Translations under genes and position numbers: made by a program
NCBI GenBank assembly: GCA_964527765.1
Contig: CAZGQR010000004.1
Location: forward strand, 64,083 to 128,082
Length of the DNA stretch: 64,000 nt
Source: an uncultured Planctomycetia bacterium
GTDB lineage: Bacteria; Omnitrophota; Gorgyraeia; Tantalellales; Tantalellaceae
Reading direction: 5' to 3'
The notes under the pieces: model-generated
What the model saw: the letters and a program-made list of their open reading frames with translations, nothing else
Told to the model about the DNA's origin: nothing
Database searches by the model: none
In this document: positions 1 to 64,000 of the stretch, one piece after another
Layout: every line of letters starts with the position of its first letter
Numbering within the stretch: the stretch's first letter is position 1

Positions 1-28
1 CGCAAACGGTACAAAAAGGTGTGTTTTT

Positions 29-889
29 GTGCTTTGCTTTGCGCTTTGCGCCATGCTTCTGGCGGGTTGTTCCCGTGAAGTTCCTCCCGTCGAGATCAAC
101 GTTGACGCCGGTGCGGCGATGATAGCTGAAGCCAAGAACGGAAAGATACTGTTCGAAAAGAACCCGGACAGGAGGTTCCCCCCCGCATCTACGGCAAAGG
201 TCATGACGGCGATCGTCGCTATAGAGCGCATACCTCTCACAAAAGATATGGTTGTTTCCAGGAGGGCGGTCCGCGTTGCGCCGACAGTGGCGGGTCTAAG
301 GTCCGGGACAGAGTATCAGATGAGAGACCTCATCGACGCGATACTTATAAAATCGGCTAATGACGCGGCGGTCGTTATCGCCGAGGGGGTAGCCGGCAGC
401 GAGAAAGAATTTGCCCGCCTCATGAACGCGATGGCCAAAGAGCTCGGCATGGAGAACACCTATTTCGCGAACGCCACCGGCCTTCCCGCAGGCAAAAACG
501 ACCGGCAGTACACCACGGCGGAGGATCTTGTAAAAATGATGCGCTACGCCATGCGTTATAAGGTCATCCTGAAGGCGATGTCCAAAAAAGAGGCAGATAT
601 ATACGGCAGTGACGGGAGAAGGATACACCTGGGAACCCATAACAAGGCTCTTTTGCGGGATAGCGAAGCGCCATGGGGAAAGACGGGTTATACGAAGCAG
701 GCGAGGCGCACCTTTGTCGGGGTGGACCCTTCCCCGGACCCGCATATAACGTTCGCGCTTCTTCGTTCCGATGATCTCTGGAATGATATTACCACGCTTA
801 ACGACCGGGGGCTTGAGATCTACAGGAGGAACCACAGGACGCTTGTTTCCGATCTGGTCCGCTGGATAAGGTCCGAGAGAGAGAAGTGA
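29..889 (+). CDS. D-alanyl-D-alanine carboxypeptidase (peptidase S11, PBP5/6-like) lipoprotein; may extend upstream of window
   Basis: Lipobox LLAGCS near N-terminus. SxxK (STAKVM), SxN (SANDAA) and KTG (KTGYT) motifs in S11 order. GTG start at 29 with no in-frame stop upstream, so true start could lie outside the window. Confidence 0.75.
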   Translation: MLCFALCAMLLAGCSREVPPVEINVDAGAAMIAEAKNGKILFEKNPDRRFPPASTAKVMTAIVAIERIPLTKDMVVSRRAVRVAPTVAGLRSGTEYQMRDLIDAILIKSANDAAVVIAEGVAGSEKEFARLMNAMAKELGMENTYFANATGLPAGKNDRQYTTAEDLVKMMRYAMRYKVILKAMSKKEADIYGSDGRRIHLGTHNKALLRDSEAPWGKTGYTKQARRTFVGVDPSPDPHITFALLRSDDLWNDITTLNDRGLEIYRRNHRTLVSDLVRWIRSEREK

Positions 890-892
890 GGT

Positions 893-3800
893 ATGCAAAA
901 AAAACTTTCCGTTGCCTTTCTCTGGCACATGCACCAGCCGCTGTATAAAGACCTCGCCACGGGGAAATATCATCTTCCCTGGGTGAGGCTGCACTCGACG
1001 TATTCCTACCTTGATATGGTCAGCATACTTGACAGGTTCCCGCGCGCGAAAATGACCTTTAATTTTACGCCGTCCCTTATCCTGCAGCTGCTGGATATAT
1101 CCAAAGAGGGGCCCCTTGACGATATATATCTTCAATTGTCCGAGAAGAAAGCAACGCACCTGACCGACAGGGATAAATATTTCCTTCTTAAGAATTTTTT
1201 CTCGTGCGACCCGAAAAGAGCCATGACACCCTTCAAAAAATACAGGGACCTTTTTTCGAAAAGGGGGAATGATCTGCGGGAAGAAGAGCTCATCAGGAAA
1301 GCCGGGGATTTCAGCGTGTCTGACTTCAGGGACCTCCAGGTATTTTTTAACCTGGCCTGGTGCGGGTTCACATTGAGAGGCAAAGATCCCGTCGTAAGGG
1401 AACTTGTCCGTAAAGGCTCAAATTACACCGAGGATGACAAGACATCGCTTCTTAAGCGCCAGAGAGAAGTTGTCGCTTCGATCATACCTGCTTACAGGCG
1501 ATTGCAGGACGAAGGCAGGGCGGAGATATCGACATCGCCGTTCTATCACCCGATACTTCCTCTTCTCAGCCGCGGCCGGCCCGGAGATGGATCTGATCTT
1601 TCGAAGGATGCGAGAGATCAGGTAAGGAAAGCTATCGCCCTTTACGGGGAAGTGTTCGGCGCAAGGCCCGCCGGCATGTGGCCGCCGGAAGGAGGCGTAG
1701 ACCGGGAAACGGTGTCTCTCCTGGCGGGCGAAGGCATAAAGTGGGCCGCGGCTGACGAGAGTATTTTACTGGAATCCCTTGGAGGAAAGAACATCCCGGA
1801 AAAAGAGCTTGTTAACAGGGTTTATACGGTGAAAGAAGACGGCAGAGAGCTCGATATGGTCTTCAGGGATACGTACATCTCTAACGCGATAAGTTTCATG
1901 TACGCGTACATGCCGCCGAGAAAAGCGGCGGCGGATTTTCTCAGGAGCGTAAGAAAGGCAGCCAGAACCGCAGAGCCGCGCGAGGAAGGGAATATAGTCA
2001 CCGTCATATTGGACGGAGAGAACCCCTGGCCTTATTATGCGGACGGCGGCAAGAGATTCCTTTCGGATGTTTACGCGCAATTATCCTCGAGCAGGGAAAC
2101 AGAGCTCGTCACCATAAGCGGGTATCTCGGCTCCCACAAGGGCAGGGGCAGGATCAGCGAGCTTGCCAGCGGTTCGTGGATAGACCGCGATTTTGGCAGA
2201 TGGACAGGATCTCCCCAGAAGGACAGGGCCTGGGGATATTTGAAGGATGCAAGGAAAGAGCTGTTCAGTTCAGGACATCCGGACGCGGATGCCCTGGAAG
2301 AACTGTATGCAGCGGAGGGAAGCGACTGGTTCTGGTGGTATGACGATTTCGGGAGCGAGCTGAATTTCGTATTCGACGAGCTTTTCAGGCTGCACCTGTC
2401 AAATACCTACACCCTTACGGGGCGAAAAGCTCCTCATTATCTTGCCAGACCGGTGCCGGCAGGTCCGTCTATCCGGAAACTGCCCGGAGCGGGAGCTCCT
2501 GTCATCCCGGCAGCCCGCCCCCGGAAGGTCCTCATAGTGTCGTCTGAGGCCGTTCCCTTCGCCAAGACAGGCGGCCTGGCGGATGTCGCCGGGAGCCTCT
2601 CGCAGGAACTGGTATCTCTCGGCTGCGATGCAAGGGTCATCATGCCGCTCTACAAGTGCGTTACGGAAGGCAATTTCAAGATAACCAGGGAAAAGGCCGG
2701 CATCAGACACCGGGCCCTGGGCATAAAGCGCCCGTTCGATCTTTATTCGGGCCGGACCGGTAAGGTCGCTGCTTATTTCGTGAAGAACCAGAGGTATTTC
2801 GCAAGGGACGGATTGTACGGCACGCCTGAAGGGGGTTACCGGGATAACGGCCTGAGGTTCGGTTTTTTCTCAAAAGCGGTCCTGTCAGCTATCAAAGCGA
2901 TCGATTTCAAGCCCGATATCATACATTGCAATGACTGGCAATCGGCGCTTGTCCCGTTCTATTTAAGGTTCAAGCTTGCGGATGACGAATTTTACCGGGG
3001 CATCAAAACACTCTTCACCATACACAATATGGCGTACCAGGGCGTTTTCAGCAAAAGGATCATGCGCGGGATCGGCATACCGGGAAGTTTCTTTGATATA
3101 GACGGCCTGGAGTTTTACGGGAAGCTGAACTTCATGAAATCCGGGATACTTTATTCGGATGCCGTCAGCACGGTAAGCCATCGTTACGCCGAAGAGATAA
3201 TGATGCCGGAATACGGCTCCGGCCTTGACGGATTTCTGCGGACCAGGAAAGAGGGTATCTACGGCATACCTAACGGCGCGGATTATTCAGTGTGGAGCCC
3301 GGAAAGAGACAGCTTTCTGAAAGTCAATTACGGCGCCGGGGACGTAGAAAAGAAGATCGAATGCAAGAAGGACCTGCTTGAATATACCCGCCTGCCGCTT
3401 CCGGTCGAAACGCCCTTACTCGGTTGCATCAGCAGGCTTGCCGATCAGAAGGGGATGGACCTTCTGGCCGGCATAATGGACAGGATCATCGGGCTGAACG
3501 CCGGCGTGGTGATCCTCGGCAGCGGCAGCAGGTATTACAATGAGCTTTTCGCAGGATTGGCCGGGAAGTATCCCCGGAATATCTATGTGTGCAGCGACTT
3601 CAATGACGAACTTGCCCATAAAATAGAGGCGGGATGCGACATGTTCGTCATGCCTTCCCGTTATGAACCCTGCGGTCTCAACCAGATGTACAGCATAAAA
3701 TACGGCACAATACCGATAGTGAGGGCCACCGGCGGCCTTGATGACGTCATCGTGGACCTCGATGACGACAATGAGAACGGGAACGGCTTTAAATTCAAAC

Positions 3801-3967
3801 CGGCGACCAAAGACGCTCTTTATCGGACCATAGAAAGGGCCGTTCGCCTGTATCGTGAAGATAAGACCTTATGGCAGAAACTAATGGTCCGCGCCATGGG
3901 TTATGATTTCTCATGGGCGCATTCAGCCAGGCAATACCTGGAACTGTACGGAAAGCTTATATCTTAA
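893..3967 (+). CDS. glgA: Fusion protein: N-terminal GH57 glycoside hydrolase domain (AmyC-like) plus C-terminal ADP-glucose-type glycogen synthase (GT5)
   Basis: N-terminus has GH57 signatures: FLWHMHQPLYK, MWPPEGG, ILDGENPW, GSDWFWWYDDFGSE. A Pro/Ala-rich linker (PVPAGPSIRKLPGAGAPVIPAARP) follows. Then the GlgA hallmark KVLIVSSEAVPFAKTGGLADVAGSL and C-terminal GT-B features. Single uninterrupted 1024-codon ORF. GAGG RBS before ATG 893. Confidence 0.85.
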   Translation: MQKKLSVAFLWHMHQPLYKDLATGKYHLPWVRLHSTYSYLDMVSILDRFPRAKMTFNFTPSLILQLLDISKEGPLDDIYLQLSEKKATHLTDRDKYFLLKNFFSCDPKRAMTPFKKYRDLFSKRGNDLREEELIRKAGDFSVSDFRDLQVFFNLAWCGFTLRGKDPVVRELVRKGSNYTEDDKTSLLKRQREVVASIIPAYRRLQDEGRAEISTSPFYHPILPLLSRGRPGDGSDLSKDARDQVRKAIALYGEVFGARPAGMWPPEGGVDRETVSLLAGEGIKWAAADESILLESLGGKNIPEKELVNRVYTVKEDGRELDMVFRDTYISNAISFMYAYMPPRKAAADFLRSVRKAARTAEPREEGNIVTVILDGENPWPYYADGGKRFLSDVYAQLSSSRETELVTISGYLGSHKGRGRISELASGSWIDRDFGRWTGSPQKDRAWGYLKDARKELFSSGHPDADALEELYAAEGSDWFWWYDDFGSELNFVFDELFRLHLSNTYTLTGRKAPHYLARPVPAGPSIRKLPGAGAPVIPAARPRKVLIVSSEAVPFAKTGGLADVAGSLSQELVSLGCDARVIMPLYKCVTEGNFKITREKAGIRHRALGIKRPFDLYSGRTGKVAAYFVKNQRYFARDGLYGTPEGGYRDNGLRFGFFSKAVLSAIKAIDFKPDIIHCNDWQSALVPFYLRFKLADDEFYRGIKTLFTIHNMAYQGVFSKRIMRGIGIPGSFFDIDGLEFYGKLNFMKSGILYSDAVSTVSHRYAEEIMMPEYGSGLDGFLRTRKEGIYGIPNGADYSVWSPERDSFLKVNYGAGDVEKKIECKKDLLEYTRLPLPVETPLLGCISRLADQKGMDLLAGIMDRIIGLNAGVVILGSGSRYYNELFAGLAGKYPRNIYVCSDFNDELAHKIEAGCDMFVMPSRYEPCGLNQMYSIKYGTIPIVRATGGLDDVIVDLDDDNENGNGFKFKPATKDALYRTIERAVRLYREDKTLWQKLMVRAMGYDFSWAHSARQYLELYGKLIS

Positions 3968-4022
3968 CAGGGGTGAATGTTCGCAGCACGGGCACGCCCT
4001 GTAAAAGCTGAAAGGAAACACC

Positions 4023-6152
4023 GTGAAGGCTGATTTCGCGATCGTCCTGCATTTTCACCAGCCGGTAGGGAATTTTGACCATGTCATCAATGAGGCATGC
4101 GATAAGTGCTATGTCCCGTTCCTTGAGACTTTGAGAAAATACCCGGCTATAAAGATGACCCTGCATTTCAGCGGTTGTCTTCTCGAATGGGCCGAGCAGA
4201 AAAAGCCCGAGATACTCGGGATGGTCCGGGAAATCGCGGAAACCGGGCAGGTCGAGATAATGAGCGGGGGTTTTTACGAGCCGATCCTTCCGGTGATACC
4301 CCCGGGGGACGGCTTGGCCCAGATCAGGATGTTGAACGAGTACGTGAGGTCGAAATTTTCATGCGAGGCGAAAGGGGCCTGGATAGCTGAGCGCGTATGG
4401 GAGCCCTCGCTGCCTTCCGTATTGCACGATGCCGGGATAGAGTATGTCGTGTTGGATGACACGCATTTCATTTATTCCGGCATTTCCAAAGAGAAGACCT
4501 ACGGTTATTATATCACGGAGGATAATGCCAGAGGAGTGGCTGTTTTCCCTTCGGATAAGATCCTGCGATATTACATTCCCTTCAAGGCGCCGTCCGAAAG
4601 CATGGATTACATGCGAAGCGTCCTCCGGGGAAAAGATAACCTGCTTTTCGTCTACGGCGACGACGGCGAAAAATTCGGAGAGTGGCCCGGAACGCACAAA
4701 TGGGTGTTCGAAGAAAAATGGCTGGAAAGATTTTTCGGCGAGATCATACAGAACAAGGACTGGTTGGATACCGTAAAGCTGTCCGAATGTCTTAGGAAAA
4801 GACCTCCTGAAGGGAGAGTGTACCTGCCCGCGGCTTCTTATGAAGAAATGCTCAAGTGGGCGCTTCCGGCCGAAGCTGCGCAGCAAATGGAGAACGCACT
4901 CGAAGACCTGCGGCAGTCGGGCAAGGAAGATCTGTACAGGCCTTTTATCAGGGGAGGATTCTGGCGGAACTTCCTGGCAAAATACCCCGAATCCGACCAT
5001 ATGAACAAGAAGATGGTCTATGTAAGCGGGAAACTGGAAAGGCTCCGCGCCGGAAGAAAAGCAAGACCGCCCCTGGCGGCGGCGGAAAAGGACCTTTTCC
5101 GAGGACAGTGCAACTGTGCTTACTGGCACGGTATATACGGCGGATTGTACCTGTTCCATATCAGGAAAGCCGTTTATCACCACCTGATCAGGAGCGAGGT
5201 CCTGATGGACAGGGTGCGTTACGGCAGGAGGCAGTTCTGCGCGGCGGATGTTTCTGATGTGGACGCTGACGGTCTCGATGAAGTGATACTGGAGAACAGG
5301 GAAGTATCGCTGTATTTTGCCCCCGCCGAAGGCGGAATATTAAAAGAGCTTGACTCAAAACCGGCCTGTCAGAATCTTATAAATTCTCTTGCCCGCAGGA
5401 AAGAGGCGTATCACGGCAAGATCCTGGAGAAGATCAGGCGCGCCGGGGTGGAAGAAACGGACAAGGTCAGGACCATACATGATGATGTCCAGGCGGCTGA
5501 CGCCCGGCTTAAGGATCATCTGTATTATGACCGGTACGGCCGTTACAGTCTTATCGATCATTTTTTCGGCAGCGATGTGGATATTGAAGCGTTCTCCCGC
5601 TGTGCTTATGAGGAAGCCGGTGATTTCATAAGAGGGATCTATGACTTTGAAGTAAAGAAGACCCGCAGGGGGATCATGCTGGTCATGCAAAGAGAAGGAC
5701 TGGCGGGCGGTTCCGGAGTTCATGTGGCGAAAGAGATATTTCTACCCGCCAGGGACGCTTCTTTTAAAGTCCGATACAGGATCGTCAACAGGGCCGACGG
5801 GGAAATGGATCTTGTTTTCGGTCCGGAATTCAACGTGACCATGCCCGATGCTGACGCGGAAAAATATTCCCTGGTCATTAATGGCGACGAAAAGCATCAC
5901 GAACTCGGCGATATGGTCCGGCACGAAGGCGCGCGAAGGATAGAGATCCGGGATGCCGACAGGCAGCTGTCGTTTGAGATGGTACTCGGCGAGGAATGTC
6001 CCCTCTGGCACTTTCCCGTAAGAACGGTGTCGCAATCGGAAAAAGCGTACGAGCTTCATTATCAGAGTTCGGTGCTGCTGCCGCGCATCAGGCTGAAACT
6101 CGGTGCCGGGGAAGAGAAACGATTTGACCTGGGGATCAAACTGCTCCATTGA
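4023..6152 (+). CDS. GH57 family alpha-amylase/4-alpha-glucanotransferase-like glycoside hydrolase
   Basis: GH57 conserved regions: HFHQPVGNF, GQVEIMSGGFYEPIL, WIAERVWEP, and VYGDDGEKFGEWPG (the catalytic acid/base block). GTG start with AAAGGA RBS. Confidence 0.8.
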   Translation: MKADFAIVLHFHQPVGNFDHVINEACDKCYVPFLETLRKYPAIKMTLHFSGCLLEWAEQKKPEILGMVREIAETGQVEIMSGGFYEPILPVIPPGDGLAQIRMLNEYVRSKFSCEAKGAWIAERVWEPSLPSVLHDAGIEYVVLDDTHFIYSGISKEKTYGYYITEDNARGVAVFPSDKILRYYIPFKAPSESMDYMRSVLRGKDNLLFVYGDDGEKFGEWPGTHKWVFEEKWLERFFGEIIQNKDWLDTVKLSECLRKRPPEGRVYLPAASYEEMLKWALPAEAAQQMENALEDLRQSGKEDLYRPFIRGGFWRNFLAKYPESDHMNKKMVYVSGKLERLRAGRKARPPLAAAEKDLFRGQCNCAYWHGIYGGLYLFHIRKAVYHHLIRSEVLMDRVRYGRRQFCAADVSDVDADGLDEVILENREVSLYFAPAEGGILKELDSKPACQNLINSLARRKEAYHGKILEKIRRAGVEETDKVRTIHDDVQAADARLKDHLYYDRYGRYSLIDHFFGSDVDIEAFSRCAYEEAGDFIRGIYDFEVKKTRRGIMLVMQREGLAGGSGVHVAKEIFLPARDASFKVRYRIVNRADGEMDLVFGPEFNVTMPDADAEKYSLVINGDEKHHELGDMVRHEGARRIEIRDADRQLSFEMVLGEECPLWHFPVRTVSQSEKAYELHYQSSVLLPRIRLKLGAGEEKRFDLGIKLLH

Positions 6153-6198
6153 CCGGATAGGTACGCGTCGGCTGATCTCTTTGCCCGCAAAATATCTG

Positions 6199-6228
6199 TT
6201 GACATTATTTAACGGCAGGAGTTAAAAT
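6199..6228 (+). promoter_or_regulatory. σ70-like promoter candidate (TTGACA-18 nt-TAAAAT) upstream of the DUF4912-like gene
   Basis: TTGACA 6199-6204 and TAAAAT 6223-6228 in the 128-nt gap after the GH57 gene. Confidence 0.4.
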
Positions 6229-6280
6229 TTAACATCACTCTTGCCTTATTATAACTTAGACGGTAAATATAAGGAGCTAA

Positions 6281-6721
6281 ATGGGACACCCTGATCTTCC
6301 GCATTATTATGGCGATAATAAGATCATCCTGATGGTAAGGGATCCGTGGACGATCTACGCGTACTGGGAGGTAAAGAAAGACATTGAGGATGAGGCGCGG
6401 GAAAAGATGCGAAGAAGAGGACTTGATATCTCAAGGAATATCTTGCGCGTATATGACGTGACGGAAAATGATCCGGACCTGGATCCCAAAGTGGTCTTTG
6501 ATCTTGAGCTGAATGGTCGGGCAGGCGACTGGTATATCCACGCCGTGCGCCCGGGAAGAGAATGGATGGTTGACATAGGAATACTCTCCACGAGAGGTGA
6601 TTTCTTCCGGCTTGCCAGGTCCAATGCGGTCAGGACTCCCGTTCACGACATGCCATATCCGTACGACGAAAATAGCGCCACCTCCGGGCTGTTTCGCGGT
6701 GCCAGTTCATTTGAGCGATAG
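6281..6721 (+). CDS. Small DUF4912-like protein (family frequently encoded next to GH57 genes; assignment from memory)
   Basis: 146 aa. N-terminal ILMVRDPWTIYAYWEV motif typical of the GH57-associated DUF. Sits between two GH57 genes and has its own TTGACA-N18-TAAAAT promoter-like element upstream. Confidence 0.5.
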   Translation: MGHPDLPHYYGDNKIILMVRDPWTIYAYWEVKKDIEDEAREKMRRRGLDISRNILRVYDVTENDPDLDPKVVFDLELNGRAGDWYIHAVRPGREWMVDIGILSTRGDFFRLARSNAVRTPVHDMPYPYDENSATSGLFRGASSFER

Positions 6722-6730
6722 AAAGTAAAT

Positions 6731-8320
6731 ATGCCAAAGGGTTATCTAGCTTTAGTATTGCACGCTCACCTGCCTTTTATAAGGCATCCGGAACACGAAA
6801 GTTTTCTTGAGGAAAACTGGCTGTTCGAATCCATGACCGATGCCTATATCCCGCTCATTAACGTGTTTGACAGGCTTATAGGCGACGGTGTGGATTTCCG
6901 GGTCACGATCTCCCTGAGCCCCACGCTTATTAACATGCTGAGGGACGGACTTCTCATGTCGAGATATCTGATGTATCTGGATAAATCGATATCGCTCAGC
7001 AGGCTTGAAGTTGAAAGGACACGGTCGGATAAACGCATCAATGACCTGGCCTTGATGTACCTCGAGAGGTTTGAGCGGGCAAAATATACATTTTCGGAAA
7101 GCTGCGGCGGTGACCTCATAGGCGCGTTCAAAAGATTCCAGGACGCGGGAAAGATCGAGATCATCACATCTTGCGCCACGCACGGGTACCTGCCTCTCAT
7201 GGACCTTCACAGACCCGCAGTAAAAGCGCAGGTGGCTGTTGCGGTGGATGTGTATAAGGACGTTTTCGGCCGCGCCCCCAAAGGCATGTGGCTTCCCGAA
7301 TGCGGTTATTATCCCGGCCACGACGAAATACTGAAAGAATTCGGCATCCGGTATTTCTTCGTGGACACTCACGGGATACTGCTGGGGACCCCGAAGCCCG
7401 CGCCTTTCGGCGTCTATAGTCCGTACCTGTGCAAGTCGGGCGTTGCCGTTTTCGGAAGGGACATGGAAAGCTCCAAGGCGGTGTGGAGCGCCGAAGAAGG
7501 TTATCCCGGCGATCATAACTACAGGGAATATTACAGGGATATAGGCTTTGACCTGGATTATGATTATATCAGGCCTTTCATCAATGGTTGCGGGACCCGG
7601 ACGAACACTGGCATAAAATACCACAGGATAACCGGTAAAACTGACCATAAGGACATCTACGACAGAGAAGCGGCGCTGGATACAGCCCGGGGTCATGCGG
7701 GTAACTTCATGTTCAACAGGGAAAAACAGGCGGAATACCTCGCCGGCACTATGGACAGGGCCCCCGTGATCGTCTCACCTTATGATGCCGAGCTTTTCGG
7801 GCACTGGTGGTTCGAGGGGCCGGAATGGCTGGAATTTCTCCTGCGCGGGATGTATCATGGCCGGAGCGCCGTGGAGACCATTACGCCCGGCGGCTATCTG
7901 GAGCTTTACGGGGAATACCCTGTTATAACGCCTTCGGAGTCCAGCTGGGGCTGGAAGGGGTACAGCGAAGTATGGCTGGACGGTTCCAACGACTGGATAT
8001 ACAGGCATCTTCACAAGATGATGGAGCTTATGACCCGCGCCGCCGCGGATCATAAAGACGCTGCCGGACTTGACAGGAGACTGCTCAACCAGATGGCCAG
8101 GGAATTGCTTCTCGCCCAGTCAAGCGACTGGGCGTTCATCATGAAAACCGGCACGTTCACGGATTATGCGGCCGGCAGGACCAAGGAGCATATCAAGAGA
8201 TTTTTTGCCCTGTATGACCAGTTGGGCAAGGGTGAGGTGGACGCGGCTTTACTGGAAGAAGCCGAGGGCAGATATAACGTGTTCAAGGACATCGATTACA
8301 GTGTTTATGCGGGAGTTTGA
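6731..8320 (+). CDS. GH57 family 1,4-alpha-glucan branching enzyme
   Basis: N-terminus LALVLHAHLPFIRHPE...EENWLFESMTDAYIPLI closely resembles Thermus/Thermococcus GH57 branching enzymes. WLPECGYYPG and SPYDAELFGHWWFEGPEWL blocks are present. Confidence 0.8.
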   Translation: MPKGYLALVLHAHLPFIRHPEHESFLEENWLFESMTDAYIPLINVFDRLIGDGVDFRVTISLSPTLINMLRDGLLMSRYLMYLDKSISLSRLEVERTRSDKRINDLALMYLERFERAKYTFSESCGGDLIGAFKRFQDAGKIEIITSCATHGYLPLMDLHRPAVKAQVAVAVDVYKDVFGRAPKGMWLPECGYYPGHDEILKEFGIRYFFVDTHGILLGTPKPAPFGVYSPYLCKSGVAVFGRDMESSKAVWSAEEGYPGDHNYREYYRDIGFDLDYDYIRPFINGCGTRTNTGIKYHRITGKTDHKDIYDREAALDTARGHAGNFMFNREKQAEYLAGTMDRAPVIVSPYDAELFGHWWFEGPEWLEFLLRGMYHGRSAVETITPGGYLELYGEYPVITPSESSWGWKGYSEVWLDGSNDWIYRHLHKMMELMTRAAADHKDAAGLDRRLLNQMARELLLAQSSDWAFIMKTGTFTDYAAGRTKEHIKRFFALYDQLGKGEVDAALLEEAEGRYNVFKDIDYSVYAGV

Positions 8321-8377
8321 CCGGAAGCGGCCGGCATTAGCGCGGCTACTTCCGGCGAGCCCGGAGGGATAATCATT

Positions 8378-9631
8378 ATGGAAGAAGCACTTTGTGTCAT
8401 CCTTGGAGGGGGCAGGGGAACGCGGCTTTATCCGCTTACCAAGGAAAGGTGTAAACCCGCGGTCCCCCTGTTCGGAAAATACAGGCTGATAGATGTGCCT
8501 GTCAGCAATTGTCTTAATTCGGGGTTCAACCGCATTTACATACTTACCCAGTTCCTGTCCGAATCGCTGAACAAGCATATAAGCCGCACATATAATATGG
8601 ACCCTTTCAGCAAGGGGTTTATCGAGATAATGGCCGCGGAACAGTCCATGGACGACACGGACTGGTTCCAGGGGACAGCCGATGCGGTCAGGCGCTGTCT
8701 CAAGCATTTTAATGACCCCGCCGTCAAATACATATTTGTCCTGTCCGGCGACCAGTTATATAAAATGGACCTGAGGGACATGTATCGCTACCACCTTGAA
8801 AAGAAAGCGGAGCTGACGATCGCCTGCAATTACGTGGAGCCGCAAAAGGTATCCGAGTTCGGGATAATGGACATAAATGACGATGCCAGGATAACCGGGT
8901 TTGTGGAGAAACCGAAAGACCGCTCAAAGATAGGAGATATGGCCGTAAAATACAACGGCAGGGAACATTTCCTTGGTTCAATGGGCATATACCTGTTCAA
9001 TAAACCGGCTTTGATAGAACTTCTCACCGAGGACAAAAAAGCCGATTTCGGATGGGAAATAATACCCGACGCGATACATGCCAAACCGACATACGCTTTT
9101 CGTTTCGGCGGTTACTGGCACGATATCGGGACCATAAAGACTTTTTACGAGGAGAACCTTTCTCTTACCGAGTCGCTTCCGCCTCTCGACATGTTCAATG
9201 AAAATTGGCTGATATTCACCAGGCCGCGTTATCTCCCCCCCGCGAAATTCAAGAACAGCTGCATAGAGAGGAGCATCGTCGCCGAAGGCGCGATAGTCCT
9301 CTCATCCAAAATAGTGCATTCGATCATAGGCCTCAGGTTCAGGGTAGGTACGGATTCGACGATCGAGGATACCGTGGTGATGGGCTGCGATTATTACGAG
9401 ACAATGGATGAGATCGAGGAAAACAGGTCCAGGGGGATACCGCCTCTGGGGGTCGGAAAAGATTGCCTGATAAAAAAGGCCATACTGGATAAGAATGTCA
9501 GGATAGGGGATAACGTCAGGATAATCAATACTAAAAAGCTGGACAACCATGACGATGCGAATTATGCCATAAGGGACGGGATAGTCATTATCGGCAAGAA
9601 TTCCGTTATTCCTTCCGGGACGGTTATTTAA
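8378..9631 (+). CDS. glgC: Glucose-1-phosphate adenylyltransferase
   Basis: ILGGGRGTRLYPLTKERCKPAVPLFGKYRLIDVPVSNCLNSG N-terminal nucleotidyltransferase signature and C-terminal left-handed beta-helix repeats. Confidence 0.9.
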   Translation: MEEALCVILGGGRGTRLYPLTKERCKPAVPLFGKYRLIDVPVSNCLNSGFNRIYILTQFLSESLNKHISRTYNMDPFSKGFIEIMAAEQSMDDTDWFQGTADAVRRCLKHFNDPAVKYIFVLSGDQLYKMDLRDMYRYHLEKKAELTIACNYVEPQKVSEFGIMDINDDARITGFVEKPKDRSKIGDMAVKYNGREHFLGSMGIYLFNKPALIELLTEDKKADFGWEIIPDAIHAKPTYAFRFGGYWHDIGTIKTFYEENLSLTESLPPLDMFNENWLIFTRPRYLPPAKFKNSCIERSIVAEGAIVLSSKIVHSIIGLRFRVGTDSTIEDTVVMGCDYYETMDEIEENRSRGIPPLGVGKDCLIKKAILDKNVRIGDNVRIINTKKLDNHDDANYAIRDGIVIIGKNSVIPSGTVI

Positions 9632-9647
9632 GCAGAAAAGAGGAAAA

Positions 9648-10409
9648 ATGCCGGATACGTTTGCCATTACCATACTTTTTATCGTTGTCTGCACCGTGGC
9701 AGGCGCTTTTGTAAAGGGCCGGACGAAAGATCTGTGTCTTCGGGATTTTTCCGGGTACTCCGTGACTCTTGAGAAGACCGGCGGCAAGGTCGTCTGGGGA
9801 AAGCTGCGCGTCGAGAATTCGGCGCTTGAGCTCGTCTATCCGGAACCTTATACGGATGAAAAGGACAAGCACACAGAGACAAGCTACATCCTCTATAAAA
9901 GCGAATACGGGCAGATGAAAGCCCTCGTGCGGTATATCGACGACCTTGATCCGGAGCGCGCGAAGGCGCGCGAAAAAGACCTTAAAAAGACGCGCTATCC
10001 TCACTGGTCTTCGCGCCTCATGCGGAGGGGGCGTAATTTTTTCGGGACGGTCCGCGATTCGCTTCTGGAAGTCGCGAATCTTTTTATGGGACGCGTCAAG
10101 TCGGCGATGCCCGCGGGCAAGATGCTGCAGGGGCAGGATAAATACGTTTCACAGCTTCAGCAGCAGGCAGCTGCGGCGATGCAGACATCCTATGAACCGA
10201 CGCTGGAGAGGTATATAGGTAAGGAAGTCGTCCTGGCTGTCATGCAGGACGGCAACAAGACGGAATACGCGGGCATTCTCAAGGACTATACGACGGAATT
10301 CATTGAAATAATGGATACCCGGTATGCGGATGCCCTGAGGAAGGAAACCCGCAGGGCTGATCTGGTGGTCCCCAGGGCCCTGGGGATAGTGCGGCATGCG
10401 GGAGGGTAA
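9648..10409 (+). CDS. Hypothetical protein with N-terminal transmembrane anchor
   Basis: Hydrophobic N-terminus (ITILFIVVCTVAGAF). No recognisable motifs. Lies 16 nt after glgC, probably co-transcribed. Confidence 0.4.
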   Translation: MPDTFAITILFIVVCTVAGAFVKGRTKDLCLRDFSGYSVTLEKTGGKVVWGKLRVENSALELVYPEPYTDEKDKHTETSYILYKSEYGQMKALVRYIDDLDPERAKAREKDLKKTRYPHWSSRLMRRGRNFFGTVRDSLLEVANLFMGRVKSAMPAGKMLQGQDKYVSQLQQQAAAAMQTSYEPTLERYIGKEVVLAVMQDGNKTEYAGILKDYTTEFIEIMDTRYADALRKETRRADLVVPRALGIVRHAGG

Positions 10410-10415
10410 GACATA

Positions 10416-10988
10416 ATGAAGGTGCTTGGAATAAGCGGCAGCCCCAGGACCGGCGGGAACACGGATATCCTGCTTGAGAAAGCTCTTGAAGGAGCCGCCT
10501 CCTGCGGAGCGGAGACGGAAAAGATCATCCTGAACGAGCTTGAGATCGCGCCCTGCCAGCAGCAGGAATACGAGAATGTCAATGACGAGGGCCTCTCCGT
10601 GGTAGATGACGACATTCAGATCATATTCAGGAAGATAAAGGAGAGCGGGGCCCTCATTCTGGCATCGCCCATATTTTTCGGGAGTCTTTCCGCGCAGACC
10701 AAGACGATGATAGACCGTTTCCAGTGCGTGTGGCTGGCGAAGAATATACTGAAAAAGGATGTATTCACCGGAAAGATAGCAGGCGGTTTTATCTGCGTCG
10801 AGGCTACCCTGCGTGAAGATTTTTTTGACAACGCGAGATCGATCGTCAGGCATTTCTTTGCCACCATCGGGGTATCTTACAGAGGGGAAGTTTTTTGCCC
10901 GGGCCTGGATAAAAAGGGAAAAGTGCTGGAGCATCCCGGATGTCTTGAGAGCGCGCTCGAATTAGGCAGAAAAATAGCGGCCGGATAA
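10416..10988 (+). CDS. Flavodoxin-like NADPH-dependent FMN reductase / iron-sulfur flavoprotein family
   Basis: MKVLGISGSPRTGGNTDILL N-terminal FMN-binding loop typical of the FMN_red family. Confidence 0.65.
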   Translation: MKVLGISGSPRTGGNTDILLEKALEGAASCGAETEKIILNELEIAPCQQQEYENVNDEGLSVVDDDIQIIFRKIKESGALILASPIFFGSLSAQTKTMIDRFQCVWLAKNILKKDVFTGKIAGGFICVEATLREDFFDNARSIVRHFFATIGVSYRGEVFCPGLDKKGKVLEHPGCLESALELGRKIAAG

Positions 10989-11003
10989 TAGAAAAGGAAA
11001 AAA

Positions 11004-11519
11004 ATGGACGTGTTGTTGGTCAGTGACATGCTTAAGGATTTTATGACCCCGAAAGGCGCGTTGTATTGCGGGGCTGAAGCCAGGAAAATAATACCGTTCA
11101 TCGCGCAAAAAATAGACAAGTGCAGGGAATCCGATTGCAAGGTCATCTACGTATGCGATGCCCACAGAACCGATGACAAGGAATTTAAAATGTTCAACCC
11201 CCATTGCGTTGAAGGCACCGAAGGGGCTCAGATCATAGAAGAGTTAAAACCTCAGGACGAAGATATTATCGTGAAAAAGACCACATACAGCGCTTTCTAC
11301 GGGACCGAGCTGGAAAAGATCCTAAAGGAACTTGCCCCGGGAACCGTTTATGTCGCAGGTGTGTGCACCTCTATTTGCGTCATGGACATGGTGGGGGGAT
11401 TAGGGAACAGAGGGTACAGGACGGTCGTTTACAGGGACGGGGTCGCGGATTTTGACACGGAAGCCCACGAGTTCGCCTTGAAGAGAATGAAGGATATCTA
11501 CGGCGCAGAAATAGTGTAA
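11004..11519 (+). CDS. pncA: Isochorismatase-family cysteine hydrolase, probable nicotinamidase
   Basis: VCDAH...D, the K residue and the catalytic Cys in VAGVCTSICVMD (D-K-C triad arrangement). Adjacent to a nicotinate phosphoribosyltransferase-like gene. Confidence 0.6.
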   Translation: MDVLLVSDMLKDFMTPKGALYCGAEARKIIPFIAQKIDKCRESDCKVIYVCDAHRTDDKEFKMFNPHCVEGTEGAQIIEELKPQDEDIIVKKTTYSAFYGTELEKILKELAPGTVYVAGVCTSICVMDMVGGLGNRGYRTVVYRDGVADFDTEAHEFALKRMKDIYGAEIV

Positions 11520-11542
11520 TGCCGTTTATGAAGGGGTAAGCT

Positions 11543-12604
11543 ATGGTGAGGTGGCAATACGGCAAGAGACTTCCACCGGCGGTCTTTGATATACCGGTGA
11601 AAAAAATAAAGAGCGGCTGGTATAGCGACAAGTATTTTGTCCGCACGAAAAAGATCCTTGAAAAGGATAATAACCACAGGAAAGTCATGATGCAGGTGTT
11701 CTGCAGGAAGGACGCGGTGGTATGCGGCCTTGACGAAGCCATTGCCGTGCTCAAACTTTGCGCCGACAGGCCCGAGGAACTGGCCATAAGGGCCCTGTAT
11801 GACGGGGATGAGGTCACCTCGGGCGAGACCGTGATGACAATAGAGGGAGACTACAGCACTTTTGCCCATCTTGAGACCGTTTATCTGGGCGTCATAGCCA
11901 GGCCCACAGCCATAGCGACGGCGGTCAAAAAGGTCGTTAAAGCCGCTAAGGATAAGAAGGTCCTGTTCTTTCCGGCGAGATTCGACCATTACCGCGTCCA
12001 GACCACCGACGGATATGCCGCTTTTATTTCCGGCGCCCTGGGCGTTTCGACGGATGCACAGGGGTTATGGTGGGGGGAGAAAGGCCTGGGGACCGTGCCG
12101 CACGGCCTGATAGCCGCTTATAACGGCGATACGGTCAAGGCGGCCGTTGCTTTTGATAAGTACATGCCGAAAAATATCCAGCGCGTCGTTCTCGTTGATT
12201 TTGATAATGATTGCATAGGGACCTCCCTCAAGGTGGCCGAGGCGCTCGGCAGGCGCCTGTGGGGGGTCCGTTTTGATACGGCGGAGGACGTGAGGGACAA
12301 GTCCGTCAAGGGCCGGGGTAAAGATTCCTACGGCGTGTGCCCGGAACTTGTTTTCAAGGCAAGGGAGGCCTTCGACAGGCGCGGGTTCGATTATGTGAAA
12401 ATAATCATCTCCAGCGGGTTCAATGAGGAGAAGATAAAGAGGTTTATAAAGCTGAAAGTCCCGTTTGATGCGGTTGGTGTCGGCTCGGCCCTCATGAGAG
12501 AAAAGGTAGATTTTACGGCGGATATCGTAAGAGTGAACGGAAAAGCGCTTTCTAAAGTAGGCAGGAGGCGGGAACCGAATCCGAGACTGAAGCCGGTCAA
12601 GTAA
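11543..12604 (+). CDS. pncB: Nicotinate phosphoribosyltransferase-like (type II PRTase)
   Basis: N-terminal YSDKYF..T..IL block and C-terminal GVGSAL are typical of NAPRTase and type II PRTases. Context with the nicotinamidase supports an NAD salvage pair. Confidence 0.5.
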   Translation: MVRWQYGKRLPPAVFDIPVKKIKSGWYSDKYFVRTKKILEKDNNHRKVMMQVFCRKDAVVCGLDEAIAVLKLCADRPEELAIRALYDGDEVTSGETVMTIEGDYSTFAHLETVYLGVIARPTAIATAVKKVVKAAKDKKVLFFPARFDHYRVQTTDGYAAFISGALGVSTDAQGLWWGEKGLGTVPHGLIAAYNGDTVKAAVAFDKYMPKNIQRVVLVDFDNDCIGTSLKVAEALGRRLWGVRFDTAEDVRDKSVKGRGKDSYGVCPELVFKAREAFDRRGFDYVKIIISSGFNEEKIKRFIKLKVPFDAVGVGSALMREKVDFTADIVRVNGKALSKVGRRREPNPRLKPVK

Positions 12605-13862
12605 GCACGTGGGGCGGAGGACCGGATTTTTCATTCGCGAGACAGAGAGTTTTAAACAAAAGTCCGGCGTTTATCCAGAAGAATATACTTAAATCCCAGC
12701 CGCCGATCAGAGTTACCGCCGTAGTATTGTATATGAAGGTGAAAACCACGACAGCTAAAAAGAAAAATATTTGCGGGATAAGCGATCTTTTCTGCGCGTC
12801 AATATGTTTCATCATTACCCCGACCCCGACCCAATAACATGTTATAAAGGTAAGAAAACCGCCCAGCCCGATCAGTCCGGCCTCGCCCAGAACTTCAAGC
12901 AATATATTATGCGCGTCCTGTCCCGGGGGTGTCAGATAAAGCGGCAAGCAGTCCGGTCCAACCCCGACGAAAGGATGTTCGCGAAATATGCTGAATACCT
13001 GGATCCATAACGACTCGCGGTTCGCCAGATCAAACTGGACCAGGAGTTGCAGTCTTCCCAGGATCTGCGGGAATTTAAACATGAAAATTCCAAACAAAAA
13101 GACAATAATGAAAATATATGTCCCCAGATAAGAGAAGATCTTCCGTATCCCGGAGAGCTTTAACAGGTAAATCACGGATACAATAACCACACCCCCCGCA
13201 ACGAGCGATAACCAGCTTCCCCTGGAATAAGTCAAGATCAGGACAGGGAAAAAGATCAGGGAAAGAAGCAGTGCGTATCCGCGGCAGTTTTTTCTCTCGC
13301 AGACCAGCCCCAGAGATATGATCCCTAAAAGAAGGCTTCCGATGTATCCTCCAAGCTGATTGTAATGTCCGAACGGCCCGCTTAGTGCGTTTATGATATA
13401 TGTTTCCTTTGTGGAAGCCAGAGGATACGCTTTGATAATATCCACGCCTTTTATATATTGATAACCGCAGTCGATCACTACAAATAATGCAGCGATGATC
13501 ATCATGGATATTATGCGTTCGATCTTTGCCGGGGTATCCACCGTCCCCCATATACTTAAAAAGATAAAACCATAAAAGATAAAACGCGTGAAGAAATATT
13601 CCTGGGAGACGTCAAAATTCCTGCTGAACAGCAGGGCGATCAAAAATGAGCCGAAAAAAGCAAGTAAGGGCCATCTGAGGGGGGATCCGAACAGCGAAAA
13701 CGGGCTTCGCAGAAGAAAGACAAGCAGGGAGCTCAGACATAACATGTAAACAAAGAACTTTGTCAGATTTTTATCGAAAGGCAGAAAAAGCGCTACAAGG
13801 CAGAGGCAGATAAAAGCACAACGTTCAAATATTGCGATCAACGACGATTTTTCTATTTTCAC
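12597..13862 (-). CDS. O-antigen ligase/polymerase-like (Wzy_C domain) polytopic membrane protein
   Basis: About 10-12 predicted TM helices. Wzy_C-type motif ILTYSRGSWLSLVAGG. The only gene on the - strand; its 3' end overlaps the pncB-like 3' end by 8 nt (convergent). Confidence 0.65.
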   Translation of the reverse strand: MKIEKSSLIAIFERCAFICLCLVALFLPFDKNLTKFFVYMLCLSSLLVFLLRSPFSLFGSPLRWPLLAFFGSFLIALLFSRNFDVSQEYFFTRFIFYGFIFLSIWGTVDTPAKIERIISMMIIAALFVVIDCGYQYIKGVDIIKAYPLASTKETYIINALSGPFGHYNQLGGYIGSLLLGIISLGLVCERKNCRGYALLLSLIFFPVLILTYSRGSWLSLVAGGVVIVSVIYLLKLSGIRKIFSYLGTYIFIIVFLFGIFMFKFPQILGRLQLLVQFDLANRESLWIQVFSIFREHPFVGVGPDCLPLYLTPPGQDAHNILLEVLGEAGLIGLGGFLTFITCYWVGVGVMMKHIDAQKRSLIPQIFFFLAVVVFTFIYNTTAVTLIGGWDLSIFFWINAGLLFKTLCLANEKSGPPPHVLT

Positions 13863-13924
13863 AATAAAAGCAGTATATCACACTTTTTTGCAATAATAAA
13901 TGTTGCAAATTTTTACGCTTCCTA

Positions 13925-13953
13925 TTGTAAGTTCAGCACCGGTATGATACAAT
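13925..13953 (+). promoter_or_regulatory. σ70-like promoter candidate with extended -10 (TTGTAA-17 nt-TGaTACAAT) for the PurF-like gene
   Basis: TTGTAA 13925-13930. TG at 13945-13946. TACAAT 13948-13953. Leaves an untranslated leader of about 90 nt before ATG 14049. Confidence 0.45.
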
Positions 13954-14048
13954 ACGTCTTTGCTGTTCGTCGTTACTGTTTTAGGTCCGTTTCATATCCA
14001 TGTCCTTAATTATCTATTGGAGCTTTTTTAACGGGAGGTCAGCTTAAG

Positions 14049-15506
14049 ATGAGCGGGATTTTTGGAGTAGTTTCCAGGGGGAATTGCGCGGAGACGTTAT
14101 TATACGGCACGGATTATCATTCGCATCTGGGCACGGAATACGGAGGCGTAGCCGTGCTGGGGGATGATTTTCAGCGGCAGATCCACAGTATCAGCCAGAG
14201 CCAGTTCAAATCCAAGTTCTATGAAGACTGCAGGCGGATGTCCGGCAACAAGGGTATAGGCGTCATCTCGGACAGCAATGAGCAGCCCATCTTTCTTAAT
14301 TCAAAATTCGGGCCGTTCTGTATCGTTACCGGCGGACTCATAGAAAACAGCGAAGAACTGACGAAAGAACTGCTCGCCAAGGGCGTTTCCTTTAGCGAGA
14401 TGAGCAAGGCGACGGTCAACGTGACGGAACTGATAGCAAAGCTGATCAACCAGGGGAATGACCTGATAGACGGCATTGAAAAGATGTTCGATAAAATAGA
14501 AGGTTCCTGCTCGCTGCTGTTGCTGAACAGGGAAGGTGTCTATGCTGCCAGGGACCGCCTGGGATATACGCCCCTTGTCGTCGGGAAGAGAGAAGACGCG
14601 TGGGCAGTGACTTCCGAGACATCAGCTTTTCCCAATAACAGGTTTGAGATAGTGAAGTATCTTGAACCCGGAGAGATAGTCGTGATCAACGAGCAGGGCA
14701 TGGTGCAGAAAAGAGGCGGGGGCGACAGGAACCAGATATGCGCCTTTTTATGGTTATATACCGGTTTTCCCGCCTCGAATTATGAGGGGATCAACGTGGA
14801 AACGGTAAGGGAGAAGTGCGGCAGGTATCTGGCGCAGAAAGACAAAGATATTGAAGTGGATATGGTTTCCGGGATACCCGATTCGGGAGTAGCTCACGCG
14901 CTCGGATATGCCATGGAGTCCGGCAAGCCCTTAAGGAGGCCGCTGGTAAAATACACTCCCGGATACGGCCGAAGTTACACTCCGCCATCACAGGAGACCC
15001 GCGATCTGGTCGCCACCATGAAACTCATCCCCATAAAGGATATAATCAAGGGCAACAGGATCGTCGTATGCGAGGATTCCATAGTAAGGGGGACGCAGTT
15101 AAAGAACTTCACGGTGAATAAATTATGGGAATGCGGCGCCAAGGAGATTCACGTCAGACCCGCATGCCCGCCGCTCATGTTCCCGTGCAAGTTCTGCCTG
15201 TCCACGCGGAGCATCCATGAACTTGCCGCCCGAAAGGCCATCCGGGACCTGGAAGGGCACGACATAGAGGATGTATCGGAATACGCCGACCATAATACGG
15301 AAAAGTACAAGAAGATGGTGAAGTGGATCGCCGATGACCTGGGCGTGACCACCCTCAGATATCAGACGCTCGATGATATGGTCAAAGCCATCGGTTTGCC
15401 GAAAGAGAAGCTGTGCCATTATTGCTGGACCGGCGAAAGCCCCGATCCGGAGCATAAGCCAAAAAATACGGGCAAGATGAGACAGAAAGTATCCCACGGC
15501 TCGTAA
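14049..15506 (+). CDS. Amidophosphoribosyltransferase (PurF)-family protein with Ser replacing the N-terminal nucleophile Cys
   Basis: MSGIFGV N-terminus (canonical PurF is MCGIxG). PRTase block VCEDSIVRGTQ. ACPPLMFPCKFC cysteine cluster reminiscent of Fe-S PurF enzymes. GGGAGG RBS. Extended -10 promoter upstream. Confidence 0.7.
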   Translation: MSGIFGVVSRGNCAETLLYGTDYHSHLGTEYGGVAVLGDDFQRQIHSISQSQFKSKFYEDCRRMSGNKGIGVISDSNEQPIFLNSKFGPFCIVTGGLIENSEELTKELLAKGVSFSEMSKATVNVTELIAKLINQGNDLIDGIEKMFDKIEGSCSLLLLNREGVYAARDRLGYTPLVVGKREDAWAVTSETSAFPNNRFEIVKYLEPGEIVVINEQGMVQKRGGGDRNQICAFLWLYTGFPASNYEGINVETVREKCGRYLAQKDKDIEVDMVSGIPDSGVAHALGYAMESGKPLRRPLVKYTPGYGRSYTPPSQETRDLVATMKLIPIKDIIKGNRIVVCEDSIVRGTQLKNFTVNKLWECGAKEIHVRPACPPLMFPCKFCLSTRSIHELAARKAIRDLEGHDIEDVSEYADHNTEKYKKMVKWIADDLGVTTLRYQTLDDMVKAIGLPKEKLCHYCWTGESPDPEHKPKNTGKMRQKVSHGS

Positions 15507-15567
15507 TCCGGACCTCACAGCTTTTAACCTGTGCAAAATCAGAAACACCGAAAGGGAGAACTTCGCT

Positions 15568-16335
15568 TTGAGAAAAGCCGCGATGATCTGTTTGCTGCTT
15601 TCAGCGCTGATAAGCTGTCCTTCAAGTTCAGCCGCGGAGGGCGATGTATTCAGGACCGGCTATGTGTGTTTTGACCTGGAAGGAAATGAACGGTGGAGCG
15701 CCGAGACGGAAATAACACGCTCCGAAAGCGGCAGAAAAGACGTCTATACGCTGACGGAAAAGGGTAAAGGTTACTACAGCGGTTTTAAGGATAAAGTTTC
15801 ATGGACAGCCGTGCTGGAATTTGAAAGCAATGATAGACGGGTCAGGCCTCTCAGGATGGAGAAGCGGACGTTCAGTGAAGAAGGGGGACCGATCGCCCTG
15901 GAGATCCAGGAATTTGATTTCACGGATGAAAGGGTGACCTGTATCCACGAGGACCTCTCCGGCGGCACCAGGCGGGAAAAGGCGTTCAGGATAAAGGGAG
16001 ATATAGCCAACCGGCTTATACTTGGCCTGTATGTCCAGAAGTTCCTGGAAAATGCGATACGCCGGCGGGAGATCTACATGCTGAGCAGCGAACCCCGGCT
16101 TTACAGGATAGACATAAAGGTGGTCGGCGAGGAAGAACTTGATATCAACGGACGGGAAAGAGCGGCTTATAAATTGTGCCTGGATCCGGACCTGGGCCTG
16201 TTCAACATGCTCAAAGTCGTTCTCCCCAAGGCGTACGCCTGGCATTCGGCCGTGCCGAAATTCGAATGGCTGAAATACGTCGGGCTGGAGGGGAGCGTTT
16301 CCTCCCCGAAAGTGGAGATCAGGACACTGGAGTAG
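15568..16335 (+). CDS. Secreted hypothetical protein
   Basis: Signal peptide MRKAAMICLLLSALISCPSSSAAEG. No recognisable catalytic motifs. Confidence 0.4.
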   Translation: MRKAAMICLLLSALISCPSSSAAEGDVFRTGYVCFDLEGNERWSAETEITRSESGRKDVYTLTEKGKGYYSGFKDKVSWTAVLEFESNDRRVRPLRMEKRTFSEEGGPIALEIQEFDFTDERVTCIHEDLSGGTRREKAFRIKGDIANRLILGLYVQKFLENAIRRREIYMLSSEPRLYRIDIKVVGEEELDINGRERAAYKLCLDPDLGLFNMLKVVLPKAYAWHSAVPKFEWLKYVGLEGSVSSPKVEIRTLE

Positions 16336-16339
16336 ATAT

Positions 16340-17674
16340 ATGGCGAAAAATATCATTCCGGAGAAGTTCCGCGGCGAGTACGAAGTCGAATTAAGCCGGC
16401 TTTTTCATTTCCGCATAAACCTTTTCTGCTACATAGCGATCTTCGCGTTCTCGCTCGAGGTGATACTCGGTCTTATTTTTTTCAGAAAACTCCTGAGCGT
16501 AAAAGATATGCCCGGGATCATAGGGGGGACGCTGTTCTCCGTGCTATTGCTCATAGCGGGAAGGGCCTTCAGATCGCTTCGCTTTCAGAAGGCCAGGGCC
16601 TTCTTTTTCACTTTCCTGCTGATACTAATAGCCGTTCTTGCCGCCACGGCCCATCCCGAGGTCATATCTTATATGGGGATCACGCTGGTCCTGCTGGCAT
16701 TCTTTTCGAGCGTGCTTCTTCTGCCGTGGACCTGGCTGGAAGCGTCGGTAATAGGCATATTCACGCTGGTAAATTTCGCCTGGGTCTATCTGGCTGCCGG
16801 CACGTTCGTCAGCGGCGAGATCTTCGGGATCAACATCATACTGCTCGGCGTCGCTATTTTCGTGGGCGCGATCGTCAAGAGGAGCGAGGAGATACTGAGG
16901 CAGAAAAGTTTCGCGTCCCGCAAGGATATAGAGGTAAAAAACGCTATAATGGCAAAAGAGCTTGAACTGGCAAAAAGCATCCACAAGGGCCTCATGCCGA
17001 AATCCATCAGGGCCGACCTGGCGGATATCGCGGTAACGTACAAGCCGGTATTTTACATGGGCGGCGATTACGCCAAGTTCCATTTTACGGATAAGGACAA
17101 ACTGATGTTCATCCTGGCCGATATCACGGGGCACGGCGTATCGGCGGCCCTTCTGGTGAACAGGATCCATATAGAGATAGAACGGTCGATCAGGGAAAAC
17201 CTCGCTCCCGGCGAGCTACTGAAGTCCCTTAATGACTTTATAAATGAGGATTTCGGGAAGATGGGGTTTTTTCTTACCGCGTTCTGCGGACTTCTGGATT
17301 TTTCCTCTAACAAGCTGATATACTCCAATTACGGCCATCCGCCCCAGATACTGGTCCAGTCCAGAGGGAACAAGATCGTTCTCATGGAGCCGCAGACGTT
17401 CCTGATGGGAATAGGCATGGAAGCGGGAAGTGTCTATAATAATGAAGTCGGGTTCGAGAAAGGAGACCGGCTCATACTCTTTACGGACGGCGTAACAGAG
17501 GCCAAAAACCCGAAGGATGAGTTCTTCGGACACCAACGGCTCGAGGATTTTGCAAAGAACAACGCCGATCTTGACGTGGTGAAGTTCAACAGCAGGCTTG
17601 AAGAGGAGATCAGCGCCTTCCAGGCCGCCCGGCAGGATGACGATATTTTCCTTTTGACGATACAGACAAAGTGA
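16340..17674 (+). CDS. Membrane-anchored PP2C-family serine phosphatase (SpoIIE/RsbU-like)
   Basis: Five or more N-terminal TM helices. C-terminal PPM domain with GGDYAKF, ILADITGHGVSAALL and FTDGVTEA motifs. Confidence 0.75.
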   Translation: MAKNIIPEKFRGEYEVELSRLFHFRINLFCYIAIFAFSLEVILGLIFFRKLLSVKDMPGIIGGTLFSVLLLIAGRAFRSLRFQKARAFFFTFLLILIAVLAATAHPEVISYMGITLVLLAFFSSVLLLPWTWLEASVIGIFTLVNFAWVYLAAGTFVSGEIFGINIILLGVAIFVGAIVKRSEEILRQKSFASRKDIEVKNAIMAKELELAKSIHKGLMPKSIRADLADIAVTYKPVFYMGGDYAKFHFTDKDKLMFILADITGHGVSAALLVNRIHIEIERSIRENLAPGELLKSLNDFINEDFGKMGFFLTAFCGLLDFSSNKLIYSNYGHPPQILVQSRGNKIVLMEPQTFLMGIGMEAGSVYNNEVGFEKGDRLILFTDGVTEAKNPKDEFFGHQRLEDFAKNNADLDVVKFNSRLEEEISAFQAARQDDDIFLLTIQTK

Positions 17675-17720
17675 TCGCGTTACGGAATGATCTTTCCGGG
17701 GCATCAAAGAGGAGAACTAA

Positions 17721-18488
17721 ATGAGCAAAGCTAAAGATGCATACAATAAGTACTATCAGGGCCTGGAGACGCCGATCGGCGGGATCGAAAGATATGCATG
17801 GATCAACTCCGGACTTTTGGGCGCCACGACGCATAAAACTATTCTGGATGTCGGATGCGGTGAAGGTTCGCTTTTAAAGATGTTAAAGGACAAAGGCAAT
17901 GACGTTTTTGGTATAGATGCCTCTAAAGAGGGTTTTCTCGCGTGTCAAAAAAAGGGGATCGATTGCAAACTCCTCGACGCCAGCGCGGAGAGGTTTCCAT
18001 ATAATGATGATAAGTTTGATATTGCACTGTGCCTCGAAACGATAGAACACCTCGAGAACCCTTATCACTGTATATGTGAGATAAAAAGAGTCCTGAAGGA
18101 AAAGGGCACGCTTATCATCAGTATTCCGAATTTCAAGATGCTGCACCCTTATATATACCCGGGACTTTTCAAGTTTAAGCATTTCAAGGATTTCCTGGAA
18201 CTTAATTCTTTTGAAATCCTTCAGGTGAAGGGGTGGGGGCAGGTCGCGATGCTGAACAGAACCAGCAGATGGCTTAAATCAAAGAACAATGCTTTTACTC
18301 AATTCCTGTCGAAATCGATATTTTATCTGAGCAGGAAACGGAATGCCCTGATGCGGAACCATCTCGGGACCCCGCTGGCCTACAGCCATGCATGGAATTT
18401 CGTGTGTCTTAATAGTAAAAGCGACAAAAACTTACTGGAGCTGGTAGCGGACAAAACCTGTCATAGCGAAGCAAGGAAAAACGGGTGA
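17721..18488 (+). CDS. Class I SAM-dependent methyltransferase
   Basis: Motif I ILDVGCGEGSLL and post I VFGID. Confidence 0.7.
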   Translation: MSKAKDAYNKYYQGLETPIGGIERYAWINSGLLGATTHKTILDVGCGEGSLLKMLKDKGNDVFGIDASKEGFLACQKKGIDCKLLDASAERFPYNDDKFDIALCLETIEHLENPYHCICEIKRVLKEKGTLIISIPNFKMLHPYIYPGLFKFKHFKDFLELNSFEILQVKGWGQVAMLNRTSRWLKSKNNAFTQFLSKSIFYLSRKRNALMRNHLGTPLAYSHAWNFVCLNSKSDKNLLELVADKTCHSEARKNG

Positions 18489-18500
18489 GGCAGGACAAAA

Positions 18501-18536
18501 GATACCCACGCTCATGGTCCGTATCTCGTGTTTTTT
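18501..18536 (+). terminator. Weak candidate intrinsic terminator after the methyltransferase gene
   Basis: Short stems GATAC/GTATC (18501-18505 and 18521-18525) or CACG/CGTG (18507-18510 and 18527-18530), followed by TTTTTT at 18531-18536. Stems are only 4-5 bp, so this is tentative. Confidence 0.25.
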
Positions 18537-18712
18537 GCATAAAAAGGGAATCGTAAGTATAATACAAAGTTACTTTTTCACATAACTACTTTAAAATAAA
18601 GAGCTTTTCTTATCTCACCAAAAACCCACAAATACTGCAAATAACCCGGAAAATGCCCCTCAAAGTGTCAAATCCCATATAATTGTATAATGATTTTATA
18701 TGTAAAAATGTA

Positions 18713-18740
18713 TTGACATATGCTATTAAGAAGCTATAAT
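18713..18740 (+). promoter_or_regulatory. σ70-like promoter (TTGACA-16 nt-TATAAT) for the MarR-led glycan operon
   Basis: TTGACA at 18713-18718 and TATAAT at 18735-18740 inside a roughly 300 bp AT-rich intergenic region. Confidence 0.55.
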
Positions 18741-18742
18741 GT

Positions 18743-18796
18743 TGTTCAATGAATGAACATCCTTTAGGAAAGGATATTTTGTTCAATGAATGAACA
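18743..18796 (+). promoter_or_regulatory. Two direct copies of a 17-bp inverted-repeat operator TGTTCAatgaaTGAACA (18743-18759 and 18780-18796)
   Basis: Exact 17-nt duplication spaced 37 bp apart. Each copy is an inverted repeat TGTTCA-N5-TGAACA. Copy 1 abuts the -10. Copy 2 contains the regulator start codon (ATG 18786). Confidence 0.6.
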
Positions 18797-19193
18797 CCCC
18801 TTAAAAGAAGAAAAATCCCTGGGAGAATTCCTCTTAAAAGAAGAACAATACCCTTTAATGGGGGAAGAGCACCACTTAAAAGAGGATATTTTCAAGATAC
18901 TGCGTCTTTTAGCATCCCATGACGACCTGTCCCAAAGGGACCTGTCAGGACACCTTGATATGTCTCTGGGCAAGACCAATTATCTTCTAAAAGCCATGAT
19001 CAAGAGAGGCCTGATAATGGTCAGGAATTTCACTGTCCGCGACAATAAGATGAAAAAAGTGCAGTATCTCCTGACCAAAGAGGGTTTCGACGTCAAACTG
19101 AAACTGGCCTATTATTATCTCAGGCAAAAAGAGGAAGAGTACCTGGCGCTTAAGGGGGAAATAGAACAGATGTCAGATCAGGGGGAGCAGTGA
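18786..19193 (+). CDS. MarR-family winged-helix transcriptional regulator (EPS/glycan-locus associated type)
   Basis: Winged-HTH core DLSQRDLSGHLDMSLGKTNYLLKAMIKRGLI...VQYLLTKEG. N-terminus carries short repeats (PLKEEKS / LLKEEQYPL / HLKED). Real start could be the internal Met at about 18858. Confidence 0.65.
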   Translation: MNEHPLKEEKSLGEFLLKEEQYPLMGEEHHLKEDIFKILRLLASHDDLSQRDLSGHLDMSLGKTNYLLKAMIKRGLIMVRNFTVRDNKMKKVQYLLTKEGFDVKLKLAYYYLRQKEEEYLALKGEIEQMSDQGEQ

Positions 19194-20992
19194 AGATAGA
19201 CTTTCGCAAAGCGGGGATCATCTGGTATTTTTTCAAACCGTATAAAGCACAGCTGCTGATCTTGCTGTTTGTAATGCTTTCCTCCGGTTTTATGGAAATG
19301 TTAAACCTGGCAGCTCTGTATCCTGTGATGAATTATGGGCTTAAGCTGGAGAACAGTAATTTTCTTTTGATATTATTCAATGAAATTATCGTTCATTTCG
19401 CGACCGACAATTATTTCTTTGTCTCCTGTGTCGCGCTTATAGTTATTACTGTGATCGCCGTGATATTCAAGTTTGCCTACAGTTTTTTATCAAACAAGCT
19501 GGTAATGAGAATTGTGGGAGATACGCAGAAAGCGGTCTTCAGGAAATATATAACTTCGGATTACGATTTCTTTGTTAAGAGCCAGCAGGGCAAATTGATC
19601 CATACAGTAACCATAGCTCCCGAACAGGTCACAAATATGATTTTATTCACTATAAGGCTGACACACGATCTGATAAGCTCACTATTTTTATTTTCTCTAC
19701 TGCTGGTGCTTACCTGGCAGGGGACTTTTTTGCTCGTATCAATAGGTGTTGTCTACATGCTGTTTGTAAAGAGGATCATGAAAAGAGTCATATATCGGTG
19801 CGCGGCTATTGCGACCGAGGAGGACAGGAAAAAGAATGTTATCCTGAATGAATTTATAAACGGCATCAAAGCCATCAAAATATTTTTTACTTTTAACGAC
19901 TGGGAAACGAAGTATGTCAGTGCGGTTGATGAGAGTTTGCACAATAGATTCAAGATGCTGCTGGGCCGCGTCTTCCCGGAATCTTTCATGAAGTTTATAT
20001 TTTTTGCCATGCTCGCTGTTTTTGGGATTTTGTTAAGCCGCAGGTCACCTCAGGACCTGATTCTGGCTATACCTCTTTTTGGAACGTTTGTGATGGTCGC
20101 AAGCCGTTTTTTCCCCTCGATCCAGATGGTCGGTAATGATCTTATGGTAATAACCGATTGCATCCCGAATACAAAGATAGTTCATACCCTGTGCATGTCA
20201 AAGCTTGCGAACATTCCGGACGGAACAGATATTTTAAAAGAATTCAACGGAAAGATCGCTTTCGAAGACGTCTGGTTTAAGTATGATAACATGCCGGAAT
20301 ACTTGTTAAAGGGCGTAACGTTCGGCATAAAGAAGAGAGAGATAACCGCCATTGTCGGTCCGTCCGGTTCGGGAAAAACAACTATAATCAATTTGTTATT
20401 AAAATTATATCGTCCAGAAACAGGCGAAATTAAAATTGACGGGACCGACATTTTTAGCTACACAAACAGATCCTATTTGGACAAGATCGGGTATGTAGGC
20501 CAGGAAACATTTATTTTTAACGACACCGTCAAGGAAAACATACGGTTCGGCATGCAAAACTGCAGCGATGATATGATAATAAGGGCGGCCAAACTGGCGA
20601 ATGCCCACGAATTTATTGTCAATACCCGGGATGGCTATAATACGCTGGTGGGAGACGCGGGTGTTAAGCTCTCAGGAGGACAGAGGCAGCGCGTTGCTAT
20701 CGCCAGAGCGATGCTGAGAGAACCGGAAATACTGGTCTTCGATGAAGCCACCAGCTCTCTGGATAATATTGCCGAGAAGAACGTGCAGGAAGCGATCAAC
20801 CGGGTATCACAACATACAACGGTAGTAATGGTCGCTCACAGGCTATCCACCATTCAGAATGCAGATAAAATAGTTGTTCTGGACAACGGCTCTATCTGGG
20901 AGGAAGGTACCCATACCGAGCTGATGGGCAATAACGGCCTGTATTTTAACCTTTATACAAAGCAGGATATTTTTATGCGGGAGAAAATATAA
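19190..20992 (+). CDS. ABC exporter, fused permease-ATPase (MsbA/PglK-like type I exporter)
   Basis: Six TM segments followed by Walker A GPSGSGKTT, signature LSGGQRQRVAIARAM and Walker B ILVFDEATS. No C39 peptidase domain. GTG start overlapping the MarR stop (GTGA). Confidence 0.85.
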   Translation: MKIDFRKAGIIWYFFKPYKAQLLILLFVMLSSGFMEMLNLAALYPVMNYGLKLENSNFLLILFNEIIVHFATDNYFFVSCVALIVITVIAVIFKFAYSFLSNKLVMRIVGDTQKAVFRKYITSDYDFFVKSQQGKLIHTVTIAPEQVTNMILFTIRLTHDLISSLFLFSLLLVLTWQGTFLLVSIGVVYMLFVKRIMKRVIYRCAAIATEEDRKKNVILNEFINGIKAIKIFFTFNDWETKYVSAVDESLHNRFKMLLGRVFPESFMKFIFFAMLAVFGILLSRRSPQDLILAIPLFGTFVMVASRFFPSIQMVGNDLMVITDCIPNTKIVHTLCMSKLANIPDGTDILKEFNGKIAFEDVWFKYDNMPEYLLKGVTFGIKKREITAIVGPSGSGKTTIINLLLKLYRPETGEIKIDGTDIFSYTNRSYLDKIGYVGQETFIFNDTVKENIRFGMQNCSDDMIIRAAKLANAHEFIVNTRDGYNTLVGDAGVKLSGGQRQRVAIARAMLREPEILVFDEATSSLDNIAEKNVQEAINRVSQHTTVVMVAHRLSTIQNADKIVVLDNGSIWEEGTHTELMGNNGLYFNLYTKQDIFMREKI

Positions 20993-22917
20993 TGGGGCAA
21001 ACAGAAAAAAACAGAATGGTTCTGATAGAGTCAGGTGATTCTGTTTCCTGCAGAATGGCGGCAAAATACAGGGAGGCATACGTATATTCCGGCAATTTGC
21101 GCGGCGCAAAAGGTCTCTCCGATGATTTTTTGGATCTGATAGACTATTACACGTCTCATTATAGAGCCGGCGAAGCGATCGATTGGGTATATGAACAGTA
21201 TGTTGAAAGCGGCGAAGCTGAGGTCCTCAACAGGGCGATAGGGGATAAGCGTGCCCACTTGGCCATAAAGAAAGCGATTTTGCTGGCACTAGGGGATCTT
21301 TTTCTTTCTTTTATCATGGCGGAAAAGTTTGTGAAAAAATACGATGTGGAGGAAACAATAGATTTTTTGCCCAACAAATTTTCGTACACCTTATATCAGA
21401 TTGTTTTTAAAAGAAAAGATTTAATGCCGGACCGCGTCAACATACCGGAATGGTATATAAAGAAGATGAAACGTCTGGAGTTCGGCAGGAACAGTGTTTA
21501 TCGCGCGGGACTGGTCCTGTATCCTCTTACGGTTTCCATGCTCATGAATCTCGGCAGAGCCGGAAAAACAGGAAAAAAGAATTACCGCTACGGAGTCCAT
21601 ATATGGAACGGCTGGGTCAGATCCTCGAGTTCATCAGCCCGGATAGGTTTTCTTGAGGATAAGAACGGCATCAATCAGGCGAATACATTATATATTCTGG
21701 ACTATAAGATCAAAAGAAGGGAAAGGAAAGCGGATCTTAAAAAGGTAAAAAACAGCGGTTATGATTACTGCCGTTTCGAAGAGATCGTGCGCGGGTTCAG
21801 CGTATGGAGATATTTCGGGGAGATCTATCCGGCTGTCAGAAGGGTCGCGAAGGAAATGTTTTCATTATGCGGCGGGAAGGGTCTTTTGGCGCGGTCATAT
21901 CTGAGGACGCTCCGGAGACTCATATTGTGGGAAATATTCTTTTCAAATTATGCCGTGGACTTATTCGTCGCCCTGCAGGATCCCGGTAATATACCGAGGA
22001 CGTTGCTCCAGAAGAAAAACGGAGCCGACAGCATATTTGTATTTACTTCCACTTCTTATGATCCCGTTTATCGGGAGAACATGGATACGCACGCTGATTC
22101 GAACTACAGCTTCATGGTTTATGACGCGGCGGTTTCAAGCCGCATGTCCAACGATTATTTCAGGAGAAATAACAATTTGATCAATGAGTATGTAAATTGC
22201 GGAATATTGCTTTCCGACAATGTTTACAGGGTAAGACAGGACGCCGCGTTGAAAGCAAGAATCAAAAAAGAGCTAGGCATTTCGCCGAACAAGGCCGTTA
22301 TAGGTTTTTATGATACAAAGATAGGAAAGATGGGCATGCTGAATAACCAGGAAGGCTACAGGATGATAAACGATGTTTATCGTCTTTTGGAATCGAACAA
22401 GGATTATTATATTCTCTTCAAGTCCAGGGGTTATTACCGGTATTCGGGAAATAGCGACGTCAAGAAAGAGATCGACAGGCTGATCGCGCATGAACGGGTG
22501 ATCCATGTCAATGAGACAAAAGCACATTCCGATTATGACGCGCGCTGTTTCATGGGGATCTGCGATCTGGTCATAGGGACCTTTACTTCGAGCGCGCCGT
22601 TGGAATCGGTTGCCGGAGGGATCAGGACAATTTGTTATGTTCCGTCCGAGAGATTCAATAAGGACGTCTTTGCGGTGAATACGTTCCCGCGCTTTTGCGC
22701 CCGCGGATATGACCAGTTAAAAGAGTATACGGAATACTGGCTTAACGAATGCAGCGAGGATGATTTTCGGTGTTTTCTGGATACTTATGTAAAAAAACAT
22801 GTTGATGATTACTGCGACGGCCAGGCGATGAAGAGGCTACATTCGTTGCTGGATCGATATAGCGGGCCGGCGCATGAACGTCCGCCCCGGGAAAAACTGG
22901 CAACGATTTCGAAATAA
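20992..22917 (+). CDS. Hypothetical 641-aa protein with TagB/TagF-like (CDP-alcohol phosphotransferase, Glyphos_transf-like) C-terminal pattern
   Basis: C-terminal YYILFKSRGYY...ICDLVIGTFTSSAPLESVAGGIRTICYVP resembles the TagF LIKPHP...SDILITDYSSVMFDFA...KPIIFY blocks. No other motifs recognised. TAATG overlap with the ABC gene. Confidence 0.4.
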   Translation: MGQTEKNRMVLIESGDSVSCRMAAKYREAYVYSGNLRGAKGLSDDFLDLIDYYTSHYRAGEAIDWVYEQYVESGEAEVLNRAIGDKRAHLAIKKAILLALGDLFLSFIMAEKFVKKYDVEETIDFLPNKFSYTLYQIVFKRKDLMPDRVNIPEWYIKKMKRLEFGRNSVYRAGLVLYPLTVSMLMNLGRAGKTGKKNYRYGVHIWNGWVRSSSSSARIGFLEDKNGINQANTLYILDYKIKRRERKADLKKVKNSGYDYCRFEEIVRGFSVWRYFGEIYPAVRRVAKEMFSLCGGKGLLARSYLRTLRRLILWEIFFSNYAVDLFVALQDPGNIPRTLLQKKNGADSIFVFTSTSYDPVYRENMDTHADSNYSFMVYDAAVSSRMSNDYFRRNNNLINEYVNCGILLSDNVYRVRQDAALKARIKKELGISPNKAVIGFYDTKIGKMGMLNNQEGYRMINDVYRLLESNKDYYILFKSRGYYRYSGNSDVKKEIDRLIAHERVIHVNETKAHSDYDARCFMGICDLVIGTFTSSAPLESVAGGIRTICYVPSERFNKDVFAVNTFPRFCARGYDQLKEYTEYWLNECSEDDFRCFLDTYVKKHVDDYCDGQAMKRLHSLLDRYSGPAHERPPREKLATISK

Positions 22918-22927
22918 AGGCAAAAAT

Positions 22928-23983
22928 ATGACTGTCAACGAAAAGCATATGGACGATCTGGTAAAAACATTATTTGACAGAGGGGATCCTTACGAAGTTC
23001 TGGAAAAGGAACAGGGTCCGGCCGTGAGGGAATATCGCCGCAAATGGAAGATGGCGGGTGAACACCTTTCGGAGTTTCAGTATCCGCTGCATCTAAATTT
23101 TGAACTGGTCTACGGATGCAATCTGCGATGCGAATTCTGCATTTTTAATTTGCCGGCGGAAGAATGGGATTATAAAGCAAGGCCGGGCGATAAGATCTCT
23201 TTCGAGAAGTATCAGGAAGTGGTGGATGAGGGGGTAAGGCACGGCCTTTGTTCTATTGCCCTGAACGGGTACAATGAGCCGTTGCTTCAGGCCGATATCG
23301 TAAAATACATTGATTATGCGAGAAAAGCAGGGGTTTTGGATGTGTCGTTGCATACGAACGGTCTTCTTTTAACGGAAAAAATGTCCAGGGCGCTTATTGA
23401 TTCAGGTTTAACGATGATAATGTTTTCCATAGATGCTGCTACCGGGAAGACGTATGAAAAGATAAGGCAAAGCCGTGATTTCAACAAAGCAATAAAGAAT
23501 GTCACGGATTTCGTGGCACTGAAAAAAACCGCTGGTAAGGCATTGCCCCTGACCAGAGTCTCGTTCGTGGAAACCAAGGTAAACCATATGGAATTGGAGG
23601 ATTTCGTTTCCTACTGGCGGAATAAGATCGATTTTTTCACGGTTCAGACTTTTTTCAATCCTTTTGTCGGCAAGGATAATTACGAAAAAATAGAGAGCGA
23701 ATACCGCCTTAAAGATACGTCTTTTTCGGTTTGCGCGGAACCGTATCAGCGTCTGATGATAACCTGTGACGGTAACGTTCTGCCTTGTTGTTCGAATTAC
23801 GGCCTGGGTCTGGTAGTCGGCAATATTTATCAGGATTCCGTTTACAACATTTGGAACAGCAAAAAGATGAAAGAATTGCGCTCGAAAATCAACGGTTCAA
23901 AGGAAGTTCAGCCGGAAGCCTGCAGAAAGTGCAGAGCTTCCGTCATGTCCCCTAAAAGCGGGATGAAAGAGGAAACGTCATGA
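22928..23983 (+). CDS. Radical SAM enzyme with C-terminal SPASM/twitch domain
   Basis: CNLRCEFC (CX3CX2C) near N-terminus. C-terminal Cys-rich TCDGNVLPCCSNYG...EACRKCRAS. AAAGG RBS before ATG 22928. The longer ORF from 22874 would overlap the upstream gene, so the shorter start is preferred. Confidence 0.75.
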   Translation: MTVNEKHMDDLVKTLFDRGDPYEVLEKEQGPAVREYRRKWKMAGEHLSEFQYPLHLNFELVYGCNLRCEFCIFNLPAEEWDYKARPGDKISFEKYQEVVDEGVRHGLCSIALNGYNEPLLQADIVKYIDYARKAGVLDVSLHTNGLLLTEKMSRALIDSGLTMIMFSIDAATGKTYEKIRQSRDFNKAIKNVTDFVALKKTAGKALPLTRVSFVETKVNHMELEDFVSYWRNKIDFFTVQTFFNPFVGKDNYEKIESEYRLKDTSFSVCAEPYQRLMITCDGNVLPCCSNYGLGLVVGNIYQDSVYNIWNSKKMKELRSKINGSKEVQPEACRKCRASVMSPKSGMKEETS

Positions 23984-25812
23984 ATATTCTGGGATTAAAT
24001 CTGGAAGAGTTTTGCAGCGCGGCGGTCATGAAGAACGGAGAAATAACCGCGGCATGCGCCGAGGAAAGATTTACGCGTGAAAAAGGATATTCTGGCTTTC
24101 CCAAAAGGTCGATAGAGTATTGCCTGGAAGAATCGGGTCTCGGGATAAATGATATTGACTTGGTCGCTGTCGCCGATCTCGGAACCAGCGTGATGGGGTT
24201 TGTATTTTCCTACGTGCAGAGAAGGTCCAGATTTTCCGTAGACGATTATGTGAGAGAGGCCAAAGATTACTGGTACCCGATGCTCTACCAGAACAAGGAT
24301 GTGGATTATCTGGAGATCTTTAAGGATAAACTGTGTCTTGAGACCTTTCCGGAGGAGTTTAATGATCATTTTTTCAAAGAGATAGACAGGTATAAAAGGG
24401 CGGATTTCCGCGAGATACAGAAGCTGAAAAAACGCCTCATAAAGACATATTATCCGCAGATAGACGAGGATCGGATTAAATTTTTTCCGCACCATGAGAT
24501 ACACGCGCTTTACGGTTATTACGGTTCAAAGTTCGCCGGGGAGAAAGAGTCCGTTTTGATCATTACGGCGGACAGCTGGGGCGATTTTGAGAACGGAACG
24601 ATCTCTCAGTTTAAAGACGGCAGATTTGAAGTCCTTCATATTGTTGATAACCAGAATCTGGGCAGGCTTTTCAGGAATATGACTTTATACCTGGGAATGA
24701 AACCTTATGATCATGAATACAAAGTCATGGGGCTTGCTGCATATGCTCCGGAATATCTCAGCAGGCCCGCTTATAACGTGTTTTCCGGCATCATGGACGT
24801 GGATAATATTGATTTCTTTTATAGAGAGAACCCGAAGGACCATTATTTCTGGTTTAAGGATAAGCTGGAAGGTATACGTTTTGACGGCGTGGCAGGGGGC
24901 TTGCAGAGTTATTTTGAAGATTGCGTGCAGAAATGGATCACGGCCGCTGTAAAAAAATATGGCATTAGAAGGGTCTGTTTTTCCGGCGGACTGGCGATGA
25001 ACATCAAGGCGAACATGAAACTCGGACAAATGGAGGGGGTAGAGGATTTTTTTGTCGCCGCTTCCCCGGATGATAATTCCAACTGTATCGGTGTCTGTTT
25101 TCTGGCCATGTACCGGGAATCGGAGCAGAGCAAAGGAGATATGTTCGGGATCAAACCGCTTGGATCCATGTATCTGGGGCCGGATATTACCGATACCGAG
25201 ATCCGGGAAGCCATTATTGAAAATAAGCTGGATGAATTTTGTGCCGTTACTGAGAATGTTAAAACAGATTACATCGCTGGTAGGCTGACGGAAGGTATTG
25301 TCATAGGGCGCGCCTCCGGAAGGATGGAATTCGGTGCCAGAGCCCTTGGAAACAGATCTATTCTTGCGGATCCGAGAAATCTGGGCATTGTCAACCGCAT
25401 AAACAGGATCATCAAAAAAAGGGATTTCTGGATGCCGTTCGCTCCCGTCGTAATCGATACTTACTGGGATAAATATCTGGTCAACAGGAATGATCTGTTT
25501 TCTCCCTTCATGACAGTTGGGTTCGAGACTACCGAAGCGGGGCGAAGGGATATGCCCGCAGCGATCCATCCTGCCGACAAGACTACCAGGCCTCAGATGT
25601 TGGCGAAAGAAGCTAATCCGGACTATTACGGCATAATCCGGGAATTTGAGAAGAGAACAAAAGTCGGAGCCCTGATAAATACTTCATTCAATTTACACGG
25701 TTATCCCATAGTCAGAAGCGCCCAGGATGCCGTGGATGTTTTCCTGAATTCGGACCTGGACGCCTTATTGCTCAATGATACATATATAGAAAAGCGAAGA
25801 AAAAAGTCATAA
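23980..25812 (+). CDS. NodU/CmcH-family carbamoyltransferase
   Basis: N-terminal ILGLNLEEFCSAAVMKNGEITAACAEERFTREKGYSGFP is a Carbam_trans_N signature. About 600 aa, as for NodU/NovN-type O-carbamoyltransferases. ATGA overlap with the radical SAM gene. Confidence 0.8.
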   Translation: MNILGLNLEEFCSAAVMKNGEITAACAEERFTREKGYSGFPKRSIEYCLEESGLGINDIDLVAVADLGTSVMGFVFSYVQRRSRFSVDDYVREAKDYWYPMLYQNKDVDYLEIFKDKLCLETFPEEFNDHFFKEIDRYKRADFREIQKLKKRLIKTYYPQIDEDRIKFFPHHEIHALYGYYGSKFAGEKESVLIITADSWGDFENGTISQFKDGRFEVLHIVDNQNLGRLFRNMTLYLGMKPYDHEYKVMGLAAYAPEYLSRPAYNVFSGIMDVDNIDFFYRENPKDHYFWFKDKLEGIRFDGVAGGLQSYFEDCVQKWITAAVKKYGIRRVCFSGGLAMNIKANMKLGQMEGVEDFFVAASPDDNSNCIGVCFLAMYRESEQSKGDMFGIKPLGSMYLGPDITDTEIREAIIENKLDEFCAVTENVKTDYIAGRLTEGIVIGRASGRMEFGARALGNRSILADPRNLGIVNRINRIIKKRDFWMPFAPVVIDTYWDKYLVNRNDLFSPFMTVGFETTEAGRRDMPAAIHPADKTTRPQMLAKEANPDYYGIIREFEKRTKVGALINTSFNLHGYPIVRSAQDAVDVFLNSDLDALLLNDTYIEKRRKKS

Positions 25813-25860
25813 TGGCGGAATGCCGAGAAAGACAACAAAATAACCCAGAGAGAGAAAAAA

Positions 25861-26841
25861 ATGAAAAAAGTATTGATCACGGGTGCCGGCGGATTTATTG
25901 GTTCACATCTGGCCGAATTATGCGTGCGAAAAGATTACAAGGTAAATGCCCTGGTCCGTTATAATTCCAACAATAGCCGAGGGTGGTTGGAGGGCGTTAA
26001 ATGCAAAAATAAGATCAACATTATAAGCGGTGATATCAGGGATTACGATTCGGTCTATAGTGCCTTAAGCGGCTGCGATACCGTTTTTCATCTGGCTGCG
26101 CTGATAGGCATTCCATATTCGTATATTACCCCCCTGGCGTATCTCAAGACCAATATCGAAGGAACTTATAATGTTCTGGAAGCTTCAAAAGGACTGGGCT
26201 TGAAAAATGTTATTATTACCTCTACGAGCGAGACTTACGGGACGGCGCAGTATGTCCCCATAGACGAAAGGCATCCCATGGTTGGGCAGTCTCCTTATTC
26301 GGCGACGAAGATATCAGCCGATCAACTTGCTTTGAGTTATTACTGTTCATTTGATCTGCCGGTCAAGGTTGTCCGCCCTTTCAACACGTACGGTCCGCGG
26401 CAATCTACCCGCGCGATCATACCCACGATCATCACGCAGTTGCTTTCCGGAAAGAAAAAGATAAAACTCGGGGCTTTGCATCCGACGAGAGATCTGGTTT
26501 TTGTTAAAGATACCGTGGAAGGATTCCTGAAAATAGCAAGATCCGGCAAGACGACAGGCAAAATTATAAACATAGCGACTCAGACAGAGATTTCCATAGG
26601 GGACCTTGCGAAGAAAATAATCGATATGATCGATCCCGAAGCGGAAATAATAGCGGACAGGACCAGGCTAAGACCCGGCAAGAGCGAAGTGGAAAGACTG
26701 CTTGGGAGCAATGAAGAAATAAAAAAACTGACCGGGTGGAAGCCGAGGTACAGTCTGGATAAAGGTCTGAAAGAGACGGTTGAATGGTTTAAGAATGGGA
26801 AAAATTTAAGATTATATCCGACGGATATCTACAATGTATAA
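25861..26841 (+). CDS. Extended-SDR NDP-sugar 4,6-dehydratase/epimerase (LegB-like candidate)
   Basis: Rossmann ITGAGGFIGSHL. TSTSETYG and SPYSATKISADQL (YxxxK) resemble the RmlB/GMD-like dehydratase catalytic blocks. Confidence 0.7.
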   Translation: MKKVLITGAGGFIGSHLAELCVRKDYKVNALVRYNSNNSRGWLEGVKCKNKINIISGDIRDYDSVYSALSGCDTVFHLAALIGIPYSYITPLAYLKTNIEGTYNVLEASKGLGLKNVIITSTSETYGTAQYVPIDERHPMVGQSPYSATKISADQLALSYYCSFDLPVKVVRPFNTYGPRQSTRAIIPTIITQLLSGKKKIKLGALHPTRDLVFVKDTVEGFLKIARSGKTTGKIINIATQTEISIGDLAKKIIDMIDPEAEIIADRTRLRPGKSEVERLLGSNEEIKKLTGWKPRYSLDKGLKETVEWFKNGKNLRLYPTDIYNV

Positions 26842-27934
26842 AAAGATATATTTAGACGCGCCGAATGTCGGGACGCTGGAAAAAGAATTGTTGAGTAAAA
26901 CCATAGACAGCGGGTATGTATCGACCGTAGGTCCTTATGTGCCGGAGCTGGAACGGAGGATCGCGAAATATCTGGATGTTAAAAAAGCCGTTTCGACCCA
27001 GAGCGGAACAGCGGCTATTCATATGGCTTTGCATGAGCTGGGAGTGGGCGGCGGCGACGAAGTGATCGTTCCCGCTTTGACGTTCGTCGCAACGGTGAAC
27101 CCCGTTGTGTATGTAGGGGCCACGCCGGTTTTTGCGGACGTGAATATTGACACCTGGAATATCGATCCTGGAAATATCGAGAAAGTTATCACGAAAAAAA
27201 CAAAAGCGATAATACCGGTTCATCTATACGGCAATCCCTGCAATATGGACGCGATAATGAGAATAGCCGGCAAATACGGCTTGTACGTGATAGAGGACGC
27301 GACTGAAAGCCTGGGGGCGAAATATAAGGATAAACATACAGGGACTTTCGGCGATTTCGGGTGTTTCAGTTTCAATGGGAACAAGATCATTACCACCGGC
27401 GGCGGGGGAATGATTACCGGCAATAATGGGAGGAAGATAAGCCATGTCAAGATGCTGGTTAATCAGGCAAGAGATGAGGGAAAGGAATATTATCATCCGG
27501 AGGTGGGATTTAATTACAGGATGACCAATATCGAGGCATCATTGGGTCTGGGGCAGATGGAAAAATTGGATGATTTTTTAGCGAAAAAGAAGAAATTCAA
27601 TACAATCTACAGGGAAGAGTTGAAAGACATGGAGTTTGTCCGTTTTCAGCAGGAATGCGGGGACGGTGAAAGCTCCTGGTGGCTGTCGTGCGTTGTTTTC
27701 GGGAAAGGCATAGATATAGCCGGTTTACAGGAGAAGTTAAAAGAAAAAGGGATTCCCACAAGAAGGGTTTTTCCGCCGGTCGTGGAATTCCCGCCTTATA
27801 GGTCGCACAAACATGCTGGGTACGAAAATTCTTACCACATTTATGAAGGAGCGCTCTGTTTGCCCAGCTCCACGCTTAATTCCGCGGATGATATACATTA
27901 TGTCTGCGAAAAGATGAAAGGCTCATTTAGATGA
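26834..27934 (+). CDS. DegT/DnrJ/EryC1-family PLP-dependent sugar aminotransferase
   Basis: TQSGTAAIHMAL, ALTFVATVNPVVYVGATPVFADV, and the lysine region FSFNGNKIITTGGGGM. Confidence 0.8.
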   Translation: MYKKIYLDAPNVGTLEKELLSKTIDSGYVSTVGPYVPELERRIAKYLDVKKAVSTQSGTAAIHMALHELGVGGGDEVIVPALTFVATVNPVVYVGATPVFADVNIDTWNIDPGNIEKVITKKTKAIIPVHLYGNPCNMDAIMRIAGKYGLYVIEDATESLGAKYKDKHTGTFGDFGCFSFNGNKIITTGGGGMITGNNGRKISHVKMLVNQARDEGKEYYHPEVGFNYRMTNIEASLGLGQMEKLDDFLAKKKKFNTIYREELKDMEFVRFQQECGDGESSWWLSCVVFGKGIDIAGLQEKLKEKGIPTRRVFPPVVEFPPYRSHKHAGYENSYHIYEGALCLPSSTLNSADDIHYVCEKMKGSFR

Positions 27935-28590
27935 GGATAGTTCTCTTTATCAAAAAGGATAAGCCTGCGACAGGAGAAGTTATCGAGTATTTGAGCAAGC
28001 GCTCGGATGATTTCATATTTTACGCGGGGGCCAGGGAAGACGGATTTCCGGAAGAAGCCGTTATATCTTTTCAGGATATATTGATCTCATATTTGTCTCC
28101 CTGGGTGATCCCGGAGGGGACGCTGAAGAATACAAGGCTTTGGAACATAAATTTCCATCCCGGCCCCCCGGAATATCCCGGGATAGGCTGTTTTAATTTC
28201 GCGATATACAACGGCGAGAAGTCTTACGGTGTTACCGCTCACCTGATGGATAAAAGTGTCGACAGCGGAAAAATAATAGCCGTTAAGAGATTTCCATTGC
28301 TTCCGTCCGATTCTGTGCACAGCCTGAGCGTGAAAAGCTATGAATGCATGCTTTCCCTGTTCCGCGAAGTGATGGACCTGGTCCTGGCGAAAGGCGAGAT
28401 CCCGGATTGCGGCGAAAAATGGCAGAGGAAAGCCTACAGGCGGGAAGATCTGGAAGATTTGTGCAGGATAGACCCGGGCATGGGAAAAGAAGAGATAGAA
28501 AAACGGATCAAAGCGACTACTTATCCCGATATGCCGGGCGCCTATATGGATATAGTCGGTTATAGATTTGCATATGCCCCTGACAGGTGA
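27931..28590 (+). CDS. Fmt-family formyltransferase (sugar N-formyltransferase-like, N-terminal domain only)
   Basis: WNINFHPGPPEYPGIGCFNFAIYNGEKSYGVTAHLMDKSVDSGKII matches the Formyl_trans_N N-H-D active-site region. 219 aa. ATGA overlap with the upstream gene. Confidence 0.7.
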   Translation: MRIVLFIKKDKPATGEVIEYLSKRSDDFIFYAGAREDGFPEEAVISFQDILISYLSPWVIPEGTLKNTRLWNINFHPGPPEYPGIGCFNFAIYNGEKSYGVTAHLMDKSVDSGKIIAVKRFPLLPSDSVHSLSVKSYECMLSLFREVMDLVLAKGEIPDCGEKWQRKAYRREDLEDLCRIDPGMGKEEIEKRIKATTYPDMPGAYMDIVGYRFAYAPDR

Positions 28591-29600
28591 TAAGAATGAG
28601 CAAGGTTTTTATAATAGCCGAAGCGGGAGTTAACCATAACGGAAGCATTGAACTGGCGAAGTGCCTGGTGGATTCGGCTGCAGAAGCCGGAGCGGATGCC
28701 GTGAAGTTCCAGACGTTCAGAGCGGAGAAAATGACCAGCAAGTTCGCGCCCAAGGCCGCGTACCAGGAAGAAACGACTTCTGGGTCGGAATCCCAGCTTG
28801 ATATGCTAAAAAAACTGGAATTGGACTCGAACGCACATGTGGAGATCATCGAATACTGCAGGAAGAAAAGCATCATGTTCCTTTCGGCACCGTTTGATAT
28901 TGAAAGCGTGGATCTGCTCGATAAATTGGGGCTTGAAATGTTCAAGATCCCCTCAGGCGGTGTAACGGACCTTCCTTATTTGGAAAGGATAGGAAGCCTA
29001 GGGAAGAAGGTCATAATGTCGACCGGGATGGCGGATCTGAAAGAGATAGAAGAGGCACTGGACGTGCTTACAAGATCAGGAACTTCGAAAGAGGATATAA
29101 CCATTTTACATTGCAATACGGAATATCCGACGCCGGTCGAAGATACAAATTTGGCCGCCATGCTCACAATGAAAAAAGTTTTTAAGGCCAACGTCGGGTA
29201 CTCCGATCATACGACAGGCACGGAGGTTCCCATAGCGGCGGTAGCTCTGGGAGCGTCCATGATAGAGAAGCATTTTACGCTGGATAAGGGCATGGAAGGC
29301 CCCGACCACAGGATGTCATTGGAACCTCATGAGTTTAAGAGCATGGTCGAGGCTATAAGAAATATAGAAAAAGCCCTTGGTGACGGGAGAAAGAAGCCTT
29401 CCAAGTCCGAGGCCGGGAACAGGCGCATAGTCAGGAAGAGTATAGTGGCGGGGCGGGATATCAAAAAAGGGGAGATTTTTACCGAGGAAAACATAACGGC
29501 TAAAAGGCCGGGGTCGGGGATAAGCCCAATGCGTTGGCACGACGTGATCGGAAAAGTCGCAAAAAGGGATTTCAGGAAAGATGAGGTTCTGACGCTGTGA
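28587..29600 (+). CDS. NeuB-family nonulosonic acid synthase (NeuB/LegI-type) with C-terminal SAF domain
   Basis: FIIAEAGVNHNGSIELAKCLVDSAAEAGADAVKFQTF closely matches the NeuB/LegI N-terminus. C-terminal SAF (antifreeze-like) domain GRDIKKGEIFTEENITAKRPG. Confidence 0.85.
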   Translation: MIRMSKVFIIAEAGVNHNGSIELAKCLVDSAAEAGADAVKFQTFRAEKMTSKFAPKAAYQEETTSGSESQLDMLKKLELDSNAHVEIIEYCRKKSIMFLSAPFDIESVDLLDKLGLEMFKIPSGGVTDLPYLERIGSLGKKVIMSTGMADLKEIEEALDVLTRSGTSKEDITILHCNTEYPTPVEDTNLAAMLTMKKVFKANVGYSDHTTGTEVPIAAVALGASMIEKHFTLDKGMEGPDHRMSLEPHEFKSMVEAIRNIEKALGDGRKKPSKSEAGNRRIVRKSIVAGRDIKKGEIFTEENITAKRPGSGISPMRWHDVIGKVAKRDFRKDEVLTL

Positions 29601-30778
29601 AAAGAAAAGTCTGTGTTGTCACGGGTTCGAGAGCGGAATACGGGCTTTTGAAGCCGCTGTTGGCCGAGATTAAAAACGACGGAGAAATGGAACTGCAGTT
29701 GATAGTGACGGGCATGCATCTGTCTTCCGAGTTTGGATTAACCTTCCGTGATGCGGAAAAGGACGGTTTTCTTATTAAAGAAAAAATAGACATTCTTCTG
29801 GATTCAGATACTCCCGTCGGTATCGCGAGATCCATGGGGCTCGCGCTGAAAAGTTTTGCCGAAGGATACGAACGGCTGCAGCCGGATTGCGTTGTCGTTC
29901 TTGGCGATCGATTTGAGCTGTTCGGAGTCGTCGCAGCGGCTCTTGTAAGCAGGATACCCGTTGTCCATATACACGGAGGGGAGCTTACAGAAGGCGTTTT
30001 TGACGACGCCATCCGCCATTCAATAACCAAGATGAGCCACCTGCATTTTACATCGACCGAGGAATACAGAAAAAGAGTCATCCAGCTGGGTGAAGATCCG
30101 AAGCGGGTTTTTAACGTGGGGGCGTTAGGTATAGATAATGTAAAAAGATTAACTCTTGTGCCTAAAGAAGAGTTAGAGAAAGAATGGGTTTTCACGTTCG
30201 CCAAACATAATATTTTGGTCACATTTCACCCGGTCACTCTTGAGGACAATACGGCGCAGGAACAATTTCGGAACGTACTTGATGTGATGGACGGGATCCC
30301 CGATATGCATATTATTTTCACTAAAGCGAACGCCGACCCGGGCGGAAAGACCATTAACGGTATGATCGATGAATATGTGTCGAGGAACAGCCGTAAAGCT
30401 GTCGCGGTAACGTCCATGGGAACGGCGAAATACCTTTCAACGATGAAGCTTGTCGATGCCGTGGTCGGCAATTCATCCAGCGGCATTATCGAGGCCCCGA
30501 GTTTCAGGGTTCCTACCGTCAATATCGGCGATCGGCAAAAGGGGCGAGTCAGAGCAAAGAGCGTGATAGATTGCGAACCTACGAAAAAAGGGATAAAAAG
30601 GGCGATAGAAAGACTGTATTCCGAAGAATTCCAGAAAAGCCTTGAAAATGTGGTTAATCCATACGGTGACGGCAATACCGCGAAAAGGATCAAGGGTATC
30701 CTGAAGTCCAACGACCTGACCGGCATCGTGAAAAAGTCTTTTTATGATATGACTGGAGGGCGTAATGAGGTATTGTAA
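29597..30778 (+). CDS. UDP/GDP-N-acetylglucosamine 2-epimerase (hydrolysing), NeuC/LegG-type
   Basis: KVCVVTGSRAEYGLLKPLL...VVLGDRFELFGVVAAAL...HIHGGE is the NeuC-family signature. GTGA overlap with the upstream gene. Confidence 0.85.
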   Translation: MKRKVCVVTGSRAEYGLLKPLLAEIKNDGEMELQLIVTGMHLSSEFGLTFRDAEKDGFLIKEKIDILLDSDTPVGIARSMGLALKSFAEGYERLQPDCVVVLGDRFELFGVVAAALVSRIPVVHIHGGELTEGVFDDAIRHSITKMSHLHFTSTEEYRKRVIQLGEDPKRVFNVGALGIDNVKRLTLVPKEELEKEWVFTFAKHNILVTFHPVTLEDNTAQEQFRNVLDVMDGIPDMHIIFTKANADPGGKTINGMIDEYVSRNSRKAVAVTSMGTAKYLSTMKLVDAVVGNSSSGIIEAPSFRVPTVNIGDRQKGRVRAKSVIDCEPTKKGIKRAIERLYSEEFQKSLENVVNPYGDGNTAKRIKGILKSNDLTGIVKKSFYDMTGGRNEVL

Positions 30779-31892
30779 AAAATGTGTGATGCCGGATACC
30801 AGACCCGGAATCGTTTTTGACGAAAAAGGTGTTTGCCATCCCTGTAAAGTGACCGAAGAAAGAAAGAAGATCGACTGGGACGCAAGATTAAATGAATTGA
30901 GGAAGTTGTGCGATAAATACAGGGGGATAAACGGGGACTATTACGATTGTATTATCGCGGTGAGCGCGGGGAAAGACAGCCATTTTCAAGTATATGTCAT
31001 GAAGGAATTGATGGGGATGAATCCCCTTCTTGTCAATGTCTATAATTTCAGTTGGACTCAGACAGGGTTGCATAATTTTAATAACATAAGTGAGGCATTC
31101 GGGTGTGACATTATTTCGCTGCATCTCAACAGAAAAATCGCCAGGAAGATGCTTTGGAAAGCTCTTGTGAAGATGGGGTCGCCGACCTGGTACTGGGACA
31201 GGGCAGTTTATGCCTTTCCTTTAAGGGTCGGCATAAATTTTAATGTCCCTTTGATCGTATATGGCGAAAATATAAGCTATGAATACGGCGGCCCACAGGT
31301 GAAAGAGACATACAGCGCCAGGGAGCAGATCGATAATGATGTGGTAAAAAATGTGGATTGGGATTACTGGCTGGACGATGAAATAACAATGAAGGATCTG
31401 AATGGGGTCGTATATCCCGGCAAGGAGGAATCGGAAAAAGCGGGTCTGGAGCCCATATATCTCAGCTATTTCGTGAGATGGGACGGGCACAGGAACATGG
31501 AGATTGCGAAAAGGTATGGTTTCAAATCCCTGAAAGACACCGGCGAGTGGGATAGAAAAGGTTATATAGAAGATTACGACCAGATAGACGCCGTAGGTTA
31601 TCTCGTCCATCCGTGGTTGAAGTACCCCAAATACGGGCACGCACGCGCTACGGATGTCGCCTGTTACTGGATAAGGACGGGCCGTATCACAAGGGAGGAA
31701 GGGATAAAACTGGTGAAGGAACATGATCACGAGCTTGACGGAAAGGCCCTGAAGGATTTCCTTGATTTTGTGGGGCATACGGAAGAAGAATTCTGGCAGG
31801 CGGTGGAAAGGTTCTATAACAGGGATATCTTCGAAAAAGTAGAGGGCCGATGGATGCTAAAAGACCCTATTTACAAGGATTTGAAGGAGTGA
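30765..31892 (+). CDS. N-acetyl sugar amidotransferase (PseA/WbpG-like PP-loop family)
   Basis: MRYCKKCVMPDTRPGIVFDEKGVCHPC zinc-ribbon N-terminus followed by PP-loop IAVSAGKDSHFQ, as in PseA/WbpG acetamidino-forming enzymes. Confidence 0.75.
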   Translation: MRYCKKCVMPDTRPGIVFDEKGVCHPCKVTEERKKIDWDARLNELRKLCDKYRGINGDYYDCIIAVSAGKDSHFQVYVMKELMGMNPLLVNVYNFSWTQTGLHNFNNISEAFGCDIISLHLNRKIARKMLWKALVKMGSPTWYWDRAVYAFPLRVGINFNVPLIVYGENISYEYGGPQVKETYSAREQIDNDVVKNVDWDYWLDDEITMKDLNGVVYPGKEESEKAGLEPIYLSYFVRWDGHRNMEIAKRYGFKSLKDTGEWDRKGYIEDYDQIDAVGYLVHPWLKYPKYGHARATDVACYWIRTGRITREEGIKLVKEHDHELDGKALKDFLDFVGHTEEEFWQAVERFYNRDIFEKVEGRWMLKDPIYKDLKE

Positions 31893-31893
31893 T

Positions 31894-32961
31894 ATGAGGG
31901 ACATAGTTTCTAAGATAAGGATCTCTCCGGAGGCGTCGATAAAAGAAGCCCTGAAGAAGATTGATGAAGCGGGTCTGGCGATACTGTTTGTCTGCGGCAG
32001 AGACGGTTCTTTGCTGGGGTCGCTTACTGACGGCGATATAAGGAGAAAGGTCTTAAAAGGAGGGAACCTGCAGGAAAAGATCACCAATTGCTTTAACCGC
32101 AAGCCCGCCTTCGTCGTGGAAAACAATTATACCACGGAAGATGTAAAGGCACTCATGCTGGACAGGACGATCGAGGTCATTCCCGTGGTCGATAACATGA
32201 ACAGGATCGCGGATATACTGTTCTGGAAGGACTTGTTTGAAAAAGACAGCGTCTCCGGAAGAAAGATAAATGTCCCTTTGGTAATAATGGCCGGCGGAAA
32301 AGGGGAAAGGCTGGGCCCTTTCACCAAGATACTTCCCAAGCCCCTCATCCCCATAGGGGAAAAACCCATAATAGAGATAATCATAGACAAGTTCCGGCAG
32401 CACGGGGTGAAGCAGTTTTATATCACGCTGAATTATAAGGGCGAAATGATAAAAGCTTATTTCGAAAGCATTAAAAAGGAATGCTATATAGAATACGTCT
32501 GGGAAAAAGAATTTTTGGGGACAGCCGGCAGTTTAAAATTGATGCCTCTCCATTTAGAGGATACATTTATAGTATCTAACTGCGATATTATCGTGAATGC
32601 GAACTACGAGGATTTATTGAATTTCCATCAGGAGAACCAGAATGTATTGACCGCGATGGGGTCGATCCAGCATCATAGGATTCCTTATGGCGTCATTCAT
32701 TTCGAAAAAAAGGGGAAGGTGAAGAATATTCAGGAAAAGCCGGAATACGATCTCACGGTGAACACGGGAGTGTACGTGTTGTCTAAAAAAGTCTTTGATC
32801 TCATCCCCGAAAATGAATATTTCGACATGACGGATCTTATGCAGGTTCTTTTGGACAGGGGAGAGAATGTGGGGGTGTACCCCGTGTCCCAGAAGTCCTA
32901 TGTGGATATCGGACAATGGGAAGAGTATAAAAAAGCGATAGAAGACCTTGGGTTATTCTGA
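31894..32961 (+). CDS. CBS-pair domain fused to sugar-phosphate nucleotidyltransferase (PtmE-like)
   Basis: N-terminal CBS pair (about 120 aa) then MAGGKGERLGPFTKILPKPLIPIGEKPIIE nucleotidyltransferase G-loop. Same architecture as Campylobacter PtmE of the legionaminic acid pathway. Confidence 0.7.
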   Translation: MRDIVSKIRISPEASIKEALKKIDEAGLAILFVCGRDGSLLGSLTDGDIRRKVLKGGNLQEKITNCFNRKPAFVVENNYTTEDVKALMLDRTIEVIPVVDNMNRIADILFWKDLFEKDSVSGRKINVPLVIMAGGKGERLGPFTKILPKPLIPIGEKPIIEIIIDKFRQHGVKQFYITLNYKGEMIKAYFESIKKECYIEYVWEKEFLGTAGSLKLMPLHLEDTFIVSNCDIIVNANYEDLLNFHQENQNVLTAMGSIQHHRIPYGVIHFEKKGKVKNIQEKPEYDLTVNTGVYVLSKKVFDLIPENEYFDMTDLMQVLLDRGENVGVYPVSQKSYVDIGQWEEYKKAIEDLGLF

Positions 32962-32978
32962 CGGGGGGTGTCGTCGGT

Positions 32979-33674
32979 ATGTTTCAAAATAAAAAAATTC
33001 TGGCTTTGATTCCTGCCAGGGGCGGCAGTAAGGGGCTTTCGCGTAAGAATATAAAACTCTTATCCGGAAAACCATTGATCGCGTGGACGATAGAAAGAGC
33101 GAGAAACAGCAAGTATATTGACGAGATCGTTGTTTCTACGGACGATGAAGAAATAGCCGAAGTTTCCAAACAATACGGGGCGGAGATCCCCTTCTTGAGG
33201 CCCGAAGAATTGGCTACGGACGAAGCAAAAGGGGTGGATGTCGCTTTACACGCGGTTGAGCGGCTGAAAACTGATGGTAGGGTCTATGATTTATTGATAC
33301 TATTGCAGCCTACTTCTCCGCTTCGGGTGTCGGAAGATATTGATAAGGCAATAGAGCTGCTTTTTTCAAAAAGCGCAAAGGCTGTTGTTTCGGTGCATGA
33401 GATCAGGCACCATTCTTATAAAGCCAATAATTTGCCTGAAGATGGGTGCATGAAAGATTTTATCAGACCCGAAGCCATGAATAAAAATAGACAGGATTTA
33501 CCGGTCTTTTACGGGTTAAACGGTGCTATTTATTTAGCTTATTGTGATTACATGGAAAGGCAAAAAAGCTTTTTCGGGAATGAGACCTTTGCTTATATAA
33601 TGCCGCGGAAAAGATCAGTCGATATCGACGATGAAATAGATTTCAAGATGGCAGAGACCCTGCTGGAGTCGTGA
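32979..33674 (+). CDS. CMP-nonulosonic acid synthetase (acylneuraminate cytidylyltransferase family, NeuA/LegF-like)
   Basis: ILALIPARGGSKGLSRKNIKLLSGKPLIAWTIERA is the CTP_transf_3 N-terminal signature. Confidence 0.8.
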   Translation: MFQNKKILALIPARGGSKGLSRKNIKLLSGKPLIAWTIERARNSKYIDEIVVSTDDEEIAEVSKQYGAEIPFLRPEELATDEAKGVDVALHAVERLKTDGRVYDLLILLQPTSPLRVSEDIDKAIELLFSKSAKAVVSVHEIRHHSYKANNLPEDGCMKDFIRPEAMNKNRQDLPVFYGLNGAIYLAYCDYMERQKSFFGNETFAYIMPRKRSVDIDDEIDFKMAETLLES

Positions 33675-33709
33675 GTTTCTGGAAATAATAACATAAAGGA
33701 GAGAAAACA

Positions 33710-34726
33710 ATGTACGATTATTTAAACAACAAAACGGTTTTAATAACGGGTGGCACAGGGTCTTTCGGCAGGAAATGTACGGAACTGTTGCTGAAGAACG
33801 CTAAACTGCGCAAACTTATCATTCTAAGCCGTGATGAGCTGAAACAACACGATATGGCTCGCGTTTTTAACAGCAGTTTCTATGACACCAAGATAAGTTA
33901 TTATCTCGGCGACGTGCGGGACAGCCAGCGGCTGCACAGGGCGTTTCACGGCGTGGATTATGTCGTTCACGCGGCCGCGCTTAAACAGGTTCCCGCCGCA
34001 GAGTATAATCCGGACGAAGTAATTAAGACCAATGTTATGGGTGCTATAAACGTTGTAAATGCCGCTATAGACCAGGGGGTCAAAAAGGTTGTCGCGCTCA
34101 GTACGGATAAAGCGGTCAATCCCGCGAATCTGTATGGCGCGAGCAAGCTCTGTTCGGATAAATTATTTATTGCGGGCAACTCTTATGTTGGGGATGCCGG
34201 GACACATTTCAGTGTGGTGCGTTACGGAAATGTTATCGGATCCAGAGGAAGTGTTATCCCCGTATTTTTGGAAAAAAGGGAAAAAGGGGTTTTGCCGGTT
34301 ACCGACGAACGGATGACCAGGTTCTGGCTGACGATTGAAAACGGGGTTAATTTCGTTCTGCGGTGTTTAAAGGAGATGGAGGGTGGGGAGATTTTTATCC
34401 CTAAGATTCCCAGCATGAAGATTGCAGATCTGGCAAAAGCGATCGCCCCTGGTTGCAAGATTGAGAAGGTCGGGATAAGGCCCGGCGAGAAGATCGACGA
34501 ATGTTTGCTTACGGAAGACGAAGCAAGGTATGCGCTTGAATTTGAAGATTTTTTTGTGATTATTCCACAACGTCCATGGTGGAAGTCGGATAAGTGGGAA
34601 AACGGCAGAAAATTGCCCGATGGATTCAGATATGCCAGCAATACTAACGATCGCTGGTTAAGCGAAAACGAATTACAGGAGATGACCGGAGATTTGAATG
34701 GAACATATTTCTTACGGCAGGCATAG
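33710..34726 (+). CDS. pseB: UDP-N-acetylglucosamine 4,6-dehydratase (inverting), PseB/FlaA1
   Basis: KTVLITGGTGSFGRK...KLIILSRDELKQHDM is near-identical in pattern to PseB/CapD short-form enzymes. YxxxK present. Confidence 0.85.
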   Translation: MYDYLNNKTVLITGGTGSFGRKCTELLLKNAKLRKLIILSRDELKQHDMARVFNSSFYDTKISYYLGDVRDSQRLHRAFHGVDYVVHAAALKQVPAAEYNPDEVIKTNVMGAINVVNAAIDQGVKKVVALSTDKAVNPANLYGASKLCSDKLFIAGNSYVGDAGTHFSVVRYGNVIGSRGSVIPVFLEKREKGVLPVTDERMTRFWLTIENGVNFVLRCLKEMEGGEIFIPKIPSMKIADLAKAIAPGCKIEKVGIRPGEKIDECLLTEDEARYALEFEDFFVIIPQRPWWKSDKWENGRKLPDGFRYASNTNDRWLSENELQEMTGDLNGTYFLRQA

Positions 34727-35837
34727 CATCGATAAGAGCGATATAGACGGTGTGGTCAGGGCCTTAAAGTCGGATCGGATCACCCAGGGCCCCGCTGTGC
34801 CTGAGTTTGAAGCGGCCCTATGTCGGTATACAGGCGCTGAATATGCGGTGGCGGTTTCGAGCGGGACAGCTGCTTTGCATATCAGCTGTTTAGCCGCTGG
34901 CATAGGTAAAGGGGACAGGGTTATAACCTCGCCCATGACTTTTCTGGCGACAGCGAATTCCGTATTGTACTGCGGAGGAAAGCCGGTTTTTGCGGATGTC
35001 CATGAAGACACAGCGAACATCGATCCGGAAGAGATAAAAAAGAAGATAACAAAGAAAGTGAAAGCGATCATCCCGGTCCATTTCGCCGGGCATCCGGCCG
35101 ATTTAGAGGAGATCCGCAGTATCGCCGATAAACATGATTTAACGGTGATTGAAGATGCCTGTCACGCGCTGGGGGCGGAATATAAAGGTTCCCGGATAGG
35201 GGCCTGCAAGCATTCGGACATGACGGTTTTCAGTTTTCACCCGGTAAAACACATTACGACAGGTGAAGGGGGAGCTGTTACAACGAACCGCAAGGACCTG
35301 TATGAGAAACTTTTGATGCTGAGAAATCACGGGATAACCAGAGAAAAAGAAAAACTCGGTAGATGGGATGGTCCATGGTATTACGAACAGCAGATGCTCG
35401 GTTTTAATTATCGCATAAGCGATTTTCAGTGTGCCCTGGGGATCAGTCAGCTTCAAAGACTTGACACGTTTTTGAAGAGACGTAGAAGAATCGTTGATTA
35501 TTACAATAAGCAGTTTTCCAGCATCGATGGCCTTATATTGCCCGTGGAACGGCCGTATGTAAGATCTTCCTGGCATATATATTGTGTAAAATTCCGCAGA
35601 TATTCGCGAAGAAAAAAGATATTCGAGGGTTTACATAGGGCAGGCATCGGCGCTCAGATCCATTATATTCCCGTTCATTTGCAACCGTATTATCGCGGAA
35701 ATTTTGGATATAAAAGGGGGGATTACCCGAAAGCCGAAGAGCATTACCGTAAAACCACAACCATACCTCTTTACCCCAAAATGGAGGGGACAGAGAAGTG
35801 TCATGTAGCGAACATTTTAAGGACGTTATTGAAATGA
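34698..35837 (+). CDS. pseC: UDP-4-amino-4,6-dideoxy-N-acetyl-beta-L-altrosamine transaminase, PseC
   Basis: ISYGRHSIDKSDIDGVVRALKSDRITQGPAVPEFE matches the PseC N-terminus. DegT-family PLP lysine region. 29-nt overlap with pseB. Confidence 0.8.
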   Translation: MEHISYGRHSIDKSDIDGVVRALKSDRITQGPAVPEFEAALCRYTGAEYAVAVSSGTAALHISCLAAGIGKGDRVITSPMTFLATANSVLYCGGKPVFADVHEDTANIDPEEIKKKITKKVKAIIPVHFAGHPADLEEIRSIADKHDLTVIEDACHALGAEYKGSRIGACKHSDMTVFSFHPVKHITTGEGGAVTTNRKDLYEKLLMLRNHGITREKEKLGRWDGPWYYEQQMLGFNYRISDFQCALGISQLQRLDTFLKRRRRIVDYYNKQFSSIDGLILPVERPYVRSSWHIYCVKFRRYSRRKKIFEGLHRAGIGAQIHYIPVHLQPYYRGNFGYKRGDYPKAEEHYRKTTTIPLYPKMEGTEKCHVANILRTLLK

Positions 35838-37207
35838 AGATTTTGTTGATCAACCCGCCTATACGAGAATGGTCCAAGCCCAATGTTTTTCCTTTGGGAT
35901 TGGGATATATTGCGGCTGTATTGCTCAGGGACGGACATGATGTTGAGGTGCTGGATATAAATGCTTATCGGTTTGATAAAGAGGAAGTTGAAAACAGGAT
36001 CAGAGACCTTGATTTTGACATAGTCGGTATCGGCGGGATAGTGACAATATATGCGTATGTTAAATGGCTGACAGGGATGATAAAAAGATATCATCCCGGG
36101 AAGAAAGTCATTGTCGGCGGCAGTGTCGGTTCTTCCATTCCAAGGATCATGCTGGAAAAAAATCCCGTCGATGTCGTTTGTATTGGCGAGGGGGAGGAAA
36201 CGATCAGGGAGCTGGCCAGGGCGCTGGAAAATAACGGGGATCTATCAAAGATCAAAGGGATCTGGTACAGGGGGAATAAGGGTGAAGCATGTCAGAACGA
36301 AATACGCCCCCCTATTAAGGATTTGGATGAAATACCTTTGCCGGCATGGGATCTTTTCCCGATGGATATATATCTTAAAAATCCGGTAGGCGCGCCGAAC
36401 AGGAATAAGTGGATAGATGGTTCGGCGGATAATGAGGAAAGCCTTTCGATGAATGTATTTGCTACCAGGGGGTGTCCGTATCAATGCATTTACTGTTACC
36501 ATGATTTCATGGGGCAGGGGTATCGCACGCGTTCTCCGGAAAATATAATCAAGGAAATAAGAACCCTTTACGAACGGTACGGCGTTAAGTATTTTCATTT
36601 TATCGACGATGAATTGGTTTTGAATAAAAGTTTCATTTATGAGCTGTGCAGACGGTTTACGGCGCTCAGCAAAGAGACCGGGCGCAAGATAACCTGGGGA
36701 TGTGCCGGCAGGGTCAATCTTATGACGGAAGATCTGGTCTCCTCCATGGCTGATGCCGGTTGCGTTTTAATAGGTTACGGCATAGAAACGGGTAGCTTGA
36801 AAATGCTGGAATTAATCAAAAAAAACACGACAGTTGAGCAGGCAAAAGATGCCATACGCCTTACCAGAAAATATCTCGGATGGGCGGACACTTCATTCAT
36901 GATTGGTTATCCCGGCGAGACGCGGAGCACGGTTCAAGAGACAGTAGATTTTTGCAAAGAATTAGATTTAACGCCCGAAGTGATTTTTTTCATGACCCCT
37001 TATCCGGGGACAGAATTATATTCGATGGCCTTGAAACAGGGCAGGATCAAGGATGAAGAGAAATACTTGCTTGGATTGGGAGAGCAGGGCGAGAAAATCA
37101 GGGTTAATTTCACGGATTTTTCCGACAGTGAACTTTACCGGATCCAAGCGGAGATGATAGAGGAATTGAACGCGTGGAACAAAATAAAACATCCTGAAGC
37201 GAGGTGA
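35834..37207 (+). CDS. B12-binding domain radical SAM enzyme (class B-like)
   Basis: N-terminal cobalamin-binding-like region (MKILLINPP...GLGYIAAVL...VEVLDIN). CPYQCIYC CX3CX2C motif. Start placed at ATG 35834 (ATGA overlap with the pseC stop) rather than ORF-track 35798. Confidence 0.75.
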   Translation: MKILLINPPIREWSKPNVFPLGLGYIAAVLLRDGHDVEVLDINAYRFDKEEVENRIRDLDFDIVGIGGIVTIYAYVKWLTGMIKRYHPGKKVIVGGSVGSSIPRIMLEKNPVDVVCIGEGEETIRELARALENNGDLSKIKGIWYRGNKGEACQNEIRPPIKDLDEIPLPAWDLFPMDIYLKNPVGAPNRNKWIDGSADNEESLSMNVFATRGCPYQCIYCYHDFMGQGYRTRSPENIIKEIRTLYERYGVKYFHFIDDELVLNKSFIYELCRRFTALSKETGRKITWGCAGRVNLMTEDLVSSMADAGCVLIGYGIETGSLKMLELIKKNTTVEQAKDAIRLTRKYLGWADTSFMIGYPGETRSTVQETVDFCKELDLTPEVIFFMTPYPGTELYSMALKQGRIKDEEKYLLGLGEQGEKIRVNFTDFSDSELYRIQAEMIEELNAWNKIKHPEAR

Positions 37208-37211
37208 TTGA

Positions 37212-37925
37212 ATGAATATCGTTGGAATTATTCCCGCCAGAGGAGGAAGCAAAGGGATCAAAGGAAAGAACATTATTGATATCAACGGGAAACCTCTCAT
37301 CGGATATACGATAGAGGACGCATTATCTTCAAAGCTTATCAACAGGATCGTGGTTTCCACGGATAGCGATGAGATAGCAAGCGTTGTCTCAGGTATGTAC
37401 GATGTGGAGGTCATAAAAAGACCGTCTGCATTTGCCAGAGACGATTCTCCGATTGAAGAAGCTTTGCTGCATGTAGTCGAATATCTGGAACAGAAGGAAA
37501 AATATACCGTTGATCTCGTGGTATGGATGCAAGCCAACGTGCCCATAAGAAAAGAGGGAATAATCGACGAAGCTGTTGTCAGGCTTGTTAATTCCGATGC
37601 GGATTCCTGCGTGACATGTTATGAGGTGGATCAAATACCCGAGGTGATGAAGGTAATGAATGAAAAAGGGAGACTGGCACCCTTATTTGAGGATGTAAAA
37701 GGCATAAGAAGGCAGGAGTTCCCTAAAAAGTATTTACTTGATGGTTCGGTTGTCGCTTTAAGGGCGAAAAATCTTTTCCAGACCCGCGGGATAAGGAAAG
37801 CGCACATATATCTGGGCAGGGAAATCATCCCGCTTATTCAGGAAAAGAAGATGTATACGCTTGAAATTGACGTTCCGGAGGATATTTTGTCCGTGAAGTA
37901 TTATATGGAAAAGGTCGATCGATGA
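37212..37925 (+). CDS. pseF: CMP-pseudaminic acid synthetase-like cytidylyltransferase, PseF
   Basis: NIVGIIPARGGSKGIKGKNIIDINGKPLIGYTIEDA is the CTP_transf_3 signature. Position between pseC and pseG. Confidence 0.75.
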   Translation: MNIVGIIPARGGSKGIKGKNIIDINGKPLIGYTIEDALSSKLINRIVVSTDSDEIASVVSGMYDVEVIKRPSAFARDDSPIEEALLHVVEYLEQKEKYTVDLVVWMQANVPIRKEGIIDEAVVRLVNSDADSCVTCYEVDQIPEVMKVMNEKGRLAPLFEDVKGIRRQEFPKKYLLDGSVVALRAKNLFQTRGIRKAHIYLGREIIPLIQEKKMYTLEIDVPEDILSVKYYMEKVDR

Positions 37926-38923
37926 AAATCGTTATATTCACAGAAGGCGGCAGAGAAACAGGTTTCGGTCATACTGTAAGATGCTCGGCTTTGTCCGCCG
38001 CACTCAGGGCCAGGGGCATGGATCCCAGGATCTTAATAAAAGGGGATAAAAGCGTAAGGTCTTTTTTTGACGGCGCGGAATACGAAATCGTTAACTGGCT
38101 GTGCCTGGATAGGAAGGTTTTGGAAGACATAACGGCGGATGCGGATATGATAATAATTGATTCATATTTGGCCAAGCCGGGCTTTTACGAATATATATCG
38201 GAAAAAGTAAAATTACCGGTATATATAGACGATGATAATAGGATCGCGTACCCGAGAGGCATTGTTATAAACGGAAGTCTAAGCGCGAAAAAGTTGGGCT
38301 ATGTGAACAAAGCAGGGCTTAAGCATGTCCTTGGAGCAGAATATATCATGCTGAACCGCACCTTTCATGATGTCCCCGAAAAGGTGATTTCCAGGGATAT
38401 GAGAAGCGTTATGGTGACTTTTGGGGGCAGCGATCCCTGCAGGATGACATCCAAAACACTCAGATTTCTGGTTGAGAACTATCCTCATTTAACGAAAAAG
38501 GTGATCATAGGCAGAGCTTTTGATGATGTTTCAAAAATAGAAAAGGAAAAAGACAGCAGCACCCAGGTCATTTTATTCCCGAACGTTGGGAAGATGTTAG
38601 ATATCATGATGGAAGCGGATACGGCGATATCCGCCGGCGGGCAGACTCTTTATGAGCTTGCCAGGATCGGGGTCCCCACGATAGCGGTGACAATAGCGGA
38701 TAATCAGCTGTCTGAAGTGGAGACCCTGGAAAAGGACAAGATCCTGAAATACGCGGGGCCATGTGATTTTCCCGGGATATGGGAAAAAGTTTCGAATTGC
38801 ATGGATGAATTTAAAGAGGTCTCCGAACGCCGCAACTATTCCAAAAGAAGCCGAGAGCTGATAGACGGACATGGCGCATACAGGATAGCGGATCTTTTGC
38901 TGAGGGAGGCAACATGTTGCTGA
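37922..38923 (+). CDS. pseG: UDP-2,4-diacetamido-2,4,6-trideoxy-beta-L-altropyranose hydrolase, PseG (GT28-like)
   Basis: MKIVIFTEGGRETGFGHTVRCSALSAAL matches the PseG N-terminal motif (GxGHxxR). C-terminal MurG-like half. Confidence 0.75.
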   Translation: MKIVIFTEGGRETGFGHTVRCSALSAALRARGMDPRILIKGDKSVRSFFDGAEYEIVNWLCLDRKVLEDITADADMIIIDSYLAKPGFYEYISEKVKLPVYIDDDNRIAYPRGIVINGSLSAKKLGYVNKAGLKHVLGAEYIMLNRTFHDVPEKVISRDMRSVMVTFGGSDPCRMTSKTLRFLVENYPHLTKKVIIGRAFDDVSKIEKEKDSSTQVILFPNVGKMLDIMMEADTAISAGGQTLYELARIGVPTIAVTIADNQLSEVETLEKDKILKYAGPCDFPGIWEKVSNCMDEFKEVSERRNYSKRSRELIDGHGAYRIADLLLREATCC

Positions 38924-39603
38924 AGGATTTGGAAGGACTGAAGTTCCCCGATGATTATGTCATAAAATTCTTTTTTAAGGAGAAATTGGACGTTTCAACA
39001 GGGAGAGTATTGGAATTCGGATGCAGTAACGGAAATAACCTGATGTTGTTTTTTCAATTTGGGTGGGAAGTAATCGGGGTGGACAAAGATAAAAAGCTGC
39101 TGGAGATGGGGAGCAGGAATTTCGCCAAATGCCGCAAAGAACATAATCTATCCAATCAATTCGATTTGATTTGCCAAGACATGATCGATTTCGTAAAAAG
39201 TCATGGTGGTTTGGTCCTCGACGTGCTTTTATTGCCCAATATTATCTGCTATCTGAGTTATTCTCAGATTTTGGAGTTTTTCCGCGAAATAAAAAAGGCG
39301 GGAATGCTAAAGAAGGGTTCATTAATATTTATACGCACAAGAGACCTGAAAGACTACAGGTTCGGGAAGGGCGAAAGGATCGACAGCAATACATACAGGC
39401 TCAAGATAGGGGAAACGGGAGAGAACGGGTGCATAAATACGTTTCTTTCACCGGAGGAGCTGGCAGGTATAGTGGAGAAGAATTTTGAACTTGAATATAA
39501 ACATCTGTTCGAATGCTATTTCGATAACCGCCAAATGGATCGTTTAGTCGGCAATGCCGATATAATCTTTTGGGGGAAAGTGCAAAATACGACCAAAGCA
39601 TAG
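38914..39603 (+). CDS. Class I SAM-dependent methyltransferase
   Basis: Motif I VLEFGCSNGNNL with the acidic residue GVDKD. Confidence 0.55.
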   Translation: MLLKDLEGLKFPDDYVIKFFFKEKLDVSTGRVLEFGCSNGNNLMLFFQFGWEVIGVDKDKKLLEMGSRNFAKCRKEHNLSNQFDLICQDMIDFVKSHGGLVLDVLLLPNIICYLSYSQILEFFREIKKAGMLKKGSLIFIRTRDLKDYRFGKGERIDSNTYRLKIGETGENGCINTFLSPEELAGIVEKNFELEYKHLFECYFDNRQMDRLVGNADIIFWGKVQNTTKA

Positions 39604-39606
39604 AAT

Positions 39607-40377
39607 ATGAAATGTGCCATAATGCAACCCACATATTTTCCATGGATCGGATATTTTGATCTATTGTCGCAGGTCGACAAGTTTGTCTTCCTGGATGATG
39701 TTCAGTTGGCCAGACGTAGCTGGCAGGTAAGGAACAGGATAAAAACCGCAAATGGAGAACTTTATCTTACAGTCCCCGTATTGAAGACGAAAAGCAGGGA
39801 TGAGCAGGTGATTTGCGGATCACATATGTGTCCGGAAAAGCAATGGAGGCAGAAACATATAAACTCTATCAGGTTTTCGTATAAAAAGTCCGGATTTTTT
39901 CATGAAATAATTTCCATGGTGGAGGAGCTTATAAATGCAGATACGTCCGACTTATCCACTTTTAATATTAATATCATCAAAAGGATCTCTCGGGGGATAG
40001 GCATCAATACAAATTTTCTCAAAGCATCCGAACTTAAAGGCGTTAGCGGCGCCAAGGACTATCGTCTGGCTTCGATCTGCAAGAAAATAGAATGCGATGA
40101 ATATGTCTCGCCGCCCGGGGCCGCAGATTATATCGAAAAGGAATCTCCGGGGGGCGTATTCCGGATCGAGGGCATAAAACTTTATTACCATAGGTATAGA
40201 CACCCTGTTTATCCTCAGCTTTACGGCGATTTTCTGGAATATATGAGCATTATCGATTTACTGCTTAATTGCGGTTTGGGTGAAAGTCTGCAGATTATAA
40301 AAAAGGGGTCCGTAGAGGCGATCAGCTCTCCGGAATTTCGGAAGAATCATTTTAATGATGAGGAGTCTGATTTATGA
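39607..40377 (+). CDS. WbqC-like family protein (unknown function, polysaccharide loci)
   Basis: MKCAIMQPTYFPWIGYFDLLSQVDKFVFLDDVQLARRSWQVRNRIK matches the WbqC-like family N-terminus. Confidence 0.6.
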   Translation: MKCAIMQPTYFPWIGYFDLLSQVDKFVFLDDVQLARRSWQVRNRIKTANGELYLTVPVLKTKSRDEQVICGSHMCPEKQWRQKHINSIRFSYKKSGFFHEIISMVEELINADTSDLSTFNINIIKRISRGIGINTNFLKASELKGVSGAKDYRLASICKKIECDEYVSPPGAADYIEKESPGGVFRIEGIKLYYHRYRHPVYPQLYGDFLEYMSIIDLLLNCGLGESLQIIKKGSVEAISSPEFRKNHFNDEESDL

Positions 40378-41426
40378 ACAGGGAAATTTGCATAGGCAAC
40401 CGGTCCATAGGGGGAAGGAACCCCCTTTTTGTTGTAGCGGAGATTTCGGCTAATCATGCCCAAAAATTCGATAGAGCGGTCGAATTGATAAATAAAGCCA
40501 AAGAATGCGGCGCTGATGCGGTGAAATTTCAAACTTACACGCCGGATACTTTAACTTTGGACATTGACAGCAAATACTTTCAGATAGAACATCCTGAATG
40601 GGGCGGAAGGACATTGTACAGCCTGTATCAAAAAGCGCATACCCCTTGGAAATGGTTTAAGAAGCTTAAAGAAACGGCTGACAACGTCGGAATTGTATTT
40701 TTTTCCACTGCTTTCGACAGAACTTCAGTCGATTTTCTGGAGGGAATAGGCGTCCCCGTGCATAAAATATCTTCTTTTGAGCTGGTTGACCTCCCCCTTA
40801 TTGAATACGCGGCAAAAACGGGAAAGCCGCTCATTTTATCGACGGGCATGGCGACTATCGCAGAAATAAGAGAAGCGGTAAATGCGGCGAGAAAGGCGGG
40901 AGCAAAGGAAGTCATCCTGCTTAAATGCGCGAGCAGTTATCCCGCTGTTCCGGAAGACATGAACCTGAAAACCATCCTTCATATGAAAGAATTCTTCAAA
41001 TCCCATGTCGGGCTTTCCGATCATACTTTAGGGATAGAGACATCAATAGCGGCCGTATCGCTTGGGGCCGTTATGGTCGAGAAACATTTTACTTTGTCCA
41101 GGAAATTTAAAACGCCTGACAGTTTTTTCTCGATAGAACCGGGAGAATTGAAGCAGTTAGTGAAGAGTGTAAGAATAGCAGAGCGCGCACTGGGAAAAAT
41201 CCAATACGGACCTGTGGAGAACGAAAAAAAGAGCATGGCTTTCAGGAAGTCTTTATTTGCTGCGGAAGATATCGAAAAGGGAGAAGTCTTCACCGATAGC
41301 AATATACGGGCCGTGAGACCGGCCAATGGTTTAAAGCCAAAATGTCTAAAGACTATTTTAGGGAAAAAGGCACGAAAAAAGATAAGAAAAGGGATTCCCT
41401 TGGATCGGACTCATGTCGGGAAGTAG
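40374..41426 (+). CDS. pseI: Pseudaminic acid synthase, PseI (NeuB family with SAF domain)
   Basis: FVVAEISANHAQKFDRAVELINKAKECGADAVKFQTY matches the PseI-type N-terminus (SANH rather than GVNH). C-terminal SAF domain. Confidence 0.85.
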   Translation: MNREICIGNRSIGGRNPLFVVAEISANHAQKFDRAVELINKAKECGADAVKFQTYTPDTLTLDIDSKYFQIEHPEWGGRTLYSLYQKAHTPWKWFKKLKETADNVGIVFFSTAFDRTSVDFLEGIGVPVHKISSFELVDLPLIEYAAKTGKPLILSTGMATIAEIREAVNAARKAGAKEVILLKCASSYPAVPEDMNLKTILHMKEFFKSHVGLSDHTLGIETSIAAVSLGAVMVEKHFTLSRKFKTPDSFFSIEPGELKQLVKSVRIAERALGKIQYGPVENEKKSMAFRKSLFAAEDIEKGEVFTDSNIRAVRPANGLKPKCLKTILGKKARKKIRKGIPLDRTHVGK

Positions 41427-41453
41427 CCGAAAAACGTATTACGGGCAAAAAAT

Positions 41454-43895
41454 ATGCATTATAGAAACAATATGGATTTCAGATTTTCGTCAAAAGCGGA
41501 TGTTCTTGAGTGGCTGAGACCGCGGGTGAAACATTCCTGCGTGGAGAAGCTCTACGTATGCACCGTTGATCGATGGATGAAGGACGCGGACACGGTGTTC
41601 AGGGAAATACAGAAAGAGTTCCCGGAAGGCAGGATTGTTATGAGAAGTTCTTCGCTGCAGGAGGACGGGTTGACCGGTTCCAGAGCGGGATATTTCAAAA
41701 GCGTACTCGACCTTCCGGTCCTGTTTTCCAGGACAGAAGCCGCCGCTGCCGCGATAATCGATTCTTACAAGAGGGCGGAACGCGACGGAACAGGCGGAGG
41801 ACCTGGCACGGACAGGGAGCAGATCCTGGTGCAGTCGCAAACCGGAAATATCCGCGTGAGCGGGGTGGTCTTCACACGTCAGATAGAGACTAACGCGCCT
41901 TATTACGTGATCAATTATGATGATAGGAGCGGCAGGACGGATACGGTTACCGGCGGGATGGAAGGCAAAGTGATATATATTTCACATTTTGCCGATGCAT
42001 CATCCGACGCAAGATGGAGAGGGCTGATACGGGCGGTCAAGGAACTTGAATTCCTGTTCAAGGGGGCGGTCCTCGATATAGAGTTTGCTATTACGGGGGA
42101 AGGTAAGGTGGTCATTTTTCAGGTCAGGCCCCTCGCGGCGAACCGTGATATCGCGATGCCCGAGGACGGGTTTACCAGGCATCTTATAGAGGATATGGTG
42201 AAGAAATTCAGCCGCTTCTCGCAGCGCGTGCCTCATCTGGCCGGCGAGACCACCGTTTTAGGCGATATGCCCGACTGGAACCCCTCGGAGATCATAGGCA
42301 GCCGGCCGAATACTCTTGACTACACGATGTACAGCTTTATCGTGACGGATGAAGTCTGGCACGAAGCAAGAAGCTCTCTTGGGTACTATGACGTCTATCC
42401 CGCGGAACTCATGCTTTCTTTTGGCAAAAAACCCTATATCGACGCAAGGGCGAGCTTTAATTCTTTCACCCCCGCCGATATGCCACATGAGCTCAGGGAA
42501 AAACTGGTGAATTACTATCTGGATAAGCTGAGGAAAAATCCTGCCTATCAGGATAAGGTGGAATTTGAAATATTGTGGACCTGCTATGATTTTTTGACAG
42601 CAAAGAAACTGAATATATTGTCAAAGCACGGGTTCAGCAGCGCGGATATTGACACTTTTTCAAAGGCGCTGAAGGGCCTTACAAACAGCATACTGAAGGA
42701 TTCCCGCGGCATCACGGAACACGACCTGAAACAGGTGAAACTTTTGACCGAGCGGCGGGACAGGATCATGCGGTTTTACGGGAAGAGCGATAAAACGCCC
42801 TGGAATTCGCTCCATACGGCCTACGGCATCCTGCAAAACTGCAAAAGGTTCGGGACATTCCCTTTTTCCAGACAGGCGCGACTGGCTTTTATAGCAAAAA
42901 GTTTTCTCATTAGCCTCAGAAAAGAAGAGGTTGTTTCGGAGGAATTCTACCATGACTTTCTGAACTCGATACGCACCGTAGCTTCCGAATTCAATGATGA
43001 TTTTTATCGTCTGCAGAACGGGGAGCTAGACAAAGATTCTTTCATCGGGCAGTACGGACATCTAAGAGCCGGGACATATGACATCACCACCCCCAGATAT
43101 GATAGCTCTTCCAATCTCTTTGACGGACAGGCCGACGCAAAGGCGGTCCGGCGCCCGATGTACGGTTTTAACGCGCCAAAGAAGGTCCTGAAGAATATTG
43201 ATAAACTGATGGAACTTCACGGCATACACGGGAACGGCGCGTACCTGATGGATTTCATGAGATCGGCCGTCAGGAACAGGGAATGCGCCAAATTCGAATT
43301 TACCAGAAGCCTGAGCGACGCGTTGGAATTGATCGCCGAAGCCGGAAAAATGCTGGGCTTTGACCGTGAGCAATTATGTCACGCGGATCTTCCCACGATC
43401 ATGAAATTTCGCAATCCCGAACACGGCGATTCGGATTATGCCCGGAAGATCATAAAGCAGTCCATAGACAGACATAAGAAGGAAAGAGAATGGTATGACG
43501 CGGTCATTCTCCCTCCCGTGATAATTTCCGAGAGGGATTTTTATTATGTGGAACCTTATGAGGCGATACCGAATTTTATTACGCGCAAGTCCGTAAAGGG
43601 CCGGATCATTACTTTCGACGAGATAAAACACATGAAAGAACATGTTTTAGAGGGCCGTATCGTGCTTCTGGAAAATGCGGATCCCGGGTTTGACTGGATA
43701 TTTACAAAAAGACCTCTGGGGATAGTTACCAAGTACGGAGGGGTGGCTTCCCACATGTCCATAAGATGCGCCGAGTTTGGCATACCGGCCGCGATAGGAT
43801 GCGGCGACGTTATTTATGATGGCCTGAAAAAGGCGAAACTTGTCGAACTGGACTGCATGAGGAAGACCGTAAGGCCGTTAAACAGTCATGGATAA
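41454..43895 (+). CDS. PPDK/PEP-synthase-like ATP-dependent kinase lacking a PEP-binding TIM barrel; candidate L-glutamine kinase (Cj1418-like)
   Basis: N-terminal ATP-grasp/PPDK_N-like region. C-terminal PEP-utiliser swivel domain with phosphohistidine motif GGVASHMSIRCAEFGIPAAIG. Protein ends about 55 aa after the His, so there is no PEP/pyruvate-binding domain, as in small-molecule kinases of this fold. Followed by C26, NTase and APS-kinase-like genes in the same order as cj1418c-cj1415c. Confidence 0.65.
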   Translation: MHYRNNMDFRFSSKADVLEWLRPRVKHSCVEKLYVCTVDRWMKDADTVFREIQKEFPEGRIVMRSSSLQEDGLTGSRAGYFKSVLDLPVLFSRTEAAAAAIIDSYKRAERDGTGGGPGTDREQILVQSQTGNIRVSGVVFTRQIETNAPYYVINYDDRSGRTDTVTGGMEGKVIYISHFADASSDARWRGLIRAVKELEFLFKGAVLDIEFAITGEGKVVIFQVRPLAANRDIAMPEDGFTRHLIEDMVKKFSRFSQRVPHLAGETTVLGDMPDWNPSEIIGSRPNTLDYTMYSFIVTDEVWHEARSSLGYYDVYPAELMLSFGKKPYIDARASFNSFTPADMPHELREKLVNYYLDKLRKNPAYQDKVEFEILWTCYDFLTAKKLNILSKHGFSSADIDTFSKALKGLTNSILKDSRGITEHDLKQVKLLTERRDRIMRFYGKSDKTPWNSLHTAYGILQNCKRFGTFPFSRQARLAFIAKSFLISLRKEEVVSEEFYHDFLNSIRTVASEFNDDFYRLQNGELDKDSFIGQYGHLRAGTYDITTPRYDSSSNLFDGQADAKAVRRPMYGFNAPKKVLKNIDKLMELHGIHGNGAYLMDFMRSAVRNRECAKFEFTRSLSDALELIAEAGKMLGFDREQLCHADLPTIMKFRNPEHGDSDYARKIIKQSIDRHKKEREWYDAVILPPVIISERDFYYVEPYEAIPNFITRKSVKGRIITFDEIKHMKEHVLEGRIVLLENADPGFDWIFTKRPLGIVTKYGGVASHMSIRCAEFGIPAAIGCGDVIYDGLKKAKLVELDCMRKTVRPLNSHG

Positions 43896-44592
43896 TATGT
43901 ATTATGCGATCTCACTGAGCGTCGAGCCGGGCGATGTTCCCCGGGATTTTCTGTATACCGACTATCGCTTTTTTTTCGAGAAGTTCGGATGTAGACTCGT
44001 TTATCTACCCAATCACGCCGGTGCGATTGGATCCTATTTTGACGATTTACCGCTCAGCGGGGTGATATTGTCCGGCGGCAACGATCTGAGCGCCGAGTTC
44101 ACCGGCCAGGTGGATCTTGACATACGTAACCCGGCGCCGGGGCGGGATGCTGCGGAAAAAAAGATACTTGATCTCGCCGTTGCGAGAAAAATGCCCGTGT
44201 TGGGCATATGCCGCGGCATGCAGTTTATAAACTGTTATTTCGGAGGATCTATAACGCAAAAGATCGGAGAGCAAGGGGGTGCGAAACAGCCGCACGTGAA
44301 GCGGAAACATATGATCGCGATCTGTGATAATGAAACGTCTGAATTTTTAGGTGCAAAAGAGATGGAGGTCAATTCTTATCATCATCAAGGCATAAAAAAA
44401 GACCAGGTTGCCGCGGATTTAAAGATAATGGCGATATCTCCCGGGGACGGGATCGTAGAAGCGGTTTATCATCCTTCATTGCCGCTGGTGGGCGTGCAAT
44501 GGCATCCCGAGAGAGAAGGCTCCTCGCCAGAAGTAAATGACAGGTTGATTGAAGCGTTTGTGTGGAGAAAACATCACTGGAAGGATAAATGA
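43888..44592 (+). CDS. Class I glutamine amidotransferase-like / peptidase C26 hydrolase (Cj1417-like candidate gamma-glutamyl-CDP-amidate hydrolase)
   Basis: Nucleophile elbow GICRGMQFIN and His-Glu VQWHPE. Confidence 0.7.
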   Translation: MDNMYYAISLSVEPGDVPRDFLYTDYRFFFEKFGCRLVYLPNHAGAIGSYFDDLPLSGVILSGGNDLSAEFTGQVDLDIRNPAPGRDAAEKKILDLAVARKMPVLGICRGMQFINCYFGGSITQKIGEQGGAKQPHVKRKHMIAICDNETSEFLGAKEMEVNSYHHQGIKKDQVAADLKIMAISPGDGIVEAVYHPSLPLVGVQWHPEREGSSPEVNDRLIEAFVWRKHHWKDK

Positions 44593-45371
44593 TGAAGGCC
44601 ATTATACTTGCCGCCGGTGAAGGAAAAAGGCTGAAACCGTTTGCGGAAAATATGCCGAAATGCCTTATAGAACTTGAAGGCAAGAGTATACTTGACCGAC
44701 AGATAGAGGTAATACGCCGTTGTGGGATAGATGACGTAATAGTCGTAAAAGGGTACATGGCGAACAGGATCAACCGCAAAGATGTCCATTATTATTTTAA
44801 CAAGGATTATGGCACGACAAATATGGTCATGACATTGTGGTGCGCCGAAAAGGAATTGAAGGGTGAGGTAGTCGTTTCTTATGGCGACATCGTATATAAC
44901 GAGGAAGTGCTCCGTAGTCTAATCGATTCCGCCCACGACATATCCGTTGTAGTGGATGTCGCCTGGGAGAAGTACTGGAAAATGCGGTTTGACGACCCCT
45001 TGAAAGATGCCGAAGCTTTTAAGATGGACAGAACAGGACGGATAGAAATTATCGGTCAGAGAGCTGAAAGGATTTCGGATATCGAAGCGGGTTACATAGG
45101 ATTGGTCAAGTTTCGGGGCGGGGGGATGAAAGCTTTTAGGGAATCGTTCTTGAACGCGCGAAACGTTTCCAGGAACGGGGGGAAGGCATGGGGCGCGCCC
45201 CGACCATTCGAAAAATCCTATATGACAGACATGCTCCAGGGGCTGGTCAATGAAGGTCATGACGTATACGGGGTCAAGGTGGAAGGCGGCTGGGTAGAAA
45301 TAGATTCACCCAGCGATTATGATCTGGCGAAAAAGTTGTTTGTGGACGGAAAAATCAAAGCACTGGTTTAA
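44589..45371 (+). CDS. Short-form nucleotidyltransferase (Cj1416-like candidate CTP:phosphoglutamine cytidylyltransferase)
   Basis: MKAIILAAGEGKRLKPFAENMPKCLIEL G-loop signature. 260 aa. Confidence 0.7.
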   Translation: MMKAIILAAGEGKRLKPFAENMPKCLIELEGKSILDRQIEVIRRCGIDDVIVVKGYMANRINRKDVHYYFNKDYGTTNMVMTLWCAEKELKGEVVVSYGDIVYNEEVLRSLIDSAHDISVVVDVAWEKYWKMRFDDPLKDAEAFKMDRTGRIEIIGQRAERISDIEAGYIGLVKFRGGGMKAFRESFLNARNVSRNGGKAWGAPRPFEKSYMTDMLQGLVNEGHDVYGVKVEGGWVEIDSPSDYDLAKKLFVDGKIKALV

Positions 45372-45387
45372 AAAGGAAAGACAGATC

Positions 45388-46677
45388 ATGAAAACCATAT
45401 TTATTGGCGGGATTCAGAGAAGCGGCGGTTCTTTATTGGCGCGTTTATTCGATGGTCACCCGGATATTGCAAGTTATCCCGTGGAATGCAGTTTTCCCGT
45501 GAATAATAAGATCTATCCCGTTTTTGAAAATTATACCGGCATTCCCTTGACCATGCCGTTGTTTGATCCGACGGCTGATAAGGACATTTTTGAGATAACG
45601 AATACCCCTTCTGAAAAACCGAAAGTGATACTTAAATTCGGAAAGGAAAAGGAAGATCTGATAGGCGTGCGCAGGAACTATCTGGAAAAGGAATATTATG
45701 ACACGGTTAAAACCGACTTTGACTTTTTCAGATTCAAAGCGCTTTTTACTTCTTATGCGGAGGTGGCTAAAACAATAGAGGAACTTTACGACGCGAAACA
45801 CAGAGCTTACTTCGCCGCCTGGGATAACGGGATGCATTCCGGGAGCATGAAATTTGTTTCATGGCATTCCAGTTCCGGGATATACCTTACGAATATAGAC
45901 AGATATTTTAGCGAGTTCAAGGATTCATTTTTCATCCACCCGTTACGGGATATTATGGGGTATATTGCGTCTGAAAAAACAAGATTAACGAGGCAATATT
46001 ATGGTTCACGCCGTTTTCCGAAAATGAAAATGCCCAATATTTTTGTCAAGAAATTCAAGAACTATGATCTGGAAGCTCAGATCAGAGGATGGATGGCCAC
46101 GTTGACCCGGGTGGTTCTCCTGCAGGAACGATTCGGGGTGCGGGACAGGTTTTTTGTCGTCAGATACGAAAATATTGCAAATGATGCTGAATCTGTCATG
46201 AGATCTTTATGCGAAAAAATAGGCTTGGATTTTCATAATACTTTGCTTGAACCCACAATAGGCGGTTATCCCTGGGGCGGGAATTCGCACCAGGGCAAAC
46301 AGCGGGGCATTAATAAGGATTTAAGTTCATATTATCCGCAGGTCCTGACATCGCAGGAAATCAGGCTTATTGATAGATCCACGGCGCCCATTAGAGAATA
46401 TCTTGATCGATGCAAAGAGACCCCGGCAGATTTGGGGAAGATTCGTAAAAAGCATTTGTATGATTATGAATATCAGAAAAGATATTTCGACGACGAAGAA
46501 AAACTCTTTTTATATTACGCGCTTGTAAACAGCGGCAGGCGGAAGATAACGGTCAAGAACCCCGACTTTACGGCGATCATCGCTTTTTTGTATAAAAAGA
46601 TAATCCATCTTATTCATATACCACGCTTGCTTAAATTGAGGTTTTTTCACGGATGGGGGAAGCAGAACTATACATAG
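45388..46677 (+). CDS. Sulfotransferase-fold protein (Sulfotransfer_3-like) with PAPS-type 5'-PSB and 3'-PB motifs
   Basis: 5'-PSB loop GGIQRSGGSLLARLF. 3'-PB-like HPLRDIMGYIAS (R-x7-S). Start set at ATG 45388 (MKTIFIGG) after an AAAGGAAAG RBS; the ORF-track extension to 45319 overlaps the upstream gene. Confidence 0.65.
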   Translation: MKTIFIGGIQRSGGSLLARLFDGHPDIASYPVECSFPVNNKIYPVFENYTGIPLTMPLFDPTADKDIFEITNTPSEKPKVILKFGKEKEDLIGVRRNYLEKEYYDTVKTDFDFFRFKALFTSYAEVAKTIEELYDAKHRAYFAAWDNGMHSGSMKFVSWHSSSGIYLTNIDRYFSEFKDSFFIHPLRDIMGYIASEKTRLTRQYYGSRRFPKMKMPNIFVKKFKNYDLEAQIRGWMATLTRVVLLQERFGVRDRFFVVRYENIANDAESVMRSLCEKIGLDFHNTLLEPTIGGYPWGGNSHQGKQRGINKDLSSYYPQVLTSQEIRLIDRSTAPIREYLDRCKETPADLGKIRKKHLYDYEYQKRYFDDEEKLFLYYALVNSGRRKITVKNPDFTAIIAFLYKKIIHLIHIPRLLKLRFFHGWGKQNYT

Positions 46678-46737
46678 AGAGATTGCTCCGCGACATGAAG
46701 ACATGTACGAGCAAAGCGCATTGAAAGAGAGGCTTGT

Positions 46738-47271
46738 ATGGGGCACATAATATTGCTAACGGGTATTTCCGGTTCGGGCAAGACCACGCTGGGGAATGCT
46801 TTGAAAGACGTTCTTACCCGGGAGGGCAGGCGGCCGGTTGAATTTATCGACGGCGACACAACACGTGAGTTTTTGGGTAATGATCTGGGTTATGCCCCGC
46901 GGGACCGGTTGTTGATAACGAAACAGATAGCATACGCGGCGTATTTATTGTCTAAGAACGGCATTGATGTCATTGTGGCCAATATCGCCGGCAGCTATGA
47001 GATCCGGGATTATTTGAGGGGGAAATGGGAACGGTATATACAGATTTTTCTGGATGCCGACATCGAAGACTGTATCAAAAATGACCGCAAGGGCGTTTAC
47101 GGGAAAGCCCTGGAATCGGAAAAACCCTGGCTTTACGGGATAGATATGCTCTATGAAAAGCCGCGTAGCCCCGACTTAACGGTATATCCTTACAAGGAAA
47201 GCGTGAAAGAAAGTCTTAGCAGGATAATAGATTGTTTGACGGGAAGGAAATTTTTCACAGTAAAAAATTAA
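46738..47271 (+). CDS. Adenylylsulfate (APS) kinase-family P-loop kinase (Cj1415-like candidate cytidine diphosphoramidate 3'-kinase)
   Basis: P-loop ILLTGISGSGKTTLGNAL. IDGDTTREFLGNDLGYAPRDR and KGVYGKA align with the CysC DGDNIR...LGFS..DR and KGLYKKA blocks. Confidence 0.8.
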   Translation: MGHIILLTGISGSGKTTLGNALKDVLTREGRRPVEFIDGDTTREFLGNDLGYAPRDRLLITKQIAYAAYLLSKNGIDVIVANIAGSYEIRDYLRGKWERYIQIFLDADIEDCIKNDRKGVYGKALESEKPWLYGIDMLYEKPRSPDLTVYPYKESVKESLSRIIDCLTGRKFFTVKN

Positions 47272-47283
47272 CTTGGGGAGATC

Positions 47284-48240
47284 ATGTCTGGATTCGAGAT
47301 AGAAAGAAAAGCGTTCACCAAAAATCTGGCTTTGATAACCGGGCTTACAAGGTCCGGAAAGTCTATGCTGGGCCCGATAGTTTCCAGTTTCGAAGGTGCT
47401 GAAAACGTAAGACTTAACTATCTCATGGAATTGGTCCCTCCCATGAATAAGATAGAGCTGATAACGGAGGATGTCGCAATTTATCTCATGAGGCATGCTG
47501 TTGATTTCATGCTGTATGACAATATGATAGGACGGAATTCAAATTTTCGGCCTTCGGATTATACGAGCATATGGAGGACAAAGAACCCCGCTAAGTATTT
47601 TCAGCGCTTATTCAGAAAAGAAGGCGATCTTGTTTTTGACGAATTAATGGAAAAAAATATCATTTTTGTTTTGATGTTCCACAATGGACCGTGGTTTGCG
47701 GATATTTTATTCAAAGCTTTTCCGGACATGAAAATGCTGTATGTAAAAAGGAATCCCGTTGATGTGGTGTCCTCATGGTACAAGAAAGGGTATGGCACAG
47801 ATTTTTATGCGAAACCCAGAAACGGGCTTTTAACGATAAAATGGAAAGGCAGGACCCTGCCTTTTTATTCCGCGGGATGGGAGGAAGAATATTGTTCTTT
47901 GGGAGAAGTGGACAGGATCGTATTTACAATAAACAAGATCGAGATGAAATTTAAAGAAACATTGCATGGTCTTTCGGACGCGCAGCGCGAGAACATTATG
48001 GAAGTTTGCTTTGAGAGAATGGTCACAAAGCCGGATATGGTGATCCCTGAGGTCTGTAGATTTTTGGGCACAAATGAGACCGCATACACGCCCAGGGTCC
48101 TTAAGCAGGAGCTTTGTCCGCGGGTTCTTCGCGAAAAAGATCAGGAGGAAAAGTTCAATAAGATCAAGGAAAATTGTTCGTCGAAAGCCGCGGATCTGTT
48201 GGGAGCCATGGTTAAAGGATATAAAGATAACGCAGGATAA
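47284..48240 (+). CDS. Sulfotransferase-fold protein with PAPS-type 5'-PSB and 3'-PB motifs
   Basis: 5'-PSB ITGLTRSGKSMLGPIV. Classical 3'-PB YVKRNPVDVVSSWY. GGGGAG RBS. Confidence 0.7.
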   Translation: MSGFEIERKAFTKNLALITGLTRSGKSMLGPIVSSFEGAENVRLNYLMELVPPMNKIELITEDVAIYLMRHAVDFMLYDNMIGRNSNFRPSDYTSIWRTKNPAKYFQRLFRKEGDLVFDELMEKNIIFVLMFHNGPWFADILFKAFPDMKMLYVKRNPVDVVSSWYKKGYGTDFYAKPRNGLLTIKWKGRTLPFYSAGWEEEYCSLGEVDRIVFTINKIEMKFKETLHGLSDAQRENIMEVCFERMVTKPDMVIPEVCRFLGTNETAYTPRVLKQELCPRVLREKDQEEKFNKIKENCSSKAADLLGAMVKGYKDNAG

Positions 48241-48243
48241 TGC

Positions 48244-50160
48244 ATGAAGTACTGTTTGATAGAAAAATGGCACGCTGATTATTCTCTTCCCAGGGAGTGT
48301 AAAGTCGTGCCTTTGACCACTGAAGCGAGTGATTCGCTTGAGAAATGCGGCGTTGATTATGTGACGTTCCAGGAGTATTTTTCATCGGGCGAGGTTCGCG
48401 GCGACACGGACGGTTATCTTGATTCTCAGCGGGTATGGTTCCGGGAATTTGACCGGTTTGTTTGGAGCGTTTTTCCCGAAGCGGAAAAAATGAAGGTCCG
48501 GTTACCCTCGCTTTACTTTTACAATATAAAACACCTGGTAGATTGCGCCGTGCTGACCGCAAGGATCATCAATAAGTTTCTGGATGTTGTCAAACCGGAT
48601 AAGGTCTGGTTCATCCCGAAGATCCGCGGCAGCGGCAAAATGCATCGGTGGTACTGGTATTCTTTCGACAGAAGTGCCTTCGCGCATTTATTGGAGCCGC
48701 TTTGCCGGAAAAGGGGGATTGCATTCGAAGAGTTGTATGCCGACCAAGAGCAGCCCCCGACGCTAAAAGAAGACACGGTGAAACCCTTCGCTGGAATAAT
48801 GAAAGTTAAAGGCTTGTTCACATCCAGGATCAGAGGTTTTCTTAAAACGGCCAGGGAAGTATGTGCGCAATATCCATATTTTGTTTTCTTTTCGAAACAT
48901 AAAAAAGGCAGCATCCTGGTCGTGAACGTCAAAAATTATCTTTATGACTTTTGCCGAGATTGTCGCAAGAACGGATTCAGCGTGTTCCTGAAAAACGGAG
49001 ATTATGTGCGTAAGCCCTCCTTATTCCCGGCAAAAGAAAAGATCGGTCCGGGAAAAAGCAGCGGCGCGAAATACCCGAACGGTCCTGACAAAGATTCTGT
49101 TATGGATGGTTTCATCCGCAGTGGCGTCATGGACTGGATAAACGAACGGTGTGGACTGGACGTTTCTTCCATGATGTATCCAAGATTTAAATATGTTTTG
49201 TGCGATGTTTTTCCAGAAACACTGAGCTGTATAAAGAGTTTTGTCGATTTTTACAACAGGAATAATATAGATTTTGTTGTTAATTATTCCCTTTCTTCAG
49301 AGGATGAGTTTGCTGCTGCAGCTGCCGCGGCGATCAGCGATTCCACGAAAAGCGTTGGTTTTAGCCATGGCACCGATGCTTATGAGGCAAAACCCAGATT
49401 TTTTCTGGAATACAACCACTATGATTTCTATTTCGTGAATACGAAAGCAGAGGCGGACCACATAAAAGGCCTGGCCGATGGGTATGGTTTTTCAAAGCCT
49501 TCAGCGCATGAATACCCGTATTTCCGGAAACGCTTTTCCCGGATAGCTGAAAAAAGAAGCCGGGCAGAACGACTGAAAAAGACGCGTAAACAAGATAAGC
49601 CGATCGTTCTTTTTGCTCCCGTGATGCGCACAGAGAGGATGCATATGCCCATTGTGAATACTCAGCCACTTCAATGGGATTATTTCAGGTGGCATTACGC
49701 TCTTATTGACTATTTTGCGTCAAGATCCGATTTCAGGTTCGTATGGAAGGCGCTTTTACAGCCCTTGGGTTTCGGGGATACTATCCGTGATCTTTTGCAG
49801 GACAAGCGCTATGGGAACATCAGTTTCAGTTCCGATAAGTTAAGCGAATGGATGATCGCCGCTGACAGAATATTGTGCGATGTTCCCGGAGGGGCGTTTT
49901 ATGAAAGCATTTTCAGCGGGATACCGACGCTGGCTTTTTACCGTCCGAAAGACCAGGAACTCCGCAAGGATGCTTATCATGTTTTCGGCCCGAGTTTACA
50001 GCCATATTCGACCATTGAAGATGGGATCAAAGCGGTTGAGGATTTTCTGGACAGCGCTCCCAAAAGATATATTGTTACAATCCCTCAAGAGCGATCGTCC
50101 GTGCCCGGTATTCTTATGAATGGCGTTCAAGAAAGGCAAGATCATGTCGGAAGAATATAA
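48244..50160 (+). CDS. Hypothetical 638-aa protein with TagF-like (CDP-alcohol phosphotransferase-like) C-terminal pattern
   Basis: PIVLFAPVMRTER (compare TagF KVILYAPTWRD) and IAADRILCDVPGGAFYESIFSGIPTLAFYRP (compare TagF SDILITDYSSVMFDFA..KPIIFY). Same architecture and length as the 20992-22917 protein. Confidence 0.4.
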   Translation: MKYCLIEKWHADYSLPRECKVVPLTTEASDSLEKCGVDYVTFQEYFSSGEVRGDTDGYLDSQRVWFREFDRFVWSVFPEAEKMKVRLPSLYFYNIKHLVDCAVLTARIINKFLDVVKPDKVWFIPKIRGSGKMHRWYWYSFDRSAFAHLLEPLCRKRGIAFEELYADQEQPPTLKEDTVKPFAGIMKVKGLFTSRIRGFLKTAREVCAQYPYFVFFSKHKKGSILVVNVKNYLYDFCRDCRKNGFSVFLKNGDYVRKPSLFPAKEKIGPGKSSGAKYPNGPDKDSVMDGFIRSGVMDWINERCGLDVSSMMYPRFKYVLCDVFPETLSCIKSFVDFYNRNNIDFVVNYSLSSEDEFAAAAAAAISDSTKSVGFSHGTDAYEAKPRFFLEYNHYDFYFVNTKAEADHIKGLADGYGFSKPSAHEYPYFRKRFSRIAEKRSRAERLKKTRKQDKPIVLFAPVMRTERMHMPIVNTQPLQWDYFRWHYALIDYFASRSDFRFVWKALLQPLGFGDTIRDLLQDKRYGNISFSSDKLSEWMIAADRILCDVPGGAFYESIFSGIPTLAFYRPKDQELRKDAYHVFGPSLQPYSTIEDGIKAVEDFLDSAPKRYIVTIPQERSSVPGILMNGVQERQDHVGRI

Positions 50161-50866
50161 ATATTTCAAGAACCAATATCTTGACGACATCAGGGAAAAC
50201 TATTTCAAACCCGTGCTCGATGATGTTTTCAAAAAATACGGGAAGAACATAAAGGTCATGGGGGATGTAGGTTGTGGTAACGGCATATTCAGCACTTATT
50301 TGAAGAGAGAACGCGAAATAACGCTGTGCGGGTTTGACGCCAGCGAGTACGCCCTTGAATGTGCGCTGCGGAAGGGCATGGACAAAGTCTTCTTGAACGA
50401 GGATTTCAGCACGCGGGCGTTGCAGGTAAACGATGCTTATTTTGATTTTGTCCTTAATAAAGATGTCCTGGAACATCTCATGGATCCGGAATTCTTGATA
50501 AAGGAGATCGCCAGGGTGTTAAAACCCGATGGGCTGTTTCTTTTGCACGTTCCCAATGATTTTAACCTGTGGAAGAGGATCCAGTTTGTTTTTTCCAACA
50601 GTATCGATACGTACAGCTATTGCCCCGGCGCGAAGCAGTGGAACTGGCCACACATACGTTTTTTTACGTTTGAAGGCATAAAAGAACTGTTGCACATGCA
50701 TGGTTTTGAGATCATAGAGAATTACAGCTCTTTTTTTGCTCATCGACTTTCGAAAATACACAGGATCCCGGGATATATGCCGGTAGCCAGGTTGCTCGCC
50801 GGCAGATATCCGTCGCACTTCTCTCAGGCGGTGAGCGTTTTAACGAAGAGGGGAAAAAAAGCATGA
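50144..50866 (+). CDS. Class I SAM-dependent methyltransferase
   Basis: Motif I VMGDVGCGNGIFSTYL. FDFVLNKDVLEHL. Start at ATG 50144 preferred over 50120. Confidence 0.65.
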   Translation: MSEEYKYFKNQYLDDIRENYFKPVLDDVFKKYGKNIKVMGDVGCGNGIFSTYLKREREITLCGFDASEYALECALRKGMDKVFLNEDFSTRALQVNDAYFDFVLNKDVLEHLMDPEFLIKEIARVLKPDGLFLLHVPNDFNLWKRIQFVFSNSIDTYSYCPGAKQWNWPHIRFFTFEGIKELLHMHGFEIIENYSSFFAHRLSKIHRIPGYMPVARLLAGRYPSHFSQAVSVLTKRGKKA

Positions 50867-52800
50867 GAAACGAAAGTTCAAATACATCGAAAAGGTCCGC
50901 GGATGTCGTTTTGCTGCAGTTGCCCTTTTGGGGGGTAGGGTGCCCGCCTCTGGGGCCGGCGCTTTTGAAAAGCTACCTGGCGCAAAACGGCATTTCCTGC
51001 AAAGTATTCGATATCAACGCGCATGCCTACTCTATACGGGGCAAAAGATATTTCGACTGGTGGGAATTGAAGAACGGATATTATTTTTTTCAGGGCGACG
51101 AGGGGAAAATGCTTGAGTATTACCGTGATAACAGGGCGTTATTCCTTTTTTATATAGGTGAGATCATCAAGCTGAGCCCGAAGGTCGTCGGGTGCTCATG
51201 TCATAATACTTCCATCACGTTGAGTAAAATATTTCTGGGGGAATTGAAGAACTACTTGCCGAATTGTAAATATATCCTTGGAGGACCGGAAGTTGCCGGA
51301 TTTATGAATAATGCGGACCAGCTCTTGTCGGAGGATTATATTGACGCCGTGGCGCTTGATGAGGGTGAGAAGAGCCTCGTTGGCTATTTCCGGGGCCTGG
51401 AGGAGGATTCCGAAGGCCCCATACCCGGTCTTGTGTACAAGAAAGACGGACGTATCATCGAAGGCGGGGAGGTCGATATTATCGGGGACCTGGATGAGCT
51501 TCCCTTTCCCGATTTCAGCGAATTTAACCTTGAGCATTATTATAAACCGAACTCATTGCCAAGTTATACCTCCAGGGGATGCGTGAACAGATGCATATAT
51601 TGCAGCGGCAGGACTTACATGAAGCGCTTCAGGAATCGGTCCGGTAAGAGGATATTCGAGGAATTCAAATATCTGAAAGAACATTATCCCGAGGCCGACT
51701 ATATAAGACTGTGTGATAATGTCTCCAACGGCGATATCAAAAAGCTGGAATCGCTGTGTGACCATTTAACGGAGGCGGACCTGGGTATAAGTTGGACGCT
51801 GGATAATGCCGTTATTCGCAAAGAAATGAGAGCGCCGCTTTATAAAAAACTAAAGAAAGCGGGATGCACGCTGATAGGTTACGGTTTGGAAACGCCGTGT
51901 CACAGGATACTCGAGAACATAGGCAAGCATTTTTCGAGGGGGGTTGATTTTGTAAAAGTGTTCAAAGAGGGCAAAAAGGCCGGGATATATATAAGCGTTA
52001 ATGTGATGTTCGGCTTGCCGGGGGAAACGGAAGAAGATTTCAGGTATATGATCAATTTTGTGGTAAAGAACAGACGCGCGTTTAACATGCTGAACCCGTC
52101 CCTGACTTTTTGCGAATTTTATCCCGGTTCAGCAGGGTATGACGAACCGGGAAGGTTCGACCTGGATATGGCCAAGGGAAGCCTTTTTTGGGAGTCCGTC
52201 GATGGGGCCAATAACTATCTCGTAAGGATGAGGCGTTTTGAGGAATTTTGCAAGGTTCTGAACAAATATAAATATGACACTCTTTTTTATGTCAAGGAGC
52301 TTCCGAATAAGCATGCCCTTTTATTTGAATATTATTTCATAAGCAATGAGTACGATAAAGCCATGGAGCATTACGGGAAAATACCGCTCGATCAGATCAA
52401 TGCCAAGGTAAAAGAGATATACCGCAAGATCAACGGCAAAAGCGTGCCGGGAACCGGGGAAAAGAAACTGCGATTAAGCGACTTTATAGAGAAAGATAAA
52501 ACGTTCGAAGAATCATTTTTGGAGGTTTCTTTGGCCGAGGCCATAGAACAGTTGCAAAAGACGGACGTATTTGAACTCGGCCCCAAAAAGGCGTGGAAGC
52601 GGAAGTTGCGCTCCTTTGCACATCGCGTAATAGGTTATGACAGGATCGAGGAAAGGGTCAGCAGCGTTTATTCCATGATGAAACTTATTGACGCCAAAAT
52701 AAACTGTTATGCGGCCGCCGCGTACAGCCACAAAAATGGAATAGGCGAAGAAGAAAAGATTGAAGTAAAAAATCAAAGGATGCGTGGATTGACCGGATGA
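50863..52800 (+). CDS. B12-binding domain radical SAM enzyme (second copy)
   Basis: N-terminal B12-binding-like VVLLQLPFWGVGCPPLGPALLKSYLAQNGISCKVFDIN. SRGCVNRCIYCSG CX3CX2C motif. ATGA overlap with the upstream gene. Confidence 0.75.
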   Translation: MRNESSNTSKRSADVVLLQLPFWGVGCPPLGPALLKSYLAQNGISCKVFDINAHAYSIRGKRYFDWWELKNGYYFFQGDEGKMLEYYRDNRALFLFYIGEIIKLSPKVVGCSCHNTSITLSKIFLGELKNYLPNCKYILGGPEVAGFMNNADQLLSEDYIDAVALDEGEKSLVGYFRGLEEDSEGPIPGLVYKKDGRIIEGGEVDIIGDLDELPFPDFSEFNLEHYYKPNSLPSYTSRGCVNRCIYCSGRTYMKRFRNRSGKRIFEEFKYLKEHYPEADYIRLCDNVSNGDIKKLESLCDHLTEADLGISWTLDNAVIRKEMRAPLYKKLKKAGCTLIGYGLETPCHRILENIGKHFSRGVDFVKVFKEGKKAGIYISVNVMFGLPGETEEDFRYMINFVVKNRRAFNMLNPSLTFCEFYPGSAGYDEPGRFDLDMAKGSLFWESVDGANNYLVRMRRFEEFCKVLNKYKYDTLFYVKELPNKHALLFEYYFISNEYDKAMEHYGKIPLDQINAKVKEIYRKINGKSVPGTGEKKLRLSDFIEKDKTFEESFLEVSLAEAIEQLQKTDVFELGPKKAWKRKLRSFAHRVIGYDRIEERVSSVYSMMKLIDAKINCYAAAAYSHKNGIGEEEKIEVKNQRMRGLTG

Positions 52801-54140
52801 AGATCGTTCATTTTACCCATAACGTTATCGACGGCGCAGGAAAGGCGGCGTATCGATTGCACAAGGCGCTGCAGCGGGAAGAAGGCCTGGAATCTTTGAT
52901 GCTGGTCTGCAGGAAGGGACATGGGGACGATTCGGTCATCCAGGTCTGCAACACTCTTTTTACGGACAGGCCCGGTTTAGCCGGGCTCGGCGAAGACGTT
53001 TTCAGGAAATTCTTCAGAGCTATCCCGTATATCTGCAGGCAGGTTTACTGGAAGATGAAGAGGCGCAAATGGAAACCGCTGACGCTTTTTAATTTCAATA
53101 TTCCGTATATTTCCATGCGGAGGATAAAGAAATATCTGTGCGGCGTCGATATTATTTGCCTGCATTCGGTCCAGTCATTTTTATCCCCGGGACTGATCAG
53201 GGACATTCACAGGTTCTGCCGGGCGCCCGTGGTATGGACTTTGATGGATGTTGAACCTTTGACCGGCGGATGTCATTTTAGCGGAGAGTGCAGAGGTTTT
53301 GCGGGATCCTGCGGCAATTGCCCGCAGCTCGCCGTGCGGGGAGAAAATGACATCTCAAGACGCATATGGAAGGAAAAACGCGAATATTTCAGGGATGTCC
53401 CGCTTACTTTCGTAGCCGCCTCTTCCTGGGTCCGTGAGCATATCGCGGACAGTTCATTGTTCGGCTCCAGACGGATAGAAAAGATATTCCTTGGCGCGGA
53501 TCGCAGTATTTTTGAGAGAGTGCATAAAAAAGCGGCACGCGAGATACTTGGCCTGCCGGAAGAAAGCAGGATCATCCTTTTCGGGTGTTTTGACCTCGAT
53601 GATCGGCGAAAGGGAGCGGATCACCTGGAACGGTCCCTGAGCGTCCTGCCCCGGAAGATCTTGCCCGGTCACAGGGAGCTGTTTGATCAGGTAGTTCTTG
53701 TTACTTTCGGCAGGACGGACGGACGCACCTTTTCAGGAATACCGTTCAAATGGATACATCTCGGGGAATTGAGAGACGACAGGCTTATCGCGCTTTCGTA
53801 TCAGGCCGCGGATGTTCTGGCGTGTCCGTCTATTGATGATTTTGGACCGATGATAGTGAATGAGGCGTTCATGTGCGATCTGCCCGTGGTTGCTTTTGAC
53901 CGCGGGGTAGCTCCGGATCTGGTAAAAACAGCCGGATCCGGTTATATAGCCAGAAGATACGATACCGATGATTTCAGTTCGGGCATATTGAAGTGTCTGT
54001 CGGAGGAAGAGAATGGGGCGGCTACCGACGAGATCCTGCGTTTAAAAGAGATGTGCAGAACGGACTTTCAGGCGCGGCAGTACGCGAGACTTTTTGAAAA
54101 ACTTCTAAGCGAAAAAAGCGATAAAAAAGGAGTTTTATGA
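52797..54140 (+). CDS. GT4-family glycosyltransferase
   Basis: GT-B N-terminal MKIVHFTHNVIDGAGKAAYRLHKAL. EX7E-like NEAFMCDLPVVAFDRG. Confidence 0.7.
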   Translation: MKIVHFTHNVIDGAGKAAYRLHKALQREEGLESLMLVCRKGHGDDSVIQVCNTLFTDRPGLAGLGEDVFRKFFRAIPYICRQVYWKMKRRKWKPLTLFNFNIPYISMRRIKKYLCGVDIICLHSVQSFLSPGLIRDIHRFCRAPVVWTLMDVEPLTGGCHFSGECRGFAGSCGNCPQLAVRGENDISRRIWKEKREYFRDVPLTFVAASSWVREHIADSSLFGSRRIEKIFLGADRSIFERVHKKAAREILGLPEESRIILFGCFDLDDRRKGADHLERSLSVLPRKILPGHRELFDQVVLVTFGRTDGRTFSGIPFKWIHLGELRDDRLIALSYQAADVLACPSIDDFGPMIVNEAFMCDLPVVAFDRGVAPDLVKTAGSGYIARRYDTDDFSSGILKCLSEEENGAATDEILRLKEMCRTDFQARQYARLFEKLLSEKSDKKGVL

Positions 54141-54973
54141 AAAAAAATAAAAGGTCGAGAATATATCTCAATAACGAGATAGGTAGGGATGAGCTGGAAA
54201 AAATGCTGAGCAATCACGCTTTCTGGGAAAATAGCGCAGAAAGATTTGCTTCTTCCAGCAAGGTTTCCTGGGGGGACAGGAACGCGATGAAGCTTGAGAT
54301 CGGCAATATCTCGGGATATATCGTTCATGGGGATCTTGTCCTTGACGCCGGTTGTTCGAACGGGTTTTCTACTTTTGAAATAGCGAAGGATAAAGACATC
54401 AGGATCAGGGCTTTTGATTACAGCGAGAAAGCCATACGTATCGCCAGGGGGGAACAGCCCGCCAAGGACCCCCATGGGAAAATAACATTCTACTGCGGCA
54501 ATATCCTTAATATAGGGGAAAAGGACGCCGTTTTTGATGCTGCCTATACTATAAGGGTCCTGATCAACCTGCCGACGTGGGAGAGGCAGAAAGAGGCTAT
54601 CCTGGAGATACATAGGGTATTAAAACGCGGGGGGCTCTATCTCATGTCGGAGGCATTTTCGGGCAGCCTGAAAAAACTGAATACGCTCCGCGGCATGGCC
54701 AGCATGAAACCGCTGGGTGTGCATGAATTCAACCTGTACCTGGAAGAGCAAAAGCTTGAAAGTTTTGTTAAACGACATTTTGATGTAGTCGCCATAAAGA
54801 GGTTTTCCAGCGCGTATTATGTCGCTTCCAGATTTTTGCGTTACCTGACGATGGAAAAAGGCGATGAGGATTCTTACGATAATGAGATCAATAATCTGTT
54901 CGTTAAATATCCGGAAACGTCGAATTCCGGGGATTTCGGCATTCAAAAACTCTATGTCTTGAAAAGGAAATGA
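54137..54973 (+). CDS. Class I SAM-dependent methyltransferase
   Basis: Motif I VLDAGCSNGFSTFEIA. Acidic residue AFDYSEKA. Confidence 0.6.
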   Translation: MKKNKRSRIYLNNEIGRDELEKMLSNHAFWENSAERFASSSKVSWGDRNAMKLEIGNISGYIVHGDLVLDAGCSNGFSTFEIAKDKDIRIRAFDYSEKAIRIARGEQPAKDPHGKITFYCGNILNIGEKDAVFDAAYTIRVLINLPTWERQKEAILEIHRVLKRGGLYLMSEAFSGSLKKLNTLRGMASMKPLGVHEFNLYLEEQKLESFVKRHFDVVAIKRFSSAYYVASRFLRYLTMEKGDEDSYDNEINNLFVKYPETSNSGDFGIQKLYVLKRK

Positions 54974-56010
54974 TCATGAAAAAAACCATTTTACTCACGG
55001 GCGCTGCCGGATTTATCGGAAGCAACTTACTGGACCACCTATTCAATAAGTACCGAGACTATCGCTTTTTAGTGCTGGATTCATTGACGTACGCGGGTAA
55101 TCAAAAGAACATTTCCGCGCATATACAGGATTCGGAGCGATTTGAGTTTTGGTACGGGGATGTCGCGAACCCGTATATCGTGGAAGAGCTGATGAAAAGA
55201 GCCGATCTTGTGGTGCATCTGGCGGCGGAAACCCATGTCGCCCGGTCGATCTTCGACAATTCCAAGTTTTTTCATACCGATGTGATAGGAACGCAGGTCC
55301 TGATGAATGCGCTGCTTAAGTGCAAACAGGTGGATAGGTTTATCCACGTATCCTCGTCGGAGGTGTACGGAACGGCCCTGACCGACCCGATGACGGAGGA
55401 ACACCGGCTTGATCCCCGGTCTCCTTATGCCGGCGCCAAGGCCGGAGCTGACAGGCTGGTATACTCGTATTGCTGTACTTATCCGAACCTGCCCGTGGTG
55501 ATAATCCGTCCGTTCAATAATTATGGTGCGCGGCAGCATTTGGAAAAAATGACGCCGCGTTTTATCACTAGCACACTGAAAGGCGTACCGCTGAAAATTC
55601 ATGGCGACGGCAGCGCAAAACGCGACTGGATATATGTCGGGGACAATTGTGAGGCCATCGACAGAGTCTTGCATATGAAGGATTTCGGCAAGATCAGGCA
55701 TCAGGTCCTTAATGTGGGGACCGGCAAAGCCACAAGCGTGCTGGAGATGGCGAAGCTGGTTTTAAAGATCATGGGAAAGCCCGAAAGTCAGATACGGTTC
55801 ATAGGGGACCGGCCGGGTCAGGTCGAACTTCACGTGGCTTCCACGCGGAAAGCGAAGGAATTGATCGACTGGAAATCGGAAACAACGCTGGAAGAAGGCA
55901 TGAGAAAAACGATCAAGTGGTATGCGGAGAATGAGGCATGGTGGAAAGAGCTGGAATGGATGAAAGAGGTCCCCATACATACCGCTAACGGGAATGTTGA
56001 GATGCATTGA
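54970..56010 (+). CDS. rfbB: dTDP-glucose 4,6-dehydratase
   Basis: ILLTGAAGFIGSNLLDHL...VLDSLTYAGN, SSSEVYG, and YAGAKAGAD (YxxxK) match RmlB. Confidence 0.85.
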   Translation: MIMKKTILLTGAAGFIGSNLLDHLFNKYRDYRFLVLDSLTYAGNQKNISAHIQDSERFEFWYGDVANPYIVEELMKRADLVVHLAAETHVARSIFDNSKFFHTDVIGTQVLMNALLKCKQVDRFIHVSSSEVYGTALTDPMTEEHRLDPRSPYAGAKAGADRLVYSYCCTYPNLPVVIIRPFNNYGARQHLEKMTPRFITSTLKGVPLKIHGDGSAKRDWIYVGDNCEAIDRVLHMKDFGKIRHQVLNVGTGKATSVLEMAKLVLKIMGKPESQIRFIGDRPGQVELHVASTRKAKELIDWKSETTLEEGMRKTIKWYAENEAWWKELEWMKEVPIHTANGNVEMH

Positions 56011-56049
56011 TTCTGTTTCAGTGGCTAAGGAAAGGGTTTTGGAGGATAT

Positions 56050-57177
56050 ATGAAGATCGAATTTTACAGGCACAGCCTAGAAAAGGAAGATAAAAACGAA
56101 GTGGCAAAAGTCCTGGATTCCGTTTTTTTGACTTCCGGGGAGTGGACAAAGGCGTTTGAGCGGAAACTAGCCGATTATGTAGAAAGCAGATACGCGGTGG
56201 GATTGACTTCCTGCACGAATGCCCTGGAGATCACGTTGAAATATTTCGGAATAGAACAAGGTGACGAAGTCATCACGACGCCCATGTCCTTTATAGCGAC
56301 TGCGAATGCCGTGGAATATTGCGGGGCGAAGCCCGTGTTTGTTGATGTGGAGCCGGACACCGCGAATATCAATGCGGACCTGATAGAAAGCGTGGTCACC
56401 CCGAGGACAAAAGCGATATTACCGGTGCATCTTTACGGGCATATGTGCGATATGGGAAGAATAAGAAAGATCGCTGATAAACACGGCCTGAAAGTTATCG
56501 AGGATGCCGCCCACTGCATGGAAGGTCAAAGAGACGGCATCAAACCGGGACAAGTGGGGGACGCGGCCTGTTTCAGTTTTTACGCCACTAAGAACATTAC
56601 CTGCGGGGAGGGCGGCGCCGTTTCGTGCAATGATCCGGAGATGTATGACTGGTTATTTAAAGCAAGGATGCACGGGATGACCAAGAATGCGGCCGATCGT
56701 TATTCTAAAAAATATGAGCATTATGACATGGACTTTCTGGGGTTTAAGTGCAATATGAGTAATATCCAGGCCGCGCTTTTAATCCATCAGATTGAAAGGA
56801 TCGAGACGTTGCTGTCTGCAAGGCAAAGGATCGCCCAGCGATATGATGAAGCCTTTCTCGGCAATCCTGGTATAAAGGTGCTTGGGACTTTGCCTGGGAC
56901 CAGACACGCCAGGCATCTGTACACGATACTGGTCGATCCACGTAAGAGGGACGAATATATGCACAGGTTGCAGGAAGCGGGCGTCGGTGTCGCGATCAAT
57001 TACAGATCCATCCATCTGATGAAGTATTATCGCCAAAAATACGGGTATAAAAGAGGGGATTTCCCGGTATGCGAAAGGATAGGGGATTCGACTATTTCCA
57101 TTCCTTTTTATCCCAAGCTGAGCGATGAAGAGGCAGGATACATTATTAACGCGGTGAATTCAATGACGAATTCGTGA
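56050..57177 (+). CDS. DegT/DnrJ-family PLP-dependent NDP-4-keto-6-deoxyhexose aminotransferase
   Basis: GLTSCTNALEITL, TPMSFIATANAVEYCGAKPVFVDV, and FSFYATKNITCGEGGAV (PLP lysine region). GGAGGA RBS. Confidence 0.8.
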   Translation: MKIEFYRHSLEKEDKNEVAKVLDSVFLTSGEWTKAFERKLADYVESRYAVGLTSCTNALEITLKYFGIEQGDEVITTPMSFIATANAVEYCGAKPVFVDVEPDTANINADLIESVVTPRTKAILPVHLYGHMCDMGRIRKIADKHGLKVIEDAAHCMEGQRDGIKPGQVGDAACFSFYATKNITCGEGGAVSCNDPEMYDWLFKARMHGMTKNAADRYSKKYEHYDMDFLGFKCNMSNIQAALLIHQIERIETLLSARQRIAQRYDEAFLGNPGIKVLGTLPGTRHARHLYTILVDPRKRDEYMHRLQEAGVGVAINYRSIHLMKYYRQKYGYKRGDFPVCERIGDSTISIPFYPKLSDEEAGYIINAVNSMTNS

Positions 57178-57194
57178 GTCGATCGGGAGGTAAA

Positions 57195-58157
57195 ATGAAC
57201 AGAAGAAACGAGCAGATCGAAGCCGTTAGCGGGTGGTGGAACACTGAAAGAAACAAGGAAAAATGGGACAGGGCTTATATCAAGACAAATGTTCATGGCA
57301 GGATGTATTTGAAAACACGGCAAAGGCGCGTTCTTAATTACATGAATGAGGCCGGCTTAAAAGAGGGTTCCCGGGTTCTCGAGTTGGGTTATGGCGCGGG
57401 ACAGACGGCTTTGGAGCTCGGGAAACGGGGATTTGAGGTCTACGGCTTGGATATTTCGGAGAAATTTCGTGAGGTAGCCAGTGCAAGGTGCAGGAGGATG
57501 CATCCGGAGGGAAAATTTTATTTAAAAACCGGGAACATTGAATCAAATTATGAATTCAAGGATGGTTTCTTTGACGCGGTGGTTGTGGTTGGAGCTTTGC
57601 AGTATCTTTACGACCCTTCTGTCTGTCTGAGAGAAGTATTCAGGGTCCTCAGGCCCGGAGGGTTCTTTGTAGTAGCCCAGAGAAATATTTATTCTCTGAG
57701 CAATTTGACTTCACCGAGGGAATTCGCGCGTGCCTGCGCCCATTTTTTCCTGAGAGAAAAATACGAATTATTCCCTTCGTTCAAGTCCATACTGGTCGAC
57801 TCAAAACTGGGATGTATATTCAAACGGTTTGAAGGCTCAAAGTTTTTTAATACGCGATTCATGCTAAAAGGGCATGATGAGTGGAAATTCAAGATCAAAA
57901 AAAGGATAAATTCATATTTCTCCCTCAAGTCGATACTGAAAAGGGAGGGGTTCGCCACGCTTAAAGCCGATGGTGCCTATTATTGCGTTTCCGAGACACC
58001 GCGGTTCTTCTATATCAATCTGAAAGCGGACAGGCTGATCGAAAAAATAAACGGCAAGCTGAGAATACCTTATTTGTTCACGTTGGGAAGAAGCATTGTT
58101 TTGCTGTGTAAAAAAGGGGCGAGGGAAGCGTTTTTGCAAAGATCGGGAGGCATGTAA
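57195..58157 (+). CDS. Class I SAM-dependent methyltransferase
   Basis: Motif I VLELGYGAGQTALELG. Start at ATG 57195 directly after a GGGAGG RBS; the ORF-track start at 57174 would contain that RBS. Confidence 0.6.
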   Translation: MNRRNEQIEAVSGWWNTERNKEKWDRAYIKTNVHGRMYLKTRQRRVLNYMNEAGLKEGSRVLELGYGAGQTALELGKRGFEVYGLDISEKFREVASARCRRMHPEGKFYLKTGNIESNYEFKDGFFDAVVVVGALQYLYDPSVCLREVFRVLRPGGFFVVAQRNIYSLSNLTSPREFARACAHFFLREKYELFPSFKSILVDSKLGCIFKRFEGSKFFNTRFMLKGHDEWKFKIKKRINSYFSLKSILKREGFATLKADGAYYCVSETPRFFYINLKADRLIEKINGKLRIPYLFTLGRSIVLLCKKGAREAFLQRSGGM

Positions 58158-58295
58158 TGACTTTGTTGCAGCGGTTGATCGACAGCGTTGTTCGCATAGT
58201 ATCAAAATGGTTCAGCGGTACGGACAGCGACGATAAGGAGCGTAACGAGCCGCCTGACAGCATATACCCTTTATGGTGACGAGGAGCTGGTATCC

Positions 58296-59450
58296 ATGGG
58301 AAAAGCGTTTTTTTATTCTATCGTTTTTATATGCGGCCTTATTGCGGTAGCAGAGATATTATTCAGGCTATGTTACAGGATCATGCGCAAAAGGCCATAT
58401 CAGTTTATCCCCAGGATACCGTTTAAGAAAATGTACATTGAACCTCATCCGTACCTTCCCTATGTTTCCAAGAAGCATTTTCTGTGCAGCGAGAACATAG
58501 CGGCCCGGTTCCAGCTTAATCAGGATAAAGGGTATAAGTTCACGGAACTGAAAACGAATAATTTCCGCCATTATAACGGCCCGGACGGCAGCAGGGACAT
58601 TGTGATGCCTAAACCTGAAGGTTTGACGCGGATCAACTGTTTAGGCGCTTCGACGACAGGCAACTATATCTTCTACAACGGGCGCCAGTATAGTTATCCG
58701 ATGGAATTGGAGAAGATCTTGAAGAATTCTTTCCCGGGAAACAATACCGAGGTCAATAATTGCGGACAGGGTGGATATACCAGCGCGGAAGTCCTGATAA
58801 AATTTTTATTAGATACTATAGACACGACTCCTGATATCGTTGTCCTGTACCTTGCGTATAACGATCTACAGCCGTCCATGACGGATGGTTTTCAGGGCGA
58901 TTATTCACATGCCAAGAGAAATCTGGGTGAAATATATCATCGCTATGAATTTATCTCAAAAATTCCTTATATACCCCTTGCCATCTGGAACTATCTGATT
59001 AATGCGCGCACGTTTGGTCAGAATATACGCTTTACTCTTTTAAGCGCGATCGCCCGCAAGAACGCAAATATCGACAATGATTTCGAAGGTTTAGGAACGT
59101 ATGAGAGAAATATCGAGCACATAATAAATATCTGCAAGGCGAACGGAATACAAGTGGTCTTGTCGACGTTCTGCCACTATTTATATGACGGCATTAAGGA
59201 CAATAAAGAACATTTGAAATATCATGAAGGCATCAAGCTGGAGAACGAAATAATGAGGGGACTTTCCCGCCGGCATGATGTGCCGCTGGTCGACAATGAC
59301 ATGTTGATACCGAGGGATAATAAGTATTTCGTGGACAGCATACATTTCTCCCCCGAAGGCATGCAGATGCTCGCGGAAAACATTTCGAAGCCGATTATCA
59401 ATATTCTTAAGACGGAAAAAGTCGGGTCGTTGCATGGAAAGCAAGCTTAA
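58296..59450 (+). CDS. Membrane-anchored SGNH/GDSL-type hydrolase-fold protein (candidate sugar O-acyl esterase/transferase)
   Basis: N-terminal TM helix. Block I-like INCLGASTTGN. Block V DSIHFS (DxxH). Confidence 0.5.
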   Translation: MGKAFFYSIVFICGLIAVAEILFRLCYRIMRKRPYQFIPRIPFKKMYIEPHPYLPYVSKKHFLCSENIAARFQLNQDKGYKFTELKTNNFRHYNGPDGSRDIVMPKPEGLTRINCLGASTTGNYIFYNGRQYSYPMELEKILKNSFPGNNTEVNNCGQGGYTSAEVLIKFLLDTIDTTPDIVVLYLAYNDLQPSMTDGFQGDYSHAKRNLGEIYHRYEFISKIPYIPLAIWNYLINARTFGQNIRFTLLSAIARKNANIDNDFEGLGTYERNIEHIINICKANGIQVVLSTFCHYLYDGIKDNKEHLKYHEGIKLENEIMRGLSRRHDVPLVDNDMLIPRDNKYFVDSIHFSPEGMQMLAENISKPIINILKTEKVGSLHGKQA

Positions 59451-60351
59451 AAAAATATTCATTACAGGTGGAACGGGACTATTGGGACACTATCTGGTAA
59501 GAACCGCGCCGGGGATATATGATGTAAGTTGTACCTATTTTCCCGGGAACAAGAAGCACTCCGTGCCTTATGTCTGCGGAAAACACCATCTCGATATCAG
59601 CGATAGAGCCGCGGTGATGGACATTATAAAAAAGGCGAAGCCCAATCACGTGATACATACCGCGTCCATTGCTGACGTGGATTATGTCGAGAAAAACAAA
59701 AAAGAGGCGGAGATGTCCAATCTGGGAGGCACGAAGAACGTCATCGAGGCATGCCGGGAAGTAAATGCCGGTCTGGTGTATACGTCTTCCAACGCGGTAT
59801 TTGACGGGAAGAATCCGCCTTATTCGGAGGATGATCCGGTCAATCCTCTTAGTTACTACGGAGAATTAAAGATAAGAGAAGAAGAGCTGGTCAAAAAGAG
59901 CGGGCTGGAATATGCTATCGTAAGGCCCATATTGATGTATGGGTGGAACCTTGGGACGGAAAGAAAAAATCCGGTAACATGGCTTATTGATCTTCTCAGG
60001 ACCGGCAGGGAAGTCAACATGGTTGATGATATCTTTTGTAATCCCCTTTTTGTCGAAGATTGCACGAAAGTGATATGGGAGATCATCAGATCGGACAGAA
60101 AGGGCCTGTTTCACGTCGGGGGAGAGAACGAGATATCTAGATATGAATTCGCCCGTCTTACGGCCGATGTTTTCGGTTTCGACACAAATTGTGTAAAACC
60201 GGTTAAAAATTCTTTTTTTGCGGAAATAGCCCCACGGCCGCGAAATACCACTTATTGCATCAATAAGATCAAGAGGGAGCTGAGAATTTTTCCTTTGGGC
60301 GCGCGTGAGGGCTTGGAAGCGATGAGGGGAGCAGGACATGAAACCTCCTGA
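59434..60351 (+). CDS. dTDP-4-dehydrorhamnose reductase (RmlD)-like SDR
   Basis: KIFITGGTGLLGHYL. HLDISDRAAVMDIIKKAKPNHVIHTASIADVDYVEKNKKEA and VYTSSNAVFDGKNPPYSEDDPVNPLSYYGELK follow the RmlD pattern. Confidence 0.7.
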   Translation: MESKLKKIFITGGTGLLGHYLVRTAPGIYDVSCTYFPGNKKHSVPYVCGKHHLDISDRAAVMDIIKKAKPNHVIHTASIADVDYVEKNKKEAEMSNLGGTKNVIEACREVNAGLVYTSSNAVFDGKNPPYSEDDPVNPLSYYGELKIREEELVKKSGLEYAIVRPILMYGWNLGTERKNPVTWLIDLLRTGREVNMVDDIFCNPLFVEDCTKVIWEIIRSDRKGLFHVGGENEISRYEFARLTADVFGFDTNCVKPVKNSFFAEIAPRPRNTTYCINKIKRELRIFPLGAREGLEAMRGAGHETS

Positions 60352-61309
60352 AGTATCAATAGTAGTCGGGGCGTATAATTGCGGAGAGTTTATTCAGGCA
60401 ACCGTTTGTTCTGTTATCGATCAAACGTTCAAGAATTGGGAATTGATCGTTGTTGATGATTGTTCAACCGATGATACTTATGAAAAAGTCAAAGATATGC
60501 AGGACGGGCGTATCAGGATAATCAGGCGCGACAGCAACAGCGGCCTTCCGGCAGTAGCGCGCAACGAGGGCATCAAAACCGCGAAAGGAAAGTTTATCGC
60601 TTTTCTTGACCATGATGACATATGGTTCAGTGAAAAATTAAGCGTCCAATTAAGATATTTGGAGAAAAATACCGACATAGGACTTGCTTCCTGCTCATTG
60701 AGAACCATAAGCCCTGATAGAAGATATAATAACAGGCTGGTTACTGCCGATAAAAGCGGCCATCCAGATTATATCTACGATAAACTGTTGCGATCCAATT
60801 TTATTGCCTGTTCATCCGTTGTCGTGAGAGCTTCTGTTCTGCGGGATATCGGATTTTTTGACGAGACCCCGGAGATGGTGACCGTGGAGGATTGGGATCT
60901 GTGGCTCAGGATAGCGCGAAAACGCAAGGTCGTGTTCATTCCCGAAGTATTGGGTCTTTATAGGAGACATAGCGTCAATCTTTCCTCGGATGTCGAACGG
61001 CTCCAGAAAGCGCTATACGTCATAGACAAACATCTTGAAAAGGACTGGATCACTCAAAGACAGGCGGATGGGGCAAAAGCAAATTTTTATATTTGCGAGG
61101 GATGGAAATTCATCGATAAGGATATTAAACTCGCCAGGTCGCTATTATCTGAAACGCTGCATTTTAAAAAGTACGGCACGAGGATATTTTTCGCGGGTTT
61201 TTCCGGAATGCTCTTATCCGCGTTTCCGCCTTTATGCAGGTTTATCAAGAATAGGTCATTGGACAGGAAGCTAAAAGGCGCCATAAATTTTTGGAAACCG
61301 GACAAATAA
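60338..61309 (+). CDS. GT2-family glycosyltransferase
   Basis: VSIVVGAYNCGEFIQATVCSVIDQTFKNWELIVVDDCSTDDT and DxD LDHDD. Confidence 0.8.
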   Translation: MKPPEVSIVVGAYNCGEFIQATVCSVIDQTFKNWELIVVDDCSTDDTYEKVKDMQDGRIRIIRRDSNSGLPAVARNEGIKTAKGKFIAFLDHDDIWFSEKLSVQLRYLEKNTDIGLASCSLRTISPDRRYNNRLVTADKSGHPDYIYDKLLRSNFIACSSVVVRASVLRDIGFFDETPEMVTVEDWDLWLRIARKRKVVFIPEVLGLYRRHSVNLSSDVERLQKALYVIDKHLEKDWITQRQADGAKANFYICEGWKFIDKDIKLARSLLSETLHFKKYGTRIFFAGFSGMLLSAFPPLCRFIKNRSLDRKLKGAINFWKPDK

Positions 61310-61311
61310 TT

Positions 61312-63177
61312 ATGTGCGGAATATTTGGATCCATCACCAGAGAAGGGCTTGAAGGCAGGGAGATCGATCAGATCTCCCGTGTTTTATATCCCAGGGGACC
61401 TGATGACGAGGGCAGGGCCAGGATCGAGGCCGGGGGCGCGGTTATCGATCTGATTCACAGGCGCCTCTCGATAATTGACCTTTCCAGCCGCGCGCATCAA
61501 CCGATGTGCGATGAGAGCGGTACCGCGTGGATAGTGTATAATGGCGAGATATACAACTACAGGGAAATAAAAGAAGAATTGGTGCAAAAAGGATACCGGT
61601 TCAGGTCGGATTCCGACACGGAAGTGGCATTGAAGTCATATCGGGAATGGGGAACGGACTGCGCTAAGAAGTTCGTGGGCATGTTCGCATTCGCTGTTTT
61701 TGACAAGAGCAAGAACAGGTTTTTTATCTTCAGGGATCACGCGGGGATAAAACCGCTCTATTATTATTCCCGGGACGGGATATTCATGTTCAGTTCGGAA
61801 CTGAAAAGTTTCTTTCAGGTCCCGGGATTTAAGAAGGAAATAGACAGGGAAGCGTTGTATCTGTATCTGCTTTTCGGTTACGTGCCGTCCCCTTATTCCA
61901 TATTTGAGAATACCAATAAGCTGGAAGCGGGCTGCATCCTGGAGGTCGATCTGGAAGGGGGCATCAAGAGATCGAGATGGTGGAACGCGGATGATTATCA
62001 TGGCCGGGAAGATAAATATCTTTCGTTCGATGAGTCAAAAGAAGCCCTCAAAGAGAAGTTGTTGGCTTCATTCAGATACAGGCTTGTTGCCGACGTCCCC
62101 GTAGGAGTCTTTCTGAGCGGGGGCATAGATTCTACCTTGATCACGACCTTGCTGCAGAGGAATATGGACCGTCCGTTAAGAACTTTCACTATCGGGTTTC
62201 ATGAAAAAGGCTATAATGAGGCGGCATGGGCGAAAAATATCGCAGAATATCTGAAGACCGAACACACCGAATTCTTCTGTACCCCTTCTGATGTCATGGA
62301 AGTTATGAAGAAGCTTCCTCAAATTTACGACGAACCGTTCGCGGACAGTTCGGGGATTCCTACATATCTTTTGTCAAGACTCTCCAGAGAGCGTGTCAAG
62401 GTCTGCCTTTCCGGGGATGGAGGAGATGAATTACTTGGCGGTTACGACAGATATAAAAAAATAAAGTTGTTCTACAGGCTGCTCCATCTGCCTTTTGCCC
62501 TGAGGAAGCATTTGATCAGGAAGCTCGGGTTCACCGCCAGGATGAAATTCATTAGCGAAGATAAGATATTTAAGACCTTTTCCATGCTGAACAGCGAAAA
62601 TTTTTCTCAGAGTTATGTTTCACTTGTGAGCTACTGGAATCCTTACCAGCTTTCGGAGTTGATGGGGGCGGATAAAAGACATTTTCACAAACTTTTCTCT
62701 GAAGAAGTCGAAGGGGATTCCCTGGCCGAGAAGGCAATGCGGTGGGATTTTAATTATTATCTTCCTGATGATTTGCTCACAAAAGTGGACAGGGCATCCA
62801 TGGCGAACGGCCTCGAAGCAAGAGTCCCGATTTTGGATAAAGAGGTCTGTCAATATTCTTTCAAGATTCCTTTGCGGCACAGGTGGAACAAAAAAATACT
62901 TAAATCCATCATATCGGATTATCTTCCCAATGATCTTTTTTACAGGCCTAAACAGGGTTTTCGTGTCCCCATTTACGAGTGGTTCAGGAAGGACCTAAAA
63001 GAGCTGTTTGCCCGGCATCTTTCAAAAACCCGGCTGGACAGCCACGGGCTTTTAAACACTGATTACGTGCTTTCCGTGCTGGCCCGGTATCTTGACCGCG
63101 GAAATGTTTCCGTGCACAAGCTCTGGGCGGTGTTGATGTTCCAGATGTGGTATGAAGAATGGATGGGAAAAAAGTGA
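61312..63177 (+). CDS. asnB: Asparagine synthetase (glutamine-hydrolysing) family amidotransferase (WbpS-like, common in glycan loci)
   Basis: MCGIFGS class II glutamine amidotransferase N-terminus (start set at ATG 61312 so that Cys follows Met). PP-loop FLSGGIDST. Confidence 0.85.
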   Translation: MCGIFGSITREGLEGREIDQISRVLYPRGPDDEGRARIEAGGAVIDLIHRRLSIIDLSSRAHQPMCDESGTAWIVYNGEIYNYREIKEELVQKGYRFRSDSDTEVALKSYREWGTDCAKKFVGMFAFAVFDKSKNRFFIFRDHAGIKPLYYYSRDGIFMFSSELKSFFQVPGFKKEIDREALYLYLLFGYVPSPYSIFENTNKLEAGCILEVDLEGGIKRSRWWNADDYHGREDKYLSFDESKEALKEKLLASFRYRLVADVPVGVFLSGGIDSTLITTLLQRNMDRPLRTFTIGFHEKGYNEAAWAKNIAEYLKTEHTEFFCTPSDVMEVMKKLPQIYDEPFADSSGIPTYLLSRLSRERVKVCLSGDGGDELLGGYDRYKKIKLFYRLLHLPFALRKHLIRKLGFTARMKFISEDKIFKTFSMLNSENFSQSYVSLVSYWNPYQLSELMGADKRHFHKLFSEEVEGDSLAEKAMRWDFNYYLPDDLLTKVDRASMANGLEARVPILDKEVCQYSFKIPLRHRWNKKILKSIISDYLPNDLFYRPKQGFRVPIYEWFRKDLKELFARHLSKTRLDSHGLLNTDYVLSVLARYLDRGNVSVHKLWAVLMFQMWYEEWMGKK

Positions 63178-64000
63178 AAGTAATCCATATTACAAATATG
63201 TATCCGACAGACTCCCATTCCTATGGCGGGGTCTTTGTAAGGAACCAAATAGATTCATTGGGGAGACATGGTTTGAACATAAAGCTGAAATGCATAGGCC
63301 GGCCGTTTGGCGGGTACAGCAGGATTTTTTCCTTTAGAACAGAGATAAATGAGGCCGATATAATACACTGTCATTTCGGGCACACGGGGTCTTTGGCGCT
63401 TTTCTGGAAGCTTTTGGAGCGTAAACCACTGGTTGTTTCCTATTGCGGTGACGATCTTATGGGCGGAGTAACGGAAGAAGGCAGCTACCATTTGAAAGGC
63501 AGGCTTCTGGCGTCTTTAAATTCTCTTTTGTCCAGATATGTCGATTGCGCTGTTGTCAAGTCAAGACAGCTTGCGGAAAAGGTGAAGACAAAAAGGGTTG
63601 AACTCATTCCTAACGGAGTTGACATGGATCTTTTCAGGGAAATGGATAAGCAAAAAGCGAGAAAAAAAATCGGCTTAGAGACCGATGAAGAAAGAATTTT
63701 TTTCTTCTTGGGTCAAAAAAATGAACCGGTTAAAAATTTTTCCTTGTTTGAAAAAAGTTTAACATACCTGAATTTTAAATTTAAATTTTTTGTGCTAGAA
63801 AATATTTCATATAAAGATGTAGTGTATTATATGAATGCGGCAGACGTTTGTGTGCTGACTTCGCTCCATGAAGGCTCTCCGAACGTTATAAAGGAAGCAA
63901 TGGCTTGCAATAGGCCGATCGTTTCCGTGGATGTGGGGGATGTAAGGGAATTGTTGGGGCCTGTGGAAGGATGCTTTGTAGTGCGGCATGATCCGAAGGA
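63174..64000 (+). CDS. GT4-family glycosyltransferase, 3'-truncated by window end
   Basis: Open frame from GTG 63174 (GTGA overlap) or ATG 63198 to the window end, with no stop. N-terminus KVIHITNMYPTDSHSYGGVFV. EX7E-like HEGSPNVIKEAMACNRP. Not in the ORF track because there is no stop inside the window. Confidence 0.7.
   Translation, partial: MKVIHITNMYPTDSHSYGGVFVRNQIDSLGRHGLNIKLKCIGRPFGGYSRIFSFRTEINEADIIHCHFGHTGSLALFWKLLERKPLVVSYCGDDLMGGVTEEGSYHLKGRLLASLNSLLSRYVDCAVVKSRQLAEKVKTKRVELIPNGVDMDLFREMDKQKARKKIGLETDEERIFFFLGQKNEPVKNFSLFEKSLTYLNFKFKFFVLENISYKDVVYYMNAADVCVLTSLHEGSPNVIKEAMACNRPIVSVDVGDVRELLGPVEGCFVVRHDPK

Follow-up and report, generated by a model that had tools for sequence, protein, structure and literature searches.

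A GH57 glycoside hydrolase domain fused to glycogen synthase in a glycogen operon of Omnitrophota

The fusion gene and its operon

The window, which is the whole stretch of 64,000 nucleotides of DNA analysed here, contains a gene in which a GH57 glycoside hydrolase domain is joined through a Pro/Ala-rich linker to a GlgA glycogen synthase. This gene heads an operon and is followed by genes for a GH57 4-alpha-glucanotransferase, a DUF4912 protein, a GH57 branching enzyme and GlgC. The features are listed below, with residue numbers referring to the fusion protein.

893 to 3967, plus strand: fusion ORF (GH57-linker-GlgA), ATG start, 1024 codons plus stop
893 to 2443, plus strand: predicted GH57 catalytic domain of the AaApu type ('amylopullulanase' group), residues 1-517; matches PF03065 and AaApu
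1688 to 1690, plus strand: codon of Glu266, predicted catalytic nucleophile (WPPEGG, CSR-3); aligns with AaApu Glu256, present in 61/61 orthologues
2012 to 2014, plus strand: codon of Asp374, predicted acid/base catalyst (DGENPW, CSR-4); aligns with AaApu Asp352, present in 61/61 orthologues
2444 to 2524, plus strand: Pro/Ala-rich interdomain linker, residues 518-544, ARPVPAGPSIRKLPGAGAPVIPAARPR, with 7 Pro and 6 Ala in 27 residues
2510 to 2512, plus strand: codon of Ala540, in a column that is Met in 57/61 orthologues (mini-motif E-M-A-R)
2525 to 3964, plus strand: GlgA glycogen synthase domain, residues 545-1024, GT5, GT-B fold; matches TIGR02095, 3d1j and 1rzu
4023 to 6152, plus strand: GH57 4-alpha-glucanotransferase homologue of the T. 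litoralis type, with AmyA middle and C domains; 1k1w, E 1e-132
6281 to 6721, plus strand: DUF4912 protein; PF16258, E 2e-28; same position in relatives L081-L085
6731 to 8320, plus strand: GH57 glycogen branching enzyme, true AmyC/TK1436 type; PF03065 and BE_C; 2b5d, E 2e-151
8378 to 9631, plus strand: GlgC, glucose-1-phosphate adenylyltransferase (ADP-glucose supply); NF002772, 569 bits against a cut-off of 537

The locus is an "all-GH57" glycogen operon that holds three GH57 subfamilies and from which GH13 and GH77 genes are absent. Gene order, like the fusion junction, is kept among the fusion orthologues; in those looked up the glucanotransferase gene lies directly downstream, except in L092, where the contig ends. 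Of those ORFs of the window that were scanned, none was recognised as GlgP, GlgX or a further GlgA. A promoter scan of positions 1-11000 gave 12 sites against 9.9 expected from shuffles, which is no excess, and the 19 terminator-like sites in the same interval (11.9 in shuffles, sd 3.3) were not informative.

The reading frame is open throughout, with no stop or frameshift, and its translation contains the HMHQP (nucleotides 926-940), DGENPW, SDWFWWYDDFG and KTGGLADV motifs. Canonical GlgA proteins are about 480 residues long and stand alone, whereas this one is extended at its N-terminus by 544 residues. The first-pass annotation had described a natural single-ORF fusion, and the ORF, the Pfam domains within it and the orthologues bear this out. 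Around 61 full-length orthologous clusters (49-76% identity) from JGI, ENA, NCBI and Logan assemblies share the identical junction, and all of the named ones belong to Omnitrophota; a contig search with the GH57 half also returned at least one fused orthologue (L001) among the matches listed. Within Omnitrophota, the GH57-GlgA architecture has been passed down through a clade.

It could still be argued that the join is an artefact of assembly or gene calling and that two genes exist in reality, as they do in the close relative L086, where the two abut with only a TGA codon and one nucleotide between them. Against this, exactly the same 1024-residue protein is called on eight contigs, both linker length and the open frame through the junction are kept in the roughly 61 clusters, which come from independent projects and assemblers, and GC content shows no break across positions 2400-2560. 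Because of the eight contigs and the shared junction we reject an artefact, which we regard as vanishingly improbable, and the chimeric join that the first-pass annotation had wished to see excluded can be set aside.

Catalytic residues of the two halves

The C-terminal half is a canonical ADP-glucose glycogen synthase, as first described. It scores 536 bits against TIGR02095 glgA (cut-off 328.45) and 471.6 bits against the equivalog NF001899 (cut-off 459), with the Pfam GT5 domain PF08323 over residues 545-783 (E 7e-83) and the GT1 domain PF00534 over residues 836-986. E. coli GlgA (3d1j, also solved as 2qzs) aligns with it from end to end (E 1e-92), and the two-Rossmann GT-B fold of the model superposes on A. 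tumefaciens 1rzu with a TMt of 0.90. Residues D681, H711, R848, K853 and E925 (nucleotides 3665-3667) are the counterparts of the catalytic and binding residues D137, H161, R300, K305 and E377 of E. coli GlgA. These positions and the KTGGL motif (K558; nucleotides 2564-2578) are kept in 60 or 61 of the 61 orthologues, and in all 61 for KTGGL, H711, R848, K853 and E925; the HNxxYQG, R..QKG and EPCGL motifs are conserved in this half as well. Its donor would be ADP-glucose, supplied by the GlgC of the operon.

In the N-terminal half, the Pfam GH57 domain PF03065 spans residues 8-421 (E 5e-57; 193.8 bits against a cut-off of 21.2), and the best PDB match is AaApu, the GH57 amylopullulanase of Aquifex aeolicus (9jlq/8zyi), with 37% identity over residues 3-502 (E 1e-71). 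An AlphaFold2 model of the whole fusion protein (mean pLDDT 84, pTM 0.68) has a (beta/alpha)7 barrel followed by a helical bundle in this half and superposes on AaApu in Foldseek with a TMt of 0.89-0.90 and an rmsd of about 3 Å. No signal peptide is present at the start of the GH57 half, where strand beta1 with HMHQP begins at residue 5. All five GH57 CSRs were found (HMHQP 12-16, G208..E211-I212, W263-P-P-E266, D374-G-E-N and E475-G-S-D-W), and nearly all of their residues are invariant in the 61 orthologues. CSR-5 reads SDWFWW, and an ending in two tryptophans is the published fingerprint of amylopullulanases (PMC6037648). AaApu, too, has one catalytic domain, about 480-520 residues long, with the same five CSRs, the catalytic Glu and Asp and the WW of CSR-5. 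It differs in being a free-standing protein of 477 residues from a hyperthermophile, whereas the fusion ties its GH57 domain covalently to GlgA and probably belongs to a mesophile, and in CSR-2, where Glu211 of the fusion stands against Ser190. By sequence and by model, we assign the GH57 half to the AaApu-type 'amylopullulanase' group.

An AmyC-like identity had been proposed for this half at first and did not hold up. T. maritima AmyC (2b5d) has no sequence match to it at E<=1e-3, the model reaches a TMt of only 0.59 to that structure, and Pfam finds no BE_C C-terminal domain of the kind carried by the AmyC/branching-enzyme type; 2b5d instead matches the separate ORF at 6731-8320.

Mapping of AaApu residues by pairwise alignment placed the predicted catalytic Glu and Asp of the GH57 half against those of a characterised enzyme. 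Glu256 of AaApu was established as the nucleophile by mutagenesis, and Glu256/Asp352 is its proven catalytic pair (PMC12106739). The corresponding Glu266 and Asp374 vary in none of the orthologues (61/61), the most distant of which are 49% identical, and the same holds for HxHQP, DGEN and SDWFWW. In AaApu, alpha-1,6 branches fit into a secondary pocket lined by five residues (R306, K308, S311, D312 and C356); R325 and S330 of the fusion conserve two of them, while K308 is replaced by I or T, D312 by N and C356 by P. Since three of the five differ, alpha-1,6 activity should not be assumed for the fusion. Neither half has lost a residue that catalysis is known to require.

Selection was expressed as pN/pS rather than dN/dS because dS was saturated in most pairs, and amounts to 0.34 for the GH57 half, 0.32 for GlgA and 0.81 for the linker. 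Both domains are under equal purifying selection, and the linker is nearly neutral. The linker is also as rich in Pro and Ala as first reported, and its core (residues 525-541) has a pLDDT below 50 and is predicted to be disordered. No confident interdomain arrangement was obtained in the AlphaFold2 model; the low linker pLDDT and the whole-chain pTM suggest that the halves are tethered flexibly and do not meet at a fixed interface.

The question of whether the GH57 half is an enzyme or a remnant can be addressed with these data. A non-catalytic module that binds glucan and anchors GlgA to glycogen, in place of a C-terminal extension of about 190 residues, would fit with the short fused form, which lacks the extension that unfused long-form relatives have, and with the replacement of some of the secondary-pocket residues. 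A module that merely binds would, however, be expected to lose its catalytic residues, and here the nucleophile, the acid/base and the surrounding motifs are invariant, under a constraint equal to that on GlgA. We consider such a module highly improbable. The invariance of Glu266 and Asp374 argues instead for a predicted active enzyme domain, in line with the initial reading of this half.

Unfused relatives, the linker methionine and other fusions

Two Omnitrophota relatives carry the GH57 and GlgA genes side by side, separated by a stop codon. In L086 a GH57 gene of 519 codons ends in TGA and is followed after one nucleotide by the ATG of a 489-residue GlgA; its contig is short and only this pair is visible. 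In L085 a 707-residue GH57 is followed, after a gap of 38 nucleotides, by a 486-residue GlgA, and the flanking genes and operon order are the same as around the fusion. Each of the two GH57 genes shares about 56% identity with the GH57 half of the fusion. The GH57 of L085 has the C-terminal extension of about 190 residues that is missing from the fused form. This extension of the unfused long form has no Pfam match even at E<=1, and a single-sequence AlphaFold2 model of a long-form protein (P0109) gave a pLDDT of 33, too low to identify it. Among the matches listed, Geomonas L032 and L036 also have GH57 followed by GlgA, and in other phyla AaApu-type GH57 genes adjoin GlgA, a GH57 glucanotransferase or GlgC. 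The separate, abutting genes of syntenic relatives indicate that the fusion is, on the sequence evidence, a Rosetta-stone joining of operon neighbours.

A trace of this origin is seen in the linker, where the column that is Met in 57/61 orthologues aligns exactly with Met1 of the free-standing GlgA of unfused relatives; in the gene of the window this ancestral start has been lost (Ala540). In the orthologues that keep it, though not in the window, the conserved methionine could serve as the start of an additional, free GlgA, so that most orthologues would produce a minor, specialised fusion isoform together with free GlgA. Its persistence in an otherwise variable linker speaks for such a dual output, as does anti-Shine-Dalgarno pairing upstream of it that is somewhat above average in most genes. 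In a screen of ten genes for an internal Shine-Dalgarno site, though, the energies lay inside the gene-wide distribution (4th-35th percentile in 8/9, 84th in 1/9), and since the true starts are themselves mostly without Shine-Dalgarno sites the test has no power. The E-M-A-R motif was not found at the N-termini of free-standing GlgA, which points to a structural role for the methionine, and the long-type fusions listed have no Met at this site. Dual output seems to us unlikely.

Other GH57-GlgA fusions arose independently, and comprise a long type of about 1220 residues and a branching-enzyme (GBE) type (P0146 and P0198). Both have, like the fusion described here, an N-terminal GH57 and a C-terminal GlgA with catalytic motifs kept in the two halves. 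The long type, with named members in Dormibacteraeota and Eisenbacteria, differs in retaining a middle domain of about 200 residues; its GH57 domains are monophyletic in 99/100 bootstraps, and no bootstrap (0/100) groups them exclusively with those of the short type. In the GBE type the GH57 is of another subfamily and carries a BE_C domain.

Fused glucan enzymes that have been described include GlgA-GlgB of Criblamydiaceae and Waddliaceae, GlgB-MalQ of Neisseria and TreS-Mak (Chem Rev 2024, PMC11046441). Like GH57-GlgA, these place consecutive enzymes of one glucan pathway on a single polypeptide, but their partners come from other families (GH13, GH77 and a kinase). The branching domain of the chlamydial GlgA-GlgB is reported to be inactive (PMC11046441), whereas both halves appear intact here. 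The combination of an Apu-type GH57 with GT5 is mentioned neither in that review nor in a GH57 survey (PMC6037648), and our literature searches found no description of a GH57-GT5 fusion. With its textbook domain families and the glucan-enzyme fusions already on record, the protein does not amount to a new kind of system.

Possible roles in glycogen metabolism

When neighbouring genes of an operon fuse, a joint function of their products is strongly indicated. Our preferred explanation, which we hold to be probable though by no means secure, is that the gene encodes a cytoplasmic bifunctional enzyme of glycogen metabolism, formed by fusion of neighbouring, translationally coupled genes for an AaApu-type GH57 (an endo-hydrolase or transferase) and GlgA. 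GlgC would make ADP-glucose, with which the GlgA half would extend alpha-1,4 chains, and the tethered GH57 half would work on the same glucan particle, cutting alpha-1,4 and possibly alpha-1,6 bonds, with water or a second chain as the acceptor. Such cuts might supply fresh acceptor ends or primers or cut back misplaced chains, and the branching enzyme and glucanotransferase would complete the glucan structure; tethering would keep each activity at a higher local concentration around the product of the other. Trimming, remodelling or priming, as first put forward, are plausible roles that the conserved adjacency of GH57 and GlgA genes and the independent fusions support indirectly; the exact role of the GH57 half may be priming, trimming or turnover.

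Several considerations weigh on this proposal. Coupling a hydrolase to a synthase seems self-defeating, unless the hydrolase is under regulation or works chiefly by transfer. The branching enzyme and glucanotransferase already in the operon make it hard to name an obvious non-redundant job for the GH57 half. AaApu, the nearest characterised enzyme, shares only 37% identity with the GH57 half and is an enzyme of a hyperthermophile. In vitro, it is an endo-acting, random hydrolase of glycogen, starch and pullulan (PMC12106739), and this would suit a mainly degradative or turnover enzyme in which GlgA docks on glycogen and the GH57 half mobilises it, standing in for the GlgP and GlgX that are missing from the window ORFs scanned, where a second GlgA is likewise missing. 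The GH57 half might, for example, free maltooligosaccharides for the downstream 4-alpha-glucanotransferase. We think this improbable, given that the GlgA catalytic residues are all conserved, GlgC lies within the same operon, and GlgP and GlgX may sit in the genome beyond the window.

Returning to the bifunctional enzyme, its inheritance across the Omnitrophota clade suggests that the "amylopullulanase" type would partner the synthase inside the cell. The fusion, the neighbouring GH57 and GlgA genes conserved in several phyla and the other independent fusions, of which there are at least two, together tie the Apu type to the glycogen synthase step, and so link to that step a type of enzyme known solely as an in-vitro "amylopullulanase". 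A broader reading, which we offer as conjecture and rather doubt, is that AaApu-type GH57s are dedicated GlgA partners across many phyla, that the fusion is a self-priming or self-editing synthase, and that most Omnitrophota orthologues give both tethered and free GlgA. If it were true, the tethered GH57 would cut nascent chains and so multiply acceptor ends or make primers. The fusion itself offers a directly testable handle on the priming of bacterial glycogen particles and on the editing and control of particle number, and a natural synthase-hydrolase/transferase chimera of this sort might find use in designer alpha-glucans. AaApu-type GH57 'amylopullulanases' have so far been studied as starch-degrading industrial enzymes.

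A single reading frame joins GH57 and GlgA

The open reading frame at 893-3967 on the forward strand comprises 1024 codons from an ATG start, with no stop or frameshift, and its product contains HMHQP, DGENPW, SDWFWWYDDFG and KTGGLADV. The GH57-GlgA fusion proposed from these motifs in the first-pass annotation is therefore confirmed. Its layout is:

Residues 8-421, + strand: GH57 domain (Pfam PF03065, E 5e-57)
Residues 518-544 (nt 2444-2524), + strand: linker, ARPVPAGPSIRKLPGAGAPVIPAARPR
Residues 545-783, + strand: starch-synthase catalytic domain (Pfam PF08323, E 7e-83)
Residues 836-986, + strand: GT1 domain, after PF08323 (Pfam PF00534)

The linker is Pro/Ala-rich as described: of its 27 residues, 7 are Pro and 6 are Ala. 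The GlgA half scores 536 bits against NCBIfam TIGR02095 (glgA; cut-off 328), exceeds the cut-off of the NCBIfam equivalog NF001899, and matches E. coli GlgA over its whole length (3d1j, E 1e-92). The KTGGL motif and D681, H711, R848, K853 and E925 are kept in 60-61 of 61 orthologues, and the earlier description of this half as a canonical GlgA holds on all of these grounds.

The possibility that the join is an artefact, raised with the fusion when it was first noted, is countered by several observations. The identical protein is called on 8 contigs, and, among 5.8 billion protein clusters searched, about 61 are full-length orthologues (1009-1052 aa, 49-76% identity to the window protein) from JGI, ENA, NCBI and Logan assemblies, all with an open frame across a linker of about 25 residues; GC content also continues through the join without a break. 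This independent replication of the open junction largely answers the concern over a chimeric assembly for which a read-level check had been suggested. The same survey settles whether orthologues share the junction, with every taxonomically named cluster belonging to Omnitrophota. P0001, the representative of the window protein's 90% cluster, differs by M713L alone: codon 713 (nt 3029-3031), within HN(M/L)AYQG, encodes Met in the window, as in the majority of orthologues (45/61), and Leu in P0001. Databases contain well over a hundred GH57-GlgA fusion sequences, labelled merely "glycogen synthase GlgA".

An AlphaFold2 model of the fusion, built from an alignment of 52 orthologues, has a mean pLDDT of 84, a whole-chain pTM of 0.68, and pLDDT below 50 at linker residues 525-541. 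The low linker pLDDT and the modest pTM indicate two well-folded units with no confident fixed interface, and the model thus predicts that the protein is two folded units on a flexible tether. By Foldseek, the GlgA half resembles the A. tumefaciens GlgA structure (TMt 0.90) and the GH57 half resembles the Aquifex aeolicus GH57 amylopullulanase AaApu (TMt 0.89-0.90); no solved structure spans both (best TMq 0.44). Over ten genes, pN/pS was 0.34 for GH57, 0.32 for GlgA and 0.81 for the linker, values with relative meaning only, as dS is saturated in most comparisons; on these ratios the two domains are under equal constraint.

Catalytic residues and affinity of the GH57 half

The closest solved relative of the GH57 half is AaApu (E 1e-71 over residues 3-502, 37% identity). 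This enzyme hydrolyses alpha-1,4 and alpha-1,6 linkages of glycogen, starch and pullulan in a random, endo-acting manner, and mutagenesis has proven Glu256 (WPPEAS) to be its nucleophile and Asp352 (DGENCW) its acid/base (PMC12106739). Glu266 (WPPEGG) and Asp374 (DGENPW) of the window protein align with these residues and, like HxHQP and SDW(F/Y)WW, are invariant in 61/61 orthologues, which bears out the proposed conservation of the catalytic residues. The fifth conserved sequence region of the GH57 half terminates in two Trp, an amylopullulanase fingerprint (PMC6037648). From the five-residue secondary pocket of AaApu, Arg and Ser are retained, but Ile/Thr, Asn and Pro stand in place of Lys308, Asp312 and Cys356, so alpha-1,6 specificity should not be assumed.

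The first-pass annotation had called this half "AmyC-like", after a Thermotoga maritima protein nowadays considered a branching enzyme (PMC6616209). That label is wrong: the T. maritima AmyC structure 2b5d is not among the sequence matches at E<=1e-3 and superposes on the model at just TMt 0.59, and the AmyC homologue is instead the ORF at 6731-8320.

Origin of the fusion and related architectures

Two relatives from the same clade encode the halves as separate genes:

L085, 8001-11623: 707-aa GH57 with a C-terminal extension of about 190 aa, stop, 38-nt gap, GlgA
L086, 2470-5500: 519-aa GH57, TGA, 1 nt, ATG of GlgA

The flanking genes of L085 are identical to those of the window. Its extension is ancestral, gives no match in Pfam and shares homology with that of free-standing GH57 forms of about 700-750 aa from Nitrospira, Geomonas, Desulfobacterota, Planctomycetota and others, whose genes often adjoin GlgA, a GH57 glucanotransferase or GlgC. 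The fusion is hence a Rosetta-stone event, in which neighbouring genes of an operon were joined. In a neighbour-joining tree of GH57 domains (100 bootstraps), the short-type fusions (1009-1052 aa) form an exclusive clade with L085 and L086 in 99/100 replicates, and the two unfused loci nest within it (100/100 and 97/100), a pattern that implies more than one fusion or fission event in a single Omnitrophota clade.

The long-type fusions (about 1220 aa, GH57-middle domain-GlgA; named members Dormibacteraeota and Eisenbacteria) form their own clade in 99/100 replicates, are never grouped exclusively with the short type (0/100), and hence arose independently. Other natural fusions join a branching-enzyme-type GH57 with BE_C to GlgA (P0146, P0198), a GH13 alpha-amylase domain to GlgA (P0161, P0265; 1371-1637 aa) or an Apu-like GH57 to a GT4 glycosyltransferase (P0200). 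The GH57 and GlgA activities have been linked repeatedly, in independent events, and an architecture with a glucan-active domain on the N-terminal side of a glucan synthase recurs.

The fusions GlgA-GlgB, GlgB-MalQ and TreS-Mak are already known (Chem Rev 2024, PMC11046441). The literature searched, with CAZy outside its scope, makes no mention of a GH57-GT5 fusion, including that review, the 2018 GH57 survey (PMC6037648) and the 2025 AaApu structure paper (PMC12106739). The GH57-GlgA fusion is real, conserved and suggestive of function, yet built from textbook parts; no new mechanism is demonstrated by it.

Glycogen operon and proposed function

The fusion gene is the first of a same-strand glycogen gene array, whose order is preserved among orthologues of as low as 49% identity:

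4023-6152, + strand: GH57 4-alpha-glucanotransferase (T. litoralis 1k1w, E 1e-132)
6281-6721, + strand: DUF4912 protein
6731-8320, + strand: GH57 branching enzyme, AmyC/TK1436 type (2b5d E 2e-151, BE_C domain)
8378-9631, + strand: GlgC

This operon is devoted to making glycogen from ADP-glucose, and the fusion within it is one polypeptide that has a flexible linker and two catalytic sites, both intact and under selection. We propose that the GH57 half works on the glucan that the GlgA half is elongating. There it would cleave chains and, being a retaining enzyme, might possibly also transfer them, creating fresh acceptor ends or primers, or trimming structure. Hydrolysis alone by a tethered partner would be futile, and we therefore favour regulated, limited or transfer-biased GH57 activity.

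Alternatively, but much less probably, the GH57 domain might be a binding-only module, a reading to be set beside its invariant catalytic residues and its constraint, or the enzyme might be mainly degradative, within an array that ends in GlgC. GlgP, GlgX and a second GlgA were not found among the scanned ORFs in the remainder of the window. Dual output through an internal start is a further alternative: a linker Met in the motif E-M-A-R occurs in 57/61 short-type fusions, in an otherwise variable linker, and falls exactly at Met1 of free-standing GlgA in the alignment. The window gene has lost it, with Ala540 (nt 2510-2512) in that column. This Met could be an internal start still in use or a structural motif. 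Pairing upstream of it is undiagnostic, because a Shine-Dalgarno sequence is missing from most true starts in these genomes. In most orthologues (L001, L081, L087-L089), the 25-nt leaders of the fusion are AT-rich without such complementarity (duplex energies -2.1 to +0.1 kcal/mol); a Shine-Dalgarno sequence is present in the window (GAGGT) and at L091.

Counting the fusion, the operon is "all-GH57", with three subfamilies and no GH13 or GH77 gene within it. The DUF4912 gene lies consistently between the glucanotransferase and branching-enzyme genes in the window and orthologous loci; in the literature searched, DUF4912 is mentioned by only two papers, neither of them in connection with glycogen. 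Orthologous loci carry a small DUF2934 ORF between branching enzyme and GlgC, where the window has a 58-nt gap. Examples of the two ORFs are:

L081: DUF4912, 14227-14817; DUF2934, 16429-16644
L083: DUF4912, 14356-14991; DUF2934, 16606-16848

A promoter-like site at 6199-6228 (TTGACA, 18 nt, TAAAAT; 11/12 matches), inside the 128-nt gap 5' of DUF4912, could be an internal operon promoter, in a scan that overall scored no higher than shuffled controls. An S11 D-Ala-D-Ala carboxypeptidase gene (29-889) terminates 3 nt 5' of the fusion start, an adjacency kept in nearly all orthologous loci examined, with no evident functional tie to glycogen.

Further along, about 40 same-strand genes at 19190-63177 form a large glycan synthesis and modification island, in which two large ORFs, at 20992-22917 and 48244-50160, are without a match in Pfam. 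The island encodes an ABC exporter, radical-SAM/SPASM and B12-radical-SAM enzymes, a carbamoyltransferase, a 4,6-dehydratase, a DegT aminotransferase, a UDP-GlcNAc 2-epimerase, a sulfotransferase, a PEP-utilising enzyme and an asparagine synthase.

Follow-up and report, generated by a model that had tools for sequence, protein, structure and literature searches.

We found that eight co-directional genes in a 64-kb stretch of DNA (the window) from an uncultured Candidatus Omnitrophota bacterium appear to constitute an operon for GDP-route legionaminic acid (Leg) biosynthesis, in which a predicted sugar N-formyltransferase (FMT) occupies the slot held by the acetyltransferase LegH in related clusters. 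We assign a probability of roughly 0.58 to this reading as a whole, including formylation at N7. The operon begins exactly at the LegB start (position 25861) and ends with the CMP-sugar synthetase stop codon (33674), and the genes are arranged on the plus strand in the order LegB, LegC, FMT, LegI, LegG, WbuX, PtmE-like and CMP-sugar synthetase. The successive junctions measure –8, –4, –4, –4, –14, +1 and +17 nt; LegC overlaps LegB by 8 nt, and ATGA overlaps join FMT to both LegC and LegI. These overlapping or abutting junctions indicate translational coupling. Because a similar gene set in a conserved order was found again in dozens of unrelated genomes, the arrangement is not a chance event.

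The first-pass annotation had recognized a Leg-type gene set, and HMM searches assigned all eight families accordingly. LegB (25861–26841, +), an NAD-dependent NDP-GlcNAc 4,6-dehydratase with GxxGxxG and YxxxK motifs, scored 476.3 bits against TIGR04180 (cut-off, 475), its runner-up family being dTDP-glucose dehydratase with merely 176.5 bits, and was 56–65% identical to its counterparts in FMT-type and LbH-type Leg clusters. LegC (26834–27934, +), a LegC-family PLP aminotransferase and the predicted maker of the C4 amine, scored 416.4 bits against TIGR04181, 3.6 bits under the curated cut-off of 420, yet this was its best match by far (PseC, 267.8 bits; DegT_DnrJ_EryC1, 372.6 bits). LegI (28587–29600, +) is a NeuB-family nonulosonic acid synthase with NeuB and SAF domains and a GVNH motif at residue 14; it scored 508.5 bits against TIGR03569 and 320.9 bits against the PseI model, the latter under the PseI cut-off. 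The public gene call places its start 6 nt past the FMT stop (334 aa), and the true start is likely the ATG at 28596. LegG (29597–30778, +), a hydrolysing NDP-sugar 2-epimerase, scored 497.1 bits against TIGR03568. Among solved structures, it is closest to the GDP/UDP-N,N'-diacetylbacillosamine 2-epimerase 5zlr (359.6 bits, compared with 169.3 bits for human GNE). The PtmE-like protein (31894–32961, +), which combines CBS (44.6 bits) and sugar-1-phosphate nucleotidyltransferase (NTP_transferase, 136.4 bits) domains, is kept in Leg clusters at 33–68% identity and is presumed to supply GDP-GlcN(Ac). The last gene (32979–33674, +) encodes a CMP-nonulosonate synthetase (CTP_transf_3, 97.7 bits), LegF by position, which is 38–60% identical to cytidylyltransferases of other Leg clusters and scored 188.2 bits against the PseF model, under its cut-off of 205.7. 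The sub-threshold scores of LegC and of this cytidylyltransferase count against our best reading.

The synthase and the epimerase pass NCBIfam models that bear the names N-acetylneuraminate synthase and UDP-GlcNAc 2-epimerase. These names would suit a locus in which the two enzymes serve a Neu5Ac pathway while an unrelated N-formyl 6-deoxyhexose comes from the dehydratase, aminotransferase and formyltransferase, an explanation that we find very hard to credit. The dehydratase, which passes a LegB-specific model, and the aminotransferase are LegB- and LegC-type by HMM rather than members of an unrelated 6-deoxyhexose branch, and the epimerase, whose score against the diNAcBac hydrolysing epimerase is double that against GNE, is not firmly NeuC. 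Moreover, different phyla share the gene order LegB-LegC-FMT-LegI-LegG-PtmE-LegF, and all eight genes of the operon are translationally coupled.

FMT (27931–28590, +) is a 219-aa protein with a Formyl_trans_N domain (49.1 bits; cut-off, 26.1). The Asn-His-Asp residues expected of a formyltransferase are kept as Asn74, His76 and Asp111, which are invariant across 22 homologues and correspond in the alignment to the NxH...D of WbkC, the best sequence relative in the PDB (E = 1.9e-16). For the AlphaFold model of FMT (pLDDT 91.7), the leading Foldseek matches were sugar 4-N-formyltransferases (WbkC, Rv3404c, VioF, Francisella 4nv1 and ArnA; TM 0.67–0.80), and the entire list consisted of formyltransferase-fold proteins. 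FMT is thus predicted to be a compact sugar N-formyltransferase, nearest to WbkC, with triad and fold intact; its earlier description as 'Fmt-type' is correct for the domain and misleading in the Met-tRNA sense.

The best sequence or fold matches with an aligned triad were Brucella WbkC, Rv3404c, VioF, WbtJ and the ArnA N-domain. WbkC, a GDP-perosamine N-formyltransferase, has a GDP-linked 4-amino-4,6-dideoxyhexose (GDP-4-amino-4,6-dideoxymannose) as its substrate. However, identity to WbkC and the other small sugar 4-N-formyltransferases is only 18–26%, FMT is ~30 residues shorter than WbkC at the N-terminus (FMT 33–211 aligns with WbkC 66–242), and WbkC belongs to an O-antigen deoxyhexose pathway rather than a nonulosonic acid pathway. 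A functional parallel is PseJ (PDB 6ci2/6ci4), a small formyltransferase-fold enzyme that replaces the acetyltransferase PseH on a 4-amino nucleotide sugar, and the product of its pathway is the 7-N-formyl sugar Pse5Ac7Fo. PseJ is cited, and Pse5Ac7Fo included among the synthetic targets, in PMC11040635. PseJ acts in the Pse (UDP, L-altro) pathway, whereas FMT lies in a Leg pathway, and the two proteins matched with an E-value of 1.9e-7 over residues 30–147, compared with the far stronger match to WbkC; this distant relation makes them look like independent recruitments.

The C. jejuni GDP-route Leg set comprises LegB, LegC, LegH, LegG, LegI and LegF together with PtmE, with PtmG/PtmH for Leg5Am7Ac, and the order of this pathway was reportedly described by Schoenhofen et al. 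in 2009. The window shares the core families and the CBS-nucleotidyltransferase with this set and likewise has a WbuX-family amidotransferase among its Leg genes. In contrast to C. jejuni, it has a formyltransferase between LegC and LegI instead of LegH, its operon lacks PtmA/PtmF-like genes and a PtmH methyltransferase, and its genes form one compact operon, whereas those of C. jejuni are scattered. In the proposed pathway, the PtmE-like enzyme would supply a GDP-hexosamine, GDP being the presumed carrier; LegB would dehydrate GDP-GlcNAc at C4/C6 and LegC would aminate C4. FMT would then place a formyl group, presumably donated by N10-formyl-tetrahydrofolate, on the new C4 amine, which in the canonical pathway is acylated by LegH with acetyl-CoA. 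After nucleotide hydrolysis and C2 epimerization by LegG, LegI would convert the 6-deoxy-mannose derivative and PEP into 5-acetamido-7-formamido-Leg (Leg5Ac7Fo), the WbuX/PtmG-type amidotransferase would turn the GlcNAc-derived 5-N-acetyl into an acetamidino group to give Leg5Am7Fo, and LegF would activate the sugar with CMP, the order of these last two steps being the one that we infer. The product is likely CMP-Leg5Ac7Fo and then Leg5Am7Fo, for which the genes lead us to infer an N7 formyl and an N5 amidino group.

Among the ORFs scanned across 11–63 kb, we detected no LbH or GNAT acetyltransferase, and a NeuD/PglD-type LbH representative used as a tblastn query returned nothing in the 64-kb window; LegH could be encoded elsewhere in the genome, outside the 64 kb seen. 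We compared the six nearest contexts of the window's WbuX subfamily (69–80% identity), all of which are collinear Leg clusters. A PglD/LegH-type LbH lies between LegC and LegI in five of them (L084, L085, L086, L089 and L091; fused to LegI in L085), and the LegB, LegC and LegI proteins of these five are mostly 57–68% identical to those of the window (40% for LegC of L086). The presence of this LbH in the slot of FMT supports the claim that FMT stands in place of an acetyltransferase. LbH accompanies FMT in only 4 of the 30 FMT-type Leg clusters taken from GTDB genomes, the other 26 having none within 10 kb. That the swap is strictly one for one is less certain. At least six cluster representatives have FMT fused to a PglD-type LbH, in both domain orders; Leg cluster L087 combines an LbH::FMT fusion with PIG-L and Fmt2, and in Chitinophagales loci FMT sits beside a PglD-type LbH, an SDR, a DegT and a Bac_transf gene. 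These fusions and neighbours suggest that FMT and LbH often work in one pathway and are not simple alternatives.

The fusions may also mean that both activities are offered to one intermediate in some organisms. Given that the data cover a 64-kb window of the genome, a LegH elsewhere might make Leg5Ac7Ac as the main product, with FMT adding a minor N-formyl glycoform; acyl heterogeneity in C. jejuni flagellar glycans is a parallel. We regard this as quite improbable, because most FMT-type Leg clusters lack a nearby LbH, as counted above, FMT lies between LegC and LegI in a translationally coupled operon, and the CMP-nonulosonic acids of Kuenenia are reported to be formylated, not acetylated. 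This anammox bacterium, Ca. Kuenenia stuttgartiensis, has a Leg-like cluster for which a deacetylase and a formyltransferase, but no acetyltransferase, are stated, and mass spectrometry found one N-formyl group and one free amine on these sugars (SugarBase, bioRxiv 10.64898/2026.04.20.719630). The Kuenenia cluster resembles the operon in being of Leg type with a formyltransferase; the FMT-family match (57%) is that of a Brocadia MAG of equivalent content, LegB-LegC-FMT-LegI-MT-LegG-PIG-L without Fmt2 or LbH, which matches the one-formyl, one-free-amine sugars. The window differs in having WbuX in place of the PIG-L deacetylase and no in-cluster methyltransferase, and its predicted product carries amidino and formyl groups rather than a free amine and formyl.

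A more serious competitor, although still unlikely, is that FMT formylates the C2 amine of PtmE-made GDP-GlcN, which is N5 of Leg, with N7 left free or acetylated by an unlinked LegH/PglD that the 64-kb window would not include. FMT adjoins PtmE in 10 of 79 loci, which counts against N7 formylation, and its co-occurrence or fusion with LbH would be sensible if each acylated a different nitrogen. A 5-N-formyl-Leg would then result, as in Halorubrum sp. PV6, whose Leg cluster contains the putative formyltransferase HrrPV6_1050 and a NeuD-like acetyltransferase; the N-formyl-Leg on its glycoproteins is the only one structurally assigned, at N5 (PMC6137143), and this also counts against our reading. 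The Halorubrum cluster, similar in its predicted formyltransferase, is however nearer to the LbH + PIG-L + Fmt2 type (L084, L086) than to the window. The PIG-L deacetylase and the second formyltransferase Fmt2 (~295 aa) always co-occur and are usually adjacent, which suggests a module that deacetylates and then reformylates the GlcNAc-derived nitrogen and would leave the other nitrogen for FMT. This pair accompanies FMT in six clusters, where it would explain N5 re-acylation and make an N5-acting FMT redundant, and a Brocadia-type cluster (FMT and PIG-L without LbH) would leave PIG-L no acetyl to remove. Two further points speak against N5 formylation: Chitinophagales-type loci have FMT, SDR and DegT without PtmE or PIG-L, and the place taken by FMT is precisely that of LegH in collinear clusters. 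In a set of 49 loci, a 4,6-dehydratase-type SDR lies within 5 kb of FMT in 35 and a DegT aminotransferase in 33, and 17 loci with such partners lack NeuB; these steady associations, even without NeuB, fit the action of FMT on a DegT-made amine at the nucleotide-sugar level, in line with N7 formylation.

The amidotransferase noted among the Leg genes was recovered as a WbuX/PseA/PtmG-type N-acetyl sugar amidotransferase (30765–31892, +), which matched TIGR03573 over the full model length (359.2 bits; cut-off, 203.2). It has the PP-loop SAGKDS at residue 67 and scored 120 bits against PDB 8wex ('N-acetyl sugar amidotransferase'), and its relatives, up to 80% identical, sit in Leg clusters. PtmG of C. 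jejuni, located between legC and neuB, mediates acetimidoyl formation (bioRxiv 10.64898/2026.04.20.719630), a precedent that counts in favour of Leg5Am7Fo. However, tblastn detected no HisH/HisF in the window, so that its WbuX is of the stand-alone type, unlike all 14 other clusters with FMT and WbuX, in which HisH/HisF partners were found; this difference counts against the N7-formyl, N5-amidino reading.

Upstream of the operon, the two genes described earlier are present with the anticipated domains. A radical SAM/SPASM enzyme (22874–23983, +; Radical_SAM and SPASM domains) is a putative tailoring enzyme, with homologues (23–47% identity) inside Leg clusters L082, L085, L089 and L091; L090 also has a Radical_SAM + SPASM gene by Pfam annotation alone. 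A NodU/CmcH-type carbamoyltransferase (23980–25812, +; Carbam_trans_N and Carbam_trans_C) might O-carbamoylate the product, and the Omnitrophota locus L008 has a homologue (38% identity) immediately upstream of its LegB, with weaker homologues in L014 and L036. A promoter-like site at 18713–18740 (+; TTGACA-16-TATAAT, 12/12 positions), in the sole large intergenic gap and upstream of a MarR-like gene at 18786, is a candidate start of a long co-directional glycan operon, although the count of such sites across the whole region was not above chance.

The combination of genes had been regarded as unusual, a view that our survey contradicts. We found FMT homologues in no fewer than 568 species genomes from many phyla, a Leg-cluster context was found for 30 of the 80 FMT loci examined, and WbuX is also present in 14 of these 30 FMT-type Leg clusters, forming the commonest accessory set. 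As judged from gene content, the FMT-type Leg layout is widespread in environmental microbes.

Eight plus-strand ORFs occupy positions 25861–33674 of the window, with junctions of –8, –4, –4, –4, –14, +1 and +17 nt, and therefore constitute a translationally coupled operon. We assigned these ORFs to families using Pfam and NCBIfam profiles. The first two encode a LegB-type NDP-GlcNAc 4,6-dehydratase (TIGR04180, 476.3 bits; cut-off 475) and a LegC-family aminotransferase, which scored 416.4 bits against TIGR04181, below the curated cut-off of 420, with TIGR04181 being its top family by ~150 bits (runner-up PseC, 267.8). This aminotransferase was 57–68% identical to those in some legionaminic acid (Leg) clusters and 34–42% identical to those in the remainder. 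The third ORF (27931–28590) encodes a protein of 219 aa with a Formyl_trans_N domain (PF00551, 49.1 bits; cut-off 26.1), hereafter FMT. It is followed by a synthase with NeuB and SAF domains (LegI; TIGR03569, 508.5 bits; PseI model 320.9, below its cut-off), for which the ATG at 28596 is the likely real start, and by the hydrolysing 2-epimerase LegG (TIGR03568, 497.1 bits). The last three genes encode the N-acetyl sugar amidotransferase WbuX (TIGR03573, 359.2 bits; cut-off 203.2), a PtmE-type nucleotidyltransferase with CBS and NTP_transferase domains, and a CMP-nonulosonate synthetase of the cytidylyltransferase type (LegF; CTP_transf_3, 97.7 bits); the PtmE-type and synthetase genes are both kept across Leg clusters. 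The operon core corresponds to the GDP-route Leg pathway of Campylobacter jejuni, in which PtmG is the counterpart of the window amidotransferase.

The top solved relative of LegG was the GDP/UDP-N,N'-diacetylbacillosamine hydrolysing 2-epimerase 5zlr (359.6 bits; human GNE, 169.3). Together with the Pfam and NCBIfam assignments, this match confirmed the Leg-type gene set that the first-pass annotation had claimed for this interval. The PDB matches of the synthase (SpsE 213.8, PseI 209.9, NeuB 179.8) did not separate LegI, NeuB and PseI, and its predicted specificity for Leg rests on synteny. We also considered whether a synthase and an epimerase of the sialic acid (Neu5Ac) pathway might lie beside an unrelated deoxyhexose branch; this arrangement was ruled out by the LegB and LegC HMM scores, the PDB match of LegG and the conserved synteny. 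The identity of the Leg operon is well supported.

The protein that the first-pass annotation had read as a formyltransferase does carry the conserved Asn-His-Asp residues: Asn74, His76 and Asp111 were invariant in an alignment of 22 homologues and matched the NxH...D of Brucella WbkC, an enzyme that formylates GDP-4-amino-4,6-dideoxymannose. WbkC was also the top PDB sequence match (E = 1.9e-16), followed by WlaRD (3.5e-13) and ArnA (about 4e-12). An AlphaFold model computed from the family alignment (pLDDT 91.7, pTM 0.88) displayed the two-subdomain fold of small sugar N-formyltransferases, and its leading Foldseek matches were the sugar 4-N-formyltransferases WbkC, Rv3404c, VioF, Francisella 4nv1 and ArnA (E = 1e-13 to 1e-16, TM 0.67–0.80). 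The N-terminus is ~30 residues shorter than that of WbkC. On the basis of the triad, the alignment with WbkC, the model and the Foldseek matches, FMT is predicted to be a complete, compact sugar N-formyltransferase. We infer that it transfers formyl to an NDP-amino sugar; only genomic context bears on this transfer and on the acceptor nitrogen. In the searched literature, we found no biochemical characterization of the family.

PseJ is reportedly a precedent for a formyltransferase replacing an acetyltransferase in a nonulosonic acid pathway, namely the pseudaminic acid (Pse) route. However, PseJ was only a distant, partial match to FMT (E = 1.9e-7), and FMT sits among Leg genes; accordingly, we rejected a PseJ-type assignment. 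The adjacent Pse cluster (33710–41426) contains no formyltransferase.

We also analyzed whether the operon lacks the usual acetyltransferase. None of the ORFs scanned across 11–63 kb of the window contained a hexapeptide (LbH) or GNAT acetyltransferase domain, and tblastn of the 64-kb window with NeuD/PglD-type LbH, HisH, HisF, PIG-L and a second formyltransferase gave no match. All six contexts examined for the closest relatives of the window WbuX were Leg clusters. In five of them (L084, L085, L086, L089 and L091, loci fetched from other genomes and metagenomes), an acetyltransferase with PglD_N and hexapeptide domains lies between LegC and LegI, which is the exact position of FMT in the window. 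For example, L091 encodes MarR, LegB (62% identity), LegC (68%), LbH, LegI (68%), LegG (48%), WbuX (80%) and, further on, PtmE (68%), and L085, from an Omnitrophica MAG, encodes LegB (61%), LegC (61%), an LbH-LegI fusion (61%), LegG (48%), WbuX (69%), PtmE (45%) and a radical SAM/SPASM enzyme (47%). In the sixth context, L090, the genes are arranged differently, and a short hexapeptide gene separates LegG from the aminotransferase. These collinear LbH-bearing clusters are the strongest evidence for the notion that FMT replaces the acetyltransferase LegH in the window operon. Co-variation of LegG and LegI was considered as an indication of which enzymes 'see' the formyl group; this argument was dropped because identities did not separate FMT-type from LbH-type clusters, the ranges overlapping (LegG, 39–64% versus 48–59%).

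Homologues of FMT numbered 835 in a 90%-clustered database, nearly all of 215–230 aa, and 345 representatives were found at E ≤ 1e-30 in a 50%-clustered library. At least 568 GTDB species genomes of bacteria and archaea carry the gene, from phyla including Omnitrophota, Planctomycetota, Atribacterota, Elusimicrobiota, Fibrobacterota, Acidobacteriota, Chloroflexota, Bacteroidota and Desulfobacterota, as well as Alpha- and Gammaproteobacteria and two archaeal MAGs. Among the best 80 FMT loci, 30 were FMT-type Leg clusters, defined by at least four of six Leg core genes within 10 kb, usually in the order LegB-LegC-FMT-LegI-LegG-PtmE-LegF. WbuX was present in 14 of these 30 clusters, each time with HisH and HisF, and PglD/NeuD-type LbH in only four. 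The combination, which the first-pass annotation had regarded as unusual, is therefore common in environmental genomes.

A PIG-L deacetylase was found in 8/30 of the FMT-type Leg clusters; six of the 30 encode an additional formyltransferase (~295 aa, Fmt2), each with PIG-L. In Leg clusters, Fmt2, which has Formyl_trans_N and Formyl_trans_C domains, always co-occurs with PIG-L, and the two genes are mostly adjacent (L003, L008, L009, L042, L043, L080, L084, L086 and L087); in L084, PIG-L is fused to LegG. The pair resembles a module that would first deacetylate and then formylate the nitrogen derived from GlcNAc.

From this gene content, we propose the following pathway. The PtmE-like enzyme would supply a GDP-hexosamine, from which LegB and LegC would produce GDP-4-amino-4,6-dideoxy-GlcNAc. 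FMT would then formylate the C4 amine, presumably with N10-formyl-THF as donor, and LegG and LegI would yield a Leg with acetyl at N5 and formyl at N7 (Leg5Ac7Fo). WbuX would convert the GlcNAc-derived 5-N-acetyl group to acetamidino (Leg5Am7Fo), and LegF would form the CMP sugar. We assign a probability of about 0.6 to this model, in which FMT formylates the C4 amine, later N7, and in which we infer the regiochemistry, the formyl donor and the GDP carrier.

Four observations support formylation at N7. First, the most constant partners of FMT were a dehydratase-type SDR (35/49 loci) and a DegT aminotransferase (33/49), a pattern that takes in 17 FMT loci without NeuB. Second, the obligate pairing of PIG-L and Fmt2 extends to the FMT-less, LbH-containing clusters L084 and L086, consistent with a role in deacetylating the other nitrogen and formylating it again. 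Third, a cluster in a Brocadia MAG encodes LegB, LegC, FMT (57%), LegI, a methyltransferase, LegG, PIG-L, a radical SAM/SPASM enzyme, LegF and PtmE, a gene content that predicts a product with a single formyl group and a free amine. Fourth, with this Brocadia homologue as a proxy, the prediction agrees with the singly formylated CMP-nonulosonic acids with a free amine that are reported for Kuenenia, together with a Leg-like cluster containing a deacetylase and a formyltransferase (SugarBase preprint, bioRxiv 10.64898/2026.04.20.719630); the preprint text gives no position for the formyl group.

Other loci point in a different direction. At least six cluster representatives carry FMT fused to PglD-type LbH (PglD_N plus hexapeptide), and either domain can come first; such fusion proteins are P0363, P0371, P0378, P0380, P0383 and P0475, as well as those of L087/L088 (9001–10347 and 5586–6932). 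Further fusion partners of FMT are ATP-grasp, GT2 and methyltransferase domains. The L087 cluster, in the order LegF, LegB, LegC, LbH::FMT, LegI, Fmt2, PIG-L, LegG and PtmE, does not sit easily with a scheme in which acetyl and formyl are plain alternatives. In Chitinophagales loci, FMT lies near a PglD-type LbH, an SDR, a DegT aminotransferase and a PglC-like transferase, without NeuB, and in 10/79 loci FMT adjoins PtmE. Judged by these fusions, L087, the Chitinophagales loci and the adjacency to PtmE, FMT and LbH are not strictly alternative. The same co-occurrence of FMT and LbH, and the adjacency to PtmE, favor a scheme in which FMT formylates the C2 amine of GDP-GlcN and N7 stays free or receives an acetyl group from an unlinked enzyme. 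We consider this scheme improbable relative to formylation of the C4 amine, with which the constant SDR and DegT partners, the PIG-L/Fmt2 pair and the Brocadia cluster agree. The NeuB-less Chitinophagales clusters (L045, L046, L057, L059, L061, L063, L064, L071, L072, L078 and L081) comprise AsnB, a GT4 glycosyltransferase, PglD-type LbH, FMT, SDR, DegT and Bac_transf, which suggests an N-formyl bacillosamine-like initiating sugar.

The amidotransferase matched TIGR03573 over model positions 1–344 of 344, carries the PP-loop ATP-pyrophosphatase motif SAGKDS at residue 67 and matched PDB 8wex with 120 bits. The window contains no HisH/HisF-like (WbuY/WbuZ) partner, whereas HisH and HisF are present in all 14 other clusters with FMT and WbuX. 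Relatives of the window protein likewise lack HisH and HisF and form a stand-alone subfamily with it; the window protein was 26–33% identical to HisHF-linked WbuX and up to 80% identical to metagenomic relatives.

If FMT acts at N7, the gene content of a cluster might be read as a code: FMT alone would give 5Ac7Fo, FMT with PIG-L a free amine at N5 (5N7Fo), FMT with PIG-L and Fmt2 5Fo7Fo, and LbH with PIG-L and Fmt2 5Fo7Ac, i.e. the Halorubrum sugar (PMC6137143), while addition of WbuX would give an amidine. A more speculative reading, which we consider improbable, is that the operon makes an undescribed zwitterionic 5-acetamidino-7-formamido-legionaminic acid as one output of a modular 'N-acyl code' across >10 phyla, in which N7 would be served by FMT or LbH, N5 by PIG-L (with or without Fmt2) and the amidine by WbuX. 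The co-operonic carbamoyltransferase and radical SAM/SPASM enzyme might decorate the sugar further, and it might occur with a second, Pse-type nonulosonic acid in one glycan bearing phosphoramidate and sulfate groups.

The operon lies in a co-directional glycan island of lower G+C that extends from about 18.7 kb to past 63 kb of the window. The only sizeable intergenic gap (18488–18786) contains a 12/12 sigma-70 consensus, TTGACA-16-TATAAT, at 18713–18740, where G+C falls from about 0.51 to 0.40 and a MarR-like gene comes next. Site counts in the promoter and terminator scan were at chance level, and only the 12/12 site at 18713 was noteworthy; this candidate probably marks the boundary and promoter of the ~45 kb single-strand island. 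After the MarR-like gene follow an ABC exporter, a 641-aa 'PFTS'-like protein, a radical SAM/SPASM enzyme (22874–23983), a NodU-type carbamoyltransferase and then the Leg operon. The radical SAM/SPASM type recurs, sometimes as two genes in tandem, in the Leg clusters L082, L085, L089, L090 and L091, which originate from Omnitrophota, the Brocadia MAG (L082) and metagenomic contigs of unassigned origin. To our knowledge, this enzyme has no known function in nonulosonic acid biosynthesis.

Directly downstream of the Leg operon lies a second nonulosonic acid pathway, complete except for PseH (33710–41426, plus strand), encoding PseB, PseC, a B12-radical SAM enzyme, PseF, PseG, a methyltransferase, a WbqC-like protein and PseI. 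PseB (490 bits), PseC (509) and PseI (465) all scored above the NCBIfam cut-offs, the PseG-like gene (145) just under its cut-off of 153.55, and the cytidylyltransferase is a CTP_transf_3 gene. The PseH acetyltransferase is absent from this set. We considered the WbqC-like protein (39607–40377) as a hidden acyltransferase and obtained no support for this role: it had no PDB sequence match and nothing relevant in the searched literature, and its single-sequence AlphaFold model was uninformative (pLDDT 31.9).

Plus-strand homologues of Campylobacter Cj1418/Cj1417/Cj1416/Cj1415, which make CDP-phosphoramidate 3'-phosphate (PMC11800397), follow at 41454–47271 with their order kept. The first of the four homologues is a PEP-utilising enzyme (PRK05849, 840 bits) and the second a C26 glutamine amidotransferase (best NCBIfam model gamma-glutamyl-CDP-amidate hydrolase, 84.6 bits, below the cut-off of 250); an NTP_transf_3 protein and an APS-kinase-like protein complete the set, and two sulfotransferase-like genes are interspersed. 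In L008, from a different Omnitrophota genome, an FMT-type Leg cluster is likewise followed by this set, and phosphoramidate decoration beyond Campylobacter-type capsules would be notable. The rest of the island holds further methyltransferases, another dehydratase/aminotransferase pair and glycosyltransferases. At 54970–61309 (plus strand), a third amino-sugar branch comprises a dTDP-glucose 4,6-dehydratase-like SDR (317.7 bits, below cut-off), a DegT aminotransferase, two methyltransferases, a GDSL esterase, an RmlD-like reductase and a GT2 glycosyltransferase.

Large Pfam-less proteins (640–696 aa) flank Leg clusters, in the window at 20992–22917 and 48244–50160, and comparable proteins occur in L084 (11902–15924), L085 (13231–15270) and L087 (4069–6150 and 15211–17301). 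The proteins of L084, L085 and L087 are homologous to one another and show weak similarity to the 'PFTS motif' protein of the window (TIGR04417, 68.7 bits, below cut-off); they are candidates for transferases using CMP-nonulosonic acids. The 638-aa protein at 48244–50160 had no detectable relatives among the fetched loci. In addition, an unusual fused glycogen-metabolism gene at 893–3967 (plus strand) encodes 1024 aa with a GH57 domain and a GT5 glycogen/starch synthase and adjoins two further GH57 enzymes and GlgC. The named top matches of this housekeeping GlgC (66–80% identity) all come from Omnitrophota, which places the host in Candidatus Omnitrophota.

Formylated Leg is already known from Halorubrum (PMC6137143), and formylated nonulosonic acids are known from Kuenenia by mass spectrometry (bioRxiv 10.64898/2026.04.20.719630). 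The searched literature yielded no description of a Leg with 5-amidino and 7-formyl groups. The Leg operon thus follows an ordinary logic, is widespread in metagenomes and holds an uncharacterized, directly testable enzyme family; the known logic of nonulosonic acid biosynthesis is unchanged. Nonulosonic acids decide how phages, hosts and neighbours see bacterial surfaces, with charge and recognition depending on the N-acyl groups. The FMT family is large and has no characterized member, yet it occupies the acetyltransferase slot of many Leg clusters. If FMT makes 7-N-formyl-Leg, this would provide a function for hundreds of proteins mis-annotated as 'methionyl-tRNA formyltransferase', offer glyco-engineers a defined enzyme for formyl-Leg donors and explain the formylated nonulosonic acids of anammox bacteria.

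What the first reader, a model, noticed from the sequence alone, without database searches (positions are those of the whole stretch)
41454..47271. MeOPN-type phosphoramidate donor pathway (Cj1418-1417-1416-1415 gene order) embedded in a non-Campylobacter glycan island
Four consecutive + strand genes reproduce the domain architectures and relative order of the Campylobacter jejuni O-methyl phosphoramidate (MeOPN) donor pathway. (1) An 813-aa PPDK/PEP-synthase-like protein has an ATP-grasp N-terminus and a C-terminal swivel phosphohistidine domain (GGVASHMSIRCAEFGIPAAIG) but no PEP-binding TIM barrel; this is the architecture of L-glutamine kinase Cj1418. (2) A C26-type class I glutamine amidotransferase-like hydrolase (GICRGMQFIN, VQWHPE) matches Cj1417. 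(3) A 260-aa nucleotidyltransferase matches Cj1416. (4) After one intervening gene, a 177-aa APS-kinase-family P-loop kinase matches Cj1415. From established biochemistry (Raushel laboratory), this pathway yields 3'-phospho-cytidine 5'-diphosphoramidate, a PAPS-like donor for phosphoramidate decoration of capsular sugars. The cassette here is not in a Campylobacter-like genome context; the GH57 glycogen genes, many radical SAM enzymes and the GC content argue for a different lineage. It sits inside a Pse/Leg nonulosonic acid island. That points to phosphoramidate (P-N) modification of a glycan in an uncharacterised organism, with a distinct set of downstream transferases.
Basis: partly seen in the sequence, partly recalled or inferred. 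Interest (0 to 1): 0.85.

Follow-up and report, generated by a model that had tools for sequence, protein, structure and literature searches.

The report
Phosphoramidate-donor cassette joined to sulfotransferases
An uncultured, Omnitrophota-like bacterium carries the three-enzyme core of the Campylobacter pathway that builds a rare phosphorus-nitrogen sugar decoration. That core is wired to an unusual kinase and two sulfotransferase-type enzymes, so this chemistry is widespread outside Campylobacter, but its last steps here are different and still unresolved.

Summary
A (813 aa) is a full-length member of NCBIfam PRK05849 (841 bits, cutoff 501). It has an ATP-grasp domain, a helical middle domain and a C-terminal swivel-His domain, and no TIM barrel. 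B's best family is the Cj1417 model (gamma-glutamyl-CDP-amidate hydrolase). C is a LicC-like nucleotidyltransferase. The A-B-C trio recurs in 66-71 of 83 related loci, and at least 585 GTDB species carry an A homologue. So the phosphoramidate donor core is well supported, but it is not rare.

The kinase E is not Cj1415-type. It fails both the PRK05541 and the apsK cutoffs and belongs to a separate clade seen only inside such cassettes. In a sister locus it lies directly after an ATP sulfurylase.

The "intervening gene" D and the gene after E (F) are sulfotransferase-fold proteins. Samples chosen without reference to A show that their relatives sit either beside these cassettes or beside ATP sulfurylase/APS kinase with no A homologue. 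They are therefore most likely true sulfotransferases.

Most likely reading: a phosphoramidate-donor module paired with a sulfation module in a nonulosonic-acid glycan island. The phosphoramidate transferase is unidentified. No direct comparison with the C. jejuni proteins could be made.

The parts
41454..43895 (+). A: L-glutamine-kinase-type enzyme (ATP-grasp + helical middle domain + C-terminal swivel phospho-His domain)
   Evidence: NCBIfam NF004508/PRK05849 840.7 bits (cutoff 501), against PEP synthase <=38 and RPH 21 bits. Pfam. JGI names 44-47% identical homologues 'glutamine kinase'. AF2 model pLDDT 85; the best PDB fold match is full-length rifampin phosphotransferase (E 1e-17, 13% id), and PPDK matches only over the ATP-grasp part. 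His767 is invariant.
43888..44592 (+). B: class-I glutamine-amidotransferase-like hydrolase, candidate gamma-glutamyl-CDP-amidate hydrolase (Cj1417-like)
   Evidence: Peptidase_C26 1.2e-38. The best NCBIfam hit is NF045546 GCDPHdlase at 84.6 bits, below the cutoff of 250. Six C26 proteins from other A-linked loci score 81-126 bits on the same model, which is also their top hit. Cys108/His206/Glu208 present. Adjacent to A in 71/83 loci.
44589..45371 (+). C: LicC-like nucleotidyltransferase, candidate CTP:phosphoglutamine cytidylyltransferase (Cj1416-like)
   Evidence: NTP_transf_3 5e-16. Best PDB relative is LicC, 1jyk, 3e-16. Co-occurs with A in 66/83 loci. PGAP names plasmid homologues 'phosphocholine cytidylyltransferase family protein'.
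45388..46677 (+). D: sulfotransferase-fold protein (429 aa), most likely a PAPS-dependent glycan sulfotransferase
   Evidence: Sulfotransfer_3 3e-15. AF2 pLDDT 92; Foldseek top hits are TPST1/2 and the CurM and OLS sulfotransferases (E 1e-6, 13-17% id). The 5'-PSB motif (NRSGGS) and 3'-PB motif (R186...S194) are retained. Of four members sampled by D similarity, three sit next to A-B-C and one (L101) next to ATP sulfurylase + kinase with no A homologue. D also sits in all six cassettes that were found through A or E similarity.
46738..47271 (+). E: atypical APS-kinase-family P-loop kinase ('E-type'), inferred 3'-kinase of the donor and possibly also of APS
   Evidence: APS_kinase 1.4e-32. Below cutoff for TIGR00455 (119.7/138.7), PRK05541 (111.3/127) and PRK00889 (133.6/244). 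Forms a separate clade in the NJ tree and by sub-HMM scores. The CysC motifs are changed in 32-35 of 35 E-type sequences. All 6 E-type members with known context lie in A-B-C-D cassettes. 49% identical to a kinase domain fused to an A homologue (L006).
47284..48240 (+). F: second sulfotransferase-fold protein (318 aa)
   Evidence: Sulfotransfer_1 2.5e-11. TRSGKS and RxPxDxxxSW motifs. In an unbiased metagenome sample, relatives lie next to A cassettes in 10 loci (9 distinct arrangements) and next to Sat/PK/kinase without A in 6 loci. One relative lies between A and B homologues in Leptospira ilyithenensis.
48244..50160 (+). G: LIC12162-family transferase-like protein (638 aa), candidate glycan transferase; a phosphoramidate transferase role is not excluded
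   Evidence: Precomputed PF27859 hit (weak). The L100 orthologue scores 215.5 bits on TIGR04331 'LIC12162 family transferase' (cutoff 225), with a faint PseG-like segment. Conserved directly after F in at least 8 loci, and inside the donor operon in L007/L102. No PDB or Pfam match for the window protein.
50120..50866 (+). H: class-I SAM methyltransferase
   Evidence: Methyltransf_11 4.6e-20. 37.7% identical to the methyltransferase in the same relative position in L088.
50863..52800 (+). I: B12-binding radical SAM enzyme conserved downstream of G in relatives
   Evidence: Radical_SAM 3e-16, and TIGR03975-like 123 bits, below cutoff. Orthologues in L004 (69%) and L007 (48%).
57174..58157 (+). 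Cassette-associated Ubie-type methyltransferase (327 aa), candidate O-methyltransferase of the phosphoramidate
   Evidence: Pfam methyltransferase hits. 59.6% identical to the L088 methyltransferase that lies between the C and D homologues. Orthologues sit inside the cassette in L089, L090, L098, L007/L102 and L113.
40374..41426 (+). NeuB-type nonulosonic acid synthase immediately upstream (context)
   Evidence: Precomputed NeuB+SAF hits. NeuB also flanks the cassette in L004, L089, L098 and L100.

Best explanation
The segment is a composite decoration module in a nonulosonic-acid glycan island.

(1) A phosphorylates the amide N of L-glutamine through its swivel His767. C joins the product to CMP, giving CDP-L-glutamine. 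B removes glutamate, giving cytidine diphosphoramidate. This is the chemistry established for C. jejuni Cj1418/1416/1417, and here it is inferred from family membership and from strong conservation of the gene trio.

(2) E is a divergent APS-kinase-family enzyme seen only in such cassettes. It supplies the 3'-phosphate to make the PAPS-like donor 3'-phospho-CDP-amidate, and it may also phosphorylate APS. This step is inferred from context only.

(3) D and F, which flank E, are sulfotransferase-fold enzymes that keep both PAP(S)-binding motifs. They most likely sulfate the same glycan using PAPS. This is inferred from their relatives' association with ATP sulfurylase and APS kinase.

(4) The enzyme that transfers the phosphoramidate is not identified. 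G (LIC12162-family transferase) is the leading candidate.

(5) The methyltransferase at 57174-58157, which lies inside the cassette in related loci, would O-methylate the phosphoramidate to give a MeOPN-like group.
For: A-B-C:
- A scores 841 bits on PRK05849 (cutoff 501) and matches no other family above 38 bits. Its architecture has no TIM barrel.
- B's top family is the Cj1417 model, as it is for six other A-linked C26 proteins.
- In 83 loci A co-occurs with C26 (71) and the nucleotidyltransferase (66). Homologues 44-47% identical to A are named 'glutamine kinase' by JGI.

E as the pathway kinase:
- An APS-kinase-family gene accompanies A within 10 kb in 42 of 87 loci. Fusions of a kinase domain with an A homologue exist.
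- All 6 E-type members with known context are in A-B-C-D cassettes, and 4 of these were sampled by E similarity alone.
- In otherwise similar clusters (L007/L102, L100, L113) a PRK05541-type kinase replaces E, which suggests the two are interchangeable.
- L088 and L090 carry E plus a second, CysC-like kinase next to a PK-like gene, consistent with one kinase per module.
- E has lost CysC-conserved residues in 32-35 of 35 clade members.

D and F as sulfotransferases:
- Fold and motifs fit.
- L101 has a D member (49.5% id) next to a PK-ATP sulfurylase fusion and a CysC-like kinase, with no A homologue.
- Six F-like loci have Sat/PK/kinase and no A homologue.
- L113 shows the two modules side by side: F-A-kinase-B-C-MT-D-PK/Sat-kinase.

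Methyltransferase.
Against: - No C. jejuni sequence could be obtained, so orthology to Cj1415-1418 rests on NCBIfam models, JGI names and context.
- B is below the equivalog cutoff (84.6 vs 250).
- E sits on the CysC side of a midpoint-rooted NJ tree without bootstrap. Its L004 orthologue directly follows an ATP sulfurylase, with no other kinase in the 20.4 kb fetched. E could therefore be simply an APS kinase.
- If D and F need PAPS, the window provides no sulfate activation. That requires either a dual-use E or unlinked genes.
- D is adjacent to A-B-C in 3 of 4 loci sampled by D similarity, and it is present in all six cassettes found through A or E. F lies inside A operons that carry only a PRK05541-type kinase (L007, L011, L132, L123). 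Both facts fit D and F using the P-N donor instead.
- G has no informative fold assignment.
Confidence: 0.4

Rival explanations
1. Single-donor model. D and/or F are not sulfotransferases in function. They are phosphoramidate transferases that use the PAPS-like 3'-phospho-CDP-amidate made by A, C, B and E, playing the role that Cj1421/Cj1422 play in C. jejuni. No sulfate is involved in this organism.
For: - The window is then self-sufficient: one donor pathway, one 3'-kinase, two transferases, and no sat/cysDN in 64 kb.
- D follows A-B-C within 0-2 genes in 3 of 4 loci sampled by D similarity, and it is present in all six cassettes found through A or E.
- F lies inside donor operons whose only kinase is PRK05541-type and which have no Sat within 10 kb: Leptospira L011, L007/L102, L123, L125, L132.
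- D and F keep the 3'-phosphate-binding motif, which both donors would satisfy.
Against: - L101: a D member at 49.5% identity sits next to PK-ATP sulfurylase and a CysC-like kinase, with no A or B homologue in 21 kb.
- Six F-like loci have Sat/PK/kinase and no A homologue.
- L004 and L113 carry ATP sulfurylase inside the same cluster.
- Every solved structural relative uses PAPS.
Confidence: 0.2
2. E is only an APS kinase that serves D and F. The phosphoramidate branch stops at CDP-amidate, which a CDP-dependent transferase (G or another enzyme) uses directly without 3'-phosphorylation.
For: - E's best NCBIfam models are APS kinases, and it groups on the CysC side of the tree.
- The L004 orthologue directly follows an ATP sulfurylase.
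- The D-E-F order is a typical sulfotransferase/cysC arrangement; compare the Haladaptatus plasmid.
- About 33 of 81 A loci show no kinase within 10 kb.
- CDP-alcohol phosphatidyltransferase-family genes recur in 17 A loci and could use CDP-X donors directly.
Against: - E fails the apsK equivalog cutoff and lacks the Asn, the ISP motif and the Phe that reference CysCs conserve.
- The E-type clade was never seen outside A cassettes (6/6).
- L088 and L090 already have a CysC-like kinase next to the PK-like gene yet keep E.
- E's nearest outgroup includes a kinase domain fused to an A homologue.
Confidence: 0.25
3. A-B-C make a different CDP-activated product, with A phosphorylating some substrate other than glutamine, so no phosphoramidate is formed here.
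For: - A is only about 31-35% identical to the homologues in cultured Proteobacteria.
- B and C fall below all equivalog cutoffs.
- Accessory genes vary widely among the loci: formyltransferase-like, CDP-OH transferases, TagF-like.
Against: - A matches PRK05849 over its full length above the cutoff.
- A glutamine-amidotransferase-type hydrolase is invariably present beside it, which makes sense only for a gamma-glutamyl intermediate.
Confidence: 0.08
4. A is an ordinary PEP synthase/PPDK or a rifampin-phosphotransferase-type resistance enzyme, and the neighbouring genes are unrelated to it.
For: The closest solved fold is rifampin phosphotransferase. PGAP labels homologues 'PEP-utilizing enzyme'.
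Against: - RPH model 21 bits, PEP synthase models <=38 bits, PRK05849 841 bits.
- Only 13% identity to RPH.
- No TIM barrel.
- Tight conserved synteny with B and C.
Confidence: 0.01

Closest known systems
Campylobacter jejuni MeOPN donor pathway Cj1418 (L-glutamine kinase), Cj1416 (CTP:phosphoglutamine cytidylyltransferase), Cj1417 (gamma-glutamyl-CDP-amidate hydrolase), Cj1415 (CDP-amidate 3'-kinase), with Cj1419/1420 methyltransferases and Cj1421/1422 MeOPN transferases
   Same: The same three-enzyme core, by family (A, C, B). The order A-B-C-kinase matches the C. jejuni order (the latter from memory). An APS-kinase-family gene is present, SAM methyltransferases are associated, and the location is a surface-glycan locus.
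   Different: - The kinase belongs to a different APS-kinase clade, not PRK05541-type.
- Two sulfotransferase-fold genes flank it.
- A LIC12162-family transferase is present; no Cj1421/1422 comparison could be made.
- The glycan context is Pse/Leg-type nonulosonic acid rather than a Kps capsule.
- The host is an Omnitrophota-like uncultured bacterium.
- Sister loci add an ATP sulfurylase fused to a pyruvate-kinase-like barrel.
PAPS synthesis plus sulfotransferase modules (CysDN/Sat + CysC + sulfotransferase, e.g. rhizobial NodPQ)
   Same: The D-E-F arrangement (sulfotransferase, APS-kinase family, sulfotransferase). PAP(S)-binding motifs are kept in D and F. Relatives are linked to ATP sulfurylase.
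   Different: No sulfate-activating enzyme in the 64 kb window. E fails the apsK cutoff and lacks the conserved CysC motifs. The module is embedded in a glutamine-kinase cassette.
Rifampin phosphotransferase (RPH-Lm, PDB 5hv1/5fbt) and the PEP synthase/PPDK swivel-His enzymes
   Same: The three-domain architecture of A: ATP-grasp, helical substrate domain, and C-terminal swivel His domain. The predicted fold matches RPH over its full length.
   Different: 13% identity. A different NCBIfam family (21 bits vs 841). No PEP/pyruvate TIM barrel.
Putative MeOPN gene cluster reported in Cobalt Borg (genes 308-311; bioRxiv 10.1101/2024.11.05.622173)
   Same: A non-Campylobacter occurrence of glutamine kinase + hydrolase + cytidylyltransferase in a glycan-decoration region, inferred in silico.
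   Different: That cluster is on an archaeal extrachromosomal element. No kinase or sulfotransferase association was described, and one cytidylyltransferase is fused to PEP mutase.

Membership tests
L-glutamine kinase family (Cj1418 type; NCBIfam NF004508/PRK05849) | Full-length match to the family model above its curated cutoff | tested here: met
   840.7 bits against a cutoff of 501, residues 5-809 on model positions 5-788/789. That Cj1418 itself belongs to PRK05849 is from memory. JGI names homologues 'glutamine kinase'.
L-glutamine kinase family (Cj1418 type; NCBIfam NF004508/PRK05849) | ATP-grasp N-terminus, C-terminal swivel domain with catalytic His, no PEP/pyruvate TIM barrel | tested here: met
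   Pfam. AF2 model and Foldseek. His767 invariant.
L-glutamine kinase family (Cj1418 type; NCBIfam NF004508/PRK05849) | Direct sequence similarity to Cj1418 and ATP-dependent N-phosphorylation of L-glutamine | not testable with these tools
   C. jejuni was not among the 80 loci returned. The Raushel papers are not held. The afdb50 library is unavailable.
gamma-glutamyl-CDP-amidate hydrolase (Cj1417; NCBIfam NF045546) | Score above the equivalog cutoff | tested here: not met
   84.6 bits against a cutoff of 250. It is nevertheless B's best family, and six other A-linked C26 proteins score 81-126 bits on it.
gamma-glutamyl-CDP-amidate hydrolase (Cj1417; NCBIfam NF045546) | Class-I amidotransferase Cys-His-Glu triad and adjacency to the glutamine kinase | tested here: met
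   Cys108/His206/Glu208. Adjacent to A in 71/83 loci.
CTP:phosphoglutamine cytidylyltransferase (Cj1416) | LicC-like nucleotidyltransferase encoded with the kinase and the hydrolase | tested here: inconclusive
   NTP_transf_3; LicC is the best PDB relative; synteny in 66/83 loci. No Cj1416-specific model or sequence was available.
Cytidine diphosphoramidate kinase (Cj1415 type; taken here as NCBIfam NF004041/PRK05541) | Score above the PRK05541 cutoff / membership of the clade of A-linked kinases | tested here: not met
   E scores 111.3 against a cutoff of 127. A-linked kinases from Leptospira, Pseudomonas, Haloferax and Omnitrophota score 153-185. E is a separate clade. That Cj1415 belongs to PRK05541 is from memory.
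Cytidine diphosphoramidate kinase (Cj1415 type; taken here as NCBIfam NF004041/PRK05541) | Genomic linkage to glutamine kinase, hydrolase and cytidylyltransferase | tested here: met
   All 6 E-type members with known context lie in such cassettes. A related kinase domain is fused to an A homologue.
Adenylyl-sulfate (APS) kinase CysC (TIGR00455) | Score above the equivalog-domain cutoff, and the conserved Asn (ENIRR), ISP and FTG motifs | tested here: not met
   119.7 against a cutoff of 138.7. In E-type sequences Asn->I/V in 35/35, ISP->IAG in 32/35, Phe->L/I/V in 33/35; in reference CysCs the counts are 9/10, 10/10 and 7/10. The roles of these residues are from memory.
Adenylyl-sulfate (APS) kinase CysC (TIGR00455) | Sulfate adenylyltransferase available to supply APS | tested here: inconclusive
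   None in the 64 kb window. Present next to the E orthologue in L004.
PAPS-dependent sulfotransferases (D and F) | Sulfotransferase fold with 5'-phosphosulfate and 3'-phosphate binding motifs | tested here: met
   Pfam. D model and Foldseek. Motifs.
PAPS-dependent sulfotransferases (D and F) | Use of PAPS rather than another 3'-phosphonucleotide donor | not testable with these tools
   Context is split: relatives sit with Sat/kinase and no A homologue (L101, L105, L128, L131, L135, L136, L141), or inside A cassettes with no Sat.

The most novel reading that the evidence does not exclude
The sulfotransferase-fold proteins D and/or F are phosphoramidate transferases. They would take the PAPS-like donor 3'-phospho-cytidine 5'-diphosphoramidate made by A, C, B and E and put -P(O)(O-)NH2 (later O-methylated) on a nonulosonic-acid-containing glycan. 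That would be a new reaction class for the sulfotransferase fold. It would also be a non-orthologous solution to the still uncharacterised MeOPN transfer step, present in many uncultured bacteria and archaea and in the culturable Leptospira ilyithenensis.
Probability: 0.2. Interest if true: 0.85.

Novelty: new variant of a known kind. Interest (0 to 1): 0.55.

Why it matters
Reviews still describe the glutamine kinase and MeOPN as specific to Campylobacter (PMC9561416, PMC6429109). Here the donor core turns up in at least 585 GTDB species across bacteria and archaea, which points to widespread P-N decoration of surface glycans that nobody has examined chemically.

The window shows one specific variant:
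- a non-orthologous kinase;
- tight pairing with sulfotransferase-fold enzymes and, in sister loci, with an ATP sulfurylase fused to a pyruvate-kinase-like domain;
- a Pse/Leg-type glycan context.

It gives concrete candidates (G, D, F) for the phosphoramidate transfer step, whose enzymatic pathway a 2025 paper still lists as to be elucidated in C. jejuni (PMC12409886). It also points to a culturable organism in which to test them, Leptospira ilyithenensis.

Tried and rejected
1. Getting C. jejuni Cj1415-1422 sequences for direct BLASTP.
- The single genome-contig scan returned the best 80 of at least 585 matches, none from Campylobacter.
- Five Raushel papers are not held.
- The PDB holds none of these enzymes.
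- Plasmid tblastn found no Campylobacter record.
- The afdb50 fold library was unavailable.

2. The idea that the D family is exclusive to glutamine-kinase cassettes. It held for 3 loci sampled by D similarity, plus 6 cassettes that had been found through A or E. It was then broken by L101, which has ATP sulfurylase + kinase and no A homologue.

3. The idea that F is specific to the donor operon. An unbiased metagenome sample showed F-like genes about as often with Sat/PK/kinase alone.

4. The idea that G could be recognised as a Cj1421-like or TagF-like enzyme. A profile search of the PDB and Pfam scans gave nothing usable. G-like genes are confined to the Omnitrophota-like subgroup.

5. Clean three-way classification of the kinases. 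Several Sat-adjacent kinases (L128, L136, L141) score equally on all three sub-HMMs, and L131 has a PRK05541-like kinase next to Sat. Clade membership is therefore not a safe proxy for substrate.

6. Literature checks. A search for the roles of APS kinase residues found nothing usable, and searches for PRK05849/PRK05541 were uninformative.

It was redone with 5 sequences.

Full report
WHAT IS THERE

- A, 41454-43895, 813 aa: a PEP-utilizers mobile domain at residues 733-802, a weak PPDK_N hit, and nothing after the swivel domain.
- B, 43888-44592: Peptidase_C26/GATase.
- C, 44589-45371: NTP_transf_3.
- E, 46738-47271: APS_kinase.

The gene right after E (F, 47284-48240) is a Sulfotransfer_1 protein. 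G (48244-50160), H (a SAM methyltransferase), I (a B12-radical SAM enzyme) and a GT1 glycosyltransferase follow. Gaps or overlaps between successive genes run from -41 to +60 nt, so the block is operon-like.

The window is part of JGI metagenome contig Ga0309772_1000088 (146.7 kb). The closest homologues of A come from Omnitrophota MAGs. Upstream lie GH57 glycogen genes. From about 19 kb there is a glycan island of lower GC with two NeuB genes, two CMP-sugar synthetase-type genes, WbqC, aminotransferases, dehydratases and radical SAM genes.

THE DONOR CORE (A, C, B)

A matches NCBIfam NF004508/PRK05849 over its whole length at 840.7 bits (cutoff 501). PEP synthase models reach at most 38 bits, and the rifamycin phosphotransferase model reaches 21 bits. 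JGI names homologues that are 44-47% identical 'glutamine kinase'.

An AlphaFold2 model (pLDDT 85) shows an ATP-grasp domain, an all-helical middle domain and a C-terminal swivel domain. Its best solved match is full-length rifampin phosphotransferase (E 1e-17, 13% identity). PPDK aligns only over the ATP-grasp part, so there is no PEP/pyruvate TIM barrel. His767, in the GGVASH motif, is invariant in 15 diverse homologues.

B's best NCBIfam family is NF045546, the model for gamma-glutamyl-CDP-amidate hydrolase (Cj1417). It scores 84.6 bits, below the 250-bit cutoff. Six C26 proteins from other A-linked loci (Leptospira, Vibrio, Azospirillum, Omnitrophota and two uncultured loci, one with an archaeal-type fused A) score 81-126 bits on this model, and it is their top hit too. 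The cutoff therefore seems tuned to Campylobacter. Cys108/His206/Glu208 are present.

C's closest solved relative is LicC.

In 83 non-redundant loci, the A homologue is accompanied within 10 kb by the C26 protein in 71 and by the nucleotidyltransferase in 66.

The chemistry assigned to these families (Gln + ATP gives N-phospho-Gln; + CTP gives CDP-Gln; then CDP-amidate + Glu; then 3'-phosphorylation) is taken from the C. jejuni work as summarised in PMC11800397 and PMC6429109. It was not tested here.

HOW WIDESPREAD IT IS

The single scan of GTDB species representatives found at least 585 species with an A homologue. They include Omnitrophota, Planctomycetota, Leptospira ilyithenensis, Pseudomonas, Cohnella, Lachnospiraceae, Desulfovibrio, Haloferax, Nitrosopumilus and many DPANN archaea. 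Plasmids of Vibrio alfacsensis, Azospirillum and others carry it too.

In DPANN archaea the A homologue is fused to a cytidylyltransferase-like domain, and sometimes also to an APS-kinase domain.

Two reviews in the searchable library (2019 and 2022) still call the kinase and MeOPN specific to Campylobacter. A 2024 Borg preprint is the only paper I found that notes a non-Campylobacter cluster.

THE KINASE E

E is an APS-kinase-family protein, but it passes no curated cutoff: TIGR00455 apsK 119.7/138.7, PRK05541 111.3/127, PRK00889 133.6/244.

Four A-linked kinases from diverse loci pass PRK05541 (153-185 bits) and fail apsK. E. coli CysC and a Sat-adjacent archaeal kinase pass apsK.

An NJ tree and sub-HMM scores separate three groups: PRK05541-type, CysC-like, and an 'E-type' clade of about 40 proteins that are 53-68% identical to E. 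The tree has no bootstrap support, and E-type falls on the CysC side of the midpoint root.

E-type sequences have replaced residues that the reference CysCs conserve: Asn of ENIRR to I/V in 35/35, ISP to IAG in 32/35, and Phe of FTG to L/I/V in 33/35. The PRK05541-type clade has also lost the Pro and the Phe. That these residues contact APS is from memory.

Context:
- All six E-type members whose neighbourhood I could see lie in A-B-C-D cassettes. Four of them were sampled by E similarity alone.
- The nearest outgroup includes a kinase domain fused to an A homologue, 49% identical to E.
- In otherwise similar clusters (L007/L102, L100, L113) a PRK05541-type kinase takes E's place.
- L088 and L090 carry E plus a second, CysC-like kinase next to a pyruvate-kinase-like gene.

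Against this, in the sister locus L004 (A 66% identical, E 63% identical) E directly follows a 729-aa protein that fuses a PK-like domain, PUA_2 and ATP sulfurylase, and no other kinase is seen in the 20.4 kb fetched.

I conclude that E is most likely the donor's 3'-kinase and may also serve APS. This is inference.

THE SULFOTRANSFERASE-FOLD GENES D AND F, AND G

D's model (pLDDT 92) matches tyrosylprotein sulfotransferases and the CurM and OLS sulfotransferases at 13-17% identity. It keeps the 5'-phosphosulfate loop (NRSGGS) and the 3'-phosphate motif (R186...S194). F keeps TRSGKS and RxPxDxxxSW. D and F are only remotely related to each other (hhalign probability 52%).

At first the context suggested that both depend on the P-N pathway.
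- D follows A-B-C in all six cassettes found through A or E, and in three of four loci sampled by D similarity.
- F lies between the A and B homologues in Leptospira ilyithenensis, and inside the operon in L007.

Two further tests weakened this.
- The fourth locus sampled by D similarity (L101, a D member at 49.5% identity) sits beside a PK-ATP sulfurylase fusion and a CysC-like kinase, with no A or B homologue in 21 kb.
- An unbiased metagenome sample of 65 F-like loci gave F next to A cassettes in 10 loci (L102, L109, L110, L112, L113, L123, L125, L132/133 with the same arrangement, L156). It gave F next to Sat/PK/kinase without an A homologue in six (L105, L128, L131, L135, L136, L141).

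L113 shows both modules in a row: F-A-kinase(PRK05541-type)-B-C-methyltransferase-D-PK/Sat-kinase(CysC-like).

The simplest reading is that D and F are genuine sulfotransferases, and that sulfation and phosphoramidate modules are repeatedly co-located in these nonulosonic-acid islands. Sulfate-activation genes lie within 10 kb of A in about 9 of 95 loci.

G belongs to the LIC12162 transferase family. The L100 orthologue scores 215.5 bits on TIGR04331 (cutoff 225), with a faint PseG-like segment. G is conserved right after F in at least eight loci, and it lies inside the donor operon in L007/L102. Its fold could not be assigned.

A Ubie-type methyltransferase lies inside the cassette in L088, L089, L090, L098, L007/L102 and L113. 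Its window orthologue is at 57174-58157, 59.6% identical to the L088 protein.

MODEL AND RIVALS

Best model (confidence 0.40): A, C and B make CDP-amidate. E 3'-phosphorylates it, and perhaps APS too. D and F sulfate the glycan with PAPS. An unidentified enzyme, with G as the leading candidate, transfers the phosphoramidate. The 57174-58157 methyltransferase methylates it.

Rivals:
- D/F are the phosphoramidate transferases that use the PAPS-like donor (0.20). This is attractive because the window would then need no sulfate activation, but L101 and the F sample contradict it.
- E is only an APS kinase, and CDP-amidate is used directly (0.25).
- The cassette makes another CDP-activated product (0.08).
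- A is a PEP synthase or rifampin-phosphotransferase-type enzyme (0.01; refuted).

COMPARISON WITH WHAT IS KNOWN, AND NOVELTY

The core is the known C. jejuni donor pathway in a new lineage.

The variant features are:
- a non-orthologous kinase clade;
- flanking sulfotransferase-fold genes;
- a LIC12162-family transferase;
- a Pse/Leg-type glycan context;
- in relatives, an ATP sulfurylase fused to a pyruvate-kinase-like barrel.

I therefore rate it a new variant of a known kind, of moderate interest. The main value is the evidence that P-N glycan decoration is widespread, plus testable candidates for the uncharacterised transfer step.

LIMITS

- No C. jejuni protein sequence was available, so all 'Cj14xx-like' statements rest on NCBIfam models, source names and synteny.
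- That PRK05849 contains Cj1418 and PRK05541 contains Cj1415 is from memory.
- Loci L007-L086 were retrieved through A similarity, so co-occurrence counts from them are conditional on A being present.
- The kinase tree is a simple NJ tree.
- Only 64 kb of the genome was searched for sulfate-activation genes.

Noticed in passing
L004:14174-16363; L101:11287-13479; also L022, L023, L032, L105, L113, L135: A roughly 730-750 aa fusion of a pyruvate-kinase-like barrel, PUA_2 and ATP sulfurylase recurs in Omnitrophota and in DPANN/'Methanosarcinales'-labelled archaeal MAGs, usually followed by an APS-kinase-family gene. The standalone L090 PK-like protein scores 259 bits on TIGR01064 (below cutoff) and lacks the PK C-terminal domain. 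The fusion may regenerate ATP from PEP to pull PAPS synthesis. The PK-like part also occurs alone next to kinases in L088 (split), L090, L098, L099 and L100.
   Followed up: partly
P0065, P0092 (L006:9001-12393); P0053-P0120: In DPANN archaea the glutamine-kinase homologue is fused N-terminally to a cytidylyltransferase-like domain (PF01467), and sometimes also to an APS-kinase domain. A separate C-like nucleotidyltransferase and a C26 hydrolase are still encoded next to it. The role of the extra cytidylyltransferase domain is unknown.
   Followed up: partly
L022:20933-21652 and 16 other loci; L098:8325-9104; L099:9195-10004: CDP-alcohol phosphatidyltransferase-family membrane proteins recur next to the cassette in 17 loci, mostly archaeal. 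They could use CDP-amidate directly as a CDP-X donor, for example to make a phosphoramidate head group on a lipid or glycan.
   Followed up: no
L005/L011 (Leptospira ilyithenensis 201400974, NZ_RQHV01000061.1): about 8190-16680: A cultured organism carries: PRK05541-type kinase, a 201-aa ORF, a formyltransferase-like gene, the A homologue, an F-type sulfotransferase-fold gene, the B and C homologues, and a 588-aa putative transferase. No ATP sulfurylase lies within 10 kb. This is a tractable system for testing what F does.
   Followed up: partly
L096 (Vibrio alfacsensis plasmid NZ_CP140104.1): 4672-16743: cysD, cysN and an SLC13 permease lie divergently next to a 995-aa A homologue with an N-terminal extension. 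The B and C homologues, a CDP-glycerol glycerophosphotransferase-family gene and a 539-aa hypothetical follow. This is another link between sulfate activation and the cassette, here with a TagF-like candidate transferase.
   Followed up: partly
window:28587-29600 and 40374-41426; 32979-33674 and 37212-37925: The window holds two NeuB-type synthases and two CTP_transf_3 (CMP-nonulosonate synthetase-type) genes. Together with an Epimerase_2 gene at 29597-30778, this suggests two different nonulosonic acid pathways in one island.
   Followed up: partly
window:893-3967: A 1024-aa protein fuses a GH57 domain to a starch/glycogen synthase (Glyco_transf_5 + GT1). A GH57 amylase/4-alpha-glucanotransferase, a GH57 branching enzyme and GlgC follow.
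   Followed up: no
window:18001-20000: GC falls to 0.40 here, against about 0.52 upstream and about 0.45 in the island that follows. This probably marks the island boundary.
   Followed up: no
window:50863-52800: The B12-radical SAM protein I gives sub-threshold hits to P-methyltransferase families (Sden_1168 family 82 bits, PhpK family 59 bits), among other B12-rSAM methylases. C also gives a weak hit to the Sden_1164 family. A link to phosphorus chemistry is possible but was not examined.
   Followed up: no
L040:15111-15860 (19 loci); L008:8740-10017 (14 loci); L084:7502-8089 (13 loci): Other families recur beside the cassette in loci that lack sulfotransferase-fold genes: a formyltransferase-like 249-aa protein, a 425-aa protein with a faint GDSL-lipase hit, and a 195-aa protein with no family. 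These may include the transferases used in those lineages.
   Followed up: no
L128, L131, L136, L141: Some Sat-adjacent kinases score equally on the CysC-like, PRK05541-like and E-type sub-HMMs, and one (L131) is PRK05541-like. Clade membership in the APS-kinase family is therefore not a reliable guide to substrate.
   Followed up: partly
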